NCBI GenBank assembly: GCA_025782575.1
Contig: JALGYY010000035.1
Coordinates: 340,670-404,669, forward strand
Source of the DNA: a bacterium
GTDB lineage: Bacteria; Orphanbacterota; Orphanbacteria; Orphanbacterales; Orphanbacteraceae
Direction: 5' to 3'
Length of the DNA: 64,000 nucleotides
In this document: positions 1 to 64,000 of the stretch, in pieces
Numbering within the stretch: position 1 is the stretch's first letter
Layout: every line of letters starts with the position of its first letter
The notes under the pieces: generated by a model
Told to the model about the DNA's origin: nothing
What the model saw: the letters and a program-made list of their open reading frames with translations, nothing else
The model's database searches: none
Program-made: the position numbers and the translations under genes

Positions 1-1
1 G

Positions 2-388
2 TTTGTGGGACGGGCCGTGGCCAGGCGGGGATGGGTACTTGTCTGCGGCGGCCTGGAGGGGGTCATGGGGGCCGCCTGCCGCGGAGCATTTCAAGCAGGG
101 GGCACGACCATCGGCGTACTTCCCGGAACCGGTCTCGAACCGGCGAACCAGTATCTAACCGCGCGAATCGCCACCGGTTTCGGCCACGGCCGAAACGTCC
201 TCATTCCAAGATCATCCGACGGCGTGATCGCCATCTCCGGCGGCTACGGCACACTCTCCGAGATCGGACTCACTCTCAAAATGGGAATCCCCCTTGTGGG
301 GCTCCGCACCTGGAAGATCGACCCATCCTACCCTATAGTAGAGAATCCGGAAGAGGCGGTGCGCTTCCTCGAGGAGGAACTCACATGA
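2..388 (+). CDS. LOG/TIGR00725-like Rossmann-fold nucleotide-binding protein (3' part; 5' end outside window)
   Basis: ORF open to window edge. GGxxGVMGA and ISGGYGTLSE motifs are typical of the LOG/SLOG family. Stop overlaps the next start (ATGA). Confidence 0.6.
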   Translation, partial: FVGRAVARRGWVLVCGGLEGVMGAACRGAFQAGGTTIGVLPGTGLEPANQYLTARIATGFGHGRNVLIPRSSDGVIAISGGYGTLSEIGLTLKMGIPLVGLRTWKIDPSYPIVENPEEAVRFLEEELT

Positions 389-669
389 GAGAGAATGTCG
401 ATCGTCTGCACGCTATCGTAAGCGGCCGTGTTCAAGGTGTGGGGTTCCGCTATTTTACGCAGCATGTGGCGCTCGGTATGCGGGTCACAGGATTCGTACG
501 AAACCGGCCTGACCGAACCGTCGAGATCGAAGCCCAGGGGGAAAAGGCTGAAGTGGATCGCTTCTTCGATCAGGTACGGATCGGACCGCATGGATCACGG
601 GTCGACGATATTCGAACCGCATCAATCTCGGTCCATCCCGAAGAAGATGGCTTCGAAATTCAGCATTAG
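385..669 (+). CDS. acyP: acylphosphatase
   Basis: 94 aa. VSGRVQGVGFRYF matches the acylphosphatase signature. ATG overlaps the upstream stop. Confidence 0.8.
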   Translation: MRENVDRLHAIVSGRVQGVGFRYFTQHVALGMRVTGFVRNRPDRTVEIEAQGEKAEVDRFFDQVRIGPHGSRVDDIRTASISVHPEEDGFEIQH

Positions 670-675
670 GATGAT

Positions 676-1746
676 ATGAAACGATCGTTAGAAGATGCAA
701 TTTACGAGCAGCTCTCGGCAGAAGGGCGGAGCCTGCTTATCCGGGGCATCGACCGCGGCTATCTGTACGAAGCCGAAATCGACGAACTGAGCGACGCCGG
801 TAAGCTCAATGCAAAAGAGGTCGAGTCCCTTCTCGGTGCCGCCGAAGGATTGTCGATCCCCATCAAACAGACCGAGATGAAGGCGAGACCCCGATCGGTG
901 CCTGGCCAGGAGGATCGCTCATCCGCTCCGTTCGACGCCGAACCGCTCCGGCTTTATCTCGATGAGATCGGACGGATCGATCGCCTCACACCGAAAGAGG
1001 AGGTCGAACTCTCCGACCTGATCCAGGGGGGCGATGAAAGCGCCCGCCGTAAAATGATCGTCGCCAATCTGCGACTGGTGGTTACGATCGCCAGGCATTA
1101 CCGACATCGCGGCGTCCCCTTTCTCGATCTTATCGAAGAGGGGAATCTGGGCGTCATCCGTGCGGCTGACCGTTTTCTGGGATCGAAGGGATGCCGGTTC
1201 AGTACGTACGCCGCCTGGTGGATCCGCCAGGGAATCACCCGGGCGATCGCCAACCGGGGACGAATCATTCGCATTCCGATCTACGTGATCCAGCTCGTCA
1301 GTCGATACGAACGGACCCGTCGAAAACTCTTTCACGATAACGGGAGGGAGCCGAAGCCCGAGGAGATCGCAGCTGTGCTGGAAATCCCGGTGAAGAAAGT
1401 GCTGATGGCCGCCAGTCTCATCGAGAAGATCCGCAGCCTCGATTCGATTGCGAGCCTCGACCTCGTAGGGCAGCTCCTGCAGGAGATTCCGGATCACCAG
1501 AGTGTGTCACCCACCCACATGGTGGAGCTGCAGCTCGAACATGAGAGGCTCGACCGCCTGCTTCACCGGCTGACGGAGAGGGAGGAGGCGATTATCAGGA
1601 TTCGCTTCGGCTTCGATGACGGGATTGCACGGTCGCTCGCCGAGACAGGCAGCGAATTCGGCCTTTCCCGTGAGCGCATCCGCCAGATCGAAGTCAAAGC
1701 GCTCGAGAAGCTCCGCCGGCTTCTCGATATCGTTCCTGGAAAGTGA
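676..1746 (+). CDS. RNA polymerase sigma factor, sigma-70 family (RpoD/SigA-like, 356 aa)
   Basis: Region 2 (IANLRLVVTIARHY..EGNLGVIRAADRF..YAAWWIRQGITRAI) and regions 3/4 HTH. AGGA RBS before the ATG. Confidence 0.85.
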   Translation: MKRSLEDAIYEQLSAEGRSLLIRGIDRGYLYEAEIDELSDAGKLNAKEVESLLGAAEGLSIPIKQTEMKARPRSVPGQEDRSSAPFDAEPLRLYLDEIGRIDRLTPKEEVELSDLIQGGDESARRKMIVANLRLVVTIARHYRHRGVPFLDLIEEGNLGVIRAADRFLGSKGCRFSTYAAWWIRQGITRAIANRGRIIRIPIYVIQLVSRYERTRRKLFHDNGREPKPEEIAAVLEIPVKKVLMAASLIEKIRSLDSIASLDLVGQLLQEIPDHQSVSPTHMVELQLEHERLDRLLHRLTEREEAIIRIRFGFDDGIARSLAETGSEFGLSRERIRQIEVKALEKLRRLLDIVPGK

Positions 1747-1777
1747 ACCGACGATCTCACGATAAAGGAGTGGCCCC

Positions 1778-2299
1778 ATGAATCTCCGTGATCACATACG
1801 AGATGTCCCCGACTTCCCTAAGAAGGGAATACTGTTCAAGGACATCACCACACTGCTCGGAAACGAACCGGCGTTTCGACAGGCTGTGAAGGCCATGTGC
1901 GATCCGTTTCGTAATACGAGTATCGACAAGATCGCCTGCATCGAATCGCGGGGGTTTATTTTCGGCGCTCCCATGTCTCTCGAACTGGGCATCGGAATTG
2001 TTCCTCTTCGAAAGCCGGGCAAACTCCCGGCGAAGACCGTTCGTGAAGAGTACGATCTCGAGTACGGCACCGATGCGCTTGAAATGCACGTGGACGCGTT
2101 TCAGAAAGGGGAGAGGATCCTGATCGTCGATGACCTCCTCGCCACAGGTGGCACGGCAGCCGCCTCCGCCTATCTGATCGAAAAAGCAGGGGGCGAGGTC
2201 GTCTCTTTTGTTTTCCTGCTGGAGCTGGCGTTTCTGAATGGCCGGGAAAAACTGGGCGGCCGGGAGTGCCTGTCGATCATTCGGTACGATGACGATTAG
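1778..2299 (+). CDS. apt: adenine phosphoribosyltransferase
   Basis: 173 aa. PRPP-binding loop ILIVDDLLATGGT and an Apt-like N-terminus (DFPKKGILFKDIT). Confidence 0.9.
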   Translation: MNLRDHIRDVPDFPKKGILFKDITTLLGNEPAFRQAVKAMCDPFRNTSIDKIACIESRGFIFGAPMSLELGIGIVPLRKPGKLPAKTVREEYDLEYGTDALEMHVDAFQKGERILIVDDLLATGGTAAASAYLIEKAGGEVVSFVFLLELAFLNGREKLGGRECLSIIRYDDD

Positions 2300-2401
2300 A
2301 TAGTTCCGGGGACACAATACGGAACTCCATCCTCGCGCTTTTGCGTTTACCTTGTCAGAATCGCAGCAAAGCAGGTACATTTCCAAGGATAGTAGGCTAT
2401 C

Positions 2402-2475
2402 GCCCCCGTAGCTCAGTCAGGATAGAGCACCGGTTTCCTAAACCGGGAGCCCAAGTTCGAGTCTTGGCGGGGGCA
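2402..2475 (+). tRNA. tRNA-Arg (anticodon CCU)
   Basis: 74-nt cloverleaf: acceptor gcccccg/cgggggc, D-arm gctcagtcaggatagagc, anticodon loop ttCCTaa, T-loop ttcgagt. No encoded CCA. Confidence 0.85.
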
Positions 2476-2509
2476 AATTCAATTCCCTGAAGAGGTGGGA
2501 CGAAGATAA

Positions 2510-2872
2510 GTGGAACTCGTACGGATAGAAGAGAGAGGCGTGATCGTCCTCAAGTTGTCCGGGAAAATTCTCGGTGGTAAGAAATCGGCGAGCCTGGCTG
2601 ATGAGATCGACCGTTTCGTCGAAGCGAAGGGGAAATCACTTCTATTCGACCTCGATGAAGTCCCCTGGATGAACAGCTCCGGGCTCGGCATCTTCCTCGC
2701 CGCGTTCATCCGGATCCGTGAGGGAGGAGGCACAATGAAGTTCGTTCATGTGCAGGATCGGGTACGGGGAATCCTGGTGACCACAAAGCTGATCGACATA
2801 CTCGAGGTGTTTGAGGATGAGACGGAGGCGATCAAGAGCTTTCACCACACGAAAAGTGGAGAGACAGCCTGA
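2510..2872 (+). CDS. STAS-domain anti-sigma-factor antagonist (SpoIIAA-like)
   Basis: 120 aa. STAS fold with conserved Ser in DLDEVPWMNSSGLG. GTG start after GAGGTGGGA RBS. Confidence 0.8.
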   Translation: MELVRIEERGVIVLKLSGKILGGKKSASLADEIDRFVEAKGKSLLFDLDEVPWMNSSGLGIFLAAFIRIREGGGTMKFVHVQDRVRGILVTTKLIDILEVFEDETEAIKSFHHTKSGETA

Positions 2873-2957
2873 TCAGGGCGCTTCCCTGGTCGACTGGATC
2901 CGGCTCGTTCTTCTTGTCGTGCTCGCCTATCTTCTGGTGGAAGCACTGCGCACCTAC

Positions 2958-3098
2958 ATGCGAAGCGTGTTCCCCCTGGCCGGCCCATCGCCGACTCGCT
3001 GGCTCCTTCCGGGCATGTTCGGCGCCGCCACTCTCGGCGCCCTGTTCACCGCGTTCCGACTGATTCGAAAAATCCGGAGAGGAGGGAAAGAGAAATGA
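2958..3098 (+). CDS. small hydrophobic membrane protein, hypothetical (start uncertain)
   Basis: One or two predicted TM helices. Stop overlaps the GGDEF start (ATGA), suggesting translational coupling within a STAS-GGDEF operon. The longer ORF begins at 2811 inside the STAS gene. Confidence 0.3.
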   Translation: MRSVFPLAGPSPTRWLLPGMFGAATLGALFTAFRLIRKIRRGGKEK

Positions 3099-3970
3099 GC
3101 GACCGACAGACAGCCCGACCTGCCGATTCCCTTCTTCGAATCGCCTCCCTTCGAGACTTTGATGGTTCCCGGGATCGATTGATCAGACGATTCCTGATCG
3201 ACCTCTCGAGAGAACCGGGGGGGGAAGGGGCTTCGCTCCTCCTCGATGAGGAGAACGGGGAGATTCTCTACCATCTGGCCGGAACAAAACTCGTCAGACA
3301 GGAAGTGGGGGAAGGGGAGGGAACGGGGTCCCCCTCGGGCCACGAACTTACCATAGAGACACTCGCCGGCAAGCCGATCGGCTTCCTCATTCTGGACAGT
3401 CCGGTAGACGAGAATCATCATATTCTATCGCTCTCTGGATTCCTGGGCGTGACTCTCGACAACCTGGCTCTTCTCGACGAAGCCCGGATCGAAAGCAGGA
3501 TCGATCCGATTACGGGCATCCATAACTACCGGCATGTGACGGAAGAACTGCAGCGCGAACTCGACAGAGCGCGAAGGTTTGACCGTGTTTTTTCGATTCT
3601 CATGGCCGATCTGGACCGCTTCAAAGAAATCAATGATCGCCTGGGACATCTCAAGGGAAACAGTGCACTCAGAAAAATCGCGCAACTCTTTCTGCATTCG
3701 ATCCGATCAGTAGATACAGCGGCCAAGTATGGTGGCGACGAGTTCCTGATCATCCTGCCGGATACGGGCGGGGAGGGGGCTTTTCAGGCTGCCGAAAGGC
3801 TCTTGAGCCACCTGTCGGAGTTGTCACTCGAGGAGGAGATGCGAATCTCCGCCTCGATCGGCGTGGCGACCTATCCGACCGACGGAAAACAGGCGCGCGA
3901 GTTGATCGGCTCCGCCGACCGAGCACTTTATCGTGCTAAAGATAGGGGAGGTGGCGCCGTTGCCGCATGA
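3095..3970 (+). CDS. diguanylate cyclase (GAF-like N-terminus + GGDEF)
   Basis: GGDEF domain with intact YGGDEF active site and RxxD-like region. DRFKEINDRLGH motif. Confidence 0.85.
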   Translation: MSDRQTARPADSLLRIASLRDFDGSRDRLIRRFLIDLSREPGGEGASLLLDEENGEILYHLAGTKLVRQEVGEGEGTGSPSGHELTIETLAGKPIGFLILDSPVDENHHILSLSGFLGVTLDNLALLDEARIESRIDPITGIHNYRHVTEELQRELDRARRFDRVFSILMADLDRFKEINDRLGHLKGNSALRKIAQLFLHSIRSVDTAAKYGGDEFLIILPDTGGEGAFQAAERLLSHLSELSLEEEMRISASIGVATYPTDGKQARELIGSADRALYRAKDRGGGAVAA

Positions 3971-4004
3971 GAGCAGACACGATCGGGGAACACAAGGAGT
4001 CAGT

Positions 4005-5339
4005 ATGACCGTTTCTCGGACAGACCGGTCCGGTTCGGCGATGCAACCTCTCGCCAGAAAAATTCGTGACAGGAAAGCGAAGCTGGGTGTGATCGGCCTT
4101 GGTTATGTCGGCCTGCCTCTTGCAATGGAATTCACGCGGGCAGGATTCGAAGTCACCGGAATTGACACAGACAAGAGCAAGATCGACAAACTGAAATCAG
4201 GAATCTCCTATGTAAAGGATGTGGAGAGTTCGACGGTAAGCGAGGCTGTCGAAAAAAACCGCCTTCATCTTACGACCGACTTCGAGGCGCTCTCCGATCT
4301 GGACACAGTCAATATCTGCGTTCCCACACCACTCCGGAAGACGCGGGACCCTGACATCTCGTACATTCACGCCGCCGTCCGTGAGATCCAGCGGTTCGTA
4401 CACAAAGGCCAGCTGATCGTTCTCGAGAGCACGACCTACCCGGGCACGACCGACGAGGTGATTCTCCCGATTCTCTCCCAGGGAGGCCTTGAGGTAGGGC
4501 GGGATTTCTTTCTCGCGTTCTCGCCGGAGCGCGTCGATCCGGGGAATGCCCATTACAAGACTCGAAATATCCCCAAGGTTGTCGGTGGCGTGACACCCGC
4601 CTGTACCGAAATCGCGATTGCGCTCTACGAAGCGACCGTGGACGAGGTCGTCCCTGTCTCATCCACACGGGTTGCAGAAATGGTCAAGCTTCTGGAGAAC
4701 ACGTTCCGAAGTGTCAACATCGGGCTCGTGAATGAGATGGCTCTCATGTGCCACACATTGGGAATCAACGTCTGGGAAGTGATCGACGCCGCGGCGACGA
4801 AACCATTCGGATTCATGCCGTTCTATCCGGGACCCGGCCTGGGCGGACATTGCATTCCGATCGATCCCTTCTATCTTTCGTGGAAGGCGAAGCAATTCGG
4901 CTTCGAGGCTCGATTCATCGAGCTGGCCGGACAGATCAACGGCTACATGCCCCAGTTCGTCGTGGAACGGATCACCGACGTGCTGAACAAGCACAAGAAA
5001 GCGATCAACGGCGCCAATATCCTCATTCTGGGCTTGTCCTACAAGGCGAATATTGACGATCTGAGAGAGTCTCCCGCCCTCGATATCATCAGCGTCCTTC
5101 ATCAGAAGGGGGCGAGTTTAAAAGCGTGCGATCCCCATACCACCAAGCAGGATCGCGCTCTCGTGAAATGCCCGATCGTCGATTACGGAGAGGAGGTCCT
5201 CCGATGGGCCGACTGCACGGTAATCGTCACGTCCCATACCTCTGTGGACTACCATCTGGCGGTAAAGGAATGCAAGGCCGTGGTCGATACGAGGAATGCA
5301 CTAAAAGGGCTTTCAGGCGACAATATTCACGTTCTTTAA
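4005..5339 (+). CDS. UDP-N-acetylhexosamine 6-dehydrogenase (WbpO/TviB/WecC family nucleotide-sugar dehydrogenase)
   Basis: GVIGLGYVGLP NAD-binding fold and catalytic Cys region (GGHCIPIDP). Start chosen at the ATG after AAGGAG RBS. The upstream in-frame ATG at 3933 lies inside the GGDEF gene. Confidence 0.8.
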   Translation: MTVSRTDRSGSAMQPLARKIRDRKAKLGVIGLGYVGLPLAMEFTRAGFEVTGIDTDKSKIDKLKSGISYVKDVESSTVSEAVEKNRLHLTTDFEALSDLDTVNICVPTPLRKTRDPDISYIHAAVREIQRFVHKGQLIVLESTTYPGTTDEVILPILSQGGLEVGRDFFLAFSPERVDPGNAHYKTRNIPKVVGGVTPACTEIAIALYEATVDEVVPVSSTRVAEMVKLLENTFRSVNIGLVNEMALMCHTLGINVWEVIDAAATKPFGFMPFYPGPGLGGHCIPIDPFYLSWKAKQFGFEARFIELAGQINGYMPQFVVERITDVLNKHKKAINGANILILGLSYKANIDDLRESPALDIISVLHQKGASLKACDPHTTKQDRALVKCPIVDYGEEVLRWADCTVIVTSHTSVDYHLAVKECKAVVDTRNALKGLSGDNIHVL

Positions 5340-5386
5340 GAGCGACCTAGGACAGTAAAATCCGGGTGGGAGGGGTTTACCACAAC

Positions 5387-6343
5387 GTGGCAGGCTATCT
5401 GATTACGGGCGGAGCCGGTTTCATCGGGTCCCATCTGGCCCGCAGACTCGTTGAGCGGGGGGAATCGGTTCGGATTTTCGATAACTTCTCGAGCGGCAAG
5501 AGAGAAAACCTGGCTGACATTGAGAGTGCGGTTGAAGTGGTGGAGGCGGATCTTCGCGATCTGGACGCCGTCATGGAGGCCACGCGGGGAGTGGACTATA
5601 TCCTGCATCAGGCTGCCCTTGCTTCTGTTCCCCGATCGATCGCCGACCCCGTATCCACCAACGCCGTCAACGTGGGGGGGACCCTTCATGTGCTCATGGC
5701 CGCCAAAGAGCACTGCGTGAAGCGGATCGTCTTCGCATCTTCATCGTCAGTTTACGGCGATCAGGATCCGGCGGCGGCCAAACGAGAGGACATGCGGCCC
5801 AACCCACTATCTCCCTACGCCGTATCCAAACATGTGGGGGAGCAGTACGGCCACGTCTTTCACAAGCTCCATGATCTCCCCTTCGTAGCGATCCGATACT
5901 TCAATGTTTTCGGACCCTATCAGGACGAAGATTCCGACTACGCCGCGGTCATTCCGATTTTCTCCCGCTGTCTTCTCACCGGCAAGCGGCCGACCGTGTT
6001 CGGTGACGGCAAGCACACCCGTGACTTTACTTACATTTCCAACGTGGTCGACGCAAACATGCTCGCCATGGAGCGTGAGGAAGCGATCGGGCATACGATC
6101 AACGTGGCGTGCAACGGAAGTTTTGATCTGAATTACCTGATCCAGCGCCTGAACCTGGCGTACGGAACAGACCTTGAGCCGATCTATGCCGAGCCGAGAG
6201 CCGGCGATGTCAAGCACTCGCTCGCTGATATCAGCCGTGCCCGCGAGCTGCTCGGATACGATCCGGCCGTCGGCTTTGAGGACGGCCTGGAGGAGTCCGC
6301 GCGGTGGTACGAAAAGAAACTGGCAGCCACACAATCTCCATGA
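5387..6343 (+). CDS. NAD-dependent sugar epimerase (WbpP/TviC-like UDP-GlcNAc(A) 4-epimerase)
   Basis: TGGAGFIGSHL Rossmann motif and YxxxK (YAVSKH). GTG start 11 nt after GGGAGGG. Paired with the dehydrogenase as in wbpO/wbpP. Confidence 0.8.
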   Translation: MAGYLITGGAGFIGSHLARRLVERGESVRIFDNFSSGKRENLADIESAVEVVEADLRDLDAVMEATRGVDYILHQAALASVPRSIADPVSTNAVNVGGTLHVLMAAKEHCVKRIVFASSSSVYGDQDPAAAKREDMRPNPLSPYAVSKHVGEQYGHVFHKLHDLPFVAIRYFNVFGPYQDEDSDYAAVIPIFSRCLLTGKRPTVFGDGKHTRDFTYISNVVDANMLAMEREEAIGHTINVACNGSFDLNYLIQRLNLAYGTDLEPIYAEPRAGDVKHSLADISRARELLGYDPAVGFEDGLEESARWYEKKLAATQSP

Positions 6344-7461
6344 GCCACACCACTGTTTCCCACGACAGGGACCGGGTCGGCTGGGAGATCATCGATTCCC
6401 TGCGGATGGGCGTGATCCTGATTGACCAGAAGGGTCGAATCCTCGATCTGAATGACGCGGCTTGCCGACTTCTGGGGTTGTCCCGACAGAGCATCCTGGG
6501 CCGGCCGGCCTCCGATTCCCTTCCTCGTGGCGGTGTCGTCTCCGAAGTCATCCGGCAAACTCTCGCCGACAAACGCGCCGTGACCGATCGAATCGGTTCT
6601 CCCCATGGTGAAGACGAGCCGTGTACGTTCCGTTGCCGAAGCATGCTTCTTCGATCGGACAAAAAGGATGACGCGATTCTGGCCTGTCATTTCGAGGATG
6701 TGAGCGATATCGCCAACATGGAAGCGGAAGTAAAGCAACTCGATCGTCTCGCGACAATCGGCCGCTTCGCCTCGGGAATCGCCCATGAGATCAGGAACCC
6801 GCTCATGGGGATCTATGCCGGAGTGCAATACCTGCAAAAAACAATCGTACTCGACTCGCCCGAACAGACGACGACATTTAAAATCATCAGAGACGAAGTC
6901 GAAAGACTGAACCGCATCGTGAGCGACCTTCTCGGCGCCGCAAAGATGCCGGATCCGGAACTGAGGGAAGTGGACCCCAACTCGATCCCCGCAAAGGTCG
7001 TTACCCTGCTCAAGGATGAGGCGGCCGAAAAGGGGATCAGGATCTGTTTCGAGCCGGATGATTCCCTTCCACCGATCGGGCTCGACCCCGATCTCGCCCA
7101 CCAGGTGCTTCTGAACCTCGTCAGGAATGCCATGCAGGCGAGCCCGGATAACGGCACCGTTACGATCTCGATCTCACTGTCGGCGACCAATCCTTCGGCG
7201 GGATTTCTTCCTGGCGATGCTCAAGGTCCCGGACTCGAATTCCGCGTGCGGGATGAGGGACCGGGAGTCCCGGACAAGTCGCGGGAGACCATCTTCGAAC
7301 CGTTCCAGACGACCAAAAAGAGCGGAACCGGACTGGGGCTCTACGTTTCATATCAGATCATGGAAAAGCATGGAGGCGCCCTCTGGGTCGAGGACGATGA
7401 GGGGAAGGGGGCGGTCTTTACGGCACGCTTCCGTTACGGCATTCCGGTAACGCCCGAGTGA
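6340..7461 (+). CDS. PAS-domain sensor histidine kinase
   Basis: PAS (IDQKGRILDLNDAACRLLG), H-box (ASGIAHEIRNPL) and HATPase N/G boxes. ATGA overlap with the epimerase stop. Confidence 0.8.
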   Translation: MSHTTVSHDRDRVGWEIIDSLRMGVILIDQKGRILDLNDAACRLLGLSRQSILGRPASDSLPRGGVVSEVIRQTLADKRAVTDRIGSPHGEDEPCTFRCRSMLLRSDKKDDAILACHFEDVSDIANMEAEVKQLDRLATIGRFASGIAHEIRNPLMGIYAGVQYLQKTIVLDSPEQTTTFKIIRDEVERLNRIVSDLLGAAKMPDPELREVDPNSIPAKVVTLLKDEAAEKGIRICFEPDDSLPPIGLDPDLAHQVLLNLVRNAMQASPDNGTVTISISLSATNPSAGFLPGDAQGPGLEFRVRDEGPGVPDKSRETIFEPFQTTKKSGTGLGLYVSYQIMEKHGGALWVEDDEGKGAVFTARFRYGIPVTPE

Positions 7462-7468
7462 GGCGAAT

Positions 7469-8890
7469 ATGACGCACGCCAGCATACTTCTCGTAGACGA
7501 TCAGAAGTCAGTTCTGCACTTCATGAGCAAGATCATGGAGACTGAAGGTCACACGGTCTACACAGCCGAATCGGTTGCCTCCGGAATTGAACTCTTTGAA
7601 AAGCACGATCCGGATTTCACCATACTCGATCTCCGGCTGCCCGACGGTTCCGGCCTCGACGTGCTGAAGAAGGCGCGTGAAATCAACAAAAACGCTTTCG
7701 TACTCATGGTGACCGGCAGTTCGGATGTTACGGCCGCCGTGCAGGCGATGCGGCTCGGAGCTTATGATTACCTGCCCAAACCGGTTGATGTGGATCACTT
7801 GCTCCTCATCGTTCGCCGGGTATTACAGCTTCAGAAGGACGCCGACGTTCTCGATCATCTCCGTCGTTCACAGAAAGCTGAATTCGGCATTGATTTCATT
7901 TTCAGCCCGAACAGCGCCATCGTCCCCCTGCTCGAAACGGTCAAACAGGTGGCGGAGAGTGATTCCACCAGCGTGCTGATCGAAGGGGAGAGCGGCACGG
8001 GCAAGGAACTCATCGCCCACATCCTGCATCAGCAGAGTGCCCGCTCCAAGGGACCGTTTCTGGACATCAACTGTGCATCCCTCCCGGAGGAGCTCCTCGA
8101 GTCCGAACTCTTCGGACACGAGAAAGGGGCCTACACCGACGCTCACTCCCAGAAGAAAGGGCTGCTGGAACTGGCCGACGGGGGGACACTGTTTCTGGAT
8201 GAACTGGGAGAGATGAGCCTTACGATCCAGGTCAAACTTCTCCGCGTCCTGGAGAAGATGTCGTTCCGGCGAGTCGGCGGTGTCCGGGACATCAGCGTAT
8301 CCGTACGTATCGTTTCAGCTACGAACCGTGAGCTGATGGAAGAAGTTCGCCGTGGCGCGTTTCGTGAGGATCTCTACTACCGGCTGAAGGTCGTGCCGAT
8401 GACGCTGCCCCCTCTTCGGGAACGGCACGAGGACATCCCGTTGCTTGCGATGCACTTCCTCAATCAGTTCAATTCGCAGTTCCGGAAGTCGTTTCGAGGA
8501 TTCACGCCGGAAGCACATGATCTTCTTCTTCGCTATCCATGGCCTGGTAATATTCGAGAGATGCGAAACCTGCTCGAGAGAACGATTCTTCTCAGCAAGG
8601 GTGAATGGATAGACGAATTGATGCTCAGCCTGCCCGGCGGCAGCGGTGGTGGACCGGAATCGGAGGATCTTCGCTTGCTATTTGAAGCGGCGGAGGGGAA
8701 GATACCTCTGGACGGCATTACGCTCCAGAAGCATCTGGAGTGGATGGAGAAAGAGATCATTCTACAAGCCTCGGAGAAGACGAACTGGAACCAGACCCGC
8801 ACAGCCAAGCTCCTTCATATGAACCGCGACAAGCTCCGGTATCGAATGAAGCAGTACGGTCTCGATCGAGAGCCGAGTCACTCCGCCTGA
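7469..8890 (+). CDS. sigma-54-dependent response regulator (NtrC family)
   Basis: REC domain (LLVDDQ, D54-like). AAA+ sigma-54 activator motifs GESGTGKE and GAFTDA-like. C-terminal Fis-type HTH. Confidence 0.9.
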   Translation: MTHASILLVDDQKSVLHFMSKIMETEGHTVYTAESVASGIELFEKHDPDFTILDLRLPDGSGLDVLKKAREINKNAFVLMVTGSSDVTAAVQAMRLGAYDYLPKPVDVDHLLLIVRRVLQLQKDADVLDHLRRSQKAEFGIDFIFSPNSAIVPLLETVKQVAESDSTSVLIEGESGTGKELIAHILHQQSARSKGPFLDINCASLPEELLESELFGHEKGAYTDAHSQKKGLLELADGGTLFLDELGEMSLTIQVKLLRVLEKMSFRRVGGVRDISVSVRIVSATNRELMEEVRRGAFREDLYYRLKVVPMTLPPLRERHEDIPLLAMHFLNQFNSQFRKSFRGFTPEAHDLLLRYPWPGNIREMRNLLERTILLSKGEWIDELMLSLPGGSGGGPESEDLRLLFEAAEGKIPLDGITLQKHLEWMEKEIILQASEKTNWNQTRTAKLLHMNRDKLRYRMKQYGLDREPSHSA

Positions 8891-9390
8891 TTGTTCGAAG
8901 GGGCCGGCTCGCGCGCGCTCTTCCCGTTATTCTCGTGTCACTCCTGGTTCTCTCCTGCGGCTACAGTCTCTCATCCAAATCCAATCCCCATATCAAGACT
9001 GTGGCGGTTCCGATATTCGACAACGATACTCTGGAGAAGGGGGTCGAAGATCTTCTCACCGCGGAACTGATCAATGTTCTGCAGGAGAATCGATCACTCA
9101 CACTTACAGATGAAAAACGGGCCGACTCCGTGCTCATCGGTCGCATCGTGGACTACCGGCGCACCGTCCACACATACGACACCGCCGAAAATGTACAGGA
9201 GTACAAAGTCGAAATTCTGGTTCGGGTCGAATACGAAGACAGGAAGAAACGAAAGACCCTCTGGGAAGAGAATCGCATGCTCGGGTGGGGCATTTATAAC
9301 GCCTTGGAAGAAGAAGAGGAGGCGGGCCAGCTCCGCGCGATCGTGAAGCTCGCCGAGGACATCAAAACGAAGACCGTCGAAGGCTGGTAA
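8887..9390 (+). CDS. lptE: LptE-like LPS-assembly lipoprotein (start codon uncertain)
   Basis: Signal peptide plus lipobox (LVLSC|GYSL, compare LptE CGFHLRG). The body resembles LptE. There is no canonical start near the signal peptide: the first in-frame ATG is 8740, inside the NtrC-family gene, so a CTG/ATT start is possible. Sits immediately upstream of leuS. Confidence 0.5.
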   Translation: MIVRRGRLARALPVILVSLLVLSCGYSLSSKSNPHIKTVAVPIFDNDTLEKGVEDLLTAELINVLQENRSLTLTDEKRADSVLIGRIVDYRRTVHTYDTAENVQEYKVEILVRVEYEDRKKRKTLWEENRMLGWGIYNALEEEEEAGQLRAIVKLAEDIKTKTVEGW

Positions 9391-9502
9391 CGGTCCTCCA
9401 CCTGAAACAGGCTCTCCGTCACTCCTTTTCACCCCGCCTTGACGCTCACCCGGGAGTGGGACTACCATCCGGGATTCAACCCATCAGGAAGGATTCTTGA
9501 TC

Positions 9503-11920
9503 ATGGCGTATCCGTTCGCGGAGATCGAAAAGAAGTGGCAGGACCGCTGGGAAAAGACCGGCGCCCACCGGCCGGATATGGAAGAAGCGAAAAAGCCCTT
9601 CTACAATCTCATGATGTTTCCCTACCCTTCAGCCGAGGGGCTTCATGTAGGGAATTTCTTCGCGTTTACAGGATCCGATATTCAGGGGCGGTTTCACCGG
9701 ATGCTCGGGTATGACGTGTTCGAACCGATCGGCTTTGACGCCTTCGGGATTCATAGCGAGAACTATGCGATCAAGGTCGGCCTCCACCCCTCGGAACTCG
9801 TTCCACGAAACATCAGGAATTTTCGAGACAATCAGCTGAAACGAATGGGATCGATGTTCGACTGGTCCCGCCAGATCGATACTACGGATCCTAAGTATTA
9901 TAAATGGACACAGTGGATCTTCACGACTCTTCTGAAGAAGGGGCTCGCCGAGCGAAAGAGCGGTCCGGTGAACTGGTGTCCCTCATGCAAAACCGTACTC
10001 GCCAACGAACAGGTGATCGACGGGGAGTGCGAACGCTGTGCAAGTGAAGTGGTGCAGCGCGAGATGGCGCAGTGGTACTTCAAGATCACGAACTACTCCG
10101 CCCGGTTATTGGAGAACCTGGACAAGATCGACTGGTCGCCGCTTACAATGAACGCGCAGAAGCGCTGGATCGGCCGGAGCGAAGGGGCCGAAGTCCGCTT
10201 TCCGATCGCGGGCAGAAGAGATGCGCTCGAAGTATTTACGACGCGGCCCGATACGATTTTCGGCGCCACCTATATGGTCATCGCGCCGGAACATCCGCTG
10301 CTCGATGAGCTGACTACCGATTCCCAGCGGAGCGAAGTGGAAGCGTATCGTGACCAGGCGGGCAAACGGAACGCCCGCGATCGCATGGATACTGGGCGAG
10401 AGAAGACAGGCGTCGCTACCGGATCGAACTGCATCAACCCTGCCACGAACGAAGAGATCCCGATCTGGGTGAGCGACTATGTGCTGATCACTTACGGCAC
10501 GGGAGCGATCATGGCGGTGCCGGCGCACGACCAACGTGACTTCGAGTTCGCTACCAAGTTCGGACTCCCCATTCGCCAGGTGATCGAACCGGCCGAGGGT
10601 GCGGACGGGAGCAGACTGGAATCCGCTTACACTGATGAAGGAGTGATGATCTCGTCCGGCCGGTTCGACGGGATGCCGTCATTGGAAGCGATAGGGAAGA
10701 CTACCGAGTGGCTCGAACAGGAGGGGAGAGGCAAAAAAGCGATTCAGTTCCGCCTGCATGACTGGTGCGTCTCCCGCCAGCGATATTGGGGACCACCTAT
10801 TCCGGTCATCCATTGTGAGCAGTGCGGTCCTATACCTGTGCCTGACAAAGACCTTCCGGTTCTTCTTCCTGTAACCGACGACTACCAGCCTGACGATTCC
10901 GGATTATCGCCTCTTGCGCGGATCGAGTCGTTCATGAAAACGACCTGTCCGGAGTGCGGCAAAACAGCAAGACGAGACGGCGATGTGCTCGACAATTTTC
11001 TGGATTCGGCCTGGTATTTCCTGCGCTACCCGTCGACCGACAGGAACGACATTCCCATGGACCCGGCCCGCACCAGGAAGTGGCTCCCTGTCGATCTCTA
11101 TATCGGCGGAAACGAGCATGCCGTGCTTCACCTCATGTACACCCGGTTCATCTGCATGGCCCTTCACGATCTCGGCTATCTTGATTTCGAAGAACCGTTT
11201 CATCGATTTCGCGCCCACGGCATGATCATCAAAGACGGCGCCAAGATGAGCAAGTCTCGGGGGAACGTTGTGAACCCGGACAGCTTCATCGACCGGTTCG
11301 GAGCGGACACGTTCCGGATGTACCTGATGTTTCTAGGACCCTATATGGAGGGGGGGGACTTTCAGGACGACGGAATTATCGGCATTCATCGTTTCATGGA
11401 CCGCACCTGGAAGCTATTTTCCAACTGGCAGGAAAAAGAGGGGGCCGAGCCCTCCCGGGAGACTCAGTCCGAACTCCACCGGGTGCTCGCCAAAGTGACG
11501 GAAGATACGCGGGAACTGAAGTATAACACCGCCATTGCGGCCCTGATGGAGCTCCTGACAGCCCTCAGGAGGGAGAAAAGCCTGGATCGGGCGACTCTGG
11601 AGGCCTATCTGCAGCTATTGGCCCCCTACGCGCCCCATATGGCCGAGGAGCTGTACGAGAAGCTCGGTAATGAGCGTTCGATATTCGAATCCACGCTCCC
11701 CGAGGCCGACCTATCGAAGATCGTCCGTGATCTCGTCACGATGGCGGTTCAGGTTGGTGGAAAGATGCGCGGCACTATTGAAACGCCCCCGGGAACGCCC
11801 GAAGAGGAGGTCCGGGAGCTTGTCAAAACTGATCCCCAGATCGCCAAACACCTCGAAGGGAAAACGGTCGTCAAATGGATCGTCGTGCCGGACAGAATCG
11901 TCAATATCGTAGTTCGGTGA
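9503..11920 (+). CDS. leuS: leucine--tRNA ligase
   Basis: About 805 aa class-I aaRS with HVGN (HIGH) and KMSKS motifs. AGGAAGGA RBS 8 nt before the ATG. Confidence 0.95.
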   Translation: MAYPFAEIEKKWQDRWEKTGAHRPDMEEAKKPFYNLMMFPYPSAEGLHVGNFFAFTGSDIQGRFHRMLGYDVFEPIGFDAFGIHSENYAIKVGLHPSELVPRNIRNFRDNQLKRMGSMFDWSRQIDTTDPKYYKWTQWIFTTLLKKGLAERKSGPVNWCPSCKTVLANEQVIDGECERCASEVVQREMAQWYFKITNYSARLLENLDKIDWSPLTMNAQKRWIGRSEGAEVRFPIAGRRDALEVFTTRPDTIFGATYMVIAPEHPLLDELTTDSQRSEVEAYRDQAGKRNARDRMDTGREKTGVATGSNCINPATNEEIPIWVSDYVLITYGTGAIMAVPAHDQRDFEFATKFGLPIRQVIEPAEGADGSRLESAYTDEGVMISSGRFDGMPSLEAIGKTTEWLEQEGRGKKAIQFRLHDWCVSRQRYWGPPIPVIHCEQCGPIPVPDKDLPVLLPVTDDYQPDDSGLSPLARIESFMKTTCPECGKTARRDGDVLDNFLDSAWYFLRYPSTDRNDIPMDPARTRKWLPVDLYIGGNEHAVLHLMYTRFICMALHDLGYLDFEEPFHRFRAHGMIIKDGAKMSKSRGNVVNPDSFIDRFGADTFRMYLMFLGPYMEGGDFQDDGIIGIHRFMDRTWKLFSNWQEKEGAEPSRETQSELHRVLAKVTEDTRELKYNTAIAALMELLTALRREKSLDRATLEAYLQLLAPYAPHMAEELYEKLGNERSIFESTLPEADLSKIVRDLVTMAVQVGGKMRGTIETPPGTPEEEVRELVKTDPQIAKHLEGKTVVKWIVVPDRIVNIVVR

Positions 11921-12157
11921 GGGGGCTAGGGCGTCTGAGATTGAGCGATACTTGTCGAGTGTCGGGTCCATGTAAAAACCAACTGACCGGACGCTGCTCG
12001 CCCAGGATCATCCCTGAGAAAACATATGCCGGCGGGGACAGGGTTCCTTGGTTAATCCTGTATTTGAATTGCAGATCCACTAGTCATCCTTATTGTACTA
12101 TGCTATTATTTGCAGTGGTTTACTAACCTAACAGCCTCGGCAGGGAAGGAAACAACT

Positions 12158-13363
12158 ATGAAGACCATGGTTCTCGTGTTCGCTCTGCTCTCCGCAATAT
12201 GCGTCCTCAGCCCCCTTGCGGCTACGTACACTATCAACGACTCTGGGACAGGGGACTTCGCAACCATCCAGGACGCAGTCCTGAATATGGTCGCCAATGA
12301 CGTCTTGCTCTTGGAGGATGGCGTATACAGTGGTTTCAACAATCGCAACATTGTAACATCAGGCCTTCCAATCCGCATAGCCAGCCTGAACGGACCCGAT
12401 AACTGTACGCTCGATCTTCAGAACAACTATCTCGGATTCCTCTTTTTCAATGGAGAGGGTCCCGGCACCGTCATTGAGGGGATTACCTTTATCAACGGTT
12501 CGAGCAACAACGGTGGTGCTATCAATATCACCAACACGAGTCCGACAATTCGCGGCTGTGTGTTTCGCAACAATAACTCTTCTTTTGGTGGTGGTCTTTT
12601 CATGACTGGATCCAGCTCGCTTGTTGAGGACTGCCTTTTTGATTCCAATACGGGCGAATTCGGCGCTGGTATCAGCATCAATAGCAGTGGCGTCGCGACG
12701 ATCAGGAATTGCCGATTTGTTAATAATGATGGTTTTCCCCGTGGCGGAGGCATGCATATCTCCGGCTCCAACAGTTCGATAGTGGAGAACTGTGAGTTCT
12801 TCGACAATAACGCTACCGCTGGAGGCGCAGTCTTTGTAGCGGCCGCCTCAAATGAATTCCGTGATTGTCTTTTTGTCGGCAATTCGGCCGTGGCGAGCGG
12901 CGGCGCTCTTCATTTTAGAATATCGAATTCGCCGTCCGTCATTTCGTGCACGATTTACGATAATGAAGCAGGCGATTTCGGTTCTGGAGTTTTTTCCCGC
13001 GATGGAGCCTCGGTCTCGATCGAGAACACGATCATATCTTCCGGCCGAATCGCTGAAGCTGTGTACTGTTTCAATGGTGGGAGTGTTTCTCTGTCCTGCT
13101 CGAATGTGTTCGGTAATCCGGGCGGAGACTACGTCAGCTGCCTCGCCGGATTGGACGGGTCTTCGGGTAACTTTTCTCTGGATCCTGAATTCTGTGATGC
13201 GGTTGGCGATGACTTCACCCTTCACAGCGACTCCCCGTGTGCTCCAGGCAATCACCCGGACGGCGATCTCTGTGCGCTGATTGGTGCGCTTGATGTGGCG
13301 TGTGGGGCGACAACGGCTGTGGAGCAGACGAGTTGGGGCGAGGTGAAAGGGATGTTTCGGTAG
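12158..13363 (+). CDS. secreted right-handed parallel beta-helix repeat protein (pectate-lyase-like fold), low-GC
   Basis: Signal peptide MKTMVLVFALLSAICVLSPLAA. Many N/S/G-rich PbH1-like repeats (GGAINITN, GGGLFMTGS, GAGISINSS and others). GGAAGGA RBS. GC is visibly lower than the flanks. AT-rich upstream region. Confidence 0.7.
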   Translation: MKTMVLVFALLSAICVLSPLAATYTINDSGTGDFATIQDAVLNMVANDVLLLEDGVYSGFNNRNIVTSGLPIRIASLNGPDNCTLDLQNNYLGFLFFNGEGPGTVIEGITFINGSSNNGGAINITNTSPTIRGCVFRNNNSSFGGGLFMTGSSSLVEDCLFDSNTGEFGAGISINSSGVATIRNCRFVNNDGFPRGGGMHISGSNSSIVENCEFFDNNATAGGAVFVAAASNEFRDCLFVGNSAVASGGALHFRISNSPSVISCTIYDNEAGDFGSGVFSRDGASVSIENTIISSGRIAEAVYCFNGGSVSLSCSNVFGNPGGDYVSCLAGLDGSSGNFSLDPEFCDAVGDDFTLHSDSPCAPGNHPDGDLCALIGALDVACGATTAVEQTSWGEVKGMFR

Positions 13364-13955
13364 TCGAGGAGTATATTCACAAAGCTGCTTGACTGAGTGT
13401 TCGCGATAGCCGTTCAATTGTGTATTCCGATCGAGCACTCGTAAATCACATCACTTCACTCACTCGGGGCATACGCTCGTCGATCAGACCAGCCTGAGAC
13501 CAATTCTCATGACATAGGCATTCATGCGGGGGAGGGCCCCGTATGCCATCTACAGCCCATCGCCCGCATACCCAGCCGCTTATCCACTCCCTGTCCACAC
13601 CACTGCTAGGTTTACAGAATATAGATTCTACGACACTCACGGGATGTGGATAACCAGGCCCCGAATGTACTTAATGTAATACATGAGGCACAGAAAGCCG
13701 GCGCAGAAGCCGTTGAAGAGCCTCGGGACGGCCAAGAGGCGTTGGTTCCGCAGCACCGTGGCCAGGAATGGGCTGAAAGTACGCTTCTACCCGGTGGCGA
13801 CTACGGAGAAGCGCGCTGTCGTTGTGCACGATCGAGTCCTGGGGATCCGATCGGCCCCTATGACGGGACAAGAAAGACGCGGGAAGCCGGAGTCAACGCC
13901 CCCCGGAGCCCTCGATTCAATCAACTCCCGAAAGAGGAATCGGGACGAATAGTTG

Positions 13956-14001
13956 ACCGTTGAGTCGCTCTCAATTGAGAGTCAGGTTTACATAATCCAG
14001 G
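13956..14001. repeat. direct repeat copy 1 (accgTTGAGTCGCTC..GAGTCAGGTTTACATAATCCag, internal 14-nt palindrome)
   Basis: About 85% identical to the copy at 14362-14407, roughly 406 bp downstream. A partial GGTTTACA copy lies near 13606. Confidence 0.5.
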
Positions 14002-14361
14002 TGGGAGAGAACGTTTTGTATCAGCGGCGGCCGGGAAAGCGGCCGTCCATCTGCATGCAATTGTCACCTAGCTGCTCACGGCATTCCCAAGGTCACTTGT
14101 GTATCTAATCATACGGTCCACGCCTTGGTCACGCAGCAAGCAGCCAGTCCCGGAGGCTGGCTTCGGCCTGCCCCATGACGGCGGATAAGAACCCGTCGAG
14201 ATCGGCGACCTTGACGCTTCGCCGATGCGGCTCGGTTCAGTCGACCTTCTGATTACGCTTGATCGATGAGCAGCCTAGTGGGCGGAGCCATGCGTGACGG
14301 ACCTCACCTCACTGAATTCTGAATGATCTAGTGGAGTCCGGATCATAACCAGGGCTGGTCT

Positions 14362-14407
14362 ACCGGTGAGTCGCTCCCAGCAAGGGAGTCAGGTTTATAT
14401 AATCCGG
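14362..14407. repeat. direct repeat copy 2 (accgGTGAGTCGCTC..GAGTCAGGTTTATATAATCCgg, internal hairpin)
   Basis: Matches copy 1 and contains a perfect TATAAT hexamer. Confidence 0.5.
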
Positions 14408-14426
14408 ACAGGATTTGTTCGGCCCC

Positions 14427-14456
14427 GACAAAAAGCCCGGCTCCAGGGCCGGGCTG
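14427..14456 (-). terminator. intrinsic terminator of the YfgM-like gene
   Basis: Minus-strand hairpin cagcccggccctggagccgggc followed by TTTTTGT. Confidence 0.5.
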
Positions 14457-14489
14457 AATCGGACAATTGTGTGATCCGGCCCCAGTTCT

Positions 14490-15179
14490 TCAGCTGCCGT
14501 TGCCGAGTCCCCGTTCGATCCGGGCCTTCTGCCAGGCGAGCGTAGCGATGTCCATCGGATCAAGATCATCCTCGATCAGCTGACCGAGTGCGTCCCGTGC
14601 TTCGTCAAAGCGCTGCCCGTCTACCAGACACTGCACGGCCCGATAGGTCAGATGCGCTTTCGTTTCAGGCTCTTTACTGCGAGATGCGAGATCCAGATAG
14701 GACTGAGCAGCTTCGACAAGCTTGCCGTCACTCTCTTGGAGTGCCGCCACCCCGGATTTGGCCGCAAACCAGATCCGATCGCCCTCTTCACACTTCTCGA
14801 GAGCTTCCCGGTACTTACCGCCCGCATCGCCGTACCGTGCTGAATAATAGTAAGCATCAGCGCAAAGAAGCGCTGCGTAGCCGGCACCTTTATGTTTGGG
14901 ATGGGAATCGAGGAAAGTGCTGAGACGGAACGCGGCTTCCGGGTAGTTTCCTGTCTGGAATAGCCCCGCGCCCTCGCTCAGTTCGGCCGCAGCTTTATTC
15001 CTGGACGATATCTGGAATCGGGCGAATAGTGTACCCACAAGGATAATAGCAACCACTCCGCCTACCGTCAAGAGTACCTGCATCCGGTGTTCCTGGAAGT
15101 AATCGGCCGCGTGAAAAGCGGTCGTAACGAATTGATCTTCCTTCAGTTGACGCTTTGTGATCCGTTTAGTCGCGGCCAC
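14490..15179 (-). CDS. YfgM-like membrane-anchored TPR protein
   Basis: N-terminal TM helix (VLLTVGGVVAIILVGTLFA) then TPR-like helical repeats. GTG start after AAGGAGAG RBS. Confidence 0.6.
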   Translation of the reverse strand: MAATKRITKRQLKEDQFVTTAFHAADYFQEHRMQVLLTVGGVVAIILVGTLFARFQISSRNKAAAELSEGAGLFQTGNYPEAAFRLSTFLDSHPKHKGAGYAALLCADAYYYSARYGDAGGKYREALEKCEEGDRIWFAAKSGVAALQESDGKLVEAAQSYLDLASRSKEPETKAHLTYRAVQCLVDGQRFDEARDALGQLIEDDLDPMDIATLAWQKARIERGLGNGS

Positions 15180-15405
15180 GGTTCGATCTCTCCTTTCCGT
15201 TCAGACTCAAGCATTACAACTTAGCAGAGCGAGTCGAGCGGGGCAATAGTTTTGGCGTTTCTTCTGCACCATTTTCCGGTAAAGGGGGCAGCCGGATGCA
15301 GCCTCCCCCCTCATCCGCTCGTTTCGCCTGCTCCCCTCCGCAGGCTATTTGTCTTGACCGGTATATTTTTTACCACTACCATTTCGGCGCCGCGGAGGAC
15401 AGCCT

Positions 15406-17922
15406 ATGCAAGGGACACGGCTCCACCGAGATAGCCGTCTGGAGAGGGTATTGGTCGTCCTGGCCCCCCTTCTGCTCCTCTACGCCCTGATCAGCCTTCA
15501 CCGGCTTCCCGAGGCGCCCAGCCTGGGCCATCATCTTCGCCAGTTCACCATTACCGATGTGACGCCGGGCGGACCTGCCGATCGAGGGGATATTCGTAGC
15601 GGAGACGAAGTTCTTTCCGTTAACGGCGTCCCCAGGGAAAGAACAGTCGATCTCTTCGTTGCCTGGGGTGCGATCCGTCCGGGTGACTCGGTTCTTTACA
15701 CGATTACCAGGGACGGTGAAGTACTCGAGCGGGCCGTCACCGCCGAGGAGAAACTGGGGAACGAGCGCCTCTCGGTCATCCTACGCACGATTGTGGGCAT
15801 CTGTTTCGTAGCCCTTGGACTCATTGTCTACTGGAACCGTGCCGATCAGGTGGCCACACTCTTCTATCTGGCCGGCCTGGCGTTCGGATTCATGCTGATC
15901 GAACCTCCCCCCACTGCCAGCATTCCGCTTCAATTTCTCATCAAGATCGGGTCCGACTTCAGCATTCTGTTCGTCGCCCCCGTTTTTCTTCAGCTGTTTC
16001 TGAAGTTCCCGAGACGAAAGACGATCCCCCGTGCCCTCTTCCTGATCCGTCCCGTACAGATCGGCTCTATTCGCATGCGCTTTCCGCTCTACTGGATCAG
16101 CGCCATGATATTCGGATTGAGCCTGATACTGTCAGTTCAGCTCTTTTTCTCCGGCCTCACATGGAGCGCCCGCCTTCTTCTCTTCCAGACTTTGACGGCA
16201 CTTTATCTGCTCGTTTGTCTGCTTGCCGGGATCGCCGCATTCCTGCACAGCTATCTGACCACCAAGTCCCCCCAGATGAAGAAAAAACTTCGAGGAGTAG
16301 CAATCGGAACCACCATCGCTCTTCTCCCCATGGCAGCCACGAATGTCATCAAGATGATTCGGCCGGATACCGAGGTGCCCGGCGGAACCTATCTTATCCT
16401 GTTGGCCACCCTCCTCCCCCTCAGCTTCGGTCATGCGATCATTCGGTACGGTCTGCTCGACCTCGAGCTCATTATCAAGAGAAGTATTCTCTATACACTT
16501 CTCACGGCGTTTCTCGGTGCGACCTATGTCTTCCTGGTCGATCTGACCGGTGGACTCCTGAAAAGTTCGGGCGGGAACACGAGCCTTCCTGCCACACTTG
16601 TATCGCTGTTCTTGATCGCTCTCCTCTTCTCCCCCGTTCGGAACCGGATTCAGGACTGGGTGGATCGTACGTTTTACAGAGAGAAGTACCGCTATCGCCG
16701 CACACTTCATGAATTCAGCCGCGCCATTACGAGCATCCTGGATCTGGACAGGCTCGTTCAAGAATTGGTGGAGCGGATTTCAACCACTCTCCATGTACCC
16801 GACGTCGGGATCTTCATCAGTGATGATAATGGCCAACACCTGCTGCAAGCGGGAGCGGGCGCCGGTCGACCGCGCGGAACGATCGTCTTCGGCGAAGACG
16901 ACCATGTCATCCATCTCCTGAAAAAGAACCGCGAGGCATTCCCCATCGAACGAATTACGGACGGCGAGGGGACTTTCATCCTGCCTGACGAGGAAAAGGC
17001 CAAGCTTGAACAATTGGGGACCTCCCTTCTCATGCCGCTCATCTCAGGCGACCGTCTTGCCGGAATAGTATCTTTAGGACGAAAGCAATCAGGCGAATTC
17101 TACTCGGCGGAGGACAGGCAACTTTTGAACACCCTCGCGAACCAGGCCACACTGGCAATCGAAAATGCCAAGCTTCACAAGGAGACTCTCGAGAAGGAGA
17201 GGATGAAGCAGGAACTTCGCCTCGCCCGTGAGATTCAACTCCACTTTCTCCCTCCCGCTCCCCCCACTCTCCCCCATGTGGACGTGGCTGCTGTGAATGT
17301 GCCGTGCGAGGAAGTGGGGGGCGATTACTATGACTACGTGATTGGTGAAGACGGTTCGCTCGGCATCGTCGTGGGAGACGCGGTCGGGCATGGTGTAACG
17401 GCAGCCCTCCTCATGGCAAGCCTGCAGGCGACATTCCGGGCGGAAGCAAGATGCAGCCGATCTACATCGGAAACGATGATGGCGATCAACGAGGAGATGC
17501 ATGCCCGTACCGCATCCGGACGATTTGTCACGCTCTTCTACGGACGACTGGAGGCGGAAGGGGGTGTCTTTCGATACTCGAATGCCGGGCATAATCCGCC
17601 GGTTCTTGTCAGGCAGGATGGGAGTGTGGATAGCCTGGACGGCGCGGAACTGATCCTGGGCGTAGAGGGGACAACGGAATACAGAGAACACCTCGACCAC
17701 CTGGATTCGGGAGATCTCCTCCTGCTGTACACGGATGGTCTGACCGATGAACCGAATTCGCGGGATGAGTACTTCGGCGTCGACCGGGTGGTCGAAATTG
17801 CCAGAGAGAACCGGACGCGGTCCGCCTCGATCGTCGCCAACGCGATTTACCGGGAGGTCGTGACCTTCCTGGAGGAGCCCGTTTCCGATGACATCACGCT
17901 GCTCGTATTAAAGAAACGATAG
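15406..17922 (+). CDS. multidomain sensor phosphatase: PDZ + polytopic membrane domain + GAF + PP2C/SpoIIE (RsbU-like)
   Basis: N-terminal PDZ (TPGGPADRGDIRSGDEVLSVNG), about 8 TM helices, GAF, and C-terminal PP2C motifs (GGDYYD, GDAVGHGV, YTDGLTDE). Confidence 0.8.
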   Translation: MQGTRLHRDSRLERVLVVLAPLLLLYALISLHRLPEAPSLGHHLRQFTITDVTPGGPADRGDIRSGDEVLSVNGVPRERTVDLFVAWGAIRPGDSVLYTITRDGEVLERAVTAEEKLGNERLSVILRTIVGICFVALGLIVYWNRADQVATLFYLAGLAFGFMLIEPPPTASIPLQFLIKIGSDFSILFVAPVFLQLFLKFPRRKTIPRALFLIRPVQIGSIRMRFPLYWISAMIFGLSLILSVQLFFSGLTWSARLLLFQTLTALYLLVCLLAGIAAFLHSYLTTKSPQMKKKLRGVAIGTTIALLPMAATNVIKMIRPDTEVPGGTYLILLATLLPLSFGHAIIRYGLLDLELIIKRSILYTLLTAFLGATYVFLVDLTGGLLKSSGGNTSLPATLVSLFLIALLFSPVRNRIQDWVDRTFYREKYRYRRTLHEFSRAITSILDLDRLVQELVERISTTLHVPDVGIFISDDNGQHLLQAGAGAGRPRGTIVFGEDDHVIHLLKKNREAFPIERITDGEGTFILPDEEKAKLEQLGTSLLMPLISGDRLAGIVSLGRKQSGEFYSAEDRQLLNTLANQATLAIENAKLHKETLEKERMKQELRLAREIQLHFLPPAPPTLPHVDVAAVNVPCEEVGGDYYDYVIGEDGSLGIVVGDAVGHGVTAALLMASLQATFRAEARCSRSTSETMMAINEEMHARTASGRFVTLFYGRLEAEGGVFRYSNAGHNPPVLVRQDGSVDSLDGAELILGVEGTTEYREHLDHLDSGDLLLLYTDGLTDEPNSRDEYFGVDRVVEIARENRTRSASIVANAIYREVVTFLEEPVSDDITLLVLKKR

Positions 17923-18267
17923 CCTGCCACGCTCAGAAGCAACCTGCTCCATTTCTGAACACTACCGGTAAGAAATCCCCCGATCGGTAAATTCACTTGC
18001 ACCCTTGTTGAACACCAAACCGAAATACAAATCCTGGCAACCGCCCCAATATCAACGCATTAGCGAATTCTGCTCATTTGGCATCGATTCTGCGTAAATA
18101 CACCTCTACAGCAATGTTGTGGTGACCTCCTCCAGTTCCATTCCGGGACTCCGGCGGCACCACTGAAGCTGGCGCCCCCGGGCGCTTTCAGGAAGGGGTG
18201 ATGCCTATGTGTTCGGACGACGTTTCCTCGGATCTTCGAATTCCTTGCACCGGAGGTGACGTTCAAC

Positions 18268-18339
18268 ATGCTTATCAAACTGGCTCTGTCCCTTTTCACG
18301 TTCTGGGGAATCTCGGACATCTTTTACTGGATGCGGTGA
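18268..18339 (+). CDS. small hydrophobic peptide (23 aa, MLIKLALSLFTFWGISDIFYWMR)
   Basis: ATG 9 nt after GGAGGTG RBS. Single TM-like segment. Too short for the ORF track. Confidence 0.3.
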   Translation: MLIKLALSLFTFWGISDIFYWMR

Positions 18340-18375
18340 TTCTCGACGAAAGCTGAGCTTTCAGGAGGTCTTGCT

Positions 18376-18492
18376 GTGAAACTCATGACCACAACCGTGT
18401 TGATCGGAGTTCTCACGATTCTAGCGATAGGTGCGGAACTGATGGGCTGGTTCGGTATGGGATTGCCGGGCGAGCTGTCGGGCTTGTTCTAG
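18376..18492 (+). CDS. small hydrophobic peptide (38 aa, (M)KLMTTTVLIGVLTILAIGAELMGWFGMGLPGELSGLF)
   Basis: GTG 5 nt after a perfect AGGAGG RBS (or ATG at 18385). TM helix with a GxxxG-like motif. Confidence 0.3.
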   Translation: MKLMTTTVLIGVLTILAIGAELMGWFGMGLPGELSGLF

Positions 18493-18597
18493 GACCTCCC
18501 GGACCGGCCGGGGGGGCCGCACTTCTGAAGAACCCCACACCCATGGGGTCTCCCCTGCCGGGTCGTTCTGCCGACCCCGTTCCCAGTCGATCGTCCG

Positions 18598-18837
18598 TCA
18601 GCCGTTATTCCGACTTTCGGCCTCCTCCTGACAGAGCGTCTCAATTCGAGAGAGTATCTTCCTGGCAACGCGAAGAGTGTGATCGACCGATTCGTCGGCG
18701 AGGCGAGTTGCCACACGAAGTGCCTCGACAGCCTCATCGAATCGACCAGCTTCCTTTAACTTCCTGTATCGGGACAAGTAGTCCGCCACTACTCGGCGGC
18801 GCCCCTCAAGTCCATATGGATCATCTTTCGGAATCAT
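18598..18837 (-). CDS. hypothetical protein (79 aa)
   Basis: ORF downstream of the fliA-HATPase gene pair. No recognisable motifs. Confidence 0.3.
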   Translation of the reverse strand: MIPKDDPYGLEGRRRVVADYLSRYRKLKEAGRFDEAVEALRVATRLADESVDHTLRVARKILSRIETLCQEEAESRNNG

Positions 18838-19012
18838 TCGTCCCCCCGATTGCCTCCGTATTCTTGCAAGGACCGGGCCCCTGTTCCCAGGGCCTGAAAG
18901 TCTCCCTACAGCCTCCCGTAATAAGAGGTTAGGCGATCCGCTCCGTGTGGATACTTTCGATTATCGGGGAATTTGACCCGACCTCGGGGCATTCACCCCC
19001 AGTCGGGACTAT

Positions 19013-19732
19013 TCACCCAAGGGGGAGTGTCATGCGGATGGCGGAATCTGTCGGGCTGAGTTCGAATCGCCCACCCGCCTCTTCCATAATCCGGCTGATG
19101 AGGGCGATTCCACCGCTTCCGAGGTTCCGGAATGAGTCCCGGCCGGCACTCGACCGGATCAGGATGTCTACGTCCGACTTCTCCATGGCCAGCTGACAGA
19201 CGAGGCTTCCACCAGGAGTTCCGCAGCGGATCAGCTCTCCCACCAGGTAGCAGAGCGCTCTCTCGACCACTGTACGGGAAACCCGCACAGGCGCAGGAGA
19301 CTCCCCGGTGCGGCACGTCAATTGGATTCCGTGCCTCCGTGCGGCGGACATTTGACGTTCCATGACATCGAGAATCATGAAACGTAGATCGAATGAGCCG
19401 GCCTCACGAGCCGGGTTTCCATTGGAGCCTCCCTGAAGAAGCTCCAGCAATGTTTCGGCTGTAGAGAGGGTGTCAGCCGCCTCAGCCAGCCTGCGCCTTT
19501 GAAAGTCATCGATCGAGCCGATTTCCCCGGAGAGGCAGATTTCGATGTGACGCTCCACCTCCTGCAACGAGCCAAGGACTTCCCGGGGAATCTTTCCGGC
19601 GATCAGTCCCGCCGGATTGGAGGAGACTGCCTGGAGAGGCGGGGTATGGTCGGGCGGGCGTCTATCCGGTCGAGGTAGGGCGCCGCCCGGCACGGCGTGC
19701 AGTTCAGGGGCCTTCTGTGACCGTCTGTTCAT
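19013..19732 (-). CDS. GHKL/HATPase_c-domain protein (degenerate histidine-kinase-like ATPase, possible anti-sigma/partner-switch kinase)
   Basis: C-terminal G1/G2-like boxes (DILIRSSAGRD, GSGGIALISRIMEEAGGRFEL). Start overlaps the fliA stop (ATGA). Confidence 0.5.
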   Translation of the reverse strand: MNRRSQKAPELHAVPGGALPRPDRRPPDHTPPLQAVSSNPAGLIAGKIPREVLGSLQEVERHIEICLSGEIGSIDDFQRRRLAEAADTLSTAETLLELLQGGSNGNPAREAGSFDLRFMILDVMERQMSAARRHGIQLTCRTGESPAPVRVSRTVVERALCYLVGELIRCGTPGGSLVCQLAMEKSDVDILIRSSAGRDSFRNLGSGGIALISRIMEEAGGRFELSPTDSAIRMTLPLG

Positions 19733-20589
19733 GCGATGCCGAGCGCCTCCCGTGCAAACTCGCGCTTGACGTCTTCACGAAAGTTGCCGATCTTCGCCAT
19801 CGCCTGGTTTTCATCACGAGCCGAAACGAGCACTTCCTGGTTCGGGCGGAGGCGGGCACGAAGGCGTCCGATCGCTTTCGTGTGAATCTGGGAGACTCTC
19901 GATTCGGACACACCGAGTATCGATCCGATCTCCTTCAGTGTCATCTCTTCGTAGTAGTAGAGGATGAGAACCAGCCGCTCTCTCTCCGGTAGATCGTCAA
20001 GGGAACAGTCCACGACGTTTCGCATCTTCTGAACTTCGAGAATCGCGATGGGATCAACGTGGTTCGTATCCTGAATCGTGTCATGAATCTTGTTGGGCGA
20101 GTTGCCGTCATCAGAAGAGCAGTGCTCGTCAAGGCTCAACAGAGTTGCGCCCCGCACATCCTCGAGAAGATGAAAGTAGTCGCCCATGTTGATGTCCATC
20201 TCCTTGGCTACCTCTTCATCCGTCGCCGCTCTCCCATTCAGGCCTTCGAGCCGCGAATAGGCACTATCCAGCTGGCGCGCCTTCCGGCGGACCGAGCGAG
20301 GGACCCAGTCCATCGAGCGGAGCTCATCCAGCATGGCGCCCCGGATTCGAGCGATTGCAAATGTGGAGAATTTGTTGTCCCGGCCGAGATCGTAGCGTTC
20401 GACCGCAGTCATCAGGCCCATCGTCCCCGACCCGATAAGATCATCGATCTGAACCGAAGGAGGCAGTCCGACTGCGAGACGGCCGGCGACATATTTGACA
20501 AGGGGCATGTATTCGAGAATGAGGCGGTCCCTCAGGCGTTTGTTGCTACGCTTCTTGAACTTTCTCCAAACGGTCTCGATCGAATCCAT
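19729..20589 (-). CDS. fliA: RNA polymerase sigma factor FliA (sigma-28) family
   Basis: Regions 2.x (RDRLILEYMPLVKYVAGR), 3 and 4.2 HTH (LKEIGSILGVSESRVSQIH). ATG after GGGGGGAAG RBS. About 45-aa C-terminal extension. Confidence 0.8.
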   Translation of the reverse strand: MDSIETVWRKFKKRSNKRLRDRLILEYMPLVKYVAGRLAVGLPPSVQIDDLIGSGTMGLMTAVERYDLGRDNKFSTFAIARIRGAMLDELRSMDWVPRSVRRKARQLDSAYSRLEGLNGRAATDEEVAKEMDINMGDYFHLLEDVRGATLLSLDEHCSSDDGNSPNKIHDTIQDTNHVDPIAILEVQKMRNVVDCSLDDLPERERLVLILYYYEEMTLKEIGSILGVSESRVSQIHTKAIGRLRARLRPNQEVLVSARDENQAMAKIGNFREDVKREFAREALGIA

Positions 20590-20936
20590 TCTTCCCCCCC
20601 TCGCATGAGGCTCGCATTCACATCCGTTGGTCCTTCGTGGGTACGTGAGGCCTTCGAGGAGCAACCGTCATGCCATGAATCAACGAGGGATGGCGACTCT
20701 ATAATCAATTGGAATAAAATGAGTTAGAAAATGGCGATCAAACAGGGCTTCAGGAAACTCCTTCCTGTTCGGTAAAGAGTCACCAGGGCGAACGGGGGCA
20801 AAAATCTGCAACGCGCTGTTTTATAAGGGGATATGGCGACCAGAAAAACCGATCAGATTTTGAGCAGTGGCAAGAAATTGAGCAGGCAAACATCGACAAA
20901 GTTCACCAGCCCATACAGCCTTCAATAAATCCTCAT

Positions 20937-22322
20937 CTATTTCGCTTCGTACTGTCGAAGTTTTTCCCGAAGCGTCTGACGGGAGATCCCGAGTGTCCGC
21001 GCCGCCTTTGTCTTGTTCCCCCTGGCCCATTCGATCGTTTTCAGTATCTGCCGCCTCTCGGCTTCCGATAGAGGAATCGGTGTGAACTCCTCCTCCTCCT
21101 TTTCGACAGGTAAGTGATCTTCCCTGAGCCCCGCCGAAATTTCGAGTGGAAGATGTTCGAGCAGAATCAGATCGTCGCTCTCGAGCAGGATGGCGCGTTC
21201 GATGACATTTCGTAGCTCCCGCACGTTGCCAGGCCAGTCGTATTCCTGCAGGCGCGCGCGGGCGGTCGGCGAAAGACCCCGGATCTGGCGTGACAATTCC
21301 CGGTTAAACATATCGATGAAATACGTGGCGAGAATCGGAATGTCCTGAATCCGCTCGCGCAGGGGTGGTACGTGAATGGGAACGACATTCAGCCGATAAT
21401 AGAGATCTTTTCGAAAACGTTTTTCGGCGACGGCTTCTTTCAGATTCTGATTGGTTGCAGCGACGAACCGAAGATCGACTTCAACATCCTCTGTTCCACC
21501 CACCCGTTTGAATCGCTTCGTCTCGATCACACGAAGAAGAACGGCCTGCAGGCCGATGGGCATCTCTCCGATTTCATCGAGGAAAAGAGTCCCGCCGTCG
21601 GCGATCTCTATCAGCCCCTTCTTTCGACTTTTGGCGTCGGTAAATGAACCCTTCTCATGACCGAAGAGCTCGCTCTCGAGCAGATTCCCGGGGAGGGAGC
21701 CGCAATTGATCTCGATAAAGGGGCCCTTCTTCGTCTTCGTACTATGATGAATGGCCTTAGCAATCAGCTCCTTGCCGACGCCGCTCTCCCCGTCAATGAG
21801 AATGGTGGAGCGGGGGCTCGCCGCCACGCGCTCGACAATATTAAAGATATCACGCATTTTGGAATCGGCGCCGAGAATGAAACGGTCGGTCTCCCGATTA
21901 CCGATCACGATCGGCTCTGCCTTCTTCGCCATTTTTCGGATTTCCGAATCGGCGAGAAGGTCATGAATGACCGGCAGAATCTTTTTCGGCGCCAGCGGTT
22001 TCTGAAACGCCCGAACGGCTCCCATTTTCACGCACTCTGTCGCAACCGAACTCGGACCGCCCGTGTGGAGAAGAAGTGCGCGGGTATCCGCGGAATCGTC
22101 CCGGAGTGTGTGCATCAGATCGATCGCGGAATCTTTGGCCAGATCAAGGTCGAGCAGAAGGATATGCGGCTTCACGCGGGAGATGATCTCCGAGGCCTCC
22201 CCTATCTGCCGCGCCACCTCCACCTCATAGCCGGCGTCAAGGAGCGCCGCACCGAAAGACCACCTGATCTGCTTATCATCACCGACAATCAGAATCTTCG
22301 ATTTATTGGCGGCTGCCTTCAT
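20937..22322 (-). CDS. sigma-54-dependent response regulator (FleR/FlrC/NtrC-like)
   Basis: REC + AAA+ (GESGVGKE, GAFTDA-like, ESELFGHEKG) + Fis HTH. Start taken at the second ATG, 6 nt after GGGAGGGG. Confidence 0.85.
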   Translation of the reverse strand: MKAAANKSKILIVGDDKQIRWSFGAALLDAGYEVEVARQIGEASEIISRVKPHILLLDLDLAKDSAIDLMHTLRDDSADTRALLLHTGGPSSVATECVKMGAVRAFQKPLAPKKILPVIHDLLADSEIRKMAKKAEPIVIGNRETDRFILGADSKMRDIFNIVERVAASPRSTILIDGESGVGKELIAKAIHHSTKTKKGPFIEINCGSLPGNLLESELFGHEKGSFTDAKSRKKGLIEIADGGTLFLDEIGEMPIGLQAVLLRVIETKRFKRVGGTEDVEVDLRFVAATNQNLKEAVAEKRFRKDLYYRLNVVPIHVPPLRERIQDIPILATYFIDMFNRELSRQIRGLSPTARARLQEYDWPGNVRELRNVIERAILLESDDLILLEHLPLEISAGLREDHLPVEKEEEEFTPIPLSEAERRQILKTIEWARGNKTKAARTLGISRQTLREKLRQYEAK

Positions 22323-22343
22323 CGTCATCCCCTCCCTCAAGAT

Positions 22344-22985
22344 CTACTCATCTTCATTTTCCGCATGTTCCTCAGGCGGGGAGAACAAAGCCCTCCATAA
22401 AACATCCTTGGTCTTCCGATCTCCGTTGTCAATCGAGAAAGCGGCCGAGTAACGGTTCTCCTCCCCGTGTTCACGCACGATCCTGGTAATATGCCCTTCG
22501 ATTTCCACTTTCTCCCCTCGCCCGAGAAAAAGGCGCAGGCGGAGTCGGGTCCCGACATCGAACGGCTCCGGGAGATCGCCAAGCTCGATATGACCGGAGC
22601 CATCGAAATCGGCGGAGGCATGGCGGAGTATTTTGCGATCGATTCGCTCGTACTCGATTCGCCAGTCACGCCGGAATTCCGCTCGAGCCGATCGCTTGAT
22701 CGGACGGATGTTTCCCGGACGGGCTACAACGACATAGGGGGATGTGTTCTTGAAGTGTCGGACGAGTTTCGTGCGTCCGATGTACCGACCTTCCCTCCAG
22801 CGCAGGCGGAGGGTGACCGGAGTCCCCTTCAGCAGATCGACGAAGTGATGCGGATCGTACCCCGGAACGTGAAGAACGATCTGCCGGGAATCGGAGCGTG
22901 TCACCTGTGCGTGGTAAACCGTGTTATCCACCCGGTCACCCAGCACGATGTCAAGAACCTGATCCGCGTGGAACGGGTCTTTCAC
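22344..22985 (-). CDS. PilZ-domain protein with YcgR-like N-terminal domain (c-di-GMP receptor, flagellar-brake-like)
   Basis: RRDWR (RxxxR) followed by DFDGSGHIEL (D/NxSxxG). GTG start after GGGGGG RBS. 4-nt gap to the downstream response-regulator gene. Confidence 0.7.
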   Translation of the reverse strand: MKDPFHADQVLDIVLGDRVDNTVYHAQVTRSDSRQIVLHVPGYDPHHFVDLLKGTPVTLRLRWREGRYIGRTKLVRHFKNTSPYVVVARPGNIRPIKRSARAEFRRDWRIEYERIDRKILRHASADFDGSGHIELGDLPEPFDVGTRLRLRLFLGRGEKVEIEGHITRIVREHGEENRYSAAFSIDNGDRKTKDVLWRALFSPPEEHAENEDE

Positions 22986-23070
22986 TCAATCCCCCCGTGT
23001 AAAACGCGTATCGTAGCGATGAAACACAGGGGAGGTCAAATCATTCGCCGGACGGTCCTCGAGAACCTTC

Positions 23071-23265
23071 CTATTTACCGCGGCGCTTGCTCAGCGCGTG
23101 AAGCAGCGCGTCGATAATTTCGCCGCGCACTTCCGGCTGCTCATAGTAACCGCGTCGAATTTTGCGCTTGATCCGCAAAATTCGCCAGGCTGATTTCTTC
23201 TCTTTTTCTTCCTTCGACCTACTCCGGTGCTCTCCACTCGCTCGTGGCTTTTCTTGCTTTCCCAA
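23071..23265 (-). CDS. flgM: FlgM-like anti-sigma-28 factor (64 aa, TTG start)
   Basis: Basic disordered N-terminus then IRRGYYEQPEVRGEIIDALL, resembling the FlgM C-terminal helix (GxYxxDxxKIAxxLL). AAGGGG RBS. Confidence 0.5.
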   Translation of the reverse strand: MGKQEKPRASGEHRSRSKEEKEKKSAWRILRIKRKIRRGYYEQPEVRGEIIDALLHALSKRRGK

Positions 23266-23396
23266 TTTCCCTGACCCCTTTATGCCGTGTCATGATGCTG
23301 TTGTCGGGCTACTCAGGGAGAGGATATAGTCCCACGCAGGCGGGCCTGTTCCTCTCATCATAAGGATCGACAGGTTCCCGGCAGGTCTTGAGGAGG

Positions 23397-23852
23397 TCAG
23401 TCTTCAGCGATGCAGCGTTCCACGAGGTCGGTGAGGTGCTTTTCCAGCTTCGGATTCCGGGGATCCCGGTCTAGGGCGAGACTGTAGGCGTCTGCCGCGC
23501 ACCAGGGAAGCCCCTGGGCTAGAAGACAATCCCCCATGCGAGCAAACCCGCGAGCGCTCTCAGGCCGGAGCGATTCGTAGTGCTGGTAGAATCGCATCGC
23601 CTCTTCATAGCATCTCATCGCGAGATAGAGGTCACCCGTTCGGAGAAGAACGCCCGGCTGGGCCGGATCGGCTTCCAGACTGGACAGGAAGAATTCGAGC
23701 GCCTCTTCGGTCTTACCCTGAAGGGCCACACACCGTCCGAGCTGGGCGAGGAGATCCGAACTCTCCGGATTCTTTTCGAGAGCCCGCCTGAGGAGTTGTT
23801 CCGTCTGGCGATAGGCGTCGATCATTCCGTTCGATGCAAAACTCCCACTCAT
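23397..23852 (-). CDS. TPR-repeat protein
   Basis: Three or four TPR-like repeats. Overlaps the csrA stop (ATGA). Confidence 0.6.
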   Translation of the reverse strand: MSGSFASNGMIDAYRQTEQLLRRALEKNPESSDLLAQLGRCVALQGKTEEALEFFLSSLEADPAQPGVLLRTGDLYLAMRCYEEAMRFYQHYESLRPESARGFARMGDCLLAQGLPWCAADAYSLALDRDPRNPKLEKHLTDLVERCIAED

Positions 23853-24100
23853 GATTCCTCTCCTCCCATGAGCTGACAGAGATCGCCGACCGTGGGTATT
23901 CGGGATAGGGCTGACTTTTTATTCTGCGCGGCAATGGCGTCCACTGTTTCCCGCCCCGCGACAGGCAGAACACCAGGCGCCCGACATTCAAGGGTCACAT
24001 GGTCGCCGTCAACTGAGTGGATCTTCACTTCAATCGCGGTACCGATGAGAAAGCTGTCTCCCAGGACACGAACGATCCTGGTCGTCTTTCCAGCACTCAT
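23849..24100 (-). CDS. csrA: carbon storage regulator CsrA homologue
   Basis: TRIVRVLGDSFLIGTAIEVKIHSVDGDHVTLECRAPGVLPVAGRETVD parallels CsrA (LTRxxGExxxIGDDIxVxVL...VRxGxxAP...REE). Immediately downstream of fliW, as in Bacillus-type fliW-csrA pairs. Confidence 0.7.
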   Translation of the reverse strand: MSAGKTTRIVRVLGDSFLIGTAIEVKIHSVDGDHVTLECRAPGVLPVAGRETVDAIAAQNKKSALSRIPTVGDLCQLMGGEES

Positions 24101-24531
24101 AGCAGCATCTCCGCTTTCTCACGCTCCAACTCATCGTGGAGGAGGGCGGCAACCGGGAGGTTTTCATCGGAAAGAAGGACCTGAGTGGCGACACCGCTCG
24201 TTCGGCTGATCAGAATCGGCGCGCGTAGATTAACGCTCATCTCCATCGCACCTTCAGGCACTGTCAGCAGGGAATAAACTTCCAGGTCGCTCCGCACATC
24301 GACCTCGAGTTCTTCCAGCAGCTCCGGCGGGAACTCGATCTCATAGTCTGATCGAATGACAAGAGGATCGATGAGCGGAAACCTCATGGACGGACGATCA
24401 TCACTTTGGATCAGGGAAAACGGACTCCCATCCTCCCCCCGCCAGAGTGTGAAACGCCTAAGGTCCTGTAGCCCGATCAGGCCGCGAGGGAACCAGATTT
24501 CGTAGGATCTTTCCCAGTTTTCCTGCGTCAT
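24097..24531 (-). CDS. fliW: flagellar assembly factor FliW
   Basis: FliW motifs (FPRGLIGLQDLRRFTL, PFSLIQSDD, NLRAPILISRTSGVATQVLL). ATG 5 nt after GAAGGAGGA RBS. Confidence 0.75.
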   Translation of the reverse strand: MTQENWERSYEIWFPRGLIGLQDLRRFTLWRGEDGSPFSLIQSDDRPSMRFPLIDPLVIRSDYEIEFPPELLEELEVDVRSDLEVYSLLTVPEGAMEMSVNLRAPILISRTSGVATQVLLSDENLPVAALLHDELEREKAEMLL

Positions 24532-24559
24532 GGAGTCCTCCTTCATGAGGACGTGTATG

Positions 24560-24578
24560 AGCAGGCGTCGTGCCAAGG
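24560..24578 (-). promoter_or_regulatory. candidate sigma-54 promoter (TGGCACGacgccTGCT, GG-N10-GC) upstream of fliW
   Basis: Minus strand reads TGGCAC-N6-TGCT with exact -24/-12 spacing. It ends about 30 nt before the fliW ATG. Confidence 0.35.
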
Positions 24579-24867
24579 GAACGCGGGACAGGCAATCGTA
24601 ACGCTAACGCCTTATCGCGACGGCAGTTCGATCACGTGGCCTCCGGTGTGATTACACCCGGAAGACTCATGGGAGAGCGGCCGAAACCTGGCCACCCTGA
24701 TAGATTTCTGCCAGTCAGTGCGGATATCTTTTGGTCGGCTCGGTTATCTTCCCGGTGGGTTAGCTCGGACTTCTCACCAGCACTCTGCTGTGGCCTCGAA
24801 TAGCGGGCTGCGACAAATCCTGGTGAGAAATCCGGGTTAGACAGGCAGGTACAGAGGGCCGCTCTGG

Positions 24868-24928
24868 GAAAACAAAAGGGCGCGGATCGTCCGCTCGATC
24901 CTGTGACCGAACAACGACTCCGCGCCCT
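24868..24928 (-). terminator. putative intrinsic terminator of the sigma-factor gene
   Basis: Nested hairpins GGGCGCGGA...TCCGCGCCC followed by TTTTGTTTT on the minus strand. Confidence 0.35.
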
Positions 24929-24965
24929 CGATTATATCAACTGACTCTCTCCCTTCGGATGAGAA

Positions 24966-25823
24966 TCAGGAAAGATAGCTGTGAAGCGACCGTCCCTGCC
25001 TGGACTGGCGGATGCGGCCGATCGCCTGTTCTTTGATCTGCCTCACCCTCTCCCGCGACAGATTCATCCGACGACCGATCTGCTCGAGGGTTTCGCTTTC
25101 CTCCCGAAATCCGAAGTACGACCGCAGAACGTCCGCCTCCCTCCCCGAAAGGGCACCGATCGCCGTCTGCACGTCTTCCTGCATCCTCCCCTCGATCAAG
25201 TCATAGTCCGGTGACGGGGAGCAGGTATCCTCGATGTATTCCTTGAGCGAGTTCTCTCCCCCACCCTCGGGAACATCGAGTGATTTGCAGATGGATGACA
25301 AATTGAGAGTCTCACGAATTTCCGACTCGGAAAGAGCGACCGCGTCGGCGACCTCTCTTGAAGACGGTTCACGGCCGAACACCTGGCGGAGCCTCTCGGT
25401 CTCCCTCAGAATCTTCTGAACCGTACCCGTTCTGCTGACCGGAAGACGGATCAGGCGGGCCTTCTCCGCGAGAGCCTTCAGGATCGACTGCCGGATCCAC
25501 CAGACCGCGTAGGAGATGAATCGATTCCCCCTGGTTTCATCGAATCGCCTTGCCGCCTCGATGAGACCCAGGTTCCCCTCATCAATGAGGTCAGCCAGAG
25601 AAAGGCCCTGGCTTCGATAACGCTTGGCCACAGACACGACGAATCGCAGATTGGCCCTGATCAAGTGATCTCTGGATGCCTCGCAACCGTCTCGCATCGC
25701 GGTAGCGAGGTTGACCTCTTCCTCTCTCGTCAGAAGATTCACCTTCGCGATTTCACGAAAGTATAACTGGAGCGATTGCTCGTCTTCGCTTTCGAAGCGC
25801 CGCTTGTGAGTATATCCCTTCAC
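24966..25823 (-). CDS. RNA polymerase sigma factor, sigma-70 family group 2/3 (RpoS/alternative-sigma-like, 285 aa)
   Basis: Regions 1.2-4 present (DLIDEGNLGLIEAARRFD, YAVWWIRQSI, region-4 HTH). GTG start after AAAGGAG. AT-rich promoter region upstream. Confidence 0.8.
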   Translation of the reverse strand: MKGYTHKRRFESEDEQSLQLYFREIAKVNLLTREEEVNLATAMRDGCEASRDHLIRANLRFVVSVAKRYRSQGLSLADLIDEGNLGLIEAARRFDETRGNRFISYAVWWIRQSILKALAEKARLIRLPVSRTGTVQKILRETERLRQVFGREPSSREVADAVALSESEIRETLNLSSICKSLDVPEGGGENSLKEYIEDTCSPSPDYDLIEGRMQEDVQTAIGALSGREADVLRSYFGFREESETLEQIGRRMNLSRERVRQIKEQAIGRIRQSRQGRSLHSYLS

Positions 25824-26082
25824 AGTCGATGCTCCTTTCTGGTCGGTTGCTTGGAAACTGCAATACCCACCCTGATGAAGTTTCTACCCGAATACCCAAC
25901 CTTAGGATGTATCAAGTAACATGCCAAAAACATGAATAATTGGTCAAGTTCTCTATTGAATTAAAAGACAAGAACTTACGGCTGGATTCTAAGTAGATGC
26001 ACGAGCGAGACTGCCAACCGGATCGGCTAAAAGCTGCCCTTCCTGTCAGTTAAATATGCAAGAATGACAGGAATCGTCGCAA

Positions 26083-26466
26083 TTATTGGACAATGTCTCC
26101 CGCGGTCTGCCTGCTGCATGATTCGATGTATTGAGCCAGGATTTCCTTGCTCTCCTCCGCCATGGGAAGAAAGGCGCAACCGATCTGATAAGACTCGCAC
26201 CCGGGGATCTCGGCTTCCGGATCACTCCAGACGACGATCATCTCGGCTTCCAGGATGCCTTCCTTATCGCCCGGCATCGGGAGAATCAGGGTGGCCTGTA
26301 GTTTAGTCATCAGCTGCACGTGGCGGGGTACCTCGCAGTAGATCCCCCCCATGCTGATATTCATCCCGGAGAGGGAGACTCGACCACCGGTCATCTCCCC
26401 TTCCAGGCGGATGTCGAAACTGCTATCGATCCGTCCGTGCTTTCTCCGATTCTCGTGCTTCCCCAT
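26083..26466 (-). CDS. single-domain PilZ protein (c-di-GMP binding)
   Basis: RRKHGR (RxxxR) followed by NISMGG (D/NxSxxG). AGGAGGG RBS. Confidence 0.65.
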   Translation of the reverse strand: MGKHENRRKHGRIDSSFDIRLEGEMTGGRVSLSGMNISMGGIYCEVPRHVQLMTKLQATLILPMPGDKEGILEAEMIVVWSDPEAEIPGCESYQIGCAFLPMAEESKEILAQYIESCSRQTAGDIVQ

Positions 26467-26478
26467 CGTTCCCTCCTC

Positions 26479-27411
26479 TTACTCCCTCCCGGAAGCAGGC
26501 TGCCAGTTCTCTATTATTTTTCGAACGATATCCGTCCCTACCCTTTCCTGGCTCTCTCTCGTACTTGCCCCGATATGAGGGGTCATAATCACTCCGGGGG
26601 CGCGCCGAAGCGCCGACTCCCCGAGCGGTTCTTCCGCGAAGACGTCGAAAGCCGCCCCGGCAAGATGGCCCGATTCCAGAGCCCGGGCTACGGCAGCCTC
26701 GTCAACGATTCCGCCTCGCGCACAATCGACCAGATAGGAGCCGACCTTCATGCGCTGGAGCTCGCCGGCGCCGATGAGTCCCCTCGTCCCAGCCAGTAAC
26801 GGCACATGAACCGTAAGCATGTCACAGGACTCGAGCAGTTTCCCGAACTCGACTTTCCGGCACTGATTCTCCAGCCCTTTGCCCGGCTTCACCGGGTAGG
26901 CGTCATGCCAGATGACATCCATTCCGAGCGCGAGCGCCCGTTCCGCTACCAGACGACCGATGCTACCGAATCCGAGTATACCCAGAGTCTTACCGAAGAC
27001 TTCGCCACCTGTCAGATTCTTTTTTTCCCAGAGCTCTTCTTTCATCGTACGGTCCGCCTCAGGGAGACGGCGGGCGAGCGCAAGCAAGAAGAGAATCACA
27101 AGTTCCGCAACCGCAATGGCGCTCGCTCCCGGCGTATTGACTACCTGGATACCGCGACTCTTCGCTGCCTCCAGGTCAATGCTGTCCAGGCCGACGCCGC
27201 CGCGGCCGATGATGCGAAGCCGACTGGCTGCTTCGATCCGATCCGCCGTCATCTTCGTCCGGCTTCTGACCAGGATCGCATCGATCCGCGGAAGATGATC
27301 GAACAGCTCTGACTCGTTCCAGCTCGTCCCGTCCAGCGCGGTCCACCCCGCATGCTCGAATGCATCGAACACGGACTGGGGGAACCCGTCGGCGATTGCT
27401 ACGATCGGCAC
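26479..27411 (-). CDS. D-isomer-specific 2-hydroxyacid dehydrogenase (phosphoglycerate dehydrogenase-like)
   Basis: GxGxxG NAD-binding motif (GILGFGSIGRLVA) and catalytic R/E/H region (CARGGIVDE...HIGAST). GTG start. Confidence 0.8.
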   Translation of the reverse strand: MPIVAIADGFPQSVFDAFEHAGWTALDGTSWNESELFDHLPRIDAILVRSRTKMTADRIEAASRLRIIGRGGVGLDSIDLEAAKSRGIQVVNTPGASAIAVAELVILFLLALARRLPEADRTMKEELWEKKNLTGGEVFGKTLGILGFGSIGRLVAERALALGMDVIWHDAYPVKPGKGLENQCRKVEFGKLLESCDMLTVHVPLLAGTRGLIGAGELQRMKVGSYLVDCARGGIVDEAAVARALESGHLAGAAFDVFAEEPLGESALRRAPGVIMTPHIGASTRESQERVGTDIVRKIIENWQPASGRE

Positions 27412-27450
27412 GGCGATGCTTCCCTTCCCCTGTCCGATCCCGCCCGGTGA

Positions 27451-28968
27451 TTACTCATCGGTTTTCCCGAACATCTCTTCCTGTACCGGTCGATCACAGC
27501 TCTCTTCGCTCATGTCCTTACCGTCGAACGTGAGAATGACGCACTTTCCATCTCTCAAAGTACGGAGACGCACCGGCCTTCTCCAGAATCGATGGACACT
27601 TCGAAGCGTCGCGCCCGCGTGTCCGGCATGGAGATCCAATCCTTCATGCCGATGGGCGAGCAGCAGTTCACCACGATTGTCGAAGTTCGCGTCTTCAACG
27701 AAGATGAACGGCCTTCCCATGTTGGTCAGCGAGAAGAGGAGCTGCTTCTTGACCGCCTCAAAATCCCTGGATTGGATCTCGTGCTGGCCCTTCTTTTCGT
27801 CAAAGGCAAAAACGAAAAGCTTGTGCTCCCGGCAGAACTCCTCGGTCAAAAACGTATCGATAAACGTAACGTCGTTATGAATCTTTCGTACTTCAAATAT
27901 TTTCTCGAGGCCGAGACCGAGATCGCGATTCCATTCACGTTTCTCAGTCAGGTTGTCGCAAGCCTCATACTCCTGCCCGAACCGGCCTCGATTCCACCGA
28001 TACTCGATGTCCCGAAACAGGTCAAGACCCATCTTATAAGGGTTCAGACGCCCCGGCTGGGTTGCCACAGTCCCCGAATGGTGGTCGGCGTAGTCGATCA
28101 ACTCCGAATCCTCAAGGCAATACTCGGTCATGATTTTGGAATGCCAGAACGTAGCCCACCCTTCATTCATGATCTTGGTCTGCCCCTGAGGAGCGAAGTA
28201 GTAACTCTCCTCACGAATCATCGAGAGGATGTCCTGCTCCCAATCGCGCAGGGGTGCGTACTGGATCAGGAAGAGGAGAATATCGCGAACCGGTTCGGCG
28301 GGAATTCTGCCGTTGCTTTGTTCCTTCTCCTTTTTCAGTCTCTCCCTCTGGGAGGCGAGAAACTCTTCGGGATTGATGAACGGGTCCATATAGTCTTTGG
28401 CTGCCAGCCGGGGAGGCTCGATCCCGTCAGCAGTTGTCTCGTCTGCTGTAATTGCCCGGTTCGGGAAAAACGCGGAGTGAGGATCAATCAGATCCTCGAT
28501 GGAATGACAGGCATCGAGAAACGCCTCGACTTCATCCTGGCCGTTCTGATCGGAGTACCGCTGCACACGTGTACTGTGATTGGCCATCTCATCGAGCATG
28601 CGACGGTTGGTCTTTGAGAACCAATAGTTATTCTTGAAGAAGTCGCTGTGCCCATACACGTGAGCCATGACCATCTTCTGATCGAGGGTGTTGTTGACGT
28701 CGAGCAGGTAGGCGTAACAGGGATCGTTGTTGATTACGAGTTCGTAGATCTTCTGGAGCCCGTAGCGGTACCCCTTCGACATCTGCTCGTATTCCATTCC
28801 GTATCGCCAGTGAGGATAGCGGGAGGGAAAGCCGCCGAAACTCGCAATCTCGTTCATCAACTCATAGTCGACCATCTCGAAGACAGTGTCGAAAAAGTCG
28901 AGTCCCACTGATCGGGCAACCGCCTCTACGTGTTCCCGGATACGGACAAGTTCCGCCGGAAGGCTCAT
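27451..28968 (-). CDS. SpoVR/YcgB family protein
   Basis: 505 aa with conserved SpoVR N- and C-terminal halves. GAGGGAGA RBS. Confidence 0.85.
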   Translation of the reverse strand: MSLPAELVRIREHVEAVARSVGLDFFDTVFEMVDYELMNEIASFGGFPSRYPHWRYGMEYEQMSKGYRYGLQKIYELVINNDPCYAYLLDVNNTLDQKMVMAHVYGHSDFFKNNYWFSKTNRRMLDEMANHSTRVQRYSDQNGQDEVEAFLDACHSIEDLIDPHSAFFPNRAITADETTADGIEPPRLAAKDYMDPFINPEEFLASQRERLKKEKEQSNGRIPAEPVRDILLFLIQYAPLRDWEQDILSMIREESYYFAPQGQTKIMNEGWATFWHSKIMTEYCLEDSELIDYADHHSGTVATQPGRLNPYKMGLDLFRDIEYRWNRGRFGQEYEACDNLTEKREWNRDLGLGLEKIFEVRKIHNDVTFIDTFLTEEFCREHKLFVFAFDEKKGQHEIQSRDFEAVKKQLLFSLTNMGRPFIFVEDANFDNRGELLLAHRHEGLDLHAGHAGATLRSVHRFWRRPVRLRTLRDGKCVILTFDGKDMSEESCDRPVQEEMFGKTDE

Positions 28969-28995
28969 CGATATTCTCCCTCGGCTTCTCGTCGG

Positions 28996-30075
28996 CTAGC
29001 GACCGCTTTTGAGAAATTCCTTGATGGATTGATAGATCTCCTCTTTCGACGAGATCTCGGACAAAACGAGTTTCGGTTCTTCTTCAACCTTCTCCCTCAG
29101 GTCCTTCACGAACTGACCTGTACCGTAGAGGCTCTTCACCTGGCCGTAGGAAAATTGATTAGCCGCGGGAATCAGCTTCTTCTTCAGAAGATCGATGGCG
29201 AGATCCGTGTCGCCCCCACCCCAGTTGTCACCATCGGAAAAGTGAAACGGGTAGATATTCCACTCCGAGACGGGATAATCCCGCTTGATCATGGCTTGAC
29301 ACAGCTCATAGGCGGACGAGATCTTGGTTCCACCACTTTCTCTCGTGTGATAGAAAGTCTCACGGTCCACCTCGCGCGCCACGGCATCGTGAATGATGTA
29401 ACGGGTCTCGATGTTCTTGTATTGCGATCGGAGCCACGTATCGATCCAGAACGACTCGAGCCGCACGATTTCTTTCTGTTCGTCCCCCATCGACCCTGAC
29501 ACATCCATCATGTAGATGACGGCGGCATTCGACTCGGGTTCCTCGACCGTCTTCCACGATCGATAACGACGGTCCTCGCGAATCGGCACGATGACCGGAT
29601 TGTCTTTATCGTAAGAGCCCGACGCGATCTGACGCTTGAGAGCCGCTGCATAAGTTCGCTTAAACTGTCTCAGTGATTCGGGGCCGGTCTTGCGGATCGA
29701 AGTGTACCTGTCCCTGACATTCTCGATCTCCATCTTGCCCCGGGGTTCGATATTGGGAAGCTCGAGTTCCTCCCCCATGATCTTGGCGAGTTCATCGAGT
29801 GAAACCTCCACTTCGAGTATGTGCTGACCCTCGGCATCTCCGGCCTCCGGCGTCACGGCCTCGCCCTCTTCCCCATCTCCCTGGCCGACCCCCCCGGATC
29901 CATTGTCACCGAAGTGGAATCGAGGTATTTCAATCTGCGGAATCGGAATGGAAACGAACTTCTTGCCTTGGCGGCCGATCAGTTCGCCCTTGGTGATATA
30001 TTGCTTGAGGTGCTTCTTGATACTTCCACGCACGATCTTCTTGAATCGCGTGTGGTCACGTCGAATTCTCAGCAC
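28996..30075 (-). CDS. YeaH/DUF444 (UPF0229) family protein
   Basis: vWA-like core ([14 protein letters not shown]) with a YeaH-like N-terminus. GTG start. Confidence 0.85.
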
Positions 30076-30113
30076 GCCACTCGCCCCCCTCGATCAAACG
30101 AAGCGCGCATCGA

Positions 30114-32150
30114 TCAGCTGCTCTCCTTGATGTCACCTCTCGCGAAGATGGAGGCCACGAAATTGAGCACGTCCGTTGCGCTTGCGTCGTTGTATCCGAA
30201 ATTCTCGATGAGCCGACCCTTGACCACATCAATTTTCTCCTGGGCTTCCTGATCGACCACACTCGATACCAGGCTCGTCAGCTTGATCGTGTCTTTCTGG
30301 TCCTCGAAGAGCTTCAGCTCGAGCGCTTTCTGGAGGCGGGGATTGGCTCGGTAGTCGAACCGTTTCCCATCTACCGCCAGGGCACCGATATAGTTCATGA
30401 TCTCACGGCGAAAGTCGTCTTTCCGGCTCTCGGGAATATCGATCTTTTCCTCAATCGAACGCATCAGGCGCTCATCCGGCTCTTCACTCTGGCCCGTGTA
30501 CTTGTTGCGGACCTTTTCTTTCTGCGTGTACGCTTTTACATTGTCGATGTAGTTGGCACAGAGCTTCATGATCGAGTCCTCGTCCGCCGAAATTGCCCTC
30601 TGCACCTCATTCTTAACAATGTCTTCGTATTCTTCCCTCGCCACAGAAAGGAGCTCGGTGAAGCGTTTTCGCTGTTCCTCCGAACTGATCAATGTGTGAT
30701 GGCGGAGTCCGCTCGCAAGCTCATTCAGAACCATGAACGGGTTCAGATAGTCCTCATCCAGGTCGCTCACCAGGGCGTTCGAGATCTTGTCCTGTATATA
30801 GCGCGGCGAGATTCCCTCCATTCCCTCGTGCACGACTTCCTTCCGCAGCTCTTTAACGTTCTCTTCCGTAAAGCCAGGGAGCGACTTGCCGTCGTACAGC
30901 TTCAGTTTCTGTATGAGGGAAAGCTGCCCCTTCTTAGGATCTTCGAGCCGCGTCAACACGGCCCACATCGCCGCGATTTCGATCGTGTGCGGTGCAATAT
31001 GTTTCGCGATCTTCTTCTCGTTATAGTCCTTGTTGTAGATTCGAATTTCATCGCGAAGCTTGGTAATATAGGGGATATCGATTTTCACAGTCCTGTCACG
31101 AAGAGCCTCCATGTACTCGTTCTTCTGAAGTTTCTTGAACTCGGGCTCGTTCGTGTGGCCGATGATCACCTCGTCAATATCGGTCTGTGGGAATTTCTTC
31201 GGCTTGATCTTGTGTTCCTGGGAGGCTCCGAGCAGATCGTACAGGAATGCGACATCGAGTTTCAAAACCTCGACGAACTCGACAATACCCCGGTTCGCAA
31301 CGTTGAACTCGCCGTCGAAATTGAATGCCCGCGGGTCGGAATCGGATCCGTATTCCGCGATCTTCCTGTAATTGATATCCCCGGTGAGCTCCGTGGAATC
31401 CTGGTTTTTTTCGTCCTTTGGTTGGAACGTGCCGATGCCGACTCTGTCTTTTTCGGAAATCAGGAGACGCTTGACGACGATGTGATCGAGTACCCGGGAC
31501 CAGTCACCTTTGTACTCATCCAAGTATCGGGCGTACTGAAAGCGGCAGAAAGGATTCAAATCCCCGGCGATCACAATAGGATAGGGGACCCGCTCTGCGA
31601 GCTCTTCGATCAGCCCCGCCCGAGCCTCATCAGGCAGAAGACGGATGGGATCTTCATGCATGGGGGACCATTCGATCTGGCCGGTTTCGGGGTCCTTCCA
31701 GCCATATGTATACAGAGCCCCCTCAGGTATTCGTGAATAGGCTTCCAGTCCATGCTTCAGCAAGCGGACAATTGTCGACTTCGAACTACCCACCGGCCCG
31801 TGAAGGAGAAGAATTCGCTTCTCAGGCCCATAGCCGAGCGCGGCCGCTTTAAATATCTTAATGAGCTTCATGAGGGGGAGATCGAGCCCGAAGACAGCGT
31901 CAGCCCCACGGTTCATGGGATCACTGAAGAAATTATAGTGGATGATATTCTTTTTGCTGTCCTGGTACTCCTTGGTTCCGTAGGAGAGCACCATGTCATA
32001 GACACGTTGATAGGCAGTGCGGAGAACGCTCGGATTGTCATAGACAATGTTCAGATAATCTACGAAGTTTCCGGTCCAGTTGAGTTGCTCGTACCGATCA
32101 ACACTCTGGGCCGCTCGAGCCTTCTGAATTAAATCCTGGCCTCTGGACAT
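30114..32150 (-). CDS. prkA: PrkA-family serine protein kinase (YeaG-like AAA+ kinase)
   Basis: 678 aa with Walker A ([13 protein letters not shown]) and PrkA C-terminal domains. AGGAGGGG RBS. Confidence 0.9.
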
Positions 32151-32343
32151 AGTATATTGCCCCTCCTGACATGCGAGACGTTGGAGACTACTCTACTCCA
32201 TTTGTATCCGCCTATCGGCGTTTCGCGCACAATTCTTTAACATTCCGCTACATTTCACTGTTTCTTATCCTCCATTCCTCCCTTTCACCCCCATCCAGTG
32301 ATCCCGGTTCGGGTTAACCGAATAGATGCTTCGATTGCAGCCT

Positions 32344-32378
32344 AAAAAAAAGGGGTGAAGCCTCATGGCTCCACCCCT
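32344..32378 (-). terminator. rho-independent terminator
   Basis: Minus-strand hairpin GGGGTGGAGCC-ATGA-GGCTTCACCCC followed by TTTTTTTT, directly after the stop of the Cys-rich protein gene. Confidence 0.65.
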
Positions 32379-32406
32379 TGAATCTAAAACTTGAAGTATA
32401 CGCAGA

Positions 32407-32952
32407 TCAGACTTTCGGAGGACAACCCGCCGTCTTGCACAGGACTTCGCAACCGTTTCCGCCGCTCGTGCAATCCTTGAGGAGATCCGCATACACGGCG
32501 TTACCACTCGTGCCGGCAAACTCCAGGTAACAGCCGTCTTTTCCCTTGAAAACCTCGGCTTTGAGATCGTGATCGACAGCAAGCTTGGTGGCAACTGTCT
32601 CCATCCAGCCATGGATGCTGTCGGAATCTCCGAGGACATAGATGCGGAGACCGTTCTCGGTCTGCACGGCTTTCATGGTACATGCCTGCTCACTTCCGTA
32701 ATTGCACTTGGCAGCGGCGGCGCTCTTCGTGCCGCATAACGCTCCTGCCTTCTTAATGGAACCACAGGAAGCACTCGCCTTGAGGCCCTGGGCCTTTGCG
32801 GAACAGCAGCCGGACGCGCTCTTCTTCGCGCTGCAGGAGCTGGACTTGCCGTCGCTCTGATAGAAGACGCCGGAATCGGCCGTCGCGAAGGCCAGGCCTA
32901 GGACCGCCGGGACGGCGAGTAGAAGCAGGATGCGCTTGCCGGGAAATTTCAT
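32407..32952 (-). CDS. secreted cysteine-rich protein, hypothetical
   Basis: Signal peptide, then an S/A/K/C-rich segment (SSSCSAKKSASGCCSAKAQGLKASASCGSIKKAGALCGTKSAAAAKC), a globular C-terminal domain and a terminal CKTAGCPPKV. AGGAGA RBS. Confidence 0.5.
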   Translation of the reverse strand: MKFPGKRILLLLAVPAVLGLAFATADSGVFYQSDGKSSSCSAKKSASGCCSAKAQGLKASASCGSIKKAGALCGTKSAAAAKCNYGSEQACTMKAVQTENGLRIYVLGDSDSIHGWMETVATKLAVDHDLKAEVFKGKDGCYLEFAGTSGNAVYADLLKDCTSGGNGCEVLCKTAGCPPKV

Positions 32953-33054
32953 GTAATTTATCTCCTGTCGGTTTAAGGGGTTACAGTTTTTCGATCAAGG
33001 TTATTATGCAATCAGAGGCGGAGAGTGACCTATCTCCCTGCCAATTGTCAAGTT

Positions 33055-34092
33055 TCATCGGTGGCCGCGACTCTTTGTGCCGCCTGACCTCCCGCCTCCT
33101 CCGGATCGGCCGGGCGCTTTGCTCCCGCCGGCGTGTCCCGATCGGGATGTTCGGCCCGACCTCGAGATCTTGGAGCCGCTGCTGCCCCGGCTTGACGACG
33201 GCCGATCGACTCGCGCGCTGCTCTTCCCACCTGTCCGGCGAGTCCGACCTACCTGTGCGGACTCTCGTGTTCCTCTGGACCGGCTCCCCCGTTGAACTTT
33301 CGTTCCGGACGAGCGTGTGCTCCGTTCCGTCACATAACGATGCGATGAGGCTCGGGATCTTGTGGTTCTGAACTTCGACCGGCTCGAACTTGTGCGGCTC
33401 GCCGCCGCCACGGTTCGGGTCCTCCGATCCTTGCCATAGGAAGAACGGTAGGCCGTCTCGTAAGTGCGGCCGCCTCCGGGCGTGTTGTAGTGGTGATCAT
33501 TATGGTGACCGTACTGGTATCCATAGTGATGCCCCCACTGTTGGCCGTAATACCAGCTGACATAGAGCCCGGTGGAGTAGTACGGATAGTATGGGTAATA
33601 TGAGGAATAGTAATACGAATAAGGGTCATGATGCCACGAAGCGTAATACCATGGATCGTACCAGAACCAGTCCCAGTACCAGGGATCGTTCGCCCAGGTG
33701 TTTCGGGGGACCGCGTAGGGCACAAGGGCGATATCGACTGAGCTCGGACTGTCATACCGGTTGTAGCCGATCTCCGCAGGAATTTCGCTCTTCTCTTCTT
33801 CCAGCTCGATATCGGACGGAGGAGTTTCCCTCAGGCCGTTATATTCCGATGAGCGGATCATCGCTTCGATTACGCTCTCAGGAACTCCTTCCTCTTTCAG
33901 TTCCAGAATGTCGTCCGCTGTCAGTTCGAACGATTTGCCGCTTGCTTCGATCTGTGCAATGACGACACGTTCACCGACTCCCGCCTCGAGCAGCAGGATC
34001 ACTTCATCGATATCGAAGTCGACAGCCTGAACATCGGGAGAGATCAGAAAGAACAGAGGGAGAATCAAGATCCAGGGCAAGCGCCTATACAT
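33055..34092 (-). CDS. secreted low-complexity protein: tandem helical repeats + Trp/Tyr/His-rich segment + Arg/Ser/Gly-rich basic tail
   Basis: Signal peptide MYRRLPWILILPLFFLISPDVQA after an AGGAG RBS. About 70 aa are W/Y/H/P/D/S only (PWYWDWFWYDPWYYASWHHDPYSYYYSSYYPYY). About 150 aa are R/S/G/T-rich. Confidence 0.6.
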   Translation of the reverse strand: MYRRLPWILILPLFFLISPDVQAVDFDIDEVILLLEAGVGERVVIAQIEASGKSFELTADDILELKEEGVPESVIEAMIRSSEYNGLRETPPSDIELEEEKSEIPAEIGYNRYDSPSSVDIALVPYAVPRNTWANDPWYWDWFWYDPWYYASWHHDPYSYYYSSYYPYYPYYSTGLYVSWYYGQQWGHHYGYQYGHHNDHHYNTPGGGRTYETAYRSSYGKDRRTRTVAAASRTSSSRSKFRTTRSRASSHRYVTERSTRSSGTKVQRGSRSRGTRESAQVGRTRRTGGKSSARVDRPSSSRGSSGSKISRSGRTSRSGHAGGSKAPGRSGGGGRSGGTKSRGHR

Positions 34093-34282
34093 GACCGGAC
34101 TCCTGGAAGGGGTAAATGCAATCGTCAAGATGACCATACCTCAGAACCTGTGAAATTGCAAGGGCTTCTGGGGACTGACACCCTCGGGACGCCTCCCCTC
34201 CCTCGCCCGGGCACTCTTCGAATCCGGGCACTCCGGACACTCCGAGTTTCGGCGGGCGCCCCTCTTTATTGAAACACGGAAA

Positions 34283-34312
34283 GGCGCCGGAAGGATCCCT
34301 CCCGGCGCCAGA
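34283..34312 (-). terminator. putative terminator hairpin (GGCGCCGG-loop-CCGGCGCC)
   Basis: Perfect 8-bp stem directly downstream of the 34340 gene. The T-tract is weak. Confidence 0.3.
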
Positions 34313-34339
34313 ATCGTATCAGTTGTTCAGTCCGGTCGC

Positions 34340-34588
34340 TTATCCCCTGCGGTACATCCAGTGCCCCGGCACCCAGCGATATCCGATCCGGGGCCCGCAC
34401 CAGGTCCAGTCTCCGGCTACCCAGGTCGCCTGTGCCCTGCAGAGGGCCGGCCGTGGAGCCTGCTTGACCACCACCACTGTCCTGATCGGTCGGTGGGAAT
34501 ATCGCCGGCCGCGATGGGCATCCGCCACGGTAGTGGTCAGAAGGAGTGCGGTCAGCGCTACAAGCCCGATTATCGTATTGCGTATCAT
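34340..34588 (-). CDS. small secreted protein with two WxxGxW motifs
   Basis: Signal peptide MIRNTIIGLVALTALLLTTTVADA after a GGAGGAGG RBS. WVAGDW and WVPGHW match the WXXGXW repeat family pattern. Confidence 0.55.
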   Translation of the reverse strand: MIRNTIIGLVALTALLLTTTVADAHRGRRYSHRPIRTVVVVKQAPRPALCRAQATWVAGDWTWCGPRIGYRWVPGHWMYRRG

Positions 34589-34626
34589 CTGGTCCTCCTC
34601 CATTTCAATTCGGTCTCTATTGCACA

Positions 34627-34968
34627 CTAGTAGTGAATCGCCCAGGCGTTACCGTCATAGTCGGCGTCGTCATTCATCAACGTCTCCTCCGTAAGGACGC
34701 CGACGGCCACGTGCATGCGACCGGGAATGTCTGAAACGGCATAGATCCCCGAGTATGTTCCGTCACCGTTGTTCGTCATCTCGATCCCCCTGTGGTTCAC
34801 ATGCAGAAACGCGAGATAGGCGGACTCGCCGGTTTCGACCGTTACTTCGATCTCGGCTTCATCGGTGAGCTCCGTCGCGGCCGGTGCCAGCGAACTGCTC
34901 GAGCCGTTGCAACCGGTGGCGAGAAAAACCGCTGCGGCGAGAAGAAGTGCTTGGAATGTCCAGCGCAT
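34627..34968 (-). CDS. lipoprotein, hypothetical
   Basis: Lipobox FLATGC after signal peptide MRWTFQALLLAAAV. Confidence 0.55.
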   Translation of the reverse strand: MRWTFQALLLAAAVFLATGCNGSSSSLAPAATELTDEAEIEVTVETGESAYLAFLHVNHRGIEMTNNGDGTYSGIYAVSDIPGRMHVAVGVLTEETLMNDDADYDGNAWAIHY

Positions 34969-35226
34969 ATTGTTACCTCCTCTTGCGTTGTTGTGAGAAC
35001 TGACTCTCAGAGGGAGCAACGGATGTGCCATGAAGAAAGAACTGCATAAGCTACTGGGATCGAATTAATTAGGAAGGTGGGGCACGAGAAGAGTCTCAGG
35101 AGAGATGAACCGATTCGAGCGGGTGGCTTTGTCAGGTGTTCGAAGTGGAACGAAAAACCGGCCCGATACCCCTCTGGGCGATCCGGACCGGTTCTCGAGT
35201 TTTTCGGACGTCTCCCAGGCGGTAGC

Positions 35227-35397
35227 CTAAAGGTCCTGCGGCTTCAGCGTCTTCCGGTTGTTCGCAACGGCGCGCTTCTCGGCCTTCGCGATCAAGGAGC
35301 GTACTTCCCTGTCCAGAGCATCGTAGAAATCGCTCGAGACGTTGCAGTTCTCGGCTGCGGCTTTCGTCCGGCTCTTCGAAATGATTAGATCTGCCAT
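35227..35397 (-). CDS. bacterial histone-fold protein (HBb/DUF1931-like singlet histone, 56 aa)
   Basis: MADLIISKSRTKAAAENCNVSSDFYDALDREVRSLIAKAEKRAVANNRKTLKPQDL. The architecture and the C-terminal RKTxxxxDL match archaeal HMf (RKTIKAEDI) and the Bdellovibrio HBb histone. GGGAGGG RBS 7 nt upstream. Confidence 0.6.
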   Translation of the reverse strand: MADLIISKSRTKAAAENCNVSSDFYDALDREVRSLIAKAEKRAVANNRKTLKPQDL

Positions 35398-35500
35398 ACC
35401 TATACCCTCCCGAAATATCCACTGGAGACGGGGCCCTTCCCCGTTCTCCCGCCTATAATTCCGACGCACCGGGGGTCTGTCAACGAAAAAAACGCCTGAT

Positions 35501-37480
35501 TCAAGGTCGAGAGGCCGTCTCGCGGTATTCCTTGGCCCGGGGTGCGGAGACGGTTCGCAGGAGAGTGATCCCGGCAGCACCCAGGAGCAGGGCGCCCACG
35601 ACTGTCTGAGTCGAGACTTCATCGATAAGAGCCAACCCTTCGAAACGGCCACCCAGCAGCACAGTTGCGTTGTACAGGATGTGAAGCACCATGGGCGGTA
35701 CGATCGATCGACTTCTGTAGGCGAGAACGCCCGCAACGATTCCCATGATCGCCGTCGGCAGGAGCCGGTAGATGCTCAGGTGGAACAGGCCGAAGAAAAG
35801 ACCGCCCACCAGAATCGCCTTCCAGGGCTCCATCCCTCTCTCATGACGTCCCAGGATCAGCCCGCGAAAAAAGAGCTCCTCACAGATCCCGGGACTCACT
35901 GCAATTGCAAACAGGAGCATGGGGAGGCCCCCACCACCGATATCCAGAAGCCCCTCCATCTCCTTGAAGAGCTGCTCGGGTACGGGAAGGAAACGGCTTT
36001 GCAGGTGGAACATGAGGTTTGCGGCAAACAGTGTGGGAAGCGCCAGCAGGGCAGCCGCCACTACATGACCGACGGCCGGAAGCCTGAGACGAAACGTGTC
36101 AAGGTACGGAAGCTGATAGTACCGGGCGAACAGGAGTGACGGAATCAGAAGCAGTCCCCAAAGCGTCAGAAGCAGGCCGCTCAGCAGATCGTAGGCCTGA
36201 ATTGTGCTTCCGACGTAATAGAGAAGCAGCAGTTGTATGAAATAGAAAACATTGACTTCCCTGACCAGGGACCGATCGGCGCCCCGAGCCGGAGAGATTG
36301 AAGGAGCTGGGCCAAGTACAACCGCTTCACTCTCGAGATAGGAAACCGCTTTTCGGAGAACGATCACCGCGCAAATCGCATTCGAAAGAAAGACGGCGAT
36401 CAGGGGGAGGACGGGGAAGTTTCCGAGCAGCGCCTCCCGGACGGCGAGCGAAACGTTGGCGATCGGAGCGAACGCCGCCACGGAATCAAGACGGATTCCT
36501 GGCAGAAGCGCAATAGCGGCAGGCACGATCGAAAGAAGCATAATCGGCATGAGGAGGGTCTGTGCTTCCCGATAAGTCCTTGCATGACTTGCCGTCAGAA
36601 CAAGTACCGCGCTCAGAAAGATCGCCAGCGGCAGTGTAACGAGAACGACCACGAGTCCTGTCCCGGGCGAAAGCTCGAGAGAGGCCCGCGCCGCCGCCCC
36701 TCCCGTCAGTCCGAGTTTGATGGCGACGAAGTTCGAGACGAGAAAGAGGATGACCGAAGTGATCGCCATGAGAACGACAGCGAGGAACTTTCCCGCCACG
36801 ACCGACCTCCTGTCAGCGAGCGAAGTGAGCAACGTCTCGATCGTTCGTCGTTCCTTCTCACCGCTGAAGAGATCAACCGCTATGACCGAGGCGCCGTTCA
36901 TGAGAATGAGAACGAGAAAAATCGGGAAGATACGGCCGAATTTACTCCCCGCCATTCGCTCTTCTGAAGCGATGTTGGTCTCCTCCACATCGACCACAAG
37001 ATCCAGGTCGGCCGGAGCGCCGATTTCCTGGAGCCGTTCCCGGCGGAGTTCCCCCCTCCAGGAATCCACATGGTCCCGTATACGCTCCCGGGCCAGGCGG
37101 GACAGTTCCTTCGACCCATCGTAGAGAATCGAGATCTCCGTGGATGAATTCCCCTTTGTCGGGAATGTCGCAGGCAAGATGACGGACGCCTGTAATTCTT
37201 CCCGCCGAATGGACTGCTCGAAATTACTGGTCTCGCGGATTTCGATCAGATGATCTTCTTCGATTCTCTTTCGGAAACTGCGATCGGATCCGTCGATCGC
37301 CACCCAGACCGTTTCGTCTTCAAGGCCCTTTTCCCGCATCTCTTCGAGTCGTTGCTGGCCGAACAGGAGAACGGGAAAGAACGCGATGGGAAAAACGATC
37401 GTGGCGATAATACTCCGCCGATCACGCAGGATGTCGATCGCTTCCTTGCGGAATACGATGCCGGTGTCGCGGAGATTCAC
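35501..37480 (-). CDS. ABC-2 family permease fused to a C-terminal CPBP (CAAX/Abi) intramembrane metalloprotease domain
   Basis: N-terminal roughly 400 aa is an ABC-2 permease (large extracytoplasmic loop after TM1). C-terminal EELFFRG...FGLFHL...HILYN are CPBP motifs 1-3. ATGA overlap with the ATPase gene. Confidence 0.75.
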   Translation of the reverse strand: MNLRDTGIVFRKEAIDILRDRRSIIATIVFPIAFFPVLLFGQQRLEEMREKGLEDETVWVAIDGSDRSFRKRIEEDHLIEIRETSNFEQSIRREELQASVILPATFPTKGNSSTEISILYDGSKELSRLARERIRDHVDSWRGELRRERLQEIGAPADLDLVVDVEETNIASEERMAGSKFGRIFPIFLVLILMNGASVIAVDLFSGEKERRTIETLLTSLADRRSVVAGKFLAVVLMAITSVILFLVSNFVAIKLGLTGGAAARASLELSPGTGLVVVLVTLPLAIFLSAVLVLTASHARTYREAQTLLMPIMLLSIVPAAIALLPGIRLDSVAAFAPIANVSLAVREALLGNFPVLPLIAVFLSNAICAVIVLRKAVSYLESEAVVLGPAPSISPARGADRSLVREVNVFYFIQLLLLYYVGSTIQAYDLLSGLLLTLWGLLLIPSLLFARYYQLPYLDTFRLRLPAVGHVVAAALLALPTLFAANLMFHLQSRFLPVPEQLFKEMEGLLDIGGGGLPMLLFAIAVSPGICEELFFRGLILGRHERGMEPWKAILVGGLFFGLFHLSIYRLLPTAIMGIVAGVLAYRSRSIVPPMVLHILYNATVLLGGRFEGLALIDEVSTQTVVGALLLGAAGITLLRTVSAPRAKEYRETASRP

Positions 37481-38226
37481 GCCGGATTGCCTCGCATGAG
37501 TGAGCGGAATATTTTTTCAAGGAAACGCTCGCCTGTCTTTTCACGGAGGCCGTCGAGCGTGTCAACTGCAAGAATTTCGCCCCGGTCAATGATCCCGATT
37601 CGATCGCAGAGCCGCTCGGCTTCACTCATGATGTGGGTGGAGAACACGACACACTTCCCGGCCGAACGGCACTCTTCGATGAAAGTGAGAAGGGTGTCCG
37701 CCACGATGATATCAAGCCCGGACGTAGGTTCGTCAAATATCAGAATCGGTGGATCGTGAACGACCGCGCGAGCGATGGAGACTTTCTGTTTCATTCCGGT
37801 GGATAGTTTTTCGCAACGAACGTCCGAGAATTCTTCCATGTCGAACAACCGGACAAGCTCGTCAATACGGGAATGCAACCGATCGTCCGGAAACCGATTC
37901 AACTGGCCGAAGTATCGGAGGATTTCTCTCGGTGTGAGCCTGTCGTAGAGACCTGTCTCGCCGGACAGATAGCCGATCGATGCGCGCACACGTTCCGGCT
38001 CTCTGATGACATCGTACCCGTTCAGGGTGGCCGTTCCGCCGGAAGGCTTCAGGATGGTCGAGAGGAGTCGGAGGGTCGTCGTCTTGCCGGCGCCGTTCGG
38101 GCCGAGCAGGCCGAAGATCTCACCTTTGACACACTCGAAGCTCACCTGGTTCGCGGCGATGATCTCCCCGCGCCGCTTGTCGTGATAACGTTTGACCAGG
38201 CGATCAGCGGCAATCATGACCGACAT
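37477..38226 (-). CDS. ABC transporter ATP-binding protein
   Basis: Walker A GPNGAGKTT, signature LSTGMKQK, Walker B ILIFDEP. Confidence 0.9.
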   Translation of the reverse strand: MSVMIAADRLVKRYHDKRRGEIIAANQVSFECVKGEIFGLLGPNGAGKTTTLRLLSTILKPSGGTATLNGYDVIREPERVRASIGYLSGETGLYDRLTPREILRYFGQLNRFPDDRLHSRIDELVRLFDMEEFSDVRCEKLSTGMKQKVSIARAVVHDPPILIFDEPTSGLDIIVADTLLTFIEECRSAGKCVVFSTHIMSEAERLCDRIGIIDRGEILAVDTLDGLREKTGERFLEKIFRSLMRGNPA

Positions 38227-38228
38227 GA

Positions 38229-39476
38229 TCAGTTCTCCCCCCTGGAAAAGACAATCGCCGGCAATGAGCGGAGCGACCGCCCACCGGTTCCGAGCAGAAC
38301 ATCCTCGTCACCATATACTTTCTGAGCCACGTATAGCGTGACCGATGCAGAGAGGAGAGTGACCAGGATGACAATGATCGATGGAACGAGCGGCAGGGGA
38401 CCGGTAAGAGTCTGACGAAAAAGTAGAACGACATTCGTAATCGGGATGAGAGCGGTAAGGTTCGTCAGCTCAATACCGCCGGTAGCCCCGAACACCGCCG
38501 GAATGATGGACAGGAAGTAAAAGGGCGCGACATAACTTTGTCCCTCCTTGAAAGTACGGGCGAAAGCCGCCAGCGTGATCATGGCCGACGAGATCAGCGC
38601 GGCAAGCAGTGTGCCGGTCACCAGGATGACAGGAATCGCCATGAGAGGCACGTGGATGAGCGCCCTCTCTTCCTGACCCTCGATCATGCGAAGCATGTGA
38701 GTGAGAGCGATGACCATCCCGATGAGATTCAGCAGCAGAGCGGTCATCGCAGCTGTAACGACCGCCAGGAACTTACCGGCCAGAATGCTCTGGCGCGGAG
38801 CACCGGCGGTCAGGATGCTCTCCACCGTCTTTCGTTCTTTCTCTCCGACAAGCGCGTCTACAGCGGGGTGCATGGCGCCTATGGAAAGCATGATCACCAT
38901 GATGAGAGGGAGCACGAGTGAAAGCAGAAATCGTCCCATCTCTTCACTCGAGGCGACGTTTACTTCAGTGATGAATACGACCTCGATCGTTTCCGGTGTC
39001 TCGCCGTATTCCGTCAGTCGCCGGGAGATCTCATTCTCCCTGTAATCCTTCAGGATCTCATCTATCCGAGACCTCGCTGTAGTGGAACGATCTCGCGAAA
39101 GGTCGTAGTAGGTCTCAATCCTCGGGGGGGATGCGCCGCCGTTCGTGAATCGAATGAAGGCATCCAGTTTGCCCGTTTCCATTTCGGCAAGGGGATCGTC
39201 CGGTGTGAGAAGGAGCAACCGCTCATCGCCCCGAACGAGTTCCGCCAGTCCGGGCAGATTTTCATCTCCCTCCCATGCAAGTCGCGATTGCTGCCGCTCG
39301 AGGCTTCCCGATTGGAACTGAGTCCATTGCAGTATGCCCCAGATGAGGGCGGGGTACAGGAAGAGGGGGATCACCAGTGTGTAAATCAGAGTGTTTCGAT
39401 CGCGGATTGCAGAACGGATTTCGTGGCGAAACACGGTGCCCGTCAAACGGAATCGAGACATGATCACGGGTGACAT
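38229..39476 (-). CDS. ABC-2 family transporter permease
   Basis: NatB-like topology. 2-nt gap to the ATPase gene. Confidence 0.8.
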   Translation of the reverse strand: MSPVIMSRFRLTGTVFRHEIRSAIRDRNTLIYTLVIPLFLYPALIWGILQWTQFQSGSLERQQSRLAWEGDENLPGLAELVRGDERLLLLTPDDPLAEMETGKLDAFIRFTNGGASPPRIETYYDLSRDRSTTARSRIDEILKDYRENEISRRLTEYGETPETIEVVFITEVNVASSEEMGRFLLSLVLPLIMVIMLSIGAMHPAVDALVGEKERKTVESILTAGAPRQSILAGKFLAVVTAAMTALLLNLIGMVIALTHMLRMIEGQEERALIHVPLMAIPVILVTGTLLAALISSAMITLAAFARTFKEGQSYVAPFYFLSIIPAVFGATGGIELTNLTALIPITNVVLLFRQTLTGPLPLVPSIIVILVTLLSASVTLYVAQKVYGDEDVLLGTGGRSLRSLPAIVFSRGEN

Positions 39477-39479
39477 ACC

Positions 39480-40562
39480 TTACCGCCGGTCAGTTCCGGA
39501 GGCTGGAAAGAGTCCCGCGTGTCCCTCGAGAGCAAGGAGCTTCTCTTTACTTTCGAGGCCCCCTGAAAACCCGTGAAGTCTTCCCCGGCTCGAAAGAACC
39601 CGATGACATGGAATCACCAGAGGAAGAGGATTTCCGCCGAGTGCTCCCCCCACGGCCCGCGTCGCACGGGGCCGGCCGATTTTTTCCGCCAGATCGCCGT
39701 AACTCCGGACGGAGCCGAAGGGAATTTCGGCACAGGCCGCGAGCACATCGGACTGGAAAGGGCTCGCATCGATCAGGCGGTAGGGAAACGTGAATTGCTT
39801 TCGATTGCCGGCAAAATACTGATCCAACTCCCGCATGACCGGTTGGAGCCGGCCGGGATCTGAAATCCCCTTCGGCGCGAAACGAGGCACGAGACAGGAC
39901 AACCACTCCCGTTCGGACCGGTTGCCGATCCCGATTCGCACAACCGCCCCGTCGACCATGGCTGCCCAGATCCGTCCGATCGGTGAGTCCGTCGAGCTGT
40001 AGCCGGCGGTCCGATCCGGCTCGGGCCCGTCTTTCTTGAGCCGACGCCGAAGTCGGTTCCGAACAGCTGCAGGAAACGAATTTCGAAACAACTTTTCGAA
40101 AACGCCTTCAGGAGGCCGGCCGGTCTGCTCGGAGAGCCGTTTCAAAAGTCGATTGCTGCGTTTCCTGAGCGTCCCGGGAGTGATCTTGAGAAGTGTAGCC
40201 ATCTTCTCGGATCCCATGACGGGCAGGCTGAAGACCACATGCGCAAGCTTCTCGATTTCCGGGAGATTATTCCAGACCTCCAGAATCTGCGCCGCGGTCC
40301 CTCTCCGAGCGTCCCTCTTCCCTCCGGAGATCGGCTTGTACCGTACTTTCCTGGCACGCTCTCGATAGAGCCTCAAGAGGCGAATGGCAGACTGCAGACT
40401 CTCTGTCCGGTTCGCCCCCCGCTTTCCGCCACTCCAGGATCTGAGGAAGAACTCATGAATCAGATCTTCCGCGTCCAGTGGATCATGTACGAGGAGGAAA
40501 AAGAAAGGGCCCACCCACGTAGACCGATCATCGAAGTCTTTGTCAGGCACCTCTACCTCCAC
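39480..40562 (-). CDS. fusion protein: sigma-70-like region-2/4 HTH N-terminal domain + methylated-DNA-protein-cysteine methyltransferase (Ogt/MGMT) C-terminal domain
   Basis: C-terminus has the MGMT DNA-binding and active-site motif (VIPCHRVL). N-terminus has an ECF-sigma-like r2 region (DAEDLIHEFFLRSW) and an r4-like HTH (EKMATLLKITPGTLRKRSNRLLKRL). 3-nt gap to the ABC permease gene. The printed A-run near 40497-40505 is one nt shorter than the ORF track implies. Confidence 0.7.
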   Translation of the reverse strand: MEVEVPDKDFDDRSTWVGPFFFLLVHDPLDAEDLIHEFFLRSWSGGKRGANRTESLQSAIRLLRLYRERARKVRYKPISGGKRDARRGTAAQILEVWNNLPEIEKLAHVVFSLPVMGSEKMATLLKITPGTLRKRSNRLLKRLSEQTGRPPEGVFEKLFRNSFPAAVRNRLRRRLKKDGPEPDRTAGYSSTDSPIGRIWAAMVDGAVVRIGIGNRSEREWLSCLVPRFAPKGISDPGRLQPVMRELDQYFAGNRKQFTFPYRLIDASPFQSDVLAACAEIPFGSVRSYGDLAEKIGRPRATRAVGGALGGNPLPLVIPCHRVLSSRGRLHGFSGGLESKEKLLALEGHAGLFPASGTDRR

Positions 40563-41016
40563 CGGCTCAGATCCAGAGTTAGAAACTACATTAACAAGAG
40601 AGATCGCGGGCGGAAAGGCGAATTGTTCGAGCGGTCAATGCACGGAATAGAAAACGGTTGCTCCCGGGACCGGCGAAGTCGCGCGAGTTCAGGTTTTACA
40701 TGAACTCGATAGTCAGAATCGTTTATATATGATCCAATCAATTCGACGAAACCGACTTTCGATGCTATACTTTGAATGAGAATCACATCAGCCTCCCCCA
40801 GCAAGTCTCCCAGGGTAGGAGGAGATGGCGTCCCCTTCGGCGCCGCAAACAAACACACTGAAAAAATTTGTTGAGCAGGCAATTGAAGACGCTTGGTAGA
40901 GCGATCGCTGCGGTTGTCGTGGCTCCGGTTACCCGACCCACTTAAACGGATTACCCCCTGGTTGCGAGGTCTAGAGCCAGCGCTTCAGGCGGCGATCGCT
41001 CCCTTATTCGCGATCT

Positions 41017-42429
41017 TCAATGTGAGTCTGCGGAAGTTTTTCGATTCGACCGCCTGCCCCGTTTCCCGGTGCCCCTCGAAACAAGATCAAGACGGTATTT
41101 CTTGAAGAGATGCCACATGCTCCGTTCACTCATGCCTAGTTTTCGTGCCGCGCGCGCCTGGACCCAACTGCACCGATTGAGGGCATCGATCAGGACGCCT
41201 CTCTCAAATTCGGAGACCCGCTTCTGAAACGAAGGGACCTCATCGACTGTAGTCCGGCCGCCGCCGGCCGATCCCTGGATCGTGCCGGGAAGATCGCCCG
41301 GTGTCAGGTAGGGTCCTTCGCCGATCACGACAGCACGTTCGACCGTGTTCTCCAGCTCCCGAATATTGCCCGGCCACTCATGCCTCATCAGGATATCGAG
41401 GACATCCTCCGCCACTTTTTTCCTCTCCAGGCCGTTCGCCCTGCAATAACGGGTGATGAAATGCTCCACCAGAATCGGAATGTCTTCCCGCCTCTCCCTG
41501 AGGGGGGGGATCGAAATGTTGATCACATTCAATCGGTAGTATAGATCGGAACGAAAACGCCCTTCACGAATCTCACGCGAAAGATCCTTGTTCGTCGCCG
41601 CGATCACTCTCACGTCGGCGGGTATCGGGTGAGTCCCCCCCACCCTCTCGATTTCACGTTCCTGTAGTGTGCGCAGCACTTTCGCCTGAGTAAGAAGGCT
41701 CATGTCACCGATCTCGTCCAGAAAGATTGTTCCGCCATCAGCTCTCTCGAATTTCCCGATCCTCTTGTCTACAAGAGTCGCCGTGTTCTTTTCGATGCCG
41801 AAAAGTTCACTTTCCAGTAGCGATTCCGGAATGGCGGCGCAATTGACTTTGATAAAGGGGCCGTCCCGACGCTTTCCCTCCAGGTGAATCATTGAAGCGA
41901 CCAGCTCTTTCCCGGTGCCGCTCTCTCCGAGGATGAGGACAGAGGATCTGACGTTCAAGACCTTACGGGCACTGGCGAGTACCCGGCGAATCCCCTCTGA
42001 TTCCCCGATGATCTCGTTCGGCTTCTGGATTCCGGGCAAGCGGGTTCTATCGACCGGTCTGCGCGCGATCATCGGATTGTCACGCCTCACTGCGAGATTG
42101 ACGAGATAGGGAAGTGCGGAAAGTTCGTCCTCCGGCAAAACCAGCGCCGACCGGCTGTCCAGCACGCCGCCGGAATCCAGGTAGTCAGGTGTAATCCAGA
42201 CGACCGGAACATCGGACAGCCGCCTGCTTCTCCAGCTTCGAAAGATAGGATCATCAGCTAGATCCGCGCTGGCCACCACCAGGATCGGCTTCGGAACGAG
42301 ATCCGTCCCGGGGAGATCGTAGGAATGAGTGACGACAGAGAAGTCTGTCTCTTCGGGCGCCTTGCCACGTAGGGAAGAGTGAATCCGCTCGGCTTCGGCG
42401 CCGCACAGCAGAATGTGATGTCCCATCAT
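41017..42429 (-). CDS. sigma-54-dependent transcriptional activator (degenerate receiver-like N-terminus + AAA+ + HTH)
   Basis: GESGTGKE Walker A, GAFTGA-like region (ESELFGIEKN), C-terminal HTH (AARKLGMSERSMWHLFKKY). N-terminal domain lacks an obvious phospho-acceptor Asp. Confidence 0.85.
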   Translation of the reverse strand: MMGHHILLCGAEAERIHSSLRGKAPEETDFSVVTHSYDLPGTDLVPKPILVVASADLADDPIFRSWRSRRLSDVPVVWITPDYLDSGGVLDSRSALVLPEDELSALPYLVNLAVRRDNPMIARRPVDRTRLPGIQKPNEIIGESEGIRRVLASARKVLNVRSSVLILGESGTGKELVASMIHLEGKRRDGPFIKVNCAAIPESLLESELFGIEKNTATLVDKRIGKFERADGGTIFLDEIGDMSLLTQAKVLRTLQEREIERVGGTHPIPADVRVIAATNKDLSREIREGRFRSDLYYRLNVINISIPPLRERREDIPILVEHFITRYCRANGLERKKVAEDVLDILMRHEWPGNIRELENTVERAVVIGEGPYLTPGDLPGTIQGSAGGGRTTVDEVPSFQKRVSEFERGVLIDALNRCSWVQARAARKLGMSERSMWHLFKKYRLDLVSRGTGKRGRRSNRKTSADSH

Positions 42430-42610
42430 GGCGTATCTCGATGTCTGAGTCTGGGAGCGACAGAAACCGGTGGGGTCCGGAGAGAACCTGGGCACAATTT
42501 ACACCATCATTATACCCGAGAGCCTCCCCGCCTGTCAAAGAGAAGTGGGGACGAGGTATCCACTCTGGTACCGGGGAGGGCGACTTCTGATATCAGGACG
42601 AATCAGGGTG

Positions 42611-42640
42611 TTGACAAACGATAGGGCTGTTTTCTATCCT
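42611..42640 (+). promoter_or_regulatory. candidate sigma-70 promoter for tRNA-Glu (TTGACA-N18-TATCCT)
   Basis: Perfect -35 hexamer about 45 nt upstream of the tRNA 5' end. Confidence 0.3.
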
Positions 42641-42658
42641 ATGGATCCGCTTCAAATG

Positions 42659-42731
42659 GTCCCCATCGTCTAGTGGCCTAGGACATCGCCCTTTCACGGC
42701 GGGAACAGGGGTTCGACTCCCCTTGGGGACG
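42659..42731 (+). tRNA. tRNA-Glu (anticodon UUC)
   Basis: Near-identical to canonical bacterial tRNA-Glu. Anticodon loop ctTTCac. No encoded CCA. Confidence 0.9.
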
Positions 42732-42990
42732 CTTCATCGTTATCGATCCGGCACAGCCTACTCCGGCTCGGGATCACTCCCCACCACCAGAGCGGCTCCA
42801 GCTCTTTCTTCTCCGGCCAGATCTGATTGAGGGTTTCTCCCTCGAACACCTCACCGTTATTGATCACGAAAGCCACGGAATTCGTATTGCGAATGTTCTC
42901 GAGTGGATTGCGATTCAGAATGACGAGATCGGCGAGCTTACCCTGTTCGATGCTTCCGAGATCATCCGCCAGCCCGAGCTGTCCCGCGCC
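42697..42990 (-). pseudogene. C-terminal fragment of an amidohydrolase-family gene (N-terminal roughly 300 codons absent)
   Basis: Only the terminal TP..AL..AT..A..LGL.DDLGSIExGKLADLVILxxNPLENI...VxNGEVF module is present. The ORF runs on into the opposite-strand tRNA-Glu before meeting a stop. Confidence 0.5.
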
Positions 42991-43109
42991 ATCCAGTGTG
43001 GCGGTGGGAGTCGGCGACTCGGAATAACTAGCGAAATGGATTCGTCTCAAGGAACACGTAAGAGAATTCCCTGCCCTGATCGTCGTATATGATTCTTGAG
43101 ATGCACGGG

Positions 43110-44141
43110 TCAACCGAAAAGAGCCTCTGCCGCTTTCCATGTATCTCTGTCGACGAGTTTGAATCCGGCAACAGCTTCCTCGAGCGGGGTGAGTCCGATC
43201 GTCTCGCCCCGAAGGGCGACCATCTTTCCGAAACCGCCTCGATGAACAGCGTCGATCGCCGCTACGCCGAAACGTGTACCGAGGACCCGATCGAAAGCAA
43301 CGGGAGGACCGCCGCGCTGCACATAGCCGAGCACGGTCGCCCTCGTCTGGATTCCGGTCTGCTCGGCAATCCGGTTCGCCAGCAAAGGCCCCGCCCCGCC
43401 CAGCATGACGTTTCCGAATGCGTCCAGTTCCTTGTGCTGGGTGATCAGGTTGGGTGTCGCGTCCCGCTCATGAGCTCCCTCGGCCACAACAAGGACGGCG
43501 TGTCCCTTCCGGTCGTGACAACTCTTGAGAGTGGCGCAGACCTCGTCCAGGTCGAACGGGAATTCGGGCACCAGAATCAGGTCCGCCCCGGCAGCCATTC
43601 CGGATTCCAGCGCGATCCATCCGGCATGACGGCCCATCACCTCGAGAACCATGAAACGGTGATGAGAGGCGGCTGTAGTCCTCAGCCGGTCCGCAGCCTC
43701 CGTCGCGATCGTAACAGCGGTCTGGAATCCGAATGTGTAGTCGGTTCCTCGGAGGTCATTGTCGATCGTCTTAGGTACGCCGACAGTGGGGTAGCCCTCT
43801 CTATGAAGACCGAGACAGACGCCTAGAGTGTCGTCCCCCCCGACTGCGATCACACCATCGAGCCCGGCTCCTCGTATGGTCTCCTCGATCTTCGTCATCA
43901 TCCCGGAGTCTCCGATCGGGTTGGTCCGGGACGTGCCTAGAATCGTTCCGCCAAGGTCGATAACACCAGCGACATCTTCGTATCCAAGCGGAGCCATCTC
44001 GTCGTCGACGAGGCCCCGCCAGCCGTTTCGGATTCCGACGACTTCATCGCCGTATTGTTTGATCGCCCGCACGGTGACGGCTCGAATGACAGCGTTCAGC
44101 CCGGGGCAATCTCCGCCTCCGGTGAGAATTCCGATCTTCAT
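43110..44141 (-). CDS. pfk: 6-phosphofructokinase
   Basis: IGILTGGGDCPGLNAVIR and PGDDT... (GGDGS-like) motifs. AGGAGG RBS 9 nt before the ATG. Confidence 0.85.
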   Translation of the reverse strand: MKIGILTGGGDCPGLNAVIRAVTVRAIKQYGDEVVGIRNGWRGLVDDEMAPLGYEDVAGVIDLGGTILGTSRTNPIGDSGMMTKIEETIRGAGLDGVIAVGGDDTLGVCLGLHREGYPTVGVPKTIDNDLRGTDYTFGFQTAVTIATEAADRLRTTAASHHRFMVLEVMGRHAGWIALESGMAAGADLILVPEFPFDLDEVCATLKSCHDRKGHAVLVVAEGAHERDATPNLITQHKELDAFGNVMLGGAGPLLANRIAEQTGIQTRATVLGYVQRGGPPVAFDRVLGTRFGVAAIDAVHRGGFGKMVALRGETIGLTPLEEAVAGFKLVDRDTWKAAEALFG

Positions 44142-44324
44142 CTCCATATGCCTCCTGTACAGCCTGGGTTTCCGGAGAGCATTGTGAATTCCGGCGCTCC
44201 CGTCAACCTTCCCATCCGATCTATCCCCCCTCCGCTTGACACCCCTTGGGCAACTCTCTAGGTTCCAGGTAGGGAGGGTGCGACGCATTCTCAATCTGGG
44301 TCCATTCAAAAGAGGAGGGTCACC

Positions 44325-45041
44325 GTGCTATCGAATCTTCTCCGTCATCGTCAATCGTTCTCCTCCCCTCTTGTTCTGTTGCTCCTGATCGCCGTCCCCC
44401 CCCTGATCTGTCCGATCGAACTATCCGCGAAAGATAAGGACTCCCCCCAACCACGGCCCACTGAGCGGGCCACCCCGTTCAACCTGGACTCCCCTTCCCA
44501 GATCAGGGACATCCCATCGGGATTCCTTTTCCACGGAGATGATTACGTCGCCGAGTTTCTGCCCGAGGGCGTCATCTGGAAATGGGGTGACGGAACGAAC
44601 CAGTACGCTTTCTGGGTCGTCGAAGTTCGCGGATCGCGAGGACAGATATTCTGGACCCGAAGCAAAGAATCGGGAGATTTTCGAATCGATGGCGATCGAA
44701 TTCTTTACGAGAGAACAACATTGATTCATGAGATGTACGAGGGAGACCGGGAAGGGGTAACACAGTTCTGGTACTTTGAAGACAACCCGCTATGGGAAGG
44801 GGGCAATCTGGAAATCGTCGGGGAGCTGCTGACCAAGCTCCAGGTTCGGGTGGAAGAAGGGATGATTCAGTTCTATGACGGGGAGGAAAAGTGGGCCGGC
44901 TCGTTTTTCGAGATAAACGCAACCGATCGGAACGGACGACTGCTCGCACTCTCACCCAACCTGGACGGGAAGACCGTCTCGCTCAGTGTGCCAGCCACCT
45001 GGTTATACGAATTGAACAGTGCGAGCGCCGAGGACAGATGA
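44325..45041 (+). CDS. hypothetical secreted protein
   Basis: GTG start 5 nt after AGAGGAGGG. N-terminal hydrophobic signal-like segment. No motif recognised. Confidence 0.5.
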   Translation: MLSNLLRHRQSFSSPLVLLLLIAVPPLICPIELSAKDKDSPQPRPTERATPFNLDSPSQIRDIPSGFLFHGDDYVAEFLPEGVIWKWGDGTNQYAFWVVEVRGSRGQIFWTRSKESGDFRIDGDRILYERTTLIHEMYEGDREGVTQFWYFEDNPLWEGGNLEIVGELLTKLQVRVEEGMIQFYDGEEKWAGSFFEINATDRNGRLLALSPNLDGKTVSLSVPATWLYELNSASAEDR

Positions 45042-45077
45042 GTAAAGCCGGCGACGGATGGTGCCCTGGAATGCAGT

Positions 45078-46418
45078 CTAGACATGAGGGTAGGTGCCTC
45101 CCCCCTCGGCCTCGCGACACTGCCCTTCCCAGATCAGGCGGATCAGACCCTCCGCACCTGAAGGGGCATGGAGTTCCGGTGCGCCGGACTCTTCTTTGAT
45201 TCTTGTCGGGGAATAGTCGTCGAGAAGCAGTCCATTGGCCCGCGAAACCATTTCTGACGGAATCACAACCGGATACCCTGCGCCCCTTTCCCTGATGGCC
45301 TCAGCCGTGTCCGCTCCGCCGAGCAGTCCCGCAACGTTGATCGCAGATCCCAGATACCGGTTTTCTACATCCACCAGCCTGGCGTCGATCCCATGATCTC
45401 GCCGGAGCCGTTCGAGGTGTTGCTCGAGGATCGGTGCGAAGAGCTTGCCGGTAACCACGGCAATTTTCGCAAGGGCGGGGGTCTGCCCCCTCAATTCGTT
45501 CAGCGTCCTCGAGAAGGATTCGCTGAACGCCCGGACCATACCGACCCCATCCTCATATTGGTCGAATTCTTCATAGTAGTCGGCCTCCGGGATCGGCAAT
45601 TCAGCTTTCAAGTAAAACTCGTCGCCCGGAAATACGAATCGGGTCTGGTGTTGCGCCATCATGGACTTCTGGTGATCGTGAATGCGCTCGAGGACCGCAC
45701 GGGCCACCTCACGAGTTACCGGCTGGAGAAGCGGATCTTCGGGCCTGTGCTCGGACAGCCCGAGCGGAACTACCGCCACGGCCTTTACGCCCGGGTAGTA
45801 CGCTGCCAGAGTATCCAGCGTTTCGTCCAGTACGGCCCCATCGTTCAGAGTCGGGCAGAGGACAATCTGCCCGTAAAGTTCGATTCCGCCGGCGAGCAGC
45901 TTCTCCATCGTGGGAATGAGCGGCCTCTTGGGCGGCCTCCCCAGAATGACAGCCCGAACTTCCGGATCGGTCGCATGTACGGAGACGTAGAGAGGCGAGA
46001 GACGTTGTTCCAGGATTCGATCAATATCTCGATCCTTGAGCGTATTCAACGTCATGTAGTTCCCGTGGAGAAATGAGAGGCGGAAATCCTCATCCTTCAC
46101 TTTGAGGGTAGGCCGGACACCTGCCGGAAGTTGGTCGATGAAGCAGAAGATGCACTTGCTCCCGCACAGCTTCGTCCTCATCTGCTCGAAATTGACTCCA
46201 CGCATGGGAAGAGGTTGCTCATCGATAGAGAGTGAGAGCTTTTCGGCCCCGCGGAGGAGGTCAAGCTCCAGTTCGCCGTCCGAGGCATGAAAACGAACAT
46301 CGAGATGATCGTTAACTTCCCGGCCGTTGATCGTGAGCAGCCGATCACCGGCGCAGGCACCTGCCTCCCGTAGTGGCGAGTCCTGGTCAAGGCTCTCGAT
46401 TTGCACTCCAGCAGCCAA
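45078..46418 (-). CDS. PDZ-domain radical-SAM-like Fe-S protein (DUF512/TIGR03279-like)
   Basis: N-terminal PDZ (GVQIESLDQDSPLREAGACAGDRLLTING) followed by CxxxCxxC (CGSKCIFC). TTG start after AAGGAGAG. Confidence 0.7.
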   Translation of the reverse strand: MAAGVQIESLDQDSPLREAGACAGDRLLTINGREVNDHLDVRFHASDGELELDLLRGAEKLSLSIDEQPLPMRGVNFEQMRTKLCGSKCIFCFIDQLPAGVRPTLKVKDEDFRLSFLHGNYMTLNTLKDRDIDRILEQRLSPLYVSVHATDPEVRAVILGRPPKRPLIPTMEKLLAGGIELYGQIVLCPTLNDGAVLDETLDTLAAYYPGVKAVAVVPLGLSEHRPEDPLLQPVTREVARAVLERIHDHQKSMMAQHQTRFVFPGDEFYLKAELPIPEADYYEEFDQYEDGVGMVRAFSESFSRTLNELRGQTPALAKIAVVTGKLFAPILEQHLERLRRDHGIDARLVDVENRYLGSAINVAGLLGGADTAEAIRERGAGYPVVIPSEMVSRANGLLLDDYSPTRIKEESGAPELHAPSGAEGLIRLIWEGQCREAEGGGTYPHV

Positions 46419-46745
46419 CTCTACTCTCCTTGTTCTCTAGTAATATTAGCCTCGCAGAGGATGACCGCGCAATGCCCACGTTCCATGCGATCTGCAATCC
46501 GGGGCCACCCGAAATGCAACTGAGTCCTGAGGAAATTCAGGGTGAATGAGCGAGGATTCGACTGAACCGGACACGCCTCCCCGGGGACCTCGGAAGAGAT
46601 AATTTCCAGGGCAGCGGAATCTCTTCGGCGACAACCATTTAGAGCCCCTCCCCATCTGAGCGACCGGAATTGGCACAGTGTATGCCACTTCTTCAACCAG
46701 GAAACCTCGGAGATCAAGCCAAACACCAGGAGGAGGTCCCTTAGC

Positions 46746-47000
46746 ATGAACGTAAGAACCGCGCTGATCTTGGCGCTCATCGGCTGCCTGTTTGCCCCTG
46801 CCGTCTTCGCTAGCCAGGATAGGGGAGCACAGGAGGCGACGAGCGGCTTCGGTATTGAACGGGAAACGCAACTCAATGTGTTCTCCCAGGGGAACGATCA
46901 GAACTCCGTTAGCCGTCTCGGCATTTTCGGCAATCTGTTCCGTCTCCAGATCGAAGCCATGTTCCGGTATCTATCAGCATGGAGCAGTATCTGGACGTAA
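46746..47000 (+). CDS. small secreted protein, hypothetical (84 aa)
   Basis: Signal peptide MNVRTALILALIGCLFAPAVFA. AGGAGGAGG RBS. Confidence 0.45.
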   Translation: MNVRTALILALIGCLFAPAVFASQDRGAQEATSGFGIERETQLNVFSQGNDQNSVSRLGIFGNLFRLQIEAMFRYLSAWSSIWT

Positions 47001-47032
47001 GAAAGAGGCGAATGATCGGACTCGCTGCGAGT

Positions 47033-47080
47033 CAGAATTAAAGGCGGCGGGCCTTCGTGGCCCACCGCCTTCGCCTATTT
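47033..47080. terminator. bidirectional terminator hairpin between convergent genes
   Basis: GGCGGCGGGCC-ttcgt-GGCCCACCGCC stem flanked by an A/T-rich tract on one side and a T-tract on the other. Confidence 0.45.
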
Positions 47081-47097
47081 CAGGATTTGCTCCCTAC

Positions 47098-50058
47098 CTA
47101 CTTCACAAGCAACATCTTTTTCGTTTCGGAAAACTCGCCACTCGTCAATTTATAGAAGTAGACCCCCGATGAGACTGGCTTACCTTTCAAATCCGTCCCG
47201 TCCCACGCTGTCTCGTAGCGGCCCGCTTTCTGCGTTCCGTCAATCAGGGTCCGGACACGGCGACCACCTACATTGAAAACTTCCATAGTGACCCGCCCTT
47301 CCCTGGGAATGGCATAGGCGATACGGGTAGTAGGATTGAACGGATTGGGATGGTTCCCGTCAAGTGAGTACGCTCTCGGCGCCAACCCTGCAATTTCGTC
47401 GGCCGACCCGCCGATTCCGGTCGCGATACCAGGACGGACGAATCGGAACTCATCGACTCCGGCGTGAATTCTTGTGGGCGCCCCGGTATCCCGGGCTACG
47501 AATCGAAACTGCACACTGTCGATTGTGCCGAACATCGCGCCGAGATCGAGTTCGACTTCGACCCAGGATTCCGTTCCCGTTTCAACGTGTTCGATCTCGG
47601 TCCAGCTTGAACCGCCGTCCACACTGACAACCGGATCCCACACTTCATCCAGGGTCTCCAGCGGGCCGTCGGCTCCGAAGTTATTGGAATACCAGCGGTG
47701 ATAGCGAGCCACAACGCCCGGCGATCCGCCCAATTGATAGAACGGAGAGTAGAGCGTGGTCTTCCCTTCCTTTACCTCGTTATTTGCACCTGTCGGACCG
47801 GTGAAGAAGCAGTTTATTCCGTCAGGCGTGACGTCGTCCTCCGGCCTTGTGGCCTTCATCACAGGGTCGCCGTTCGCCCAGATGCCTTTCGTGGCATCGT
47901 CAGTCGAGTCGCCGAGTGTCCACCCGCCTACGCTCTCACAAGGATCGTAGATGAAGACCACGTCGTACCAGTGGTTGTTTGCCGGGGCGTTAGGAGGACT
48001 CCAGTTCACATGGAACACCGAATCCGCTGCTTCGACATAGTACTGTACCCGAGAGCCCTGAACCTGCGCCGGGATCGAAGCGTCGTATTCATCAGGATTC
48101 GCCGTAGCGGTCATCGAAACGGACGAAAAAACGCCTCCGTCCACGTTGTAGTAGAGCGTGACCGATGAAGGATCGATCCCCCCGCTCAATCCCTCGACAA
48201 GCGCGGTAACCGTGCGTGCGCTCAGCGTGTCGGTGGTCGAAGGAAGGCCGGCGTGAGTGATCTGGACACCGGCGGAAATCACAGGAACAGTAAACCCGAT
48301 TTCCTCGGCCGCCCCTGCGAATTCGACGAAATTGGGAGTCCCCGTGTCGAGATCGCCATCATTGTCATCATAGATAAACGTCCACGTTACCTGATCCTGG
48401 ACGTTAGAAGGTATTCCGGCCGAACGGCTCTGCTGCCAGATGATCGGGAGGAGCGAGTCTGTAAATGTTTCGCCATAGGAGGTGATCATCCGGTTCCGGG
48501 TCTCCCAGAAGTACGCTGAAATCGCCTGGCCGTCATGATGGCCTGAGCCGTTATTGTCATCCGGGAATACGTAGCCCATGCTTGCGCTACGGATCCCGTG
48601 GTTGCAGGCCCCGTTAGTGAAACCGATGCCGAGGGTGGGCCGCTTCAAAAGGAGCAAGCTGATCACATCGGAGTTGCCTTCGCTCTGGGCACTGCTGAAA
48701 GGGTTTCCGGAATAGGTCCACTGAGAAATTCCGTGGCCGTACTCATGGTAGATCACGTCACCCAGCAAGGCCGTGTTTGCGAACGATGGCGATCCGAGAC
48801 AGTAGTTCGTGGAGGCACCGTCCCACCAGGCATTACCAGGGCAGAATCCGTCGGTCCTCTCCAGATTGACTGTCATTTTGAAGTCATCGGCTGTCATGGC
48901 CGGATCGATTTCCTGCAACTTGTCGCGCACAACCCAGTGGTGGTACCAGGCGTCTCTTTCCGCCGCTCGTGAGTTGCTGTCGTCCCAGTAGAAATCAGCC
49001 ACCTCTTCGACGAGAAGATCGATCGTATCACCGGAGATGGGAGGGCCGTTGGCGATCGTCTGAATGAACCTCGGACCGTTGAAACGGATGTCCACCGTCA
49101 CGCTGCCGGTCTCAGCTGTCGTAAAACTCCAGAGGCCGTCATCAGAAGTATTGGTACGCTGACCATCCGACAGATTGACGAACTGCTTCTTGAGGGGCAG
49201 ATTGTCCAGCGTTCCGCAGTAGTCCGGGTTATCGACATCAGCCCGAATCGATCCCGAAACCGTCGCCATTTCATATGTCTGCCGGCGAGCGTAGATCTCC
49301 CCGGTATTGGCATCGATCCAGTTCTCCCATCCGCCGAACGGATTGCTCATGTGGAGAATCACCTTCCAGGTGGGGCGATAGACGTAGCCGTCTCCCTCTT
49401 CCTGCGGGTAGATGAAGAGTTCAGGATCCTCTCGCATGAAGTCGAAATCATCCACGAATGACATGTCCCCTTTGGCGATCGCTACCGCCTCCTGCTCGGA
49501 GATCAGCCCTTCCACATCGGCTTCCATACCGGGATGAAAGTCCGACCCGATCGCAAAGATCCGGCCCGACTCGGTCATCACCACATGGGCACGACCGCCG
49601 TATACCCAGAGTCCTTCATATATCTCTCGAAATACGACCGACCACTTCCCATTCGTTCCGACCGTCCAGGGCTCGCCCAATCGGCCCGCACTCAGGTGAA
49701 GCAGGTCCTCGTTTTCAGTCAGGAATGTGCGCGCAATTTCTTCGGCCCTTGTCTTGTCGGCCACATGCTCGTTCACATAGTTGAACCCGCTTCCGAGGAT
49801 GTGGTGGGGAGTTCCCAGGATCGGATCCCGTTGGATGGCCCAGTTCCCACCGAAGCGATTCTTGAATTCCTGCAGGTCAGGATCGATCCGCTCTTCGCTA
49901 CGGACGAAGCGTTCGAACACCTTCTCCTGGATACCCGATTTGCCGAACTCGAGCGCCTGCTGGGATTCGGCCGGCCGGAATGCGGCCGATGGTGACACCA
50001 GGAGCGCCGACAGGCATAGAAATGCGAAAACTCTGCGATCTAGAGACATACACTCCAC
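47098..50058 (-). CDS. secreted zinc metalloprotease (HExxH; M4/M36-like with PepSY/FTP propeptide) carrying a T9SS C-terminal sorting domain
   Basis: Signal peptide, HEYGH zinc motif, and a C-terminal about 80 aa typical of the T9SS type-A CTD (NHPNPFNPTTRIAYAIP...SSGVYFYKLTSGEFSETKKMLLVK). Confidence 0.8.
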   Translation of the reverse strand: MECMSLDRRVFAFLCLSALLVSPSAAFRPAESQQALEFGKSGIQEKVFERFVRSEERIDPDLQEFKNRFGGNWAIQRDPILGTPHHILGSGFNYVNEHVADKTRAEEIARTFLTENEDLLHLSAGRLGEPWTVGTNGKWSVVFREIYEGLWVYGGRAHVVMTESGRIFAIGSDFHPGMEADVEGLISEQEAVAIAKGDMSFVDDFDFMREDPELFIYPQEEGDGYVYRPTWKVILHMSNPFGGWENWIDANTGEIYARRQTYEMATVSGSIRADVDNPDYCGTLDNLPLKKQFVNLSDGQRTNTSDDGLWSFTTAETGSVTVDIRFNGPRFIQTIANGPPISGDTIDLLVEEVADFYWDDSNSRAAERDAWYHHWVVRDKLQEIDPAMTADDFKMTVNLERTDGFCPGNAWWDGASTNYCLGSPSFANTALLGDVIYHEYGHGISQWTYSGNPFSSAQSEGNSDVISLLLLKRPTLGIGFTNGACNHGIRSASMGYVFPDDNNGSGHHDGQAISAYFWETRNRMITSYGETFTDSLLPIIWQQSRSAGIPSNVQDQVTWTFIYDDNDGDLDTGTPNFVEFAGAAEEIGFTVPVISAGVQITHAGLPSTTDTLSARTVTALVEGLSGGIDPSSVTLYYNVDGGVFSSVSMTATANPDEYDASIPAQVQGSRVQYYVEAADSVFHVNWSPPNAPANNHWYDVVFIYDPCESVGGWTLGDSTDDATKGIWANGDPVMKATRPEDDVTPDGINCFFTGPTGANNEVKEGKTTLYSPFYQLGGSPGVVARYHRWYSNNFGADGPLETLDEVWDPVVSVDGGSSWTEIEHVETGTESWVEVELDLGAMFGTIDSVQFRFVARDTGAPTRIHAGVDEFRFVRPGIATGIGGSADEIAGLAPRAYSLDGNHPNPFNPTTRIAYAIPREGRVTMEVFNVGGRRVRTLIDGTQKAGRYETAWDGTDLKGKPVSSGVYFYKLTSGEFSETKKMLLVK

Positions 50059-50214
50059 CCTTCAGCTGTTGGGAGACAAGCTGGAACATTCATTTCGGCT
50101 GGAGCAGCCGATCTGGGGGTTCTAGAGTAACTATATCAAAACCGGTGCAAAAGAACGAGCAAAAAGCTCCTATCCTTTCAATATCAGGATCAGCGAAGCG
50201 GTGGGACAAACGGC

Positions 50215-51876
50215 TCAATCACCCAGGTAACCGAGGGCCTTCAGCCTCTCCAGGGCGGCAGGGTCGATTTCAACTGTATCAACTTCTACTGACCCGATCC
50301 CCGCTATCTCGGCCATCTTGAGGTCGAGTATCTTTTTGTGGATCGCGGCCTCCGCCGCCCTTTCGTACAAGAGGTTCTTTGTCTCACCCGGATCCTCGGT
50401 GAGATCGAAATAGAGATCGCCCGGGTCGATCTGGCCCTCGAAATTGATCACTCGAATGTACTTTCTATCTTTGGTCCGGATGCCGCGAATATCGTACGGC
50501 CCATATCGCTGCAGAAGCTCTTCATGGTAAGCAATGCGCTCCGGCCCGTCGTTGTTGCCGTAGACAAGGGGGAGCGCACTCCGGCCCCGGGCCGTTTCGT
50601 CGGGCTCCAGTCCGAGATACTCGAGAACGGTCGGGACGATATCTACACTGGAAACCACATCATCGATCTCCTGACCGGTCCGCCCCATAGGCGGGAATCG
50701 GACGGGAGAGGGAATCGAAAGCACCATCGGCACGTGAACGGAACCTTCATAGATGATCTTGTTGTGCCCCCAGAAACCGTGTTCCCAGAACTCCTCTCCA
50801 TGGTCGGAAGTGTAGATGACAAGCGTGTTTTCCCACTCGCCCCGCGTTTCAAGCGCGGAAACAAGCTTGCGCAGTTCGGAATCCCAGTAGGCGATCGCGC
50901 CGTCGTATTGGGCCAGAAGATTTTGGAGTACCCGTTGCTCGGGCTTGCCGAGTTCATGCTTCCAATCCGAAACAGGCGCTTGGTCCCACTCCGGATCGAA
51001 CAGTTTCTGGTAAGCAGGAGGCGGCTCATACGGATTGTGAGGATCGATATAGAAAAGAAAACCGAAGAGGGGTCGATCTTCCTCTCTTCCGTCAATCCAG
51101 TTCAGGAACTTACCGTTCACACGGCCGGCCGGAGTGTGGGCCCAGTTCGGGTCATGTTCGAACTTGTCGAAACCCTGTGAGTATCCCTGCCGTGGTCCCA
51201 GGTGGGGATTGGTGGCGTAGCCATAGGTCTGATAGCCGGCATCGCTCAGGTATTCGGATAAGAGGGTGAATCGACTGGAAAGCACGTTCGAATAGCTCAC
51301 GATGCCATGCTGACTCGGATAAACGGATGCGAGGATACAGGGCGTGGAAACGATGGTGTGCGTCCCCTGTGAAACACCGTTCGTAAAGACGACAAGTTCG
51401 TCCCGCTGAGAGTCGAGATAGGGTGTGGTTTCGACCTGATATCCATAGAGGGACAGATGATCCGCTCTGGTAGCATCGGTGACAAGTAGAAGGACGTTCG
51501 GCTCCCCTCGCGTGTTCATGGGGACGAGAATCGCGAAGAGGATACCGGTAGCCAGGAGGCTCGTCCCGTAGGCGATCCCCCTGCTCCGGAACAACCGGTT
51601 CCCGGCAATCACAGCTGGAATTCCGACAAGGAACCCGAGTCCGAGGAACGCTGCCCAGAACACTTTCATCTGGTCAGGAGCCAGGCCGCCGTATGGAATG
51701 GCCATGATCTGCCATAATGCCGCTGCCGCGCCTATGACGATCCCGATCCCCCCCCCGATCAGGGGATTCGCCTTCTCGACCGGAGGGAAGTCCTCCAGAT
51801 CCTCCTCAAGATGATCCACCAAACCATCCTCCCTTGACCGGCGTCCGACTACAGAAACGGGAACATGGTAGCACAA
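50215..51876 (-). CDS. membrane-anchored sulfatase-family hydrolase/transferase (alkaline-phosphatase superfamily)
   Basis: Three N-terminal TM helices then a sulfatase core (LLLVTDATRADHL, SQHG). TTG start, uncertain. Confidence 0.7.
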   Translation of the reverse strand: MCYHVPVSVVGRRSREDGLVDHLEEDLEDFPPVEKANPLIGGGIGIVIGAAAALWQIMAIPYGGLAPDQMKVFWAAFLGLGFLVGIPAVIAGNRLFRSRGIAYGTSLLATGILFAILVPMNTRGEPNVLLLVTDATRADHLSLYGYQVETTPYLDSQRDELVVFTNGVSQGTHTIVSTPCILASVYPSQHGIVSYSNVLSSRFTLLSEYLSDAGYQTYGYATNPHLGPRQGYSQGFDKFEHDPNWAHTPAGRVNGKFLNWIDGREEDRPLFGFLFYIDPHNPYEPPPAYQKLFDPEWDQAPVSDWKHELGKPEQRVLQNLLAQYDGAIAYWDSELRKLVSALETRGEWENTLVIYTSDHGEEFWEHGFWGHNKIIYEGSVHVPMVLSIPSPVRFPPMGRTGQEIDDVVSSVDIVPTVLEYLGLEPDETARGRSALPLVYGNNDGPERIAYHEELLQRYGPYDIRGIRTKDRKYIRVINFEGQIDPGDLYFDLTEDPGETKNLLYERAAEAAIHKKILDLKMAEIAGIGSVEVDTVEIDPAALERLKALGYLGD

Positions 51877-51934
51877 CGGAATGACCGCGCGGAGAGTGAA
51901 GAAGCGAGAGGGTCACGGCCCGGGATCGGGCCTT

Positions 51935-52744
51935 TCAATACTGTCCGAGAGTACCGTCCCGTCTCGCCCGGTTAATGGCGAAACGAGCGGCGAGAATGCC
52001 TACGAAGAGGGCCACGACCGTAAACGCTATGAGTGAGAGCAGCTCTCTTTGCAGGCTCCCGAGACCGTGACCGCTCAGAAGAGACATGCGCATCCCTTCG
52101 AGCGAATAGGTGAGTGGAATGAATTTCGCAGCATCCTGGAGCCAGTCCGGAAGTACGGTGAGCGGAAAATAGACACCCCCGAGAAGACGGCTGAGAGAAG
52201 TGAAAATCCAGTTCACCGGGTTGCCCCGTTTCATGACCAGAATAAAACTCGCAGCCAGAATGCCGAGGGAAGAAAATGAAACGACGGTCAGGGAGAGAAA
52301 GATCAGTGCCACCGGAATATTCGGATTAGTGAGGCGGAGATCGAAGAAGAGAACACCGACAATGAGATAGAGAACGATCTGGAAGGAGGCCCAGATGAAA
52401 CTCCACATCGATGATGATATCAGATAGGTGGAAAATCGCGTCGGTGTGGAGAGAACCGCCTCGAGCGTGCCGAGCACCTGCTCCTCTCGAATCCGGGCGG
52501 AGAACGAATTCAGTCCCGTGGAGAGGTAGTTGGAGACAGCGACGCCGATCAGCACGAACGAGAAGTAATCGCCGCCATATTTCTCCAGGTAGGGATTCAT
52601 TGTCGTATCTATCAACTGCGCGAGAAAATAGAACATGGTCAGCGTGAGCGCGACAGCAAGAAACTGCATCACAAACGCGAGGCGATAGCTCGAAGCTACG
52701 ACGAGATCTTTCCAGAGAAATGCATACGGTTTGCTCCGATTCAT
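51935..52744 (-). CDS. ABC-2 type exporter permease
   Basis: Six-TM ABC-2 permease. ATGA overlap with the ATPase gene. Confidence 0.8.
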   Translation of the reverse strand: MNRSKPYAFLWKDLVVASSYRLAFVMQFLAVALTLTMFYFLAQLIDTTMNPYLEKYGGDYFSFVLIGVAVSNYLSTGLNSFSARIREEQVLGTLEAVLSTPTRFSTYLISSSMWSFIWASFQIVLYLIVGVLFFDLRLTNPNIPVALIFLSLTVVSFSSLGILAASFILVMKRGNPVNWIFTSLSRLLGGVYFPLTVLPDWLQDAAKFIPLTYSLEGMRMSLLSGHGLGSLQRELLSLIAFTVVALFVGILAARFAINRARRDGTLGQY

Positions 52745-53739
52745 TCCTCCACCTTCCTCGAGTACCGCTTGTAGATTTCCTCGAGAGACCCTCGTTCGAT
52801 CTCAAGCCGGCGCATTGTTCCATAGCGACCGCTGAGGGCATGAATCAGACTCTCGGGACTGACATCAGGGCGGCCGAACCGGAGTTCGCAGCGGCCGATA
52901 CCAGGACCGGTCGGAATCAGTTCCAGATTCTCGAGATCCGGAAGGCTTCGGAGCGGCTCGAACCACCCCTCATCAGGATCCGTAACTTCGATACAGACCT
53001 CCAGATGGATCTCGAACTGCTCGACTACCTCATCCGGAGTTCCCGCCGCCAGCACGTGACCCTGATGGAGAAAAACGAGCTTGTCCGAGATTCGATCAAC
53101 AGCGCCGAGATCATGGCTCGCCAACAGAATGGCGCATCCCTCCTCATGGGCGAGATGGCGCAACCGATCTAAAAACAGTGAGCAGGTGTAGGGGTCGAGA
53201 CCTCTCGTCGGCTCATCGAGAATCATGATGGGCTGGCTGCCGATCAGAGCTCTTACTACCGATAACTTCTGCTTCGTCCCGGTGGAATATGTCATGAATC
53301 GAGAATCGATCTCCCGGATCTGAAGCAGCTCCGCCAGTTCGTCGATTCCCTGTCGAATCGTTTTTTCGTCTATGCCTCGGAGTTTCCCGAAGAATCGGAG
53401 ATTCTGGCGGCCGGTCAGGCGGTAATAGAAGCTCCGTTCCTCGGCCATGCAGATACCCAGGCGACTTCTGGTATAGAGGCTGTCCCGGACCGTATCCCGT
53501 CCGTCCACGAGTGCCTCGCCTTCGCCGGGCAGGATGAGCGAGGCGAGGATTTTGAGAGCGGTCGACTTGCCGGAACCGTTCGGGCCTAGCAGGGCTACGA
53601 TTTCGCCCGGGTCGACATGGAAGCTGACATTCTCGAGAGCCTGAATCGATTCCCTCCGAAAGGGATTGCGGAAGAGCGCATCCAGACCACGCTTCACCGG
53701 ATAAGCTTTCGATACCGACTTCAATTCGATGGCGTGCAA
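52741..53739 (-). CDS. ABC transporter ATP-binding protein
   Basis: Walker A GPNGSGKST, signature YSTGTKQK, Walker B MILDEP. TTG start after GGAGGA. Confidence 0.9.
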   Translation of the reverse strand: MHAIELKSVSKAYPVKRGLDALFRNPFRRESIQALENVSFHVDPGEIVALLGPNGSGKSTALKILASLILPGEGEALVDGRDTVRDSLYTRSRLGICMAEERSFYYRLTGRQNLRFFGKLRGIDEKTIRQGIDELAELLQIREIDSRFMTYSTGTKQKLSVVRALIGSQPIMILDEPTRGLDPYTCSLFLDRLRHLAHEEGCAILLASHDLGAVDRISDKLVFLHQGHVLAAGTPDEVVEQFEIHLEVCIEVTDPDEGWFEPLRSLPDLENLELIPTGPGIGRCELRFGRPDVSPESLIHALSGRYGTMRRLEIERGSLEEIYKRYSRKVEE

Positions 53740-53771
53740 ACTCGTTCCTCCAGATATCGCTGCCGACTCGT

Positions 53772-54956
53772 TCAGTGAAGACGCCGGAACGGGGAGACTA
53801 TCAGATTCGAAATGACGTCGATCAAAGAAATAAAGCCGGACAAATGTCGCCTGACACGACGTGACACGGGGATCGGCTCTTCCTTCGTATAGTAGAGTTC
53901 GGCGCTATAAGCTTCATCCGGAAAGACAAGCCTCCAGGCGAAGTCGGATAGCTTGTGATCACCGAAGTACGCGGAAGACCAGATTCGGAATCGGAGTTCG
54001 CGGCCCGACGAAATGGGAAAGAAGTCAGACCCGCGATAACGGGATGCGAATCGCTCCACCCGGGACGGCATGGTGGTGTCGTAACGGGGATCACCCCAGA
54101 AGCGGCGGAGAAAGAGGAGCGCCGCCTGCGTCTCCTCTCGCATGCCCCACAATTCGGCGTGCCGGATCACATGATCCGCCGTAATGGAAGGTTGAGCATG
54201 AAAGAGTCTATCGAGATCGACGAGTCGCTTCAGAGATAAATAGTGAGACATGCGCAGACTTGCCATTACATAGACGATCTCATCGAGAGGGGCGAGAAGT
54301 TCGATCGGCGATCCGCCTAAACTTCCCTCGATACGCCGACGGAACAATTTCGACGTATCGACCCGAAGGCTGAACGGATTGTGGAGCAGATTCCAGTGGA
54401 GTTCCACTACGTCGACTGTCTTTCTTCGCCTGACATAGACGACATGAAAGTGATGGCGCCGGTAGAAGCCCCTTGAGTGCACGAGTTCGAAGAGCGCGTA
54501 GCCGAGTGATTCAAGAAGGCGCTCGGCTGTGGCGAGCTGCTCCGGAGGCACGAGCAGATCAAGATCGCGCACATCACGCAGCGAGGAATCGCCGTAGTTT
54601 CGCTCGGCCAGCGGGAGACCCTTCAGAACCAGACAGTGGACCTCCCCCTTCCGAAAGTGCCCGAGAACTTCCTTCAATTCATGTTCTCGAAGAAGGGATC
54701 GAACGATGCTCTTCTCCGATTCGTTCAGGAGACGGTCGACGAGACTGGGCGGTGCGAGTTCGCGCAGCCAATCCGTCTTCAGAATGGCAGAGGCTGCGAG
54801 AGGGACGATCTTAGTAGAGAACAAGAGTTCCTCGAAGCGGTCCCAGACGAACCATCGAGAATCGGCGATGATGGCCCCGATTCTCGTCCGATCGAGTTCC
54901 ACTCGGAGCACTTCCCTGACAAGGTCCATTTCAGAAGACAGACGGACACCGTTCAT
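53772..54956 (-). CDS. nucleotidyltransferase-family protein (PF14907/NTP_transf_5-like), RiPP-associated
   Basis: 394 aa with nucleotidyltransferase-fold motifs (GS..LRDVRDLDLLV). ATGA overlap with the B2-like gene stop. Confidence 0.65.
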   Translation of the reverse strand: MNGVRLSSEMDLVREVLRVELDRTRIGAIIADSRWFVWDRFEELLFSTKIVPLAASAILKTDWLRELAPPSLVDRLLNESEKSIVRSLLREHELKEVLGHFRKGEVHCLVLKGLPLAERNYGDSSLRDVRDLDLLVPPEQLATAERLLESLGYALFELVHSRGFYRRHHFHVVYVRRRKTVDVVELHWNLLHNPFSLRVDTSKLFRRRIEGSLGGSPIELLAPLDEIVYVMASLRMSHYLSLKRLVDLDRLFHAQPSITADHVIRHAELWGMREETQAALLFLRRFWGDPRYDTTMPSRVERFASRYRGSDFFPISSGRELRFRIWSSAYFGDHKLSDFAWRLVFPDEAYSAELYYTKEEPIPVSRRVRRHLSGFISLIDVISNLIVSPFRRLH

Positions 54957-55477
54957 TCCTTCCGCCCCCGATCCCGGGCAAAATAGGCGCTGTGATCAGC
55001 GTCACCCCCTATCGCTCCGTTTCTAGGGAGCGAAAACAGGGAAACGAACTTCGCGATGTCTTCATCGGTCTCCAGAAAAGGCTTTCCTTCGAGGGTGAGC
55101 CAGGAGTGTCCCTCCCATCCCTCTTCCCGGGGATCGACGCCGAAAGAGACCCGGACCGGTACGCCGCTCCGGCGGAAGAGATGGGAGAGCAGCAGGCACC
55201 GGCGAAGGCAGGTGCGTTTGAACGGGAAGAGAGGGGAGCGCAACAGCTTCTCGGTAAGGGCGTAGGAAATAGCCGCGCCTTCGATGTGGGGCTCCACTCC
55301 TTCGGGTAAGCCGGTTGTGGGAAAGAGGCTCTCCACCGGCCTCCAGGGGAGAAGCAGAAAAAGACGAATCGCTGTGAGGGTCGACCTGAGAATATGCCAG
55401 AAATTTGGCGGCCGAAGGAGTACATGCCCAGGGAGCGAGTACTCGACGATCGCTCTTTCCAGGTGAGGCACTTCCAT
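54953..55477 (-). CDS. lasso-peptide B2-like transglutaminase-fold cysteine peptidase
   Basis: Cys-His-Asp triad context: CLRRCLLLSHLFRRSGVPVRVSFGV...GHSWLTLEGKPF...ETD. Confidence 0.7.
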   Translation of the reverse strand: MEVPHLERAIVEYSLPGHVLLRPPNFWHILRSTLTAIRLFLLLPWRPVESLFPTTGLPEGVEPHIEGAAISYALTEKLLRSPLFPFKRTCLRRCLLLSHLFRRSGVPVRVSFGVDPREEGWEGHSWLTLEGKPFLETDEDIAKFVSLFSLPRNGAIGGDADHSAYFARDRGRKE

Positions 55478-55503
55478 GAGATGGGTTCCATGCGTCCGGG
55501 GTG

Positions 55504-56466
55504 CTAGAGCAGGTCCTCGCGGATCCGATCAGCCAGCGACCGGGCATCCCCCCCGAAGAGGAGCCGGTAAGGCTGTACGCCATCTACCATTTCGCCTAGT
55601 ACGTCGATGTGATTCTGAACGAGCTCTTTCGCGGCAGGCAACACCGATTGCGGAATGAGCCTGATCAGCGCTTCCTCTTTCGTCACCGGTTCGAATGTCG
55701 TCCGGGGCTCCGTCACGACTTCAGGAAAAAGAAGCAGACTAGGTGCCACGCCGCCTCTTCTTCCCCCGCCGGGAAGGTCGGCCTCCTCCAATATAAGTTT
55801 TCCCATCTCCGAGGTGAAGCGTTTCCCCCACTCGGGGAAGAACCTTTGGGATCCTCTGCCGATTTTGACCGGCTCCGGGAACGCATCCATGACAATCCCT
55901 TCATCGGATCTTGAAAGAAACAGAGTGTCGTCGGAAATGAGCGGACATCCCGACATGATCGCGGAGAGCGCGGAGGTGGACTTCCCGGAACCGCTCATTC
56001 CGCTCACAACCACGCCCCGCTGATCGACCAGGAAGCCGGCGCCATGCAATGGGAAATGTCCTCGCTTTCGCATCCATTCAATCAGGGGAAGATAAAAGAG
56101 CCTGTGCCCGATGATCCATGAATTGGATTCATGGTCCGGATGAACGAGACACTCCACCGTACCGCTCTCCAGGTCGCACCGAGCAAGAGAACGTTTCTCG
56201 ACGACAATCAAAAGCTCGCCATCTTCGTCGTGTATGGTGAAGTCTCGAGCTGCGGAGAAAGAGAGGGGCTCACTGCGAGGCATGGCCGGCCGGCCGACTT
56301 CCTGCTGAAGGCGAAATTGATAGTGGAGGTCTGGCTCTCGACCGATGATATCGACCTCGAGCAGAGCGGCTGCGCGAAGAACCGATGCACGCACCGCTCG
56401 ACTCGGGCAGTCCACCTCGATCGTCTGATCGAGCAGCGCCAGACTGATCCTGTCCGGTCTGCTCAT
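55504..56466 (-). CDS. HPr kinase/phosphorylase C-terminal-domain-like kinase (HprK-related, RiPP-associated)
   Basis: P-loop GMSGSGKST in an HprK_C-like context (HGAGFLVDQRGVVVSGMSGSGKSTSALS...SDD). 2-nt gap to the PqqD gene stop. Confidence 0.75.
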   Translation of the reverse strand: MSRPDRISLALLDQTIEVDCPSRAVRASVLRAAALLEVDIIGREPDLHYQFRLQQEVGRPAMPRSEPLSFSAARDFTIHDEDGELLIVVEKRSLARCDLESGTVECLVHPDHESNSWIIGHRLFYLPLIEWMRKRGHFPLHGAGFLVDQRGVVVSGMSGSGKSTSALSAIMSGCPLISDDTLFLSRSDEGIVMDAFPEPVKIGRGSQRFFPEWGKRFTSEMGKLILEEADLPGGGRRGGVAPSLLLFPEVVTEPRTTFEPVTKEEALIRLIPQSVLPAAKELVQNHIDVLGEMVDGVQPYRLLFGGDARSLADRIREDLL

Positions 56467-56468
56467 CC

Positions 56469-56750
56469 CTAGTCGCTGATTGTGACGAGGCCGTCTTCCG
56501 CCAACCGCTCGGCCAATTCAATGCAGTCCGTAAGGGCGATCGACTCTTCCACGTCAAATGAACCGGCGAGCCGGCGGGCGATTTCGCGTACTGACCTCGT
56601 ACCATCAATCGCTTCCCATATGAACCGGCCGGTGCTGTTCAAGCTGAAGTAATAGCCACTTTTCAGATCGACGAGAATGCCTTTTCCATCCACGCTGCGG
56701 GAGGGGGCATCCGGTGATTGGGTCAATATGGTACCCTCTGAAATTGACAA
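56469..56750 (-). CDS. PqqD-family RiPP recognition element (lasso B1-like peptide chaperone)
   Basis: 93 aa. PqqD pattern GKGILVDLKSGYYFSLNSTGRFIWEAIDGTRSVREIARRLAGSFDV. TTG start 8 nt after AAGGGGG. Confidence 0.75.
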   Translation of the reverse strand: MSISEGTILTQSPDAPSRSVDGKGILVDLKSGYYFSLNSTGRFIWEAIDGTRSVREIARRLAGSFDVEESIALTDCIELAERLAEDGLVTISD

Positions 56751-56788
56751 TCTCTTACCCCCTTTTCATCCGCAGAGAGTCTGTCTCC

Positions 56789-56823
56789 AAAAAAAAGATG
56801 GGAAGGCAACGCCTTCCCATCTC
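56789..56823 (-). terminator. strong intrinsic terminator/attenuator between precursor genes and the PqqD gene
   Basis: Minus-strand hairpin GATGGGAAGGC-gtt-GCCTTCCCATC followed by TTTTTTTT. Confidence 0.6.
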
Positions 56824-56847
56824 TCACAATCGTTCGAATTTCGAAAA

Positions 56848-56979
56848 TCAGCCGCCGTCAACCGGATCGTGCAACTGCGTTTCAATAGCGGGAATGTGAA
56901 CCCTGGCAGTTGAAACAAGCGTGATTTCCCTGAGATTGTCATGCCGAATGATCTCAGGTGTTTCGTACGCTATTTTCAT
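56848..56979 (-). CDS. candidate RiPP precursor peptide A2 (43 aa: MKIAYETPEIIRHDNLREITLVSTARVHIPAIETQLHDPVDGG)
   Basis: Not in the ORF track (<60 aa). Start ATG overlaps the A1 stop (ATATGA). Shares the first ~27 residues with A1, then diverges. Confidence 0.5.
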   Translation of the reverse strand: MKIAYETPEIIRHDNLREITLVSTARVHIPAIETQLHDPVDGG

Positions 56980-57098
56980 ATCCGAGCTTCTTCATGCTCC
57001 AGCACATCGGGCTCAACCCGAGGGGTGGAGACGAGAGTAATCTCGCGAATGCTCTCATGCCGCACGATTACAGGCTTTTCGTAGATTTCAACCTTCAT
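56976..57098 (-). CDS. candidate RiPP precursor peptide A1 (40 aa: MKVEIYEKPVIVRHESIREITLVSTPRVEPDVLEHEEARI)
   Basis: Short ORF first in the minus-strand cluster. YxxPxI and T-containing leader-like motifs. Paralogue of A2. Confidence 0.5.
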   Translation of the reverse strand: MKVEIYEKPVIVRHESIREITLVSTPRVEPDVLEHEEARI

Positions 57099-57414
57099 TG
57101 GCCTAGAACGCTCCCATGTGGTCTTTCGCTACTCTGTTAGCAGTACTCCATGAGAATAATAGACCCTTCCAGGAAAGGTGTCAATAACTAATTGTAAAAT
57201 AGCAAGTTGTGAGGCAAAGGACACATTCGGGGCACTATTTGGCCGATACACTCTTTAATAGCGGCGTGGCTGGGCCCTCGAGAAGCTCATTCGGGCTGAA
57301 TTACCGCCGTTCTGGCCTGCCGCGCCCCCAAAGCCCCCATCGGGAGAGCCCAAGCGCACCAGACGGTCTCAGTACAGGCCCTGTCAGTGGCTCCTGAGCC
57401 TATCAGCATCTCTC

Positions 57415-57969
57415 CTAGATTCTACCCGCTCGATGGATCCCATACCAGTAGAAAGCGGCCACCACCAGAGCGTGGGCGATTTCGCCCCCTTCCATCATCT
57501 TGAGGACCTCAGATTCCGGCCTCAGGATGACCTCGATCTCCTCTCCAGGATCCAGACTCATTTTTGAACTCGGAGAAGCGCCCTCAGCCAGGTAAGTGTG
57601 GCACCGGTTCGTCTGGAATGCCGGATTCGGCTCAACTACTCCCAGCGGGACCCAGCTTCTCGCCTCGTATCCCGTTTCTTCTCTCAATTCGCGGCGAGCA
57701 GCCTCTTCCGGCGAGGAGTCTCTGGCATCCACTCCCCCCCCCGGAATTTCGAGAGTGTACTCTCTGGTACCGTGCCGGAACTGGCGGACCAGCAGGATTT
57801 CCCCAGCATCCGTCCTGGCGATCACATTGACCCAGTCCACAGTCTCCATAACAGTGAATTCTCTTTGAAAGCCGGTGGAAGGTGAAACCGAGCGGTCAAG
57901 GCGGACTGAAAAAATTGCGAAATCGCCCGCATGCCGCGACTGAAGCCGGGTCCATTTCTCGTCCATCAC
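57415..57969 (-). CDS. NUDIX hydrolase
   Basis: Nudix box GGGVDARDSSPEEAARRELREETG. Confidence 0.75.
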   Translation of the reverse strand: MMDEKWTRLQSRHAGDFAIFSVRLDRSVSPSTGFQREFTVMETVDWVNVIARTDAGEILLVRQFRHGTREYTLEIPGGGVDARDSSPEEAARRELREETGYEARSWVPLGVVEPNPAFQTNRCHTYLAEGASPSSKMSLDPGEEIEVILRPESEVLKMMEGGEIAHALVVAAFYWYGIHRAGRI

Positions 57970-58128
57970 ATCCTCCGATCAAACGGCAGTATAGCCTGCA
58001 GGGAATTGCCCCGCAACTCCGGGAAGTGTCCCGAATTGACTTCGTCGATCTCGTCGGTTATGGTCCTTATGAGTCACTTAATTGCTTTTCTCATAAACGG
58101 TTTCAGAATACCCCATCGAGAGGACGCC

Positions 58129-58884
58129 ATGTCCGCCAAGCCCCGGAGGTTTCTCGCTGGCGCGGTCCCCCCTTTTCTGATCGTGCCGATCAAAGAAGGG
58201 ACCTCCCAGTCGAATCAGATTGATGAAGCCCAGTACCTCTGGAAAGATTGTAATATGCCCGCTTTTGATACTTGGGAAGCGGCCGCCGCTTTCTCCAGAA
58301 AAGAGTGGCGGAAGAAAACGAGATTTCTCATCTTGAACGGCCCTGCACTGATCGATGACCGTGTACCGATCTACGGCGAGAACGGAGCCTATACCATCGA
58401 GGGTGACGTCCACCGTCGCTACGCCCTGAACCTGAATCAACAGACCCGCCGTCAGATCAGTGCCGGGGGAGTTGTCCGGTGTATGGGAAAAGACGGCCCC
58501 ATGCACGCGCTGATTCAGGTCAAGCGGAAAGGAACCCTTCGATGGGAAGTCCCGAAGGGAAAAATCAAACGACATGAAAGGCTCCGCGATGCCGCAATCC
58601 GGGAAGTGCGGGAAGAGACGGGATTGCAGTCTCCTGTTCACGCACTCGAAGCTCTCGGCCGCGTCGATTACCTGTTCCTTGCCGATGATCGACACCTCTA
58701 CTTCAAGAGCGTCCATTATTATCTGCTGGAAACGGAGAACGCCGACCCTCTCACACCCCGCGCAGAAGAGGGCATTACTGACGCACGCTGGTTTCCCGTC
58801 GAAAATGCATGGGAAATCGTGTCATTTCCGAATCTCAGGCCCATCCTCCGGCGGGCGGCAGATCGGGGAGACCTGACCAAGTAG
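58129..58884 (+). CDS. NUDIX hydrolase with N-terminal extension
   Basis: Nudix box (KGKIKRHERLRDAAIREVREETG). Start set at the ATG after GAGAGGA. The longer ORF from 57931 would overlap the opposite-strand gene. Confidence 0.65.
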   Translation: MSAKPRRFLAGAVPPFLIVPIKEGTSQSNQIDEAQYLWKDCNMPAFDTWEAAAAFSRKEWRKKTRFLILNGPALIDDRVPIYGENGAYTIEGDVHRRYALNLNQQTRRQISAGGVVRCMGKDGPMHALIQVKRKGTLRWEVPKGKIKRHERLRDAAIREVREETGLQSPVHALEALGRVDYLFLADDRHLYFKSVHYYLLETENADPLTPRAEEGITDARWFPVENAWEIVSFPNLRPILRRAADRGDLTK

Positions 58885-58897
58885 GGGACGTCCCACC

Positions 58898-60019
58898 GTG
58901 CGCGTCACCATGTTCCTCTTCCATACGTTCCAGAATGATCACCGTGTATTGAAAGAAGCCCGGACGCTCATCGCTGCCGGGTATGAAGTGACGCTGATCG
59001 CGCTCAGGGAGAATGATGACTTCCCGCCGGTTCGGGTCGAGTCGGGCATTCATGTGCGTCGCCTTCGGATGCACCGCTGGCCCTTCCGGAAGGGGCGATA
59101 TCTCGAGTACTTCGCCCGCGCCGCCGTCGCCGCGTTTCGCCAGGACGCCGACGTTTACCACTGCCATGATCTGGACACACTCCTGCCGGGATTCTTAGCA
59201 GCCGCCCTCCGTGGCAAACCTGTAATATACGACTCTCACGAACTTTTCACCGAAACACACTTTCTGATCGGAAGATCCAAAGAGAGATTGATGTGGAGTA
59301 TAATCGAGCGGATCTTCATCCGGTTCACGTCTCGCGTGATCACGGTCTCGGAACCGATCGCCGTAGAACTGGCCCGGCGATACGGAATTGAGAAGCCGGT
59401 CTTGCTGCGAAACCTCCCCCGGTTCATGCCCCCCCCTGAACCCGATCCCTTCTTTCCAGAAGACGAGCGGCGCCCGCTCTTCATCTGTCAGGGGTACATG
59501 CAAGAAGGCCGGGGCCTTGAGACGCTTATCCGGGCAATGGCCGAGGTGCCTGACGGCCGGCTCATTCTTCTTGGAGACGGTGAAATATCTGAAAAGCTGC
59601 AGGACCTGATTCTGAAGCAAAGCCTGGAACACAGGGTCAAGCTGCTCCCCGCAGTCCCAATCAGGGAGCTCCCTTCCCGTACGGCAGACGCCGACTTCGG
59701 ACTTATTGCCTACCGGACTGACTCCCTGAATTTTCGGTACGCTCTGCCAAACAAGTTCTTCGAGTACATCATGGCCGGGGTACCGGTAATCACATCGGAC
59801 ATCCCGGAAGTGTCGCGCCTCGTTCGGGAATTCGACCTCGGGATTGTTGTAGACGATTGCACGCCGACCGGTTTCGCCTGCGCTATGCAGCAGATCGCAA
59901 CGGATCATCACCGCCGGAAACGATTCAAGGAAAACTGCCTGAAGAGCACACGCCTCCTGTGCTGGGAGACGGAAGAGACCAGATTACTTCAAGTCTATCA
60001 GGAACTGACCCCCCCCTAG
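58898..60019 (+). CDS. glycosyltransferase family 4 (GT-B, group 1)
   Basis: C-terminal GT1 motif (EYIMAGVPVITSD...E). GTG start after AGGGGAC. Confidence 0.8.
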   Translation: MRVTMFLFHTFQNDHRVLKEARTLIAAGYEVTLIALRENDDFPPVRVESGIHVRRLRMHRWPFRKGRYLEYFARAAVAAFRQDADVYHCHDLDTLLPGFLAAALRGKPVIYDSHELFTETHFLIGRSKERLMWSIIERIFIRFTSRVITVSEPIAVELARRYGIEKPVLLRNLPRFMPPPEPDPFFPEDERRPLFICQGYMQEGRGLETLIRAMAEVPDGRLILLGDGEISEKLQDLILKQSLEHRVKLLPAVPIRELPSRTADADFGLIAYRTDSLNFRYALPNKFFEYIMAGVPVITSDIPEVSRLVREFDLGIVVDDCTPTGFACAMQQIATDHHRRKRFKENCLKSTRLLCWETEETRLLQVYQELTPP

Positions 60020-60059
60020 CCCGGACTTCTCACGAGATCCTGCAGCCGCGAATGCAGGA

Positions 60060-60668
60060 TCAGATATATCGGAGTAGCCCAACTACCTTGCCGAGGATAC
60101 GGAACTCCCCGTCTGCCGGATCGATCTGGATCGGCTTCATTTTCTTGTTCGCCGGCCGAAGCTCGATCTCGCCATCTTGCTTGTGGAAGTACTTCACAGT
60201 CGCTTCGTCTCCGATCAACGCCGCAATAATCTCGCCGTTTCGAACCTCGGTAGTCGGACGAACCAGTATCATATCCCCATCCGAAATGTGGGCTTCCACC
60301 ATGCTCTCACCTCGGACGCGCAGCAGGAATTCCCCATCCCCCCGGAGAAACGAAGGGTCGATCATGAACGTGTCTTCAATGTTTTCCTCAGCAAGAGTAG
60401 GAACACCCGCGGCAATCCGGCCGAGGAGGGGTATGCCCTGATGATCCTCAGGTTCGATGTAGTTTAATTCCAGCGCCCGCGACTTACCCATTGCTCTCTT
60501 GATATATCCTTTCCGCTCAAGGGCATTCAAGTGATCCACAACGCCCTTCGTCGACCGAATTGAGAATCGGAAACCGATTTCCCGTATGGTTGGCGGGTAA
60601 CCGTATTCTTTATAATGCTGCACGAGATAATCATAGATCTCCCGCTGGCGGTCAGTCAGCCTCTTCAT
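60060..60668 (-). CDS. lexA: LexA repressor
   Basis: N-terminal winged HTH, cleavage-site Ala-Gly (RIAAGVP), and S24 peptidase Ser/Lys (GESM...KKM). Confidence 0.9.
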   Translation of the reverse strand: MKRLTDRQREIYDYLVQHYKEYGYPPTIREIGFRFSIRSTKGVVDHLNALERKGYIKRAMGKSRALELNYIEPEDHQGIPLLGRIAAGVPTLAEENIEDTFMIDPSFLRGDGEFLLRVRGESMVEAHISDGDMILVRPTTEVRNGEIIAALIGDEATVKYFHKQDGEIELRPANKKMKPIQIDPADGEFRILGKVVGLLRYI

Positions 60669-60705
60669 CTCACACTCCCCTCAGCTGTATTGCAGCTTGC
60701 CTCTC

Positions 60706-63342
60706 TCACGATCCTGTCGAACGGAAACCTAGAAGCGGAAGCGGAATCTGTTCATCCCGCCTTTGCGGTTTTCGGTCTCCCTCTTCTCCTCCTGCTCGTT
60801 TCTCTCGTTGTCTGGCTGTTGAAGCTCGTTTCAGCCCGCTACTCCGCCGGCCTGAACTTTCCGCGCGATCAAATGCCATCGCGATGCGCAAGAGAGCCGG
60901 TCTTGGAAACGGCCTGGAAGCCATACGCTCAAGAAATTCCCCGACTGACCGAAACGGTCCCCCGCATTCTCTTTCCTGCGTAATCAGATTCCCCAGATCG
61001 GCATCGATTCCAGGAACGATCGCAAACCCGTTCCTGATTCCTCCGTCAACCTCGGTGAACATATACTCGCTGCTGTTCTTGTCTACAGGAAGGAACGGGG
61101 TCCCCTCCTTTTGAAAGCCCTCGACCAACAGGTGAAGCCTTCTCCTGTCCCCCAGTGACCGATTCAAAATTCTCGCTGCAAAACCGTTGAGACTCCCCTG
61201 TTTCCTTGCACTCAATGTCTGGATCGCACCTGCCAGACGGAGCATGATTCCCCTCTCGGGGACGAGGGGTGTAACGGCACACAATATCGAGAATACTTTT
61301 TCTGCGAAACGGTCTCCTACTCCTCGATCCACCGATCGCCGGACGAAGAAGGACCGATCAGCTCTCAGTTCCGGACCCTCGCCGCATTTCATTCGGTTGA
61401 AGAGATCTTCCGCTTTGGCGTGTTCCACCTTTGTCATTCTGCGAATGATCTCTACTACCTGCTCACGATAGAAAGGGACGCCGTCGGTAACGGTTAGAAT
61501 CTTTTCAATACCGCCTCCCATGAGTGGAATCGGGGCGTTCCCTTTCCTGATCTTGATGATTCTACGGACAAGATCACCCCGTTTGGAGTCCAGACCGGCT
61601 GCGACGAGAAGGGCGATATCCTCCCGATTCCGAGGAGCCAGCATTCTTGCCAGCCGTCTATGCACCGGTCTTGCTGACGCCAGGATACCCGCCCAGTTCC
61701 CCTTTCCGAGAAGCGAATTTCCGTCATCCTCTTCCGGCAGATCATCCGTTGCCCGTAATGCTTCGTCCATCGACGATGCGCGGATTTCAAGATCCAAACC
61801 GGCGTTCATCTCCCAGCATGACTCCGGAGAGTCACACCAGATGAGCGACTCTTTCTCGGCCTGGTAGGTCATGATCGTGTCTCGCGACCAGGGTGGTGTC
61901 TGATTCACCAGTAGAGGGTCCGGAACTTGGTTTTCCCGGTAGTGGGGTTCGAATAGATTTTGGGTGGATCGATTCGATGTGGGTCCGGACCACTCTCCTG
62001 GTGACGATCGTACAATTCGATCGAGACGCTCTTGATCGGCCTGGCTGAGAAAGACCGGCCGAATTTCATGACTGATTGATTCCGCATACCTCTCACTCAT
62101 AACCCGCCTGAAATTGTCGACTGACTTACGGTCTCCGTCGATTACAAAACGCATCCTTCCCTGACCGGTTGGTGTTGAAGCCGACAACTTGTTCTCTTCG
62201 GGATCAATGCTCTGAAGACCGGTTAAATAGCCGAGGAGGCTACCGGATAGGTAGGTAGTCGAGATGCGCGCTCTCCGATCAATCTGTCTCACCAGCGCGA
62301 ACGCTTTCGAAATCTTCTGGACCGCCGGCAATAGTCCCTTGTCCTCATACCGCCAGTATTCAGTCCAGAATCGATTCCCGATCTCCTTCATCTTCCAATC
62401 CGGCTTGCCTTGATATTGCTTCTCGATTTCCGATTGGCATCTGCGAATGAGTTCATCTCCTTCGCTTGCGATCGTTGCCCGATGGACCCTGTCGTTCGCC
62501 GCCCCTCCGCACCGCTCGGCGATCTCTTCCGTCCGGTCGAGCGGTTGAGGGTCGTCTCGGTAACGCTCCTCCATTTCGTCACAGGAGGGCAGGTGCACCG
62601 CCCCTTCGACGACCAGCGGATCGGGGCTGTGAGTCCCCCCGCCGGGAGGGAGAATCGCCCTCAGTTCGGCAAGTCGGGGTCGATCTCCTTTGGTCAGGCA
62701 TCTGACCGGATCAGCCGCTACTCGATCGAGACCGAATCGACGCTCCAGTTTCCGAAGGAAGGGATCGACGAGGCTCTCATGTCGGCTGTTGGTACGGCTT
62801 ACTTCCAGATAAAAATGGGATGGTGTGAACAGTGATGCGAGAAGAGCGGCGGCACGTGATGCCTCGGCGATGAGGCCCTTTACCAGGGCGCCCGATACAG
62901 GGCCGGTCATCCCGCCGCTGAGAGCGATCAACCCCCTGCTGTACCGACCGATTTCATCGAGGTCGGCGATCCCCCTCCGGCGATCGATTCGCCCGGGGGA
63001 CCATATGAGACGAAGAAGCCTGTCCAGATTCCAACGGCCCCGCAGGTCCTCGCACAGAAGAGTGAGGGTGTACACACGCTCGGAAGAGAGGGATCCGCCT
63101 GCGGGGAATGCGACTTCTACTTCCGCCCCTTCGATCGGAGCTACATCTGATTCGTCAAAGGCGGAACGGGCCTGAACGAACCCGAATAGGACACCACGAT
63201 CGACTACGGCCCCTGCACGGATACCCCTCGCGGCCAGAGCCCCGGCCAGATCGACCGGATCGATCAGTGAGAGGACCGGCGAGAATTTGGTGTGCAGCCT
63301 TAGTGGCACGTAGCTCATAGCTTCCTCCATCGAGCTACACAA
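60706..63342 (-). CDS. DnaE-family polymerase-like protein, unusually short (878 aa; error-prone DnaE2/ImuC-like?)
   Basis: N-terminal PHP-like domain aligns with DnaE (LSGGMTG..FYLEVSRT..LA..GL..VAADPVR..LRAI, TEEIAERCG). A possible palm D-x-D (FVIDGD) is present. The C-terminal half is much shorter than in Pol III alpha. The gene sits immediately upstream of lexA. Confidence 0.5.
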   Translation of the reverse strand: MCSSMEEAMSYVPLRLHTKFSPVLSLIDPVDLAGALAARGIRAGAVVDRGVLFGFVQARSAFDESDVAPIEGAEVEVAFPAGGSLSSERVYTLTLLCEDLRGRWNLDRLLRLIWSPGRIDRRRGIADLDEIGRYSRGLIALSGGMTGPVSGALVKGLIAEASRAAALLASLFTPSHFYLEVSRTNSRHESLVDPFLRKLERRFGLDRVAADPVRCLTKGDRPRLAELRAILPPGGGTHSPDPLVVEGAVHLPSCDEMEERYRDDPQPLDRTEEIAERCGGAANDRVHRATIASEGDELIRRCQSEIEKQYQGKPDWKMKEIGNRFWTEYWRYEDKGLLPAVQKISKAFALVRQIDRRARISTTYLSGSLLGYLTGLQSIDPEENKLSASTPTGQGRMRFVIDGDRKSVDNFRRVMSERYAESISHEIRPVFLSQADQERLDRIVRSSPGEWSGPTSNRSTQNLFEPHYRENQVPDPLLVNQTPPWSRDTIMTYQAEKESLIWCDSPESCWEMNAGLDLEIRASSMDEALRATDDLPEEDDGNSLLGKGNWAGILASARPVHRRLARMLAPRNREDIALLVAAGLDSKRGDLVRRIIKIRKGNAPIPLMGGGIEKILTVTDGVPFYREQVVEIIRRMTKVEHAKAEDLFNRMKCGEGPELRADRSFFVRRSVDRGVGDRFAEKVFSILCAVTPLVPERGIMLRLAGAIQTLSARKQGSLNGFAARILNRSLGDRRRLHLLVEGFQKEGTPFLPVDKNSSEYMFTEVDGGIRNGFAIVPGIDADLGNLITQERECGGPFRSVGEFLERMASRPFPRPALLRIAMAFDRAESSGRRSSGLKRASTARQREKRAGGEEGDRKPQRRDEQIPLPLLGFRSTGS

Positions 63343-63416
63343 ACAATACTACACATTTGTAGCCTGCGTCAAATCTTTTTGTGCTTTTTCTCCGTTTGCC
63401 CGGGGGGATACCCGGG

Positions 63417-64000
63417 CTAGAACAGTCCCTTACTCGAGCCTCCGTCGAACGCGACCGTGTTTCCTGTCAGGAATGCCGCTTTTTCCGAAGCGAGGAAAAG
63501 GACGAGATCGGCCAGCTCCTCCGGTTTACCTAGACGGCCCACCGGCATTCCGGCCGCCCAGTTGTCGAAGACCTGATCCACATGCTCCCCCGTCTTCTCA
63601 GACCGATACTCGGCCAGTTCCTGGAGCCGATCAGTTCGGGTATAGCTCGGAGCCACGCAGTTCACCGTAATGCCGTGCCGGCCCACCTCCCCGGCAAGTG
63701 TTTTGGCGAGACCGACGATCCCGGGCCTCAGCGTGTTGGAGACAAGAAGGTTTTCAATCGGCTGTTTCGCCGAAATCGAGACGATCGGTACGATTCTCCC
63801 CCACTTCTTCTCTTTCATATGGGGAAGCACAGCCTGAGTGAATCGGACGACCGACAGAAAGACCTGATCGAATGCCTGCCTCCAGGCCGCCTCCCCGACC
63901 TCTTCGAACAGGCCTGGCGGGGGGCCGCCGCAATTCGTAACGAGCACGTCCACGCCGCCGAAGCGATCATCCGCTCTCTCGACCACGTTCCGGATCGCCC
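63417..64000 (-). CDS. SDR-family oxidoreductase (5' end beyond window)
   Basis: The ORF first-start product (from 63986) begins mid-domain (…VLVTNCGG, catalytic YxxxK region). The NAD-binding N-terminus lies upstream of the window edge. Confidence 0.75.
   Translation of the reverse strand, partial: AIRNVVERADDRFGGVDVLVTNCGGPPPGLFEEVGEAAWRQAFDQVFLSVVRFTQAVLPHMKEKKWGRIVPIVSISAKQPIENLLVSNTLRPGIVGLAKTLAGEVGRHGITVNCVAPSYTRTDRLQELAEYRSEKTGEHVDQVFDNWAAGMPVGRLGKPEELADLVLFLASEKAAFLTGNTVAFDGGSSKGLF

Follow-up and report, generated by a model that had tools for sequence, protein, structure and literature searches.

The window, by which we mean the whole 64,000-nucleotide stretch of DNA analysed here, carries on its minus strand a coding sequence at 33055-34092, which specifies 345 amino acids followed by a stop codon (33055-33057). 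A longer open reading frame (ORF) from ATG 34137 is also listed for the same gene; nevertheless, ATG 34092 is favoured as the start, because a Shine-Dalgarno-like AGGAG (34100-34104, minus strand; read from the sequence) sits 7 nt upstream of it. ATG 34137 itself falls within the -10 element of a promoter-like site (34133-34161, minus strand), which consists of TTGCAA (34161-34156), a 17-nt spacer and TATGGT (34138-34133). This site matches 8 of 12 consensus positions and was not flagged by a simple promoter scan, and a TTGCAA/TTGTCA-N17-TAnnnT pattern occurs at the same position in five of six aligned upstream regions; we infer that the conserved site acts as the promoter of the target gene, for which a start of transcription would be expected near 34126. 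Sigma-54 activators flank the target region; inspected by eye, the conserved TTGCA showed no GG-N10-GC match that would mark a sigma-54 promoter.

Further upstream, a stable hairpin with a 12-bp stem (34283-34309, minus strand) lies directly downstream of a small gene. Its predicted RNA fold has -27.6 kcal/mol (z -4.6; none of 200 shuffled sequences was as stable), and related loci possess a hairpin at the equivalent position. Likely, it constitutes a terminator or insulator that would give the target gene its own transcription unit, although the terminator role can only be inferred because the T-tract is interrupted. On the other side, a gene for a Cys-rich secreted protein (32407-32952, minus strand; from the ORF list) is followed by a strong intrinsic terminator with a 13-pair stem and a T-run (32379-32350, minus strand). 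As no terminator-like site lies between the target and the Cys-rich gene, both are possibly co-transcribed. Homologues of the Cys-rich gene are found downstream of the target in loci L001, L004 and L006, and L034 has a 202-aa gene at this position. An Rfam scan of 31.5-36 kb returned solely a sub-threshold STnc390 match, which corresponds to the terminator hairpin.

The wider neighbourhood, for which we scanned 22 ORFs at 20.9-44.3 kb of the window, includes the genes prkA-yeaH-spoVR, which adjoin the unit of target and Cys-rich gene. A functional link to PrkA-YeaH-SpoVR was considered and rejected, since the terminator intervenes and L003 and L035 lack the block at this position. Upstream of the target, an ABC-2 permease, an ABC ATPase and an ABC-2+Rce1-like fusion are encoded in all six Eisenbacteria-type loci whose sequence extends far enough upstream (the window, L001, L003, L004, L034 and L035). 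Distant members of the family (L009, L010, L012 and 11 subfamily-B loci) are instead accompanied by housekeeping genes (GT2, HAD/ACT, SDR, ThiD-type kinase, MFS) and one subfamily-specific small gene; in subfamily B, a gene of 131-133 aa is conserved upstream. No functional pointer from the gene neighbourhood holds across subfamilies, and nothing from the distant loci transfers to the window.

The first-pass annotation had made its gene call depend on conservation of the reading frame in relatives. The target frame is kept in six related loci (tblastn, E 1e-25 to 1e-46) and is conserved from end to end, with 33-48% identity and the same architecture, whereas the ORFs in alternative frames (33330-33755, 33591-33962 and, on the plus strand, 32796-33371) gave no match at E<0.03 in the same loci. 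The first two had been described as opposite-strand shadows of the gene: shadows they are, but only 33591-33962 lies on the plus strand, as 33330-33755 occupies another frame of the minus strand. All sequence strings quoted in that annotation are present in the 345-aa ORF. The sequence at 33055-34092 (minus strand) is a genuine gene, encoding a predicted Sec-exported protein of ~322 mature residues.

As the annotation had recognized, the protein begins with a signal peptide, by inspection of the Sec type (aa 1-23, MYRRLPWILILPLFFLISPDVQA followed by V; 34024-34092, minus strand), which displays a basic n-region, a hydrophobic h-region (Kyte-Doolittle 10-residue maximum 3.27) and V-Q-A at -3 to -1, and which has no lipobox cysteine. 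Relatives combining a signal peptide with the repeat pair described below, for which it had suggested looking among orthologues, do exist: a hydrophobic N-terminus is found in 37 of 37 family members, and the head domain directly follows it in 36 of them, P0010 being the one without a head.

In the window protein, this head is an acidic four-helix domain (aa 24-86; 33835-34023, minus strand) made of two homologous helix-turn-helix halves, as assigned by AF2 and hhalign. The helices span residues 28-36, 41-51, 59-67 and 72-86 in the full-length AF2 model (pLDDT 83-90), and modelling of the domain by itself raised the pLDDT to 90.8. Two tandem amphipathic repeats had been noted here, with cores DEVILLLEAGVGERVVIAQI (aa 29-48, 34008-33949, minus strand) and DDILELKEEGVPESVIEAMI (aa 60-79, 33915-33856, minus strand). 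Judged by alignment of the two halves (hhalign probability 97.9%, E 4e-13), they are a genuine internal duplication; they are, however, better described as the halves of one four-helix fold than as separate repeats. The hairpin turns follow the pattern 'aGV(S/G)(D/E)xVI'. No relative of the head was found in Pfam, NCBIfam or PDB: Foldseek of the model against PDB gave a best E of 2.5, and profile searches of PDB sequences with the head or the full length yielded chance matches alone (E >= 0.015). Nevertheless, a head profile, which recognizes the heads of the family proteins at E 1e-20 to 1e-28, matches 13,522 cluster representatives at E<=1e-3, mostly in envelope-type architectures. There, the head co-occurs with glycine-zipper and YiaD/OmpA-like lipoprotein modules, Trypsin_2+TPR, CsgG (fused to it in two unrelated proteins), PEGA and PsbP, and it is often preceded by a lipoprotein signal; these partners and signals indicate an envelope context.

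The head is followed by an acidic, E-rich linker (aa 87-135; 33688-33834, minus strand), delimited by alignments and modelled at pLDDT <50, that ends in the conserved motif vPaxLGxxRYxxPxxVxvxLVPYaVPR. Residues E99, E100, P105, G109, R112, Y113, V124, P125, V128 and P129 are invariant among close relatives. Next comes the aromatic block, whose predicted extent of about 70 residues proved accurate (70 aa, 136-205; 33478-33687, minus strand; W+Y+H up to 56%). It is composed of DP-delimited W/Y/F runs (PWYWDWFWYDPWYY...PYY, aa 137-172, 33684-33577, minus strand) and then a Y/H/G-rich end (HHYGYQYGHHNDHHY, aa 188-202, 33531-33487, minus strand), is almost devoid of aliphatic residues and has a net charge of about -3; aa 140-205 alone contain 20 Y, 8 H and 7 W in 66 residues. 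Among close relatives, D136, P137, W138, D141, W144 and Y150 are invariant. The block also retains positional signal beyond composition, with z ~10 against P0010 and a modest z of 2-6 across subfamilies. A word-indexed search with the aromatic-block profile gave 793 candidates, none of them significant, and no other heads beyond P0010.

The remaining 140 residues (aa 206-345; 33058-33477, minus strand) form a tail that is predicted to be disordered and has a net charge of about +31, delimited by its composition of 32 S, 30 R, 24 G and 15 T. Its R/S/G/T-rich nature had been described correctly, but its length overestimated at about 150 residues. The C-terminus is basic (...GGTKSRGHR), and a basic G/S-[RKH] end recurs across the family. 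What is conserved in the tail is composition and charge, not sequence: R usually exceeds K across the family, and because one member is K-rich, charge emerges as the conserved property. The tail contains 19 RS and SR dipeptides, where 5000 shuffles gave 13.7±3.0 (P=0.06), and RS alternation extends over four residues at most; there are nine RG/GR dipeptides and no RGG motif in the 140 residues. At the DNA level, direct repeats of at least 14 nt were not found, and TRF reported only a 25-nt GTACCA run within the W/Y codons. Of the 229 ORFs that run from stop to stop over at least 100 aa in the six frames of the window, the target ORF ranks first both in W+Y+H over 66 aa (0.56; mean 0.092, sd 0.048, next 0.23) and in R+S+G+T over 140 aa (0.72; mean 0.35, sd 0.077), extremes that place its aromatic and tail composition far beyond chance. 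Full-length AF2 gave no structure past aa 86, that is, for 75% of the protein (pLDDT <50). This region is predicted to be disordered, and such low confidence would fit disorder and folding on assembly alike.

The whole design of signal peptide, head, acidic linker, aromatic block and polycationic tail is common to at least 37 proteins. Here, we demanded that the aromatic block span 60 aa or more, with W/Y/F/H making up at least 38% and few aliphatics, and that an acidic head and a neutral block be combined with a strongly basic tail no shorter than 90 aa. Measured in this way, the block in the window comprises 86 aa with 48% W/Y/F/H and three aliphatics (family range 60-103 aa). Despite low sequence identity across the family, the charge layout is fixed: -19 in the head, -3 in the block and +31 in the tail of the window protein, and -8 to -22, about 0 and +12 to +50, respectively, in 37 of 37 members. 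The closest relatives stem from Candidatus Eisenbacteria MAGs, and ten distant members are all metagenome proteins according to cluster look-up. Between genomes in which PrkA retains 82-83% identity, the target gene keeps only 35-40%. Taken together, the sequences suggest that selection acts on the physics of these proteins rather than on their sequence. Furthermore, many relatives are lipoproteins with head, aromatic block and a very short basic end, which argues that the long tail is dispensable for whatever head and block do jointly.

With respect to curated resources, the claim that nothing similar is a standard annotated family held true: Pfam, NCBIfam and PDB offered no match, a chance Gcd10p match (E 0.057) being the only return for the full protein in Pfam and NCBIfam, with no catalytic or curated domain, and peptide strings characteristic of the family found no match in the literature. 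Nonetheless, since the head is common and at least 37 proteins share the design, the protein is by sequence comparison not an orphan but a member of a sizeable, uncurated family.

What, then, does the protein do? Adhesive, amyloid, coacervate and metal-binding roles had been proposed from its composition, and as readings of composition they are plausible. We tentatively favour, at somewhat less than even chances, that it is a multivalent aromatic and electrostatic glue or a self-assembling scaffold of the envelope. Rather than catalysing a reaction, it would act physically, in the periplasm or at the surface, by gluing or scaffolding. The aromatic block would supply dense pi-pi and cation-pi stickers, possibly forming short beta-strands on assembly, while the +30 tail would bind polyanions such as anionic lipid or LPS head groups, peptidoglycan carboxylates, acidic polysaccharide or extracellular DNA, and would also pair with the -19 head and the linker of neighbouring molecules. 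The combined outcome would be self-association (as a gel, coacervate or fibrous layer) plus adhesion, with the folded head as a common envelope docking module lending specificity. The aromatic density of ~50% is far above that of known condensate scaffolds. The protein may just as well aggregate insolubly or adopt a defined fold as form a liquid phase.

A bolder extension, which we regard as doubtful, would make the entire family an extracytoplasmic sticker-block scaffold, that is, the bacterial counterpart of condensate and adhesive proteins driven by Tyr and Arg, with the head as an unrecognised, widespread docking domain (>13,000 clusters). Head-to-tail and cation-pi assembly would then produce a gel or fibre layer in the periplasm or at the surface, and this layer would organise the envelope in Eisenbacteria and in further uncultured lineages.

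Among the competing explanations, an unlikely one is that the protein is a peripheral membrane tether, its aromatic block inserted in the membrane interface and its basic tail resting on anionic head groups, solely to hold the acidic head. Two membrane faces come into consideration for such a tether, the outer face of the inner membrane and the inner leaflet of the outer membrane. W and Y beside basic residues are a classic interfacial-anchor composition, which is what block and tail present, and the Wimley-White interfacial sum of the block amounts to -22 kcal/mol, with -12 kcal/mol for its best 19-mer (PWYWDWFWYDPWYYASWHH). In addition, the same head is elsewhere joined to other anchors, namely the glycine-zipper and OmpA-like lipoprotein modules and the lipoprotein signals. 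However, the many relatives with a lipoprotein signal keep the aromatic block all the same, so it is not a mere substitute anchor; a 140-residue tail of +31 far exceeds what an anchor needs, and the conservation of particular positions in the block suggests that it has a defined structure or a specific partner.

It is improbable that the protein is instead cross-linked into a resistant coat or matrix by di-tyrosine formation or phosphorylation, comparable to the Bacillus spore-coat proteins CotB/CotG and the Tyr-rich CotC/CotU. The wealth of Tyr in the block (20 in 66 residues) and of Ser and Arg in the tail (32 and 30 in 140) would suit such chemistry, the possibly co-transcribed gene directly downstream encodes a Cys-rich secreted protein, prkA-yeaH-spoVR is adjacent, and the S/K/R-rich regions of CotB/CotG provide a bacterial precedent (PMC7821199). 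Against this, neither a CotH-like kinase nor an oxidase or peroxidase is encoded among the 22 neighbouring ORFs, and the tail lacks the tandem repeats of CotB/CotG. Furthermore, the prkA block is separated from the target unit by the strong terminator and missing from L003 and L035. Moreover, PrkA resides in the cytoplasm, where an exported protein would be out of its reach.

A periplasmic protein that binds or buffers metal through its His/Tyr/Asp-rich segment (HHYGYQYGHHNDHHY) is likewise rather improbable. The block holds eight His, two of which (H189 and H200) do not vary in the seven closest relatives; longer runs of His occur in several relatives (e.g. GHHGHHGHHY and HHYPHHHHPHYPHH), and the downstream neighbour is Cys-rich. 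Yet the blocks of the 37 members contain anywhere between 0 and 14 His, several of them two or fewer, which disfavours metal binding as a conserved function of the family, and the conserved neighbourhood contains no metal transporter or regulator.

Very improbable, in turn, is a Trp/Arg-rich antimicrobial or toxin precursor whose anionic head neutralises the cationic part up to its release, with the upstream ABC-2 and ABC-2/CPBP (CAAX-type) protease genes, linked in all six Eisenbacteria-type loci, serving export, processing or immunity. CPBP proteases frequently have links to bacteriocin immunity, and indolicidin and similar W/P/R-rich peptides act on membranes. But one to three further genes and the hairpin lie between the transporter genes and the target, which is preceded by a promoter-like site of its own; the linkage lies in the conserved chromosomal backbone of one lineage and is absent from other subfamilies, where a different conserved neighbour and housekeeping genes are found, and the gene is inherited vertically rather than being patchy. 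Finally, that the target is not a gene at all, but a frame left open by chance in GC-rich DNA or a shadow cast by a gene that is read in a different frame, has a negligible probability and is already effectively refuted: several overlapping ORFs of 60-190 aa do exist in other frames, but only the target frame is kept end to end in relatives, its N-terminal domain is modelled confidently (pLDDT 90.8), and a Shine-Dalgarno-like and a conserved promoter-like site precede it.

If the glue or scaffold mechanism were true, the protein would represent a natural, genetically compact aromatic and cationic multivalent assembly outside the bacterial cytoplasm, of interest for envelope and biofilm biology as well as for the design of protein adhesives and coacervates. 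Whatever the mechanism, the head (13,522 clusters, a confident fold, not in Pfam, NCBIfam or PDB) clearly recommends itself for curation and for structure determination. In addition, the fixed acidic, aromatic and basic order despite fast sequence drift is a clear-cut example of a disordered bacterial protein under selection for its physicochemical pattern.

How does this design compare with known systems? Indolicidin and tritrpticin, which are Trp/Pro/Arg-rich membrane-active peptides of 13 residues, resemble the target in placing a W-P-W-rich stretch beside an Arg-rich one and in strong predicted interfacial partitioning. Here, however, the block has 70 residues with Asp spacers and near-zero net charge, and it is embedded in a conserved chromosomal protein of 345 aa. 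The likeness of the tail to eukaryotic RS domains proposed by the first-pass annotation stands with regard to overall R and S content, and goes no further than composition: unlike SR proteins, the target lacks RS enrichment (longest run four residues) and an RRM, and is predicted to be exported. Single head hairpins match DUF7626/HTH_68/DUF433-type motifs below threshold, for instance DUF7626 with 22.4 bits in P0021 (cut-off 27) and 17-22 bits in relatives. Only P0025, a relative with 26 repeats, passes, reaching 80.8 bits by summation, and the window protein has no DUF7626 match at E<=10. These matches cover ~25 residues of helix-Gly-turn-helix, so that homology is not established, and the families are without known function.

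Among extracytoplasmic structural proteins, the Ser/Lys/Arg-rich regions of Bacillus CotB/CotG, which are polyphosphorylated by CotH (PMC7821199), are the closest bacterial precedent for long disordered regions rich in Ser and Arg/Lys, but they are tandemly repeated, and the target belongs to a non-Firmicute MAG group. Sbp, a small basic biofilm protein which Staphylococcus epidermidis secretes and which forms condensates with DNA (PMC12828985), is also highly basic and partly disordered and could model how the +30 tail organises a polyanionic matrix, although it is not homologous, has only 16 kDa, is Gram-positive and lacks both aromatic block and acidic head. CsgF, a curli accessory protein, forms a Phe-dependent condensate at the cell surface (PMC10133297) and is likewise a secreted Gram-negative envelope protein; its function needs aromatic-driven self-association, which for the target is only proposed. 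The two are unrelated in sequence, CsgF being small and free of a polycationic tail or W/Y block; moreover, the 22 neighbouring ORFs include no CsgG, CsgE/F or Fap genes, and the target has no Pfam curlin/Fap match. Lastly, condensation of FUS is driven by cation-pi interactions between Tyr and Arg (PMC5927716). The target differs in being bacterial and predicted to be exported, in being ~50% aromatic including W and H, in its acidic folded head, and in having neither RGG motifs nor an RRM. Nonetheless, both place a Tyr-rich sticker region and a separate Arg-rich disordered region in one polypeptide, and in the family described here it is the composition, not the sequence, of these regions that is conserved.

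The 345-residue product of the minus-strand gene 33055-34092 is almost certainly a real exported protein belonging to a family of like design. The minus-strand ORF in the window's ORF list extends over 33055-34137 (360 aa), and 33055-34092 starts at an internal ATG of it, yielding MYRRLPWILILPLFF... (345 aa). This start at 34092 is favoured because AGGAG lies 7 nt upstream of it, homologues begin with M-(K/R)-(R/K) and continue into a hydrophobic stretch, and the alternative ATG at 34137 sits within a promoter-like -10 element. The gene call of the first-pass annotation was borne out, as full-length homologues with 27-48 % identity carry the parts in the same order and the frame is conserved in six related loci (tblastn, E 1e-25 to 1e-46); with SEG masking on, the N-terminal 110 residues outside the low-complexity region gave E 1e-22 to 1e-31 by themselves in the same six loci. 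The four peptide strings quoted there were all located (aa 29-48, 60-79, 137-172, and 188-202). Three overlapping ORFs (33330-33755, 33591-33962, and 32796-33371), once translated, gave no tblastn match better than E 0.03 in the six loci. They are shadows, as had been stated for the first two, but 33330-33755 lies on the same strand in another frame and not, as claimed, on the opposite one.

Judged from sequence and structural model, the protein is exported and non-enzymatic; its small acidic head is folded, and about 260 residues are predicted to be disordered. By inspection, residues 1-23 form a signal peptide with a basic n-region, a hydrophobic core, and a VQA|V site, without a lipobox Cys. 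The head domain (aa 24-86) was modelled by AF2 as one four-helix domain (helices 28-36, 41-51, 59-67, and 72-86), with pLDDT 83-90 in the full-length run and 90.8 when modelled alone. The "two amphipathic repeats" proposed earlier do reflect a duplication (hhalign 97.9 %, E 4e-13), but are halves of this single domain in the AF2 model. An E-rich linker (aa 87-135) ends in the conserved motif vPaxLGxxRYxxPxxVxvxLVPYaVPR, and is followed by the aromatic block (aa 136-205), in which three D-P-delimited runs of 8-9 residues each (WYWDWFWY, WYYASWHH, and YSYYYSSYY) precede P/G-separated Y/H segments; the seven closest relatives all retain D136, P137, W138, D141, W144, and Y150. The tail (aa 206-345) has a net charge of about +31 and ends in ...GGTKSRGHR. 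Beyond residue 87, pLDDT is below 50 throughout (AF2).

Residues 140-205 comprise 20 Tyr, 8 His, and 7 Trp in 66 positions, while the last 140 residues hold 32 Ser, 30 Arg, 24 Gly, and 15 Thr. Among all stop-to-stop ORFs of 100 aa or more in the six frames of the window (229 in total), the protein ranks top both for W+Y+H per 66 aa (0.56; mean 0.092, sd 0.048, next 0.23) and for R+S+G+T per 140 aa (0.72; mean 0.35, sd 0.077). DNA repeat expansion is not the source of this low complexity, since Tandem Repeats Finder reported only a 25-nt GTACCA run (TGG-TAC codons) in the gene, and direct repeats of 14 nt or longer are absent.

The full three-block design was found in 37 proteins, namely the window protein and 36 cluster representatives, and all 37 have an N-terminus equivalent to its signal peptide. 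Without exception, their head and linker together are acidic (-8 to -22, mean -14), their aromatic block is near neutral (mean -1), and their tail is strongly basic (+12 to +50, mean +28). The order acidic-aromatic-basic is under selection, and the family is an uncharacterised one whose unusual physicochemical design is strictly conserved. In aligned sequences, the aromatic block is clearly conserved by position within subfamilies: that of subfamily B, the other large subfamily, follows the pattern FGYYYPHWPGYxWSYYYDPFxWPS..., in which 11 aromatic, Pro, or Gly positions never vary. Comparisons between subfamilies yield a modest positional signal (z 2-6), with the window protein reaching just 2.0 versus subfamily B. 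The tail conserves composition and charge, but not sequence. One cluster (P0010, 25 members) carries another N-terminus in front of its aromatic block and tail, and the aromatic-block profile of subfamily A scored 38.5 bits against it (z about 10, segment-wise shuffles). Furthermore, many shorter relatives, often lipoproteins, consist of head and aromatic block with only a short basic end (...SFGRHR, ...GGRGGRR). Long and short relatives share a basic extreme C-terminus, G/S-(R/K/H)-(R/K/H)-R/K (e.g., SRGHR, SFGRHR, GGRGGRR, and GGKKKSR), which could be a recognition or sorting signal.

The head domain itself is very widespread and uncurated. An exhaustive HMM search with its profile retrieved 13,522 cluster representatives at E<=1e-3, of which 1,853 reached E<=1e-10; a single protein holds between 1 and 26 copies. 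In the best-scoring matches, a lipoprotein signal often precedes it, and its partners include glycine-zipper and YiaD/OmpA-like lipoprotein modules, Trypsin_2 with TPR, CsgG, PEGA, and PsbP; the setting read from these architectures is consistently the envelope. Neither Pfam-A nor NCBIfam has a model for it, giving only sub-threshold single-hairpin matches to DUF7626, HTH_68, and DUF433, and no relative was found in the PDB by fold (Foldseek, best E 2.5) or by sequence profile. A giant relative of 2552 aa with ~26 copies of this helical hairpin (P0025) passes the Pfam and NCBIfam thresholds of the unrelated SAM_DprA, T7-like_Y65, and Tfx by summing weak matches; thus, an uncurated hairpin repeat can yield false annotations.

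The closest loci stem from MAGs labelled Candidatus Eisenbacteria (L003, L004, L006, and L007) and two labelled Gemmatimonadetes, and share a chromosomal backbone with the window: sigma-54 activator, MGMT-like gene, ABC-2 permease, ABC ATPase, ABC-2-Rce1/CPBP protease fusion, a conserved 56-aa protein, a lipoprotein and a small WxxGxW protein (both optional), the family gene, an optional Cys-rich protein followed by PrkA-YeaH-SpoVR and 2-hydroxyacid dehydrogenase, and finally PilZ, a sigma-70 family factor, FliW, and a TPR protein. Between the window and L004 or L001, identity is 82-83 % for PrkA and 75-77 % for the ABC ATPase versus only 35-40 % for the family protein, which by this measure is among the fastest-evolving genes of the block. 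Fast evolution is typical of disordered proteins.

Upstream (all minus strand), the fusion gene 35501-37480 encodes an ABC-2 permease to which an Rce1/CPBP (CAAX-type) intramembrane protease domain is fused C-terminally, and is preceded by the ABC ATPase and a second ABC-2 permease, an arrangement conserved in six Eisenbacteria-type loci. The 56-aa protein (35227-35397, MADLIISKSRTK...RKTLKPQDL, within a longer 169-aa ORF call) always follows this gene, is 72-82 % identical in L001, L003, L004, and L006, and weakly matches the histone-fold-like DUF1931 (E 0.006). Over its C-terminal 75 residues, the 134-aa lipoprotein (34627-35031) is 53 % identical to the C-terminal end of the 304-aa lipoprotein that L004 encodes at this position, and it has a much shorter N-terminus. 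The small secreted protein with WxxGxW-type repeats (34340-34627, ...ATWVAGDWTWCGPRIGYRWVPGHWMYRRG) matches the BcpO lipoprotein model weakly (E 0.003, far under the cut-off); homologues (43-53 % identity) lie directly upstream of the family gene in L001 and L004, an 80-aa gene occupies the position in L034 (position alone compared), and the gene is absent from L003 and L035.

Downstream, a 181-aa Cys-rich secreted protein (32407-32952, minus strand) combines an S/K/A/C-rich N-terminal half with a conserved C-terminal domain ending in ...GCPPK(V/A), and matches no family in Pfam or NCBIfam. Its homologues (25-38 % identity) directly follow the family gene in L001, L004, and L006, and a 202-aa gene takes its place in L034 (again compared by position alone). 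In the window, L001, and L004, it lies, together with prkA-yeaH(DUF444)-spoVR and the dehydrogenase gene (~6-kb block, 26479-32150), between the family gene and the PilZ/sigma-factor/FliW genes; L034 extends only to the block start, and the block is absent at the same position in L003 (9000-9800) and L035 (4000-4800). Compared across loci, its presence is a ~6-kb insertion/deletion difference within the lineage.

An alignment of ~230-nt upstream regions from six loci revealed a promoter-like TTGCAA/TTGTCA-N17-TAnnnT, conserved in position in five of them, and a hairpin just 3' of the upstream gene, the window copy of which folds with -27.6 kcal/mol (z -4.6). The window scan found no terminator-like site between the family gene and the Cys-rich gene, after which follows a strong putative intrinsic terminator (32350-32379, minus strand; 13-pair stem and T-run). 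From these signals, the two genes likely form a unit with its own promoter and terminator, probably distinct from the ABC genes upstream as well as from the prkA operon downstream. A sub-threshold Rfam match to STnc390 (32341-32403) is merely the terminator hairpin.

Loci of the other subfamilies have unrelated housekeeping genes as neighbours. In subfamily B, a conserved gene of 131-133 aa always lies immediately upstream (17 loci, 54-100 % identity; e.g., L028 5442-5843, plus strand, with a 4-nt overlap, and equivalents in L010, L011, L014-L016, and L018-L029). Its product, likely a partner of the subfamily-B protein, has an N-terminal membrane anchor, the motif ...WQYRPDKxKWxxLDESFALEGQ...FMETFGFLV..., and a weak Kelch-like match. 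As this gene is absent from the window and neighbours elsewhere are unrelated, gene context gives no family-wide functional pointer.

We tentatively infer that the protein works as a multivalent envelope "glue" or scaffold, a reading we regard as plausible rather than probable. The aromatic block would provide very dense pi-pi and cation-pi stickers, and its turn-delimited runs of 8-9 residues might become beta-strands upon assembly. The polycationic tail would bind anionic envelope polymers or membranes, as well as the acidic heads and linkers of further copies, and the head would be a docking module common to thousands of other envelope proteins. Among secreted bacterial proteins, CsgF self-associates via aromatic residues (PMC10133297) and Sbp via basic disordered regions with DNA (PMC12828985), and Tyr-Arg cation-pi assembly is documented for FUS (PMC5927716). 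A pure membrane tether would suit the Wimley-White interfacial energy of the aromatic block (-22 kcal/mol), but lipoprotein relatives keep this block as well. Neither repeats in the gene nor a kinase among the neighbouring ORFs scanned was found, which speaks against a cross-linked, coat-like structural protein as might be proposed by analogy to CotB/CotG (PMC7821199). Metal binding through the His clusters is another candidate role, yet these are conserved only among close relatives, and the His count varies from 0 to 14 across the family. A toxin precursor tied to the ABC-2/CPBP genes is unlikely, as this linkage is confined to the backbone of a single lineage and the family gene has separate putative transcription signals.

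With respect to known systems, the tail had been likened to eukaryotic RS domains, which we reject: RS/SR dipeptides are not significantly enriched (19 versus 13.7±3.0 expected, P=0.06), no run exceeds 4 residues, and the Pfam scan found no RRM in the protein. Unlike RGG-type scaffolds, it has no RGG motifs; unlike curlin/Fap systems, it has no curlin or Fap repeats, nor were their partners found among the neighbouring ORFs scanned; and tandem repeats of the CotG kind are absent. As a putative envelope glue or scaffold, it may act in the manner of Tyr/Arg condensate scaffolds or of basic matrix proteins that are secreted, but it is a member of none of the families compared here; its broad kind is that of the secreted low-complexity envelope or matrix proteins.

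Follow-up and report, generated by a model that had tools for sequence, protein, structure and literature searches.

A 56-residue bacterial histone-fold protein carrying the residue signature of face-to-face histones

Background

Does a frame of only 56 codons, at 35227-35397 of the 64-kb stretch of DNA analysed here (the window), encode a bacterial histone and, if so, would its product bend DNA as a dimer or wrap it as a tetramer? An earlier note, made from the letters of the sequence, had described the frame as a histone-fold gene like that of HBb or the DUF1931 proteins. To our knowledge only two bacterial histones, HBb and HLp, have been studied experimentally. Face-to-face (FtF) histones were defined in 2024, and their wrapping of DNA was first shown in 2025.

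Gene and flanking signals

The open reading frame, 56 codons followed by TAG, lies on the minus strand (ATG 35397-35395, TAG 35229-35227); the plus-strand frame of the same interval holds no gene. Its translation, MADLIISKSRTKAAAENCNVSSDFYDALDREVRSLIAKAEKRAVANNRKTLKPQDL, agrees exactly with the sequence quoted by the earlier note, which gave no strand, and corresponds to a protein of 6.2 kDa with a net charge of +2.5 and a pI of 9.4. The GGGAGGG Shine-Dalgarno sequence that had been reported with it is present at 35411-35405 (minus strand), 7 nt upstream of the ATG, and in relatives a site of the AGGAGG or GGAGG type is equally far from the start.

Within the 103-nt gap that separates the histone gene from the upstream ABC-2/CPBP gene, a consensus scan predicts a σ70-like promoter, TTGACA-17 nt-AATTAT (35455-35483, minus strand), with 10 of 12 consensus matches and lying about 50 nt upstream of the ATG; it is the sole σ70-like site in the region, against 0.3 expected from shuffled sequences. 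Beyond the gene, RNA folding suggests a GC-rich, terminator-like hairpin (CCGGUCCGG...UCGGGCCGG) followed by UUUUU at 35153-35191 (minus strand), beginning 36 nt past the stop codon. The fold of 35140-35235 on this strand has a minimum free energy of -39.6 kcal/mol (z = -1.97); a simple terminator scan missed the hairpin because of its long loop. Given the candidate promoter, the strong ribosome-binding site and the terminator-like hairpin, the histone gene looks like a separate, well-translated transcription unit, a reading drawn from consensus matches. The GC content of the gene is 0.567, that of the window 0.565, and we saw no compositional anomaly or island at the gene relative to the surrounding DNA. 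With this, and with no relative found among IMG/VR viral contigs, the idea of a phage-borne or mobile gene was rejected.

Family assignment

Sequence comparison with proteins of known structure places the product among the histones with a truncated third helix. The best PDB match is 9F2C, which is HTkC, the FtF histone of Thermococcus kodakarensis (PMC11390915). HLp of Leptospira perolatii, an FtF histone that forms tetramers, is represented by entries 9QT0, 9QT1 and 9QT2, in DNA-free and DNA-bound form (PMC12701072). Searching with the single sequence (phmmer) returned 9F2C at E=1.1e-7, 9QT0 at E=0.0077 and HBb (8FVX/8CMP) at E=0.14-0.15. A profile of the family retrieved only two histones from the PDB, HTkC (E=1.4e-8) and HLp (9QT0-2; E=3.3e-5), HBb being unmatched at E<=10; BLASTP aligned HTkC with 50% identity over 44 aa and HLp with 34% over 56 aa, and gave no alignment with HBb. 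An hhalign comparison of the family with HMfB (E=1.1e-3) paired CNVS with ERVS and RKTLKPQDL with RKTIKAEDI, leaving a 4-residue gap in α2.

Histones truncated in α3 are defined by an α2 shortened by 4-5 residues and an α3 of only 3-4 residues (PMC11390915). Both are found here: the gap in the hhalign alignment is matched by a predicted α2 at residues 22-45 of the AlphaFold 2 (AF2) model, and the chain stops at P53-Q54-D55-L56, one residue past the clamp Asp, in end-to-end alignment with ...RPTDF of HLp and with the identical ending in 193 of 193 close homologues. The RxTxxxxD motif that contains the RD clamp is represented by R48, T50 and D55, invariant in the alignment and in the same 193 homologues. 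We predict α1 at about residues 7-17, L1 at 18-21 (CNVS), α2 at 22-46, L2 at 47-52 (NRKTLK) and a one-turn α3 at 53-56 (PQDL). From sequence homology to crystal structures, the protein is thus supported as a histone-fold member of the α3-truncated family. The earlier claim of a bacterial singlet histone fold with a truncated C-terminus is borne out by this homology, and further by the RxTxxxxD motif with its RD clamp, the Ser-Lys motif and the helix-loop-long helix-loop order of the AlphaFold model; the C-terminal RKT....DL that it pointed to is present.

Structure prediction and fold search, which had been proposed as a check, did not yield a confident fold. The AF2 monomer, computed from a 30-sequence alignment, shows the expected order of elements (helices at 10-17 and 22-45, then a C-terminal loop), but its mean pLDDT is only 65, as can be anticipated when an obligate oligomer is modelled from a shallow alignment. 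A Foldseek search of the PDB with this model yielded four matches, all to histone H2B chains and non-significant (E about 7). A tandem doublet from the family (P0271, described below) was modelled as a single-chain proxy for the dimer and proved a dead end: its pLDDT was 55, all singlets aligned to the first repeat, and Foldseek returned meaningless helical-bundle matches.

The DUF1931 part of the earlier label did not hold. The Pfam profile DUF1931 (PF09123) scores 17.3 bits (E=0.0058, positions 20-53 of 138), below its cut-off of 21.8, and reaches E<=0.01 in only 11 of 30 family members. Proteins of that family, such as AQ328 of Aquifex, share a weak half-domain similarity with ours and lend their name to its relatives at NCBI, but they are doublets of roughly 140 aa, cluster separately and do not have the canonical DNA-binding residues. 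With a sub-threshold score and a 56-aa singlet set against a 138-position pseudodimer profile, bona fide membership of DUF1931 was rejected. So was the reading as a nucleosomal archaeal histone of the PF00808 type (CBFD_NFYB_HMF), which scores 13.5 bits (E=0.092; cut-off 21.4) and is at odds with the truncated α3. HMfA and HMfB, of PF00808, share the histone fold and the RKTxxxxD motif, but have an α3 of about 10 aa and an α2 about 4 aa longer, and they form open hypernucleosomes by polymerisation, in contrast to a closed tetramer. An NCBIfam search with the 56-aa protein found no match.

Face-to-face signature

In D4GZE0 the FtF signature consists of R41, N45, R47, T49 and D54, of which R41 makes a salt bridge across to the other dimer, with its C-terminal carboxylate, and a solvent-exposed α1 lysine (K16 of the HMM, K11 of D4GZE0) is a further mark of the type (Schwab et al. 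2024, PMC11390915). The same roles are taken in HLp by R49, N53 and R55, the last forming a clamp with D62 (PMC12701072), and in HTkC the substitution R45A converts the tetramer to a dimer (bioRxiv 10.64898/2025.12.06.692711). R42, N46, R48, T50 and D55 of our protein, with one terminal residue (L56), correspond one-to-one to the published FtF residues at identical spacing. R42, six residues before the clamp Arg, aligns with R45 of HTkC and R49 of HLp, and N46 stands two residues before the clamp Arg; these two, the RxTxxxxD motif and the single residue after its Asp all occur in 193 of 193 close homologues, and the same full set recurs in 117-119 of 150 diverse representatives. K12, aligned with K15 of HTkC by ungapped BLASTP, is invariant, as are K8 and R10.

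Of the residues through which HLp contacts DNA, S14-K15, K17 and T57 have invariant aligned counterparts here in S7-K8, R10 and T50, and K49 restores the nucleosomal RKT lysine. Three positions differ: S52 and T61 of the HLp interface are A45 and Q54 here, and the DNA-contacting K21 is A14. Cys18, also invariant, probably serves neither metal binding nor redox chemistry; HTkC has Met and HLp has Phe at the aligned position, which points to a hydrophobic residue buried in the fold.

HTkC, the closest of the structures, agrees with our protein in the truncated α3, the shortened α2, the RKT motif in L2, the arginine R45 and the absence of a tail, but is archaeal and thermophilic, has Glu in place of Asn two residues before the clamp Arg and a longer, more hydrophobic α1, and coexists with the nucleosomal histones HTkA and HTkB. 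HLp (Hu et al. 2025), also a bacterial singlet, resembles our protein in size and charge, and its R49, N53, R55 and D62 are likewise followed by a single terminal residue; unlike our protein, it has RTT in L2 and a short N-terminal extension, and its gene adjoins smc and map in Leptospira, whereas the window gene lies between an ABC transporter operon and genes for secreted proteins.

These residues also decide how we weigh the alternative that assembly halts at the dimer, which would bend DNA or cover it end-on as is reported for HBb. HBb of Bdellovibrio bacteriovorus (Bd0055; 8CMP, 8FVX; Hocher et al. 2023, PMC10627809; Hu et al. 2024) belongs to the same α3-truncated superfamily, is a singlet of about 60 aa, and has the RKT motif in L2 with its middle Lys, the RD clamp and the S-K motif noted before as typical of bacterial singlets, and a single-sequence search does find it, at the weak E value given above. 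However, HBb is a strict, DNA-bending dimer, and the phmmer alignment shows its Ser and Asp where the tetramerisation residues would stand. Bacterial dimer histones by definition lack those residues (R48 and N52 in HMM numbering; PMC11390915), which are invariant in our family as R42 and N46. The similarity to HBb is non-significant and the protein does not cluster with it; HTkC and HLp are the only PDB histones that the profile matched. We consider an HBb-like dimer unlikely. What survives of the HBb/DUF1931-like label is therefore the bacterial singlet histone, and not the HBb subfamily; with the FtF subfamily in its place, the expected mechanism shifts from a DNA-bending dimer to a DNA-wrapping tetramer.

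Proposed function

We infer that the gene probably encodes a nucleoid protein of the FtF type, one that assembles into toroidal tetramers with about 60 bp of DNA wound round each. Two monomers would pair in the usual head-to-tail histone dimer, and two dimers would close into a toroidal tetramer through both interfaces made of the α2 end, L2 and α3. In this ring R42 would reach across to the opposite dimer and bind its C-terminal carboxylate (L56), N46 would hydrogen-bond the opposite R48, and the R48-D55 clamp would shape loop L2. S7-K8, R10, K12, K49 and T50 would bind DNA without sequence specificity, so that about 60 bp could wrap round the ring, and the protein, transcribed from a promoter of its own and translated from a strong ribosome-binding site, would be an abundant nucleoid-associated protein. 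The argument for tetramer formation comes from the conserved interface residues; DNA wrapping, abundance and a nucleoid role of the 56-aa protein are likewise deduced. For HLp, wrapping of about 60 bp by a closed toroidal tetramer has been shown, and wrapping by HTkC is similar; the two were studied by EMSA, MNase or TPM experiments, and HLp protects fragments of 35-72 bp from MNase.

Against the reading as a DNA-wrapping tetramer we counted the low-confidence structure models, the A45, Q54 and A14 substitutions, the low charge and the absence of nucleoid genes nearby. The last two, together with the lack of a basic tail in the window lineage and the name 'DUF1931 domain-containing' that NCBI gives to relatives, would suit a role outside chromatin, as a protein-protein scaffold or a specific regulator in the manner of DUF1931 pseudodimers or of the eukaryotic TAF and CENP histone folds, and Schwab et al. 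caution that prokaryotic histone folds are not all necessarily genome organisers (PMC11390915). The DNA-contact positions and the RD clamp are nonetheless invariant, the DUF1931 score is sub-threshold for a protein that is a singlet, and HLp, at +1.5 and pI 9.05, has an equally low charge and yet wraps DNA (PMC12701072). We regard such a role as improbable and retain the DNA-wrapping tetramer as the preferred reading.

Conservation and selection

A single-sequence search of protein databases found 217 proteins at E<=1e-3, 53-93 aa long and 69-100% identical, named 'DUF1931 domain-containing protein' at NCBI and 'histone H3/H4' at JGI. With a profile built from 30 members 4,424 protein clusters were matched, and an exhaustive HMMER search of 1.84 billion representatives gave 634 clusters at E<=1e-3. 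The alignment has 25 invariant positions out of 56. When codons were compared with those of 62 genome loci, the median pN was 0.19 and the median pS 0.63, and for the closest loci ω (dN/dS) is 0.05-0.17; close relatives share the start at the MADL/MAEM position, each behind its own Shine-Dalgarno sequence. Strong purifying selection acts in the 56-codon frame, and these ω values exclude the overlapping open reading frames. That the frame is spurious, and an overlapping 103-aa plus-strand or 96-aa minus-strand frame the real one, might be entertained for so short a frame, with several overlapping ones in DNA of 56% GC, but is effectively refuted by the same frame and end in thousands of homologues, the family profile matches, the conserved start and ribosome-binding site, the low ω and the homology to crystallised proteins, and we give it practically no credence. 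The α3-truncated, FtF-type histone coding sequence at 35227-35397 (minus strand) is a real, conserved gene.

Distribution and variants

Relatives are encoded in 398 GTDB species-representative genomes. The best 80 genome loci all come from metagenome-assembled genomes (MAGs); by record title about 25 are Planctomycetota (including Brocadiaceae), 11 NC10/Methylomirabilota, 9 Krumholzibacteriota, 8 Eisenbacteria, 5 Myxococcota or 'Deltaproteobacteria', 3 Gemmatimonadota and 1 Latescibacterota, the rest being unclassified or bearing single labels. Most relatives (NC10, Planctomycetota, Myxococcota) have Lys/Ala-rich N-terminal tails of 6-40 residues, with net charges up to +20, such as have been reported for bacterial FtF histones (PMC11390915). 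In the window lineage and those nearest to it (Eisenbacteria, Krumholzibacteriota, Gemmatimonadota) the protein begins at MADL or MSDM, lacks a tail and carries about +2.5 to +4.5; at +2.5, against +7 to +20 in the tailed relatives, the tail-less variant is among the least basic of the family.

Doublets occur as well. P0271 (125 aa; 3001-3378 of loci L082, L083 and L084) is an in-frame tandem duplication of the histone, with two identical 57-aa repeats (5-61 and 69-125) joined by the seven residues GPSQSKP. It is found on 5 contigs, and we show it in 3 independent 'Deltaproteobacteria' MAG assemblies; it may be a young pseudodimeric FtF histone. Nine further representatives of about 97-124 aa (P0158, P0163-P0165, P0168, P0173, P0189, P0191 and P0196) contain two profile matches each, so that doublet forms seem to have arisen repeatedly in a singlet family.

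Proteins of what we call the CNVS group are 69-83% identical across Eisenbacteria, Krumholzibacteriota, Gemmatimonadota and NC10/Methylomirabilota, a range that also spans anammox and other Planctomycetota, Latescibacterota and Myxococcota, and the CNVS protein is nearer to archaeal HTkC than to HLp of Leptospira. It is tempting, if rather doubtful, to see in this group a distinct and unusually conserved clade of FtF histones, possibly the principal, nucleosome-like chromatin protein of its uncultured hosts, that passed from archaea to bacteria and then froze in sequence as histones do. The gene belongs to a subfamily present in at least 398 species-level genomes, whose sequence conservation is near that of eukaryotic histones.

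Surveys name Spirochaetota, Planctomycetota, Bdellovibrionota and Myxococcota as the main bacterial hosts of FtF histones, and the supplements of Schwab et al. list no Methylomirabilota, Gemmatimonadota, Krumholzibacteriota, Eisenbacteria or Planctomycetota by name. The assignment would extend the FtF type to uncultured bacteria like Eisenbacteria and Gemmatimonadota. The α3-truncated and FtF family, the tetramer and DNA wrapping were already published between 2023 and 2025; the gene adds a lineage that was not highlighted there, and neither a new principle nor a new kind of protein. The minimal, tail-less form of 56 aa would be convenient for testing whether the rule of Arg, Asn and C-terminal carboxylate predicts tetramerisation and wrapping.

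Genomic neighbourhood

The earlier note had set the gene among secreted and lipoprotein genes, which is right for one side of it. Downstream lie four open reading frames without a Pfam match whose products begin with signal-peptide or lipoprotein-like sequences, and then PrkA and DUF444 genes; upstream, on the same strand, an Ogt/MGMT fusion is followed by an ABC-2/ABC transporter operon (an ABC-2 permease, an ABC ATPase and a fusion of an ABC-2 permease with a CPBP/Rce1-like protease). The same note was correct that no nucleoid genes adjoin, and tblastn found neither an HU gene nor a second histone in the window; the missing neighbours carry little weight, because the gene appears to form its own transcription unit and its neighbours vary between phyla.

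When the ten neighbours from the window were compared by tblastn with 80 genome loci, synteny was confined to six close relatives: three labelled Candidatus Eisenbacteria (L001, L005 and L023), two labelled Gemmatimonadetes (L002 and L056), and L052. Only L001 and L005 extend as far as the PrkA gene, whose product is 82-83% identical there. The host of the window is probably an Eisenbacteria-like member of the FCB group. In other phyla the histone gene has different neighbours, and no cross-phylum partner was found in the 80 loci, so genomic context is silent on function. A first clustering of neighbouring frames had been polluted by spurious long ones that overlap the histone gene in GC-rich DNA.

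The 360-aa product of 39480-40562 (minus strand) joins a C-terminal Ogt/MGMT module (Methyltransf_1N and DNA_binding_1, residues 188-347) to about 185 N-terminal residues without a Pfam match, an arrangement kept in L001, L002, L005 and L023. The gene at 35501-37480 (minus strand), last of the ABC-2/ABC operon and immediately upstream of the histone gene, encodes a 659-aa fusion of an ABC-2 permease to an intramembrane protease domain of CPBP/Rce1-like type at the C-terminus; six related loci have conserved it. At 33055-34137 (minus strand) a putative secreted protein of 360 aa, without a Pfam match, has a middle part extremely rich in Tyr, Trp, His and Pro (YYSSYYPYYPYY...) and a C-terminal half rich in Arg, Ser, Gly and Thr; tblastn of the related loci returned no homologue. 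At 28996-32150 (minus strand) a PrkA serine kinase gene (AAA_PrkA and PrkA domains) is followed by a DUF444 (YeaH-like) gene, together the prkA-yeaH stress module, which is widespread. Rfam and ARAGORN searches of the window matched only tRNA-Arg(CCT) at 2402-2475 and tRNA-Glu(TTC) at 42659-42732, both on the plus strand.

Follow-up and report, generated by a model that had tools for sequence, protein, structure and literature searches.

Organisation of the locus

The window analysed here is a stretch of 64 kb from a 599.5-kb contig of a metagenome-assembled genome. On its minus strand, positions 51935–57184 carry a promoter, two precursor genes, a terminator hairpin and the genes for a PqqD-type RRE, an HprK-like kinase, a B2 peptidase, a nucleotidyltransferase (NTase) and an ABC-2 exporter (Table 1). 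These genes had been listed in an original prediction made from the sequence alone, and each of them was found on this strand at its predicted position. The predicted spacing also held, with a gap of 2 nt between the RRE and kinase genes and ATGA overlaps of 4 nt each at the B2/NTase and ATPase/permease junctions. The precursor genes A1 and A2 are likewise ATGA-overlapped, the A2 start lying on the A1 stop. The predicted terminator was confirmed by folding against shuffled sequences: the hairpin has a dG of −28 kcal/mol (z −4.65), none of 200 shuffles folded equally well and a U8 tract follows. It was not picked up by a simple consensus scan. A hairpin and U tract follow the precursor gene in all eight precursor-bearing loci of these candidate phyla, with differing stem sequences.

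Table 1. Features of the cluster and its neighbouring genes, in window coordinates.
Feature	Position	Strand	Basis or remark
Sigma-70-like promoter, TTGACA-17-TATTAT	57156..57184	-	11/12 matches; 5' of precursor genes
Precursor A1, 40 aa, leader MKVEIYEKPVIVRHESIREITL, predicted core VSTPRVEPDVLEHEEARI	56976..57098	-	
Precursor A2, 43 aa, leader MKIAYETPEIIRHDNLREITL, predicted core VSTARVHIPAIETQLHDPVDGG	56848..56979	-	
Intrinsic terminator/attenuator hairpin, 15 bp, loop GUU, with U8 tract	56789..56825 (about)	-	Between precursor and enzyme genes
PqqD-family RRE, lasso B1-like	56469..56750	-	PF05402, E 3.7e-17; TTG start, AAGGGGG Shine-Dalgarno
HprK/ScmC-like P-loop peptide kinase	55504..56466	-	Catalytic motif, PDB profile match, AlphaFold model
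Lasso B2-type transglutaminase-fold cysteine leader peptidase	54953..55477	-	PF13471, E 9e-12
PF14907 nucleotidyltransferase, PsmN/BsfN-like	53772..54956	-	PF14907, E 3e-43
ABC transporter ATPase, DrrA-like, TTG start	52741..53739	-	Domain calls
ABC-2 permease, DrrB-like, ATGA-coupled to ATPase gene	51935..52744	-	Domain calls
Membrane-anchored alkaline-phosphatase-superfamily ('sulfatase') protein	50215..51876	-	PF00884, E 4e-49
NudE-like NUDIX hydrolase, directly upstream	57415..57969	-	Profile matches; conserved Eisenbacteria neighbour

The cyclase-free gene set is common to 12 diverged Eisenbacteria loci, with kinases 42–54% identical, and is kept in a Krumholzibacteriota genome (locus L102), where both the gene order and the flanks differ; its conservation across phyla is thereby shown. 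Cassettes of PqqD, B2, kinase and NTase genes were also found in soil metagenomes (L014–L035), with precursors of 23–25 aa and no cyclase. The cluster could be read as a decaying, non-functional lasso remnant, as the class-defining enzyme is lost and precursors are lost in some loci. This reading can be virtually dismissed: the seven genes are full-length with invariant catalytic residues, at 40–55% protein identity, in at least 12 genomes and a second phylum. The promoter and terminator are intact too, as are the Shine-Dalgarno sites and the translational coupling.

Enzymes, exporter and precursor peptides

The original prediction would have been refuted by spurious B2 or PqqD calls, and profile searches support both. 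The B2 protein scored 41.5 bits against NF033537 (lasso_biosyn_B2), over the cut-off of 33; the RRE reached 38–42 bits against the lasso_PqqD models, under their cut-offs of 70–80. Of the predicted Cys/His/Asp triad of B2, the Cys and His held (Cys90 and His124 are invariant in 29/29 homologues), and the third residue could be placed only within the acidic patch D138-E139-D140. This acidic column is occupied by Gly in the B2 of a clade of loci without precursor (L002/L003/L010).

The kinase lies below the Pfam and NCBIfam cut-offs (25.9 bits against PF07475, cut-off 33.3). Its closest named relative is ScmC, of unknown function, with a weak precomputed match to PF27840. Support comes instead from a profile match to HprK in the PDB, from an AlphaFold model with an HprK/PEPCK-like fold (pLDDT 93) and from the motif H141-G156-G159-G161-K162-S163-D179-D180, which is spaced identically to the catalytic motif of BsfK (PMC10368454). 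In the NTase, G113, D131 and D133 (G...DxD) are invariant among homologues, and the closest folds to its AlphaFold model (pLDDT 92) are MenT1, ANT(2'')-Ia, LnuA and FKRP. Distant PF14907 homologues occur within exopolysaccharide loci of Acidobacteriota, with a PqqD protein at a distance of about 8 kb.

The ABC ATPase is present at all Eisenbacteria loci and at L102. The sulfatase had been predicted to be a cluster member, and this part of the prediction failed. Its gene follows the permease in six loci. In L097 and L100 a large gene on the opposite strand has displaced it, and L008, L009 and the Krumholzibacteriota locus L102 are without it. The nucleophile motif, S/T-T-P-C-I, is without the Arg of C/S-x-P-x-R. 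The gene is a conserved, lineage-specific neighbour rather than a core part, and its membership in the system is doubtful. The NUDIX gene is also a lineage-specific neighbour and not a core part, its membership being uncertain; a HIT/HinT-like protein takes its position in Krumholzibacteriota. On the flanks of the Eisenbacteria cluster lie one glycosyltransferase gene and two NUDIX genes.

The spacing Y-17/P-14/I-12/T-2 in A1 is that of the lasso leader register (PMC10368454). This register is shown in all precursors: Y(-17), P(-14), L/I/V(-12) and T(-2) were present in 9/9 Eisenbacteria and Krumholzibacteriota peptides and in 10/10 from soil. Residues 1–20 of A2, which is annotated as a gene in the Logan assembly, weakly match lasso_cyano NF033528, and one soil peptide scored 18.6 bits against the lasso leader model NF033521 (cut-off 19). 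The predicted Eisenbacteria and Krumholzibacteriota cores begin with [V/L]-Ser, and the soil cores consist of only three residues, [F/L]-[S/T]-F. Position 2 is Ser or Thr in 19/19 peptides (9 plus 10 from soil), and in L004 and L007 the core has no other Ser/Thr.

One alternative holds that the kinase-like and NTase proteins leave the peptide unmodified, serving as scaffolds or acting on another substrate, and that the product is a leader-cleaved, exported linear bacteriocin or signal. In its favour, B1/B2 and an ABC exporter suffice for leader removal and export, the ScmC family is without demonstrated activity and the kinase matches lie under curated cut-offs. Against it, the BsfK-type motif and the NTase Asp pair are invariant in very divergent members, kinase and NTase accompany B1/B2 at every locus of three lineages, a B2-kinase fusion protein is known (P0089) and Ser/Thr is invariant at core position 2. 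This alternative is considered unlikely.

Homologues of A1 were found at L004, L005, L007, L009, L094, L100 and L102. A lack of conservation of the peptides beside homologous clusters would have counted against the original prediction; this was mostly not the case, with homologues at seven of the 12 orthologous clusters and at the Krumholzibacteriota one. No recognisable precursor was found within 10 kb at the other five Eisenbacteria loci (L002, L003, L008, L010 and L097), where the enzyme genes are intact. These loci support a further alternative, in which the enzymes act mainly on a peptide encoded in trans or on an envelope component that is not a peptide, and the peptides next to them would be dispensable or lineage-specific clients. 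The Acidobacteriota exopolysaccharide loci and the flanking glycosyltransferase and NUDIX genes also fit this idea. Where a precursor is present, however, it comes with a promoter and a terminator of its own and a leader in RRE/B2 register, and it is kept in three lineages with unrelated flanks; the Gly in the B2 triad column of L002/L003/L010 may mean divergence of that clade and no general rule. A main substrate not encoded beside the enzymes, peptide or otherwise, appears improbable.

Search for a cyclase

The absence of an Asn-synthetase-like reading frame from the window, as originally predicted, was upheld by motif, domain and profile searches. The SGGxDS motif was not found in any long frame of the 64 kb, nor an Asn_synthase domain among the ten largest ORFs, and an iterated cyclase profile gave no match at E≤10 against all frames of at least 60 aa. 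As a positive control, the same profile recovered the genuine lasso cyclases at the canonical lasso loci L089 and L093. A cyclase just outside the window would have refuted the prediction; judged from the orthologous loci, there is none nearby. No cyclase was found within 10 kb on either side of the 12 Eisenbacteria loci or within 10 kb at the rearranged locus L102, and none in the soil cassettes, which are flanked by unrelated genes. Absence is shown for the loci searched only, which does not directly rule out a cyclase in the rest of the genome.

An ordinary lasso pathway with a cyclase acting in trans is therefore a possible objection. All remaining lasso parts are present, the analysis covered just 64 kb of the genome, and Asp or Glu occurs at positions 7–9 in 5/9 cores, including E7 and D9 of the A1 core. 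This is no more than chance frequency, a fraction of about 0.53 being expected at the observed D/E content, and the cores of A2, L005, L009 and L100 have no acceptor at these positions. Core position 1 is Val or Leu, against Gly in the lasso precursors of L084 and L089 (and in PMC10368454). The 13 independent loci in two phyla have no cyclase within 10 kb, whereas at L089 and L093, from the same scan, it adjoins B2 or the kinase. The related soil cores are too short to form a lasso ring of 7–9 residues. A cyclase in trans is consequently regarded as very improbable.

Proposed pathway and comparison with known systems

The evidence leans, by no wide margin, towards a functional RiPP operon that is derived from phosphorylated-lasso machinery, works without a macrolactam synthetase and yields a linear product. 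Since several uncultured bacterial phyla share the cyclase-free set, the product is probably a linear modified peptide, of a kind for which, like the arrangement itself, no description was found in the searchable literature. The central reading of the original prediction, lasso-derived machinery without a cyclase rather than a classical lasso system, is supported and was strengthened by comparison; the phosphorylation and nucleotidylation it proposed remain inference.

In the proposed pathway, the two precursors would be transcribed from their own promoter, and a leaky terminator would hold enzyme transcripts below precursor transcripts. The RRE would bind the leader through YxxPx[L/I/V] (positions −17 to −12) and present the substrate to the kinase, which would phosphorylate the core, most likely at the invariant Ser of position 2. 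The NTase may then decorate the phosphate with a hexose, by analogy with the requirement for PsmN, or with a nucleotidyl group. B2 is predicted to cleave after Thr(-2)-Leu(-1), in A1 the Leu22|Val23 bond, and the ABC-2 transporter would export a linear modified peptide of 18–22 residues. The chemical steps, their order, the acceptor residue and the biological role are all inferred, and none of the steps has biochemical support.

The soil cassettes and the window have the four enzyme families in common, and both combine a leader of lasso register with Ser/Thr as the second core residue; neither contains a cyclase. They differ in having B2 before the kinase, no adjacent ABC exporter seen and the [F/L]-[S/T]-F core, and their kinases are 25–30% identical to that of the window. 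No published description of them was found in the searchable literature.

The SynChlorMet (SCM) cassette (TIGR04249, TIGR04248, PF27840) also combines an HprK-like protein, ScmC, with a PqqD-like one, ScmD, in the setting of peptide modification, and has no lasso cyclase, but is centred on radical SAM/SPASM enzymes, of which the window has none; against the SCM equivalog cut-offs the window scored 19 versus 125 bits and 27.5 versus 100. The context families HprK-related kinase A and B (TIGR04352, TIGR04355) resemble the window kinase in the P-loop region, and their function is unknown, as is that of the window kinase. The original prediction had noted a resemblance to such a family; membership was rejected, as only about 60–70 residues match (36–43 bits against cut-offs of 200).

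The paeninodin and pseudomycoidin clusters of Firmicutes (PMC8498205, PMC6993621) likewise contain a kinase, and in psm a nucleotidyltransferase lies between B2 and the ABC transporter. The statement that this nucleotidyltransferase is uncharacterised held only in part: PsmN is needed for the addition of hexose(s) onto the phospho-Ser of pseudomycoidin, with an essential Asp pair, although its direct activity is unproven and it may merely supply substrate for a host glycosyltransferase (PMC6993621). This metal-binding pair corresponds to D131/D133 of the window NTase, and the PsmN model is also ANT(2'')-like. These systems yield macrolactams via a C enzyme, which the window lacks, and their kinases target the C-terminal Ser.

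In Bradymonas sediminis, a phosphorylated lasso peptide is specified by the bsf cluster (A, B1, B2, C, D, K, N; PMC10368454). As in the window, B1 and B2 are split, the catalytic motif of the HprK-like kinase is equally spaced, the N gene is of the PF14907 type, an ABC exporter is encoded and the leader carries YxxPxL from −17 to −12. The two differ in the cyclase, which bsf encodes as BsfC and the window lacks; in the core, which is Gly1...Asp8 in bsf but begins Val/Leu1-Ser2 and shows no conserved acceptor in the window; and at position −2, with Ile in bsf and Thr in the window. Lasso kinases, originally equated with the paeninodin type, are not confined to the C-terminal Ser: BsfK acts on Ser3 of the core, and the RRE accelerates this phosphorylation (PMC10368454). 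Because the window cores terminate in Ile or Gly and not in Ser, BsfK is the better precedent for the window kinase.

Organization and conservation of the operon

The gene set under study forms a single compact operon on the minus strand, reading from 57184 down to 51935, in which two precursor peptides (A1 and A2) are followed by lasso-like processing genes and transporter genes, without a cyclase. The original prediction had proposed a lasso-related system of this kind making a linear modified peptide, and its list of operon elements held, all of them being found at the positions tabulated below. A consensus terminator scan missed the hairpin that separates A2 from the RRE gene (RRE, PqqD-type leader-binding protein); it was clear upon direct reading and folding (z of -4.65, with 0 of 200 shuffles folding equally well).

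Features of the operon, of the rest of the window and of related loci (window positions unless a locus handle precedes them)
Feature	Position	Strand	Remarks
Sigma-70-like promoter	57184-57156	-	TTGACA-17-TATTAT, 11/12 matches
Precursor A1, 40 aa	56976-57098	-	short ORF
Precursor A2, 43 aa	56848-56979	-	short ORF, ATGA overlap with A1
Terminator-type hairpin	~56789-56825	-	15 bp, GC-rich, then eight U; dG -28 kcal/mol
PqqD-family RRE	56469-56750	-	PF05402, E 3.7e-17
HprK-like P-loop protein (kinase), 320 aa	55504-56466	-	2 nt downstream of PqqD gene
Lasso B2 peptidase, 174 aa	54953-55477	-	NF033537, 41.5 bits (cut-off 33); also PF13471 match
PF14907 nucleotidyltransferase	53772-54956	-	E 3e-43; ATGA overlap with B2 gene
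ABC ATPase	52741-53739	-	TTG start; domain searches
ABC-2 permease	51935-52744	-	ATGA-coupled to ATPase gene
Membrane-anchored sulfatase-family protein	50215-51876	-	58-nt gap after permease gene; three N-terminal hydrophobic segments
NudE-like NUDIX	57415-57969	-	directly upstream of precursor
Secreted protein, 986 aa	47098-50058	-	HExxH (HEYGH) metalloprotease motif; FlgD_ig/T9SS-type C-terminal domain
Small signal-peptide protein, 84 aa	46746-47000	+	
LexA repressor beside 878-aa polymerase	60060-63342	-	PHP/DNA_pol3_finger/HHH_6, DnaE2-like
PrkA serine kinase, intervening ORF, SpoVR	27451-32150	-	stress operon
ABC-2 permease fused to CAAX (Rce1-like) protease	35501-37480	-	unusual fusion
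Three sigma-54 activators	7469-8890, 20937-22340, 41017-42495		
HIT/HinT-like hydrolase, Krumholzibacteriota	L102:8897-9262		directly upstream of precursor, same strand
TATAAT-containing block, ~40 nt	L002:9600-9720, L003:9590-9720, L010:9320-9490		in NUDIX-PqqD spacer
Soil short ORFs (examples)	L016:2125-2196, L021:8025-8096, L020:2047-2118		
Third-family peptide (example)	L056:1454-1560		
Radical SAM enzyme (example)	L056:2581-3633		

In the word-indexed database the kinase fell into no more than six clusters at 90% identity, and the genomes were MAGs of Candidatus Eisenbacteria, some labelled Gemmatimonadetes. A block NUDIX-(precursor)-RRE-kinase-B2-nucleotidyltransferase-ABC-ABC was common to 12 distinct loci, with kinase identities of 42-54%. 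Since the flanks are also common to these loci, the conservation might be lineage synteny alone. Judged from its rearranged order and different surroundings, the Krumholzibacteriota locus L102 is the decisive case against this explanation: the same seven genes lie in two convergent units, precursor-RRE-kinase facing B2-nucleotidyltransferase-ABC-ABC, between completely different flanks (BatA-D, V-ATPase). Each of the eight loci with a precursor has a hairpin and U tract downstream of the precursor gene, the stem sequence differing from locus to locus.

The sulfatase-family gene and the NUDIX gene were both rejected as core parts of the operon, neither being kept outside Eisenbacteria. The former was displaced in the orthologous loci L097 and L100, and L008, L009 and L102 lack it. 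Its product meets the Pfam Sulfatase fold and does not meet the formylglycine-sulfatase motif C/S-x-P-x-R: the nucleophile motif reads S-T-P-C-I in the window and T-T-P-C-I in L097 and L100, and the Arg is missing. Because this Arg is absent, a true sulfatase is doubtful, and a Ser/Thr-nucleophile phosphoesterase or phosphotransferase is suggested as a possibility inferred from the motif. The position directly upstream of the precursor is held by the NUDIX gene in all Eisenbacteria loci and by the HIT/HinT-like hydrolase in Krumholzibacteriota. The occurrence of unrelated nucleotide-X hydrolases at the same place may be meaningful; it is suggestive and rests on a single observation.

Among the other window genes, those for the 986-aa secreted protein and the 84-aa signal-peptide protein were syntenic in most Eisenbacteria loci. 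The LexA and DnaE2-like pair was conserved in the orthologous loci and is likely to be an SOS mutagenesis cassette.

Leader and core of the precursor peptides

Six Eisenbacteria loci (L004, L005, L007, L009, L094 and L100) have homologous peptides between the NUDIX and RRE genes; in L102 the peptide lies upstream of the RRE gene. In all of these precursors the consensus Y-x-[KT]-P-[EV]-[LIV]-x3-x-x-[LI]-[KR]-x-I-T-L leads into [V/L]-S. Counted back from the conserved Thr(-2), the leader register is identical in A1, A2 and the seven orthologues, with Y(-17), P(-14) and L/I/V(-12). All nine peptides thus show the register described for lasso leaders, YxxPxL at -17 to -12 with Thr at -2 (PMC10368454).

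Predicted core peptides of A1, A2 and the seven orthologous precursors
Precursor	Predicted core
A1	VSTPRVEPDVLEHEEARI
A2	VSTARVHIPAIETQLHDPVDGG
L004	VSRPRVGLEKHELFIGDEA
L005	VSTSRITAHKEELFIGDEE
L007	VSDPKLHLERHELYVGDEL
L009	LSRRELFVGDDHHPTGGGGS
L094	LSSPRVTAEKHEMFIGDEGNL
L100	LSHDALYVGKEETSAKQTGG
L102	LSFSPPESTYDIDKQ

The precursors are lasso-type in the leader only. Position 1 of the core is Val or Leu, and Asp/Glu at positions 7-9, the lasso acceptor site, was present in five of the nine, a frequency no different from the chance level of about 0.53 for such acidic peptides. Within the core, Ser2 alone is invariant, and it is also the sole Ser/Thr in the L004 and L007 cores. A lasso core should begin with a small residue and have a conserved Asp/Glu acceptor at 7-9; this criterion is met neither by the A1/A2-type cores nor by those of the soil cassettes described below. 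Upon searching NCBIfam, no match was obtained for the Eisenbacteria precursors, apart from sub-threshold lasso-leader matches of one window peptide; the soil peptides likewise gave only sub-threshold matches of this type.

No precursor was found within 10 kb by regex and HMM searches in five of the 12 Eisenbacteria loci (L002, L003, L008, L010 and L097), in which the enzyme genes are intact. Three of these five also have a B2 in which Gly occupies the acidic triad column. A rival explanation, in which the substrate of the enzymes is encoded in trans or is not a peptide, is kept open by both observations and by the presence of distant PF14907 homologues inside exopolysaccharide loci. The exopolysaccharide loci (L012 and L013, Acidobacteriota) contain glycosyltransferases, Bac_transf, Poly_export, CofD and AsnB-like amidotransferases, with a PqqD gene beside a 68-aa ORF at about 8 kb from the PF14907 homologues. 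The NUDIX-PqqD spacer of L002, L003 and L010 contains a conserved TATAAT block, which is likely to be a promoter; a conserved ORF is ruled out by a stop codon that interrupts the shared frame in L003.

Processing enzymes and the search for a cyclase

The combination of a PqqD-like RRE (B1) with a transglutaminase-fold B2, as in lasso clusters, is met on the basis of the domain scores and of Cys90 and His124 of B2, both of which are unchanged across 29 homologues. The column aligning with the third triad residue of canonical lasso B2 falls in an acidic patch, D138-E139-D140. A PDB sequence search with B2 gave no useful match.

Against Pfam the kinase scored 25.9 bits, under the 33.3 cut-off. 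Its residues H141, G156, G159, G161, K162, S163, D179 and D180 are all invariant among six close homologues; in an alignment of 81 sequences, H141, G161, K162 and D180 remained invariant and G156, G159 and D179 were at least 90% conserved. The characterised lasso-precursor kinase BsfK has the motif H148-G163-G166-G168-K169-S170-D186-D187 (PMC10368454), that is, the same residue set with the same spacing (His...G-x2-G-x-G-K-S...D-D). The window kinase therefore carries the motif of lasso-precursor kinases of the PadeK/PsmK/BsfK type. The preferred reading, in which it phosphorylates the precursor, is inferred without assay data. The kinase-family profile matches HprK structures over the motif region, and the AlphaFold model (pLDDT 93) predicts an HprK/PEPCK-like fold.

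The nucleotidyltransferase scored 148.6 bits to PF14907 (cut-off 31.2), with invariant G113, D131 and D133 forming a G...DxD active site; PsmN cannot function without the corresponding Asp residues (PMC6993621). The AlphaFold model of the window enzyme (pLDDT 92) has a predicted nucleotidyltransferase fold resembling MenT1, ANT(2'')-Ia, LnuA and FKRP.

The macrolactam synthetase (C) was sought in the 64-kb window and in the flanks of the related loci, not in the remainder of the genome. The SGGxDS motif was not present in any long frame of the window, and no Asn_synthase domain was detected among its ten largest ORFs. A cyclase profile iterated from an AsnB-like protein, which recovered two genuine lasso cyclases elsewhere (L089 and L093), gave no match when all window frames of at least 60 aa were searched at E<=10. 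The earlier claim that no Asn-synthetase-like ORF exists in these 64 kb was thus upheld by motif, domain and profile searches. No Asn-synthetase-like C enzyme was found within 10 kb in the 12 Eisenbacteria loci, nor in L102.

Related cassettes, proposed pathway and known systems

Among 1.84 billion proteins, the kinase profile retrieved 154 representatives at E<=1e-30, a number that rose to 2042 at the looser threshold of E<=1e-10. One of them, a 507-aa protein from an ENA metagenome (P0089), is a natural fusion in which a lasso B2 domain (NF033537, 3.8e-14) is joined N-terminally to the kinase. Scanning of metagenomes with a 12-sequence sub-alignment of distant kinase members returned 80 loci, annotated by iterated searches with the flanks spot-checked against Pfam. 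The nearest group, soil cassettes L014-L035, consists of four genes, PqqD-B2-kinase-nucleotidyltransferase, without a cyclase and with unrelated neighbours (VWA, CLC channel, aldo-keto reductase, ice-binding-like and amidase genes). An ORF of 23-25 aa with a strong Shine-Dalgarno sequence, e.g. MKTYIKPRLRCLGLLRLVTKFSF, was located upstream in ten loci, third-codon positions being the most variable. The Y-to-T spacing is again 15, so the predicted core is limited to [F/L]-[S/T]-F; a 7-9-residue ring would need a much longer peptide. Position 2 is again a hydroxyl residue.

A third precursor family was observed in L040-L080, with the same leader register (...KKAFVEPxISVPVDVLEATT) and a core (FFQAASSGVTN) without Asp/Glu. 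Its neighbours are a related kinase, nucleotidyltransferase, PqqD, a radical SAM enzyme, an HTTM protein and a sulfotransferase-like protein, resembling the SynChlorMet cassette. In canonical lasso loci from the same scan (L084, L089 and L093), the cyclase adjoins B2 or the kinase; the cores of L084 and L089 are of the Gly1...Asp8 type.

In the preferred reading, with the precursors as substrates, the RRE would bind the leader, the kinase would phosphorylate Ser2 of the core, the nucleotidyltransferase would decorate the phosphate, B2 would cut after Thr-Leu and the ABC-2 transporter would export a putatively linear product. Every chemical step is inferred by analogy with BsfK/BsfB1, where Ser3 is phosphorylated and the RRE stimulates the reaction (PMC10368454), and with PsmK/PsmN, where a phosphate and then a hexose are added (PMC6993621). 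A bolder reading holds that the B1/B2 leader machinery was recruited without a cyclase into a separate RiPP class, defined by kinase- and nucleotidyltransferase-dependent decoration of Ser/Thr2 and spanning exported peptides of 15-22 residues (Eisenbacteria, Krumholzibacteriota and probably Fermentibacteria) down to the soil [F/L]-S-F tripeptide; the upstream NUDIX/HIT proteins could act in self-protection or in recycling of a nucleotide-linked intermediate. Taken as a whole, this reading is a little more likely to be wrong than right.

If true, the B1/B2 pair would be a portable leader-processing module reused by evolution for another product, and the HprK-like kinase and PF14907 transferase would be class-defining chemistry, not optional tailoring. 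The system would then be a means of learning directly what PF14907 and ScmC-type "kinases" do, neither of which is yet well understood. It would also suggest uncultured candidate phyla and soil bacteria as sources of new phospho-, glyco- or nucleotidyl-peptide natural products, one of them with a core of just three residues, which is unusually small.

Since the cyclase is the defining enzyme of lasso peptides and mining tools search for B together with C, cyclase-free clusters are likely to be overlooked or left unclassified. No description of the cyclase-free arrangement was found in the literature searched, which did not cover most subscription journals, and there is a reasonable chance that the operon represents a separate RiPP class. 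Two known families were rejected. The original prediction had noted a resemblance to an HprK-related genome-context family, and membership failed on score: HprK-related kinases A and B (TIGR04352, TIGR04355) gave 36.5 and 43.1 bits vs a cut-off of 200, with only the P-loop region aligned. The SynChlorMet cassette was excluded as well (ScmC 19.2 vs 125 bits, ScmD 27.5 vs 100 bits), and no radical SAM gene is present in the operon. As two defining lasso features fail, the cyclase and the acceptor-bearing core, the operon should not be classed with lasso clusters. Of the characterised systems, the bsf cluster (A, B1, B2, C, D, K, N) comes nearest; the operon corresponds to the same set minus C and has a different core.
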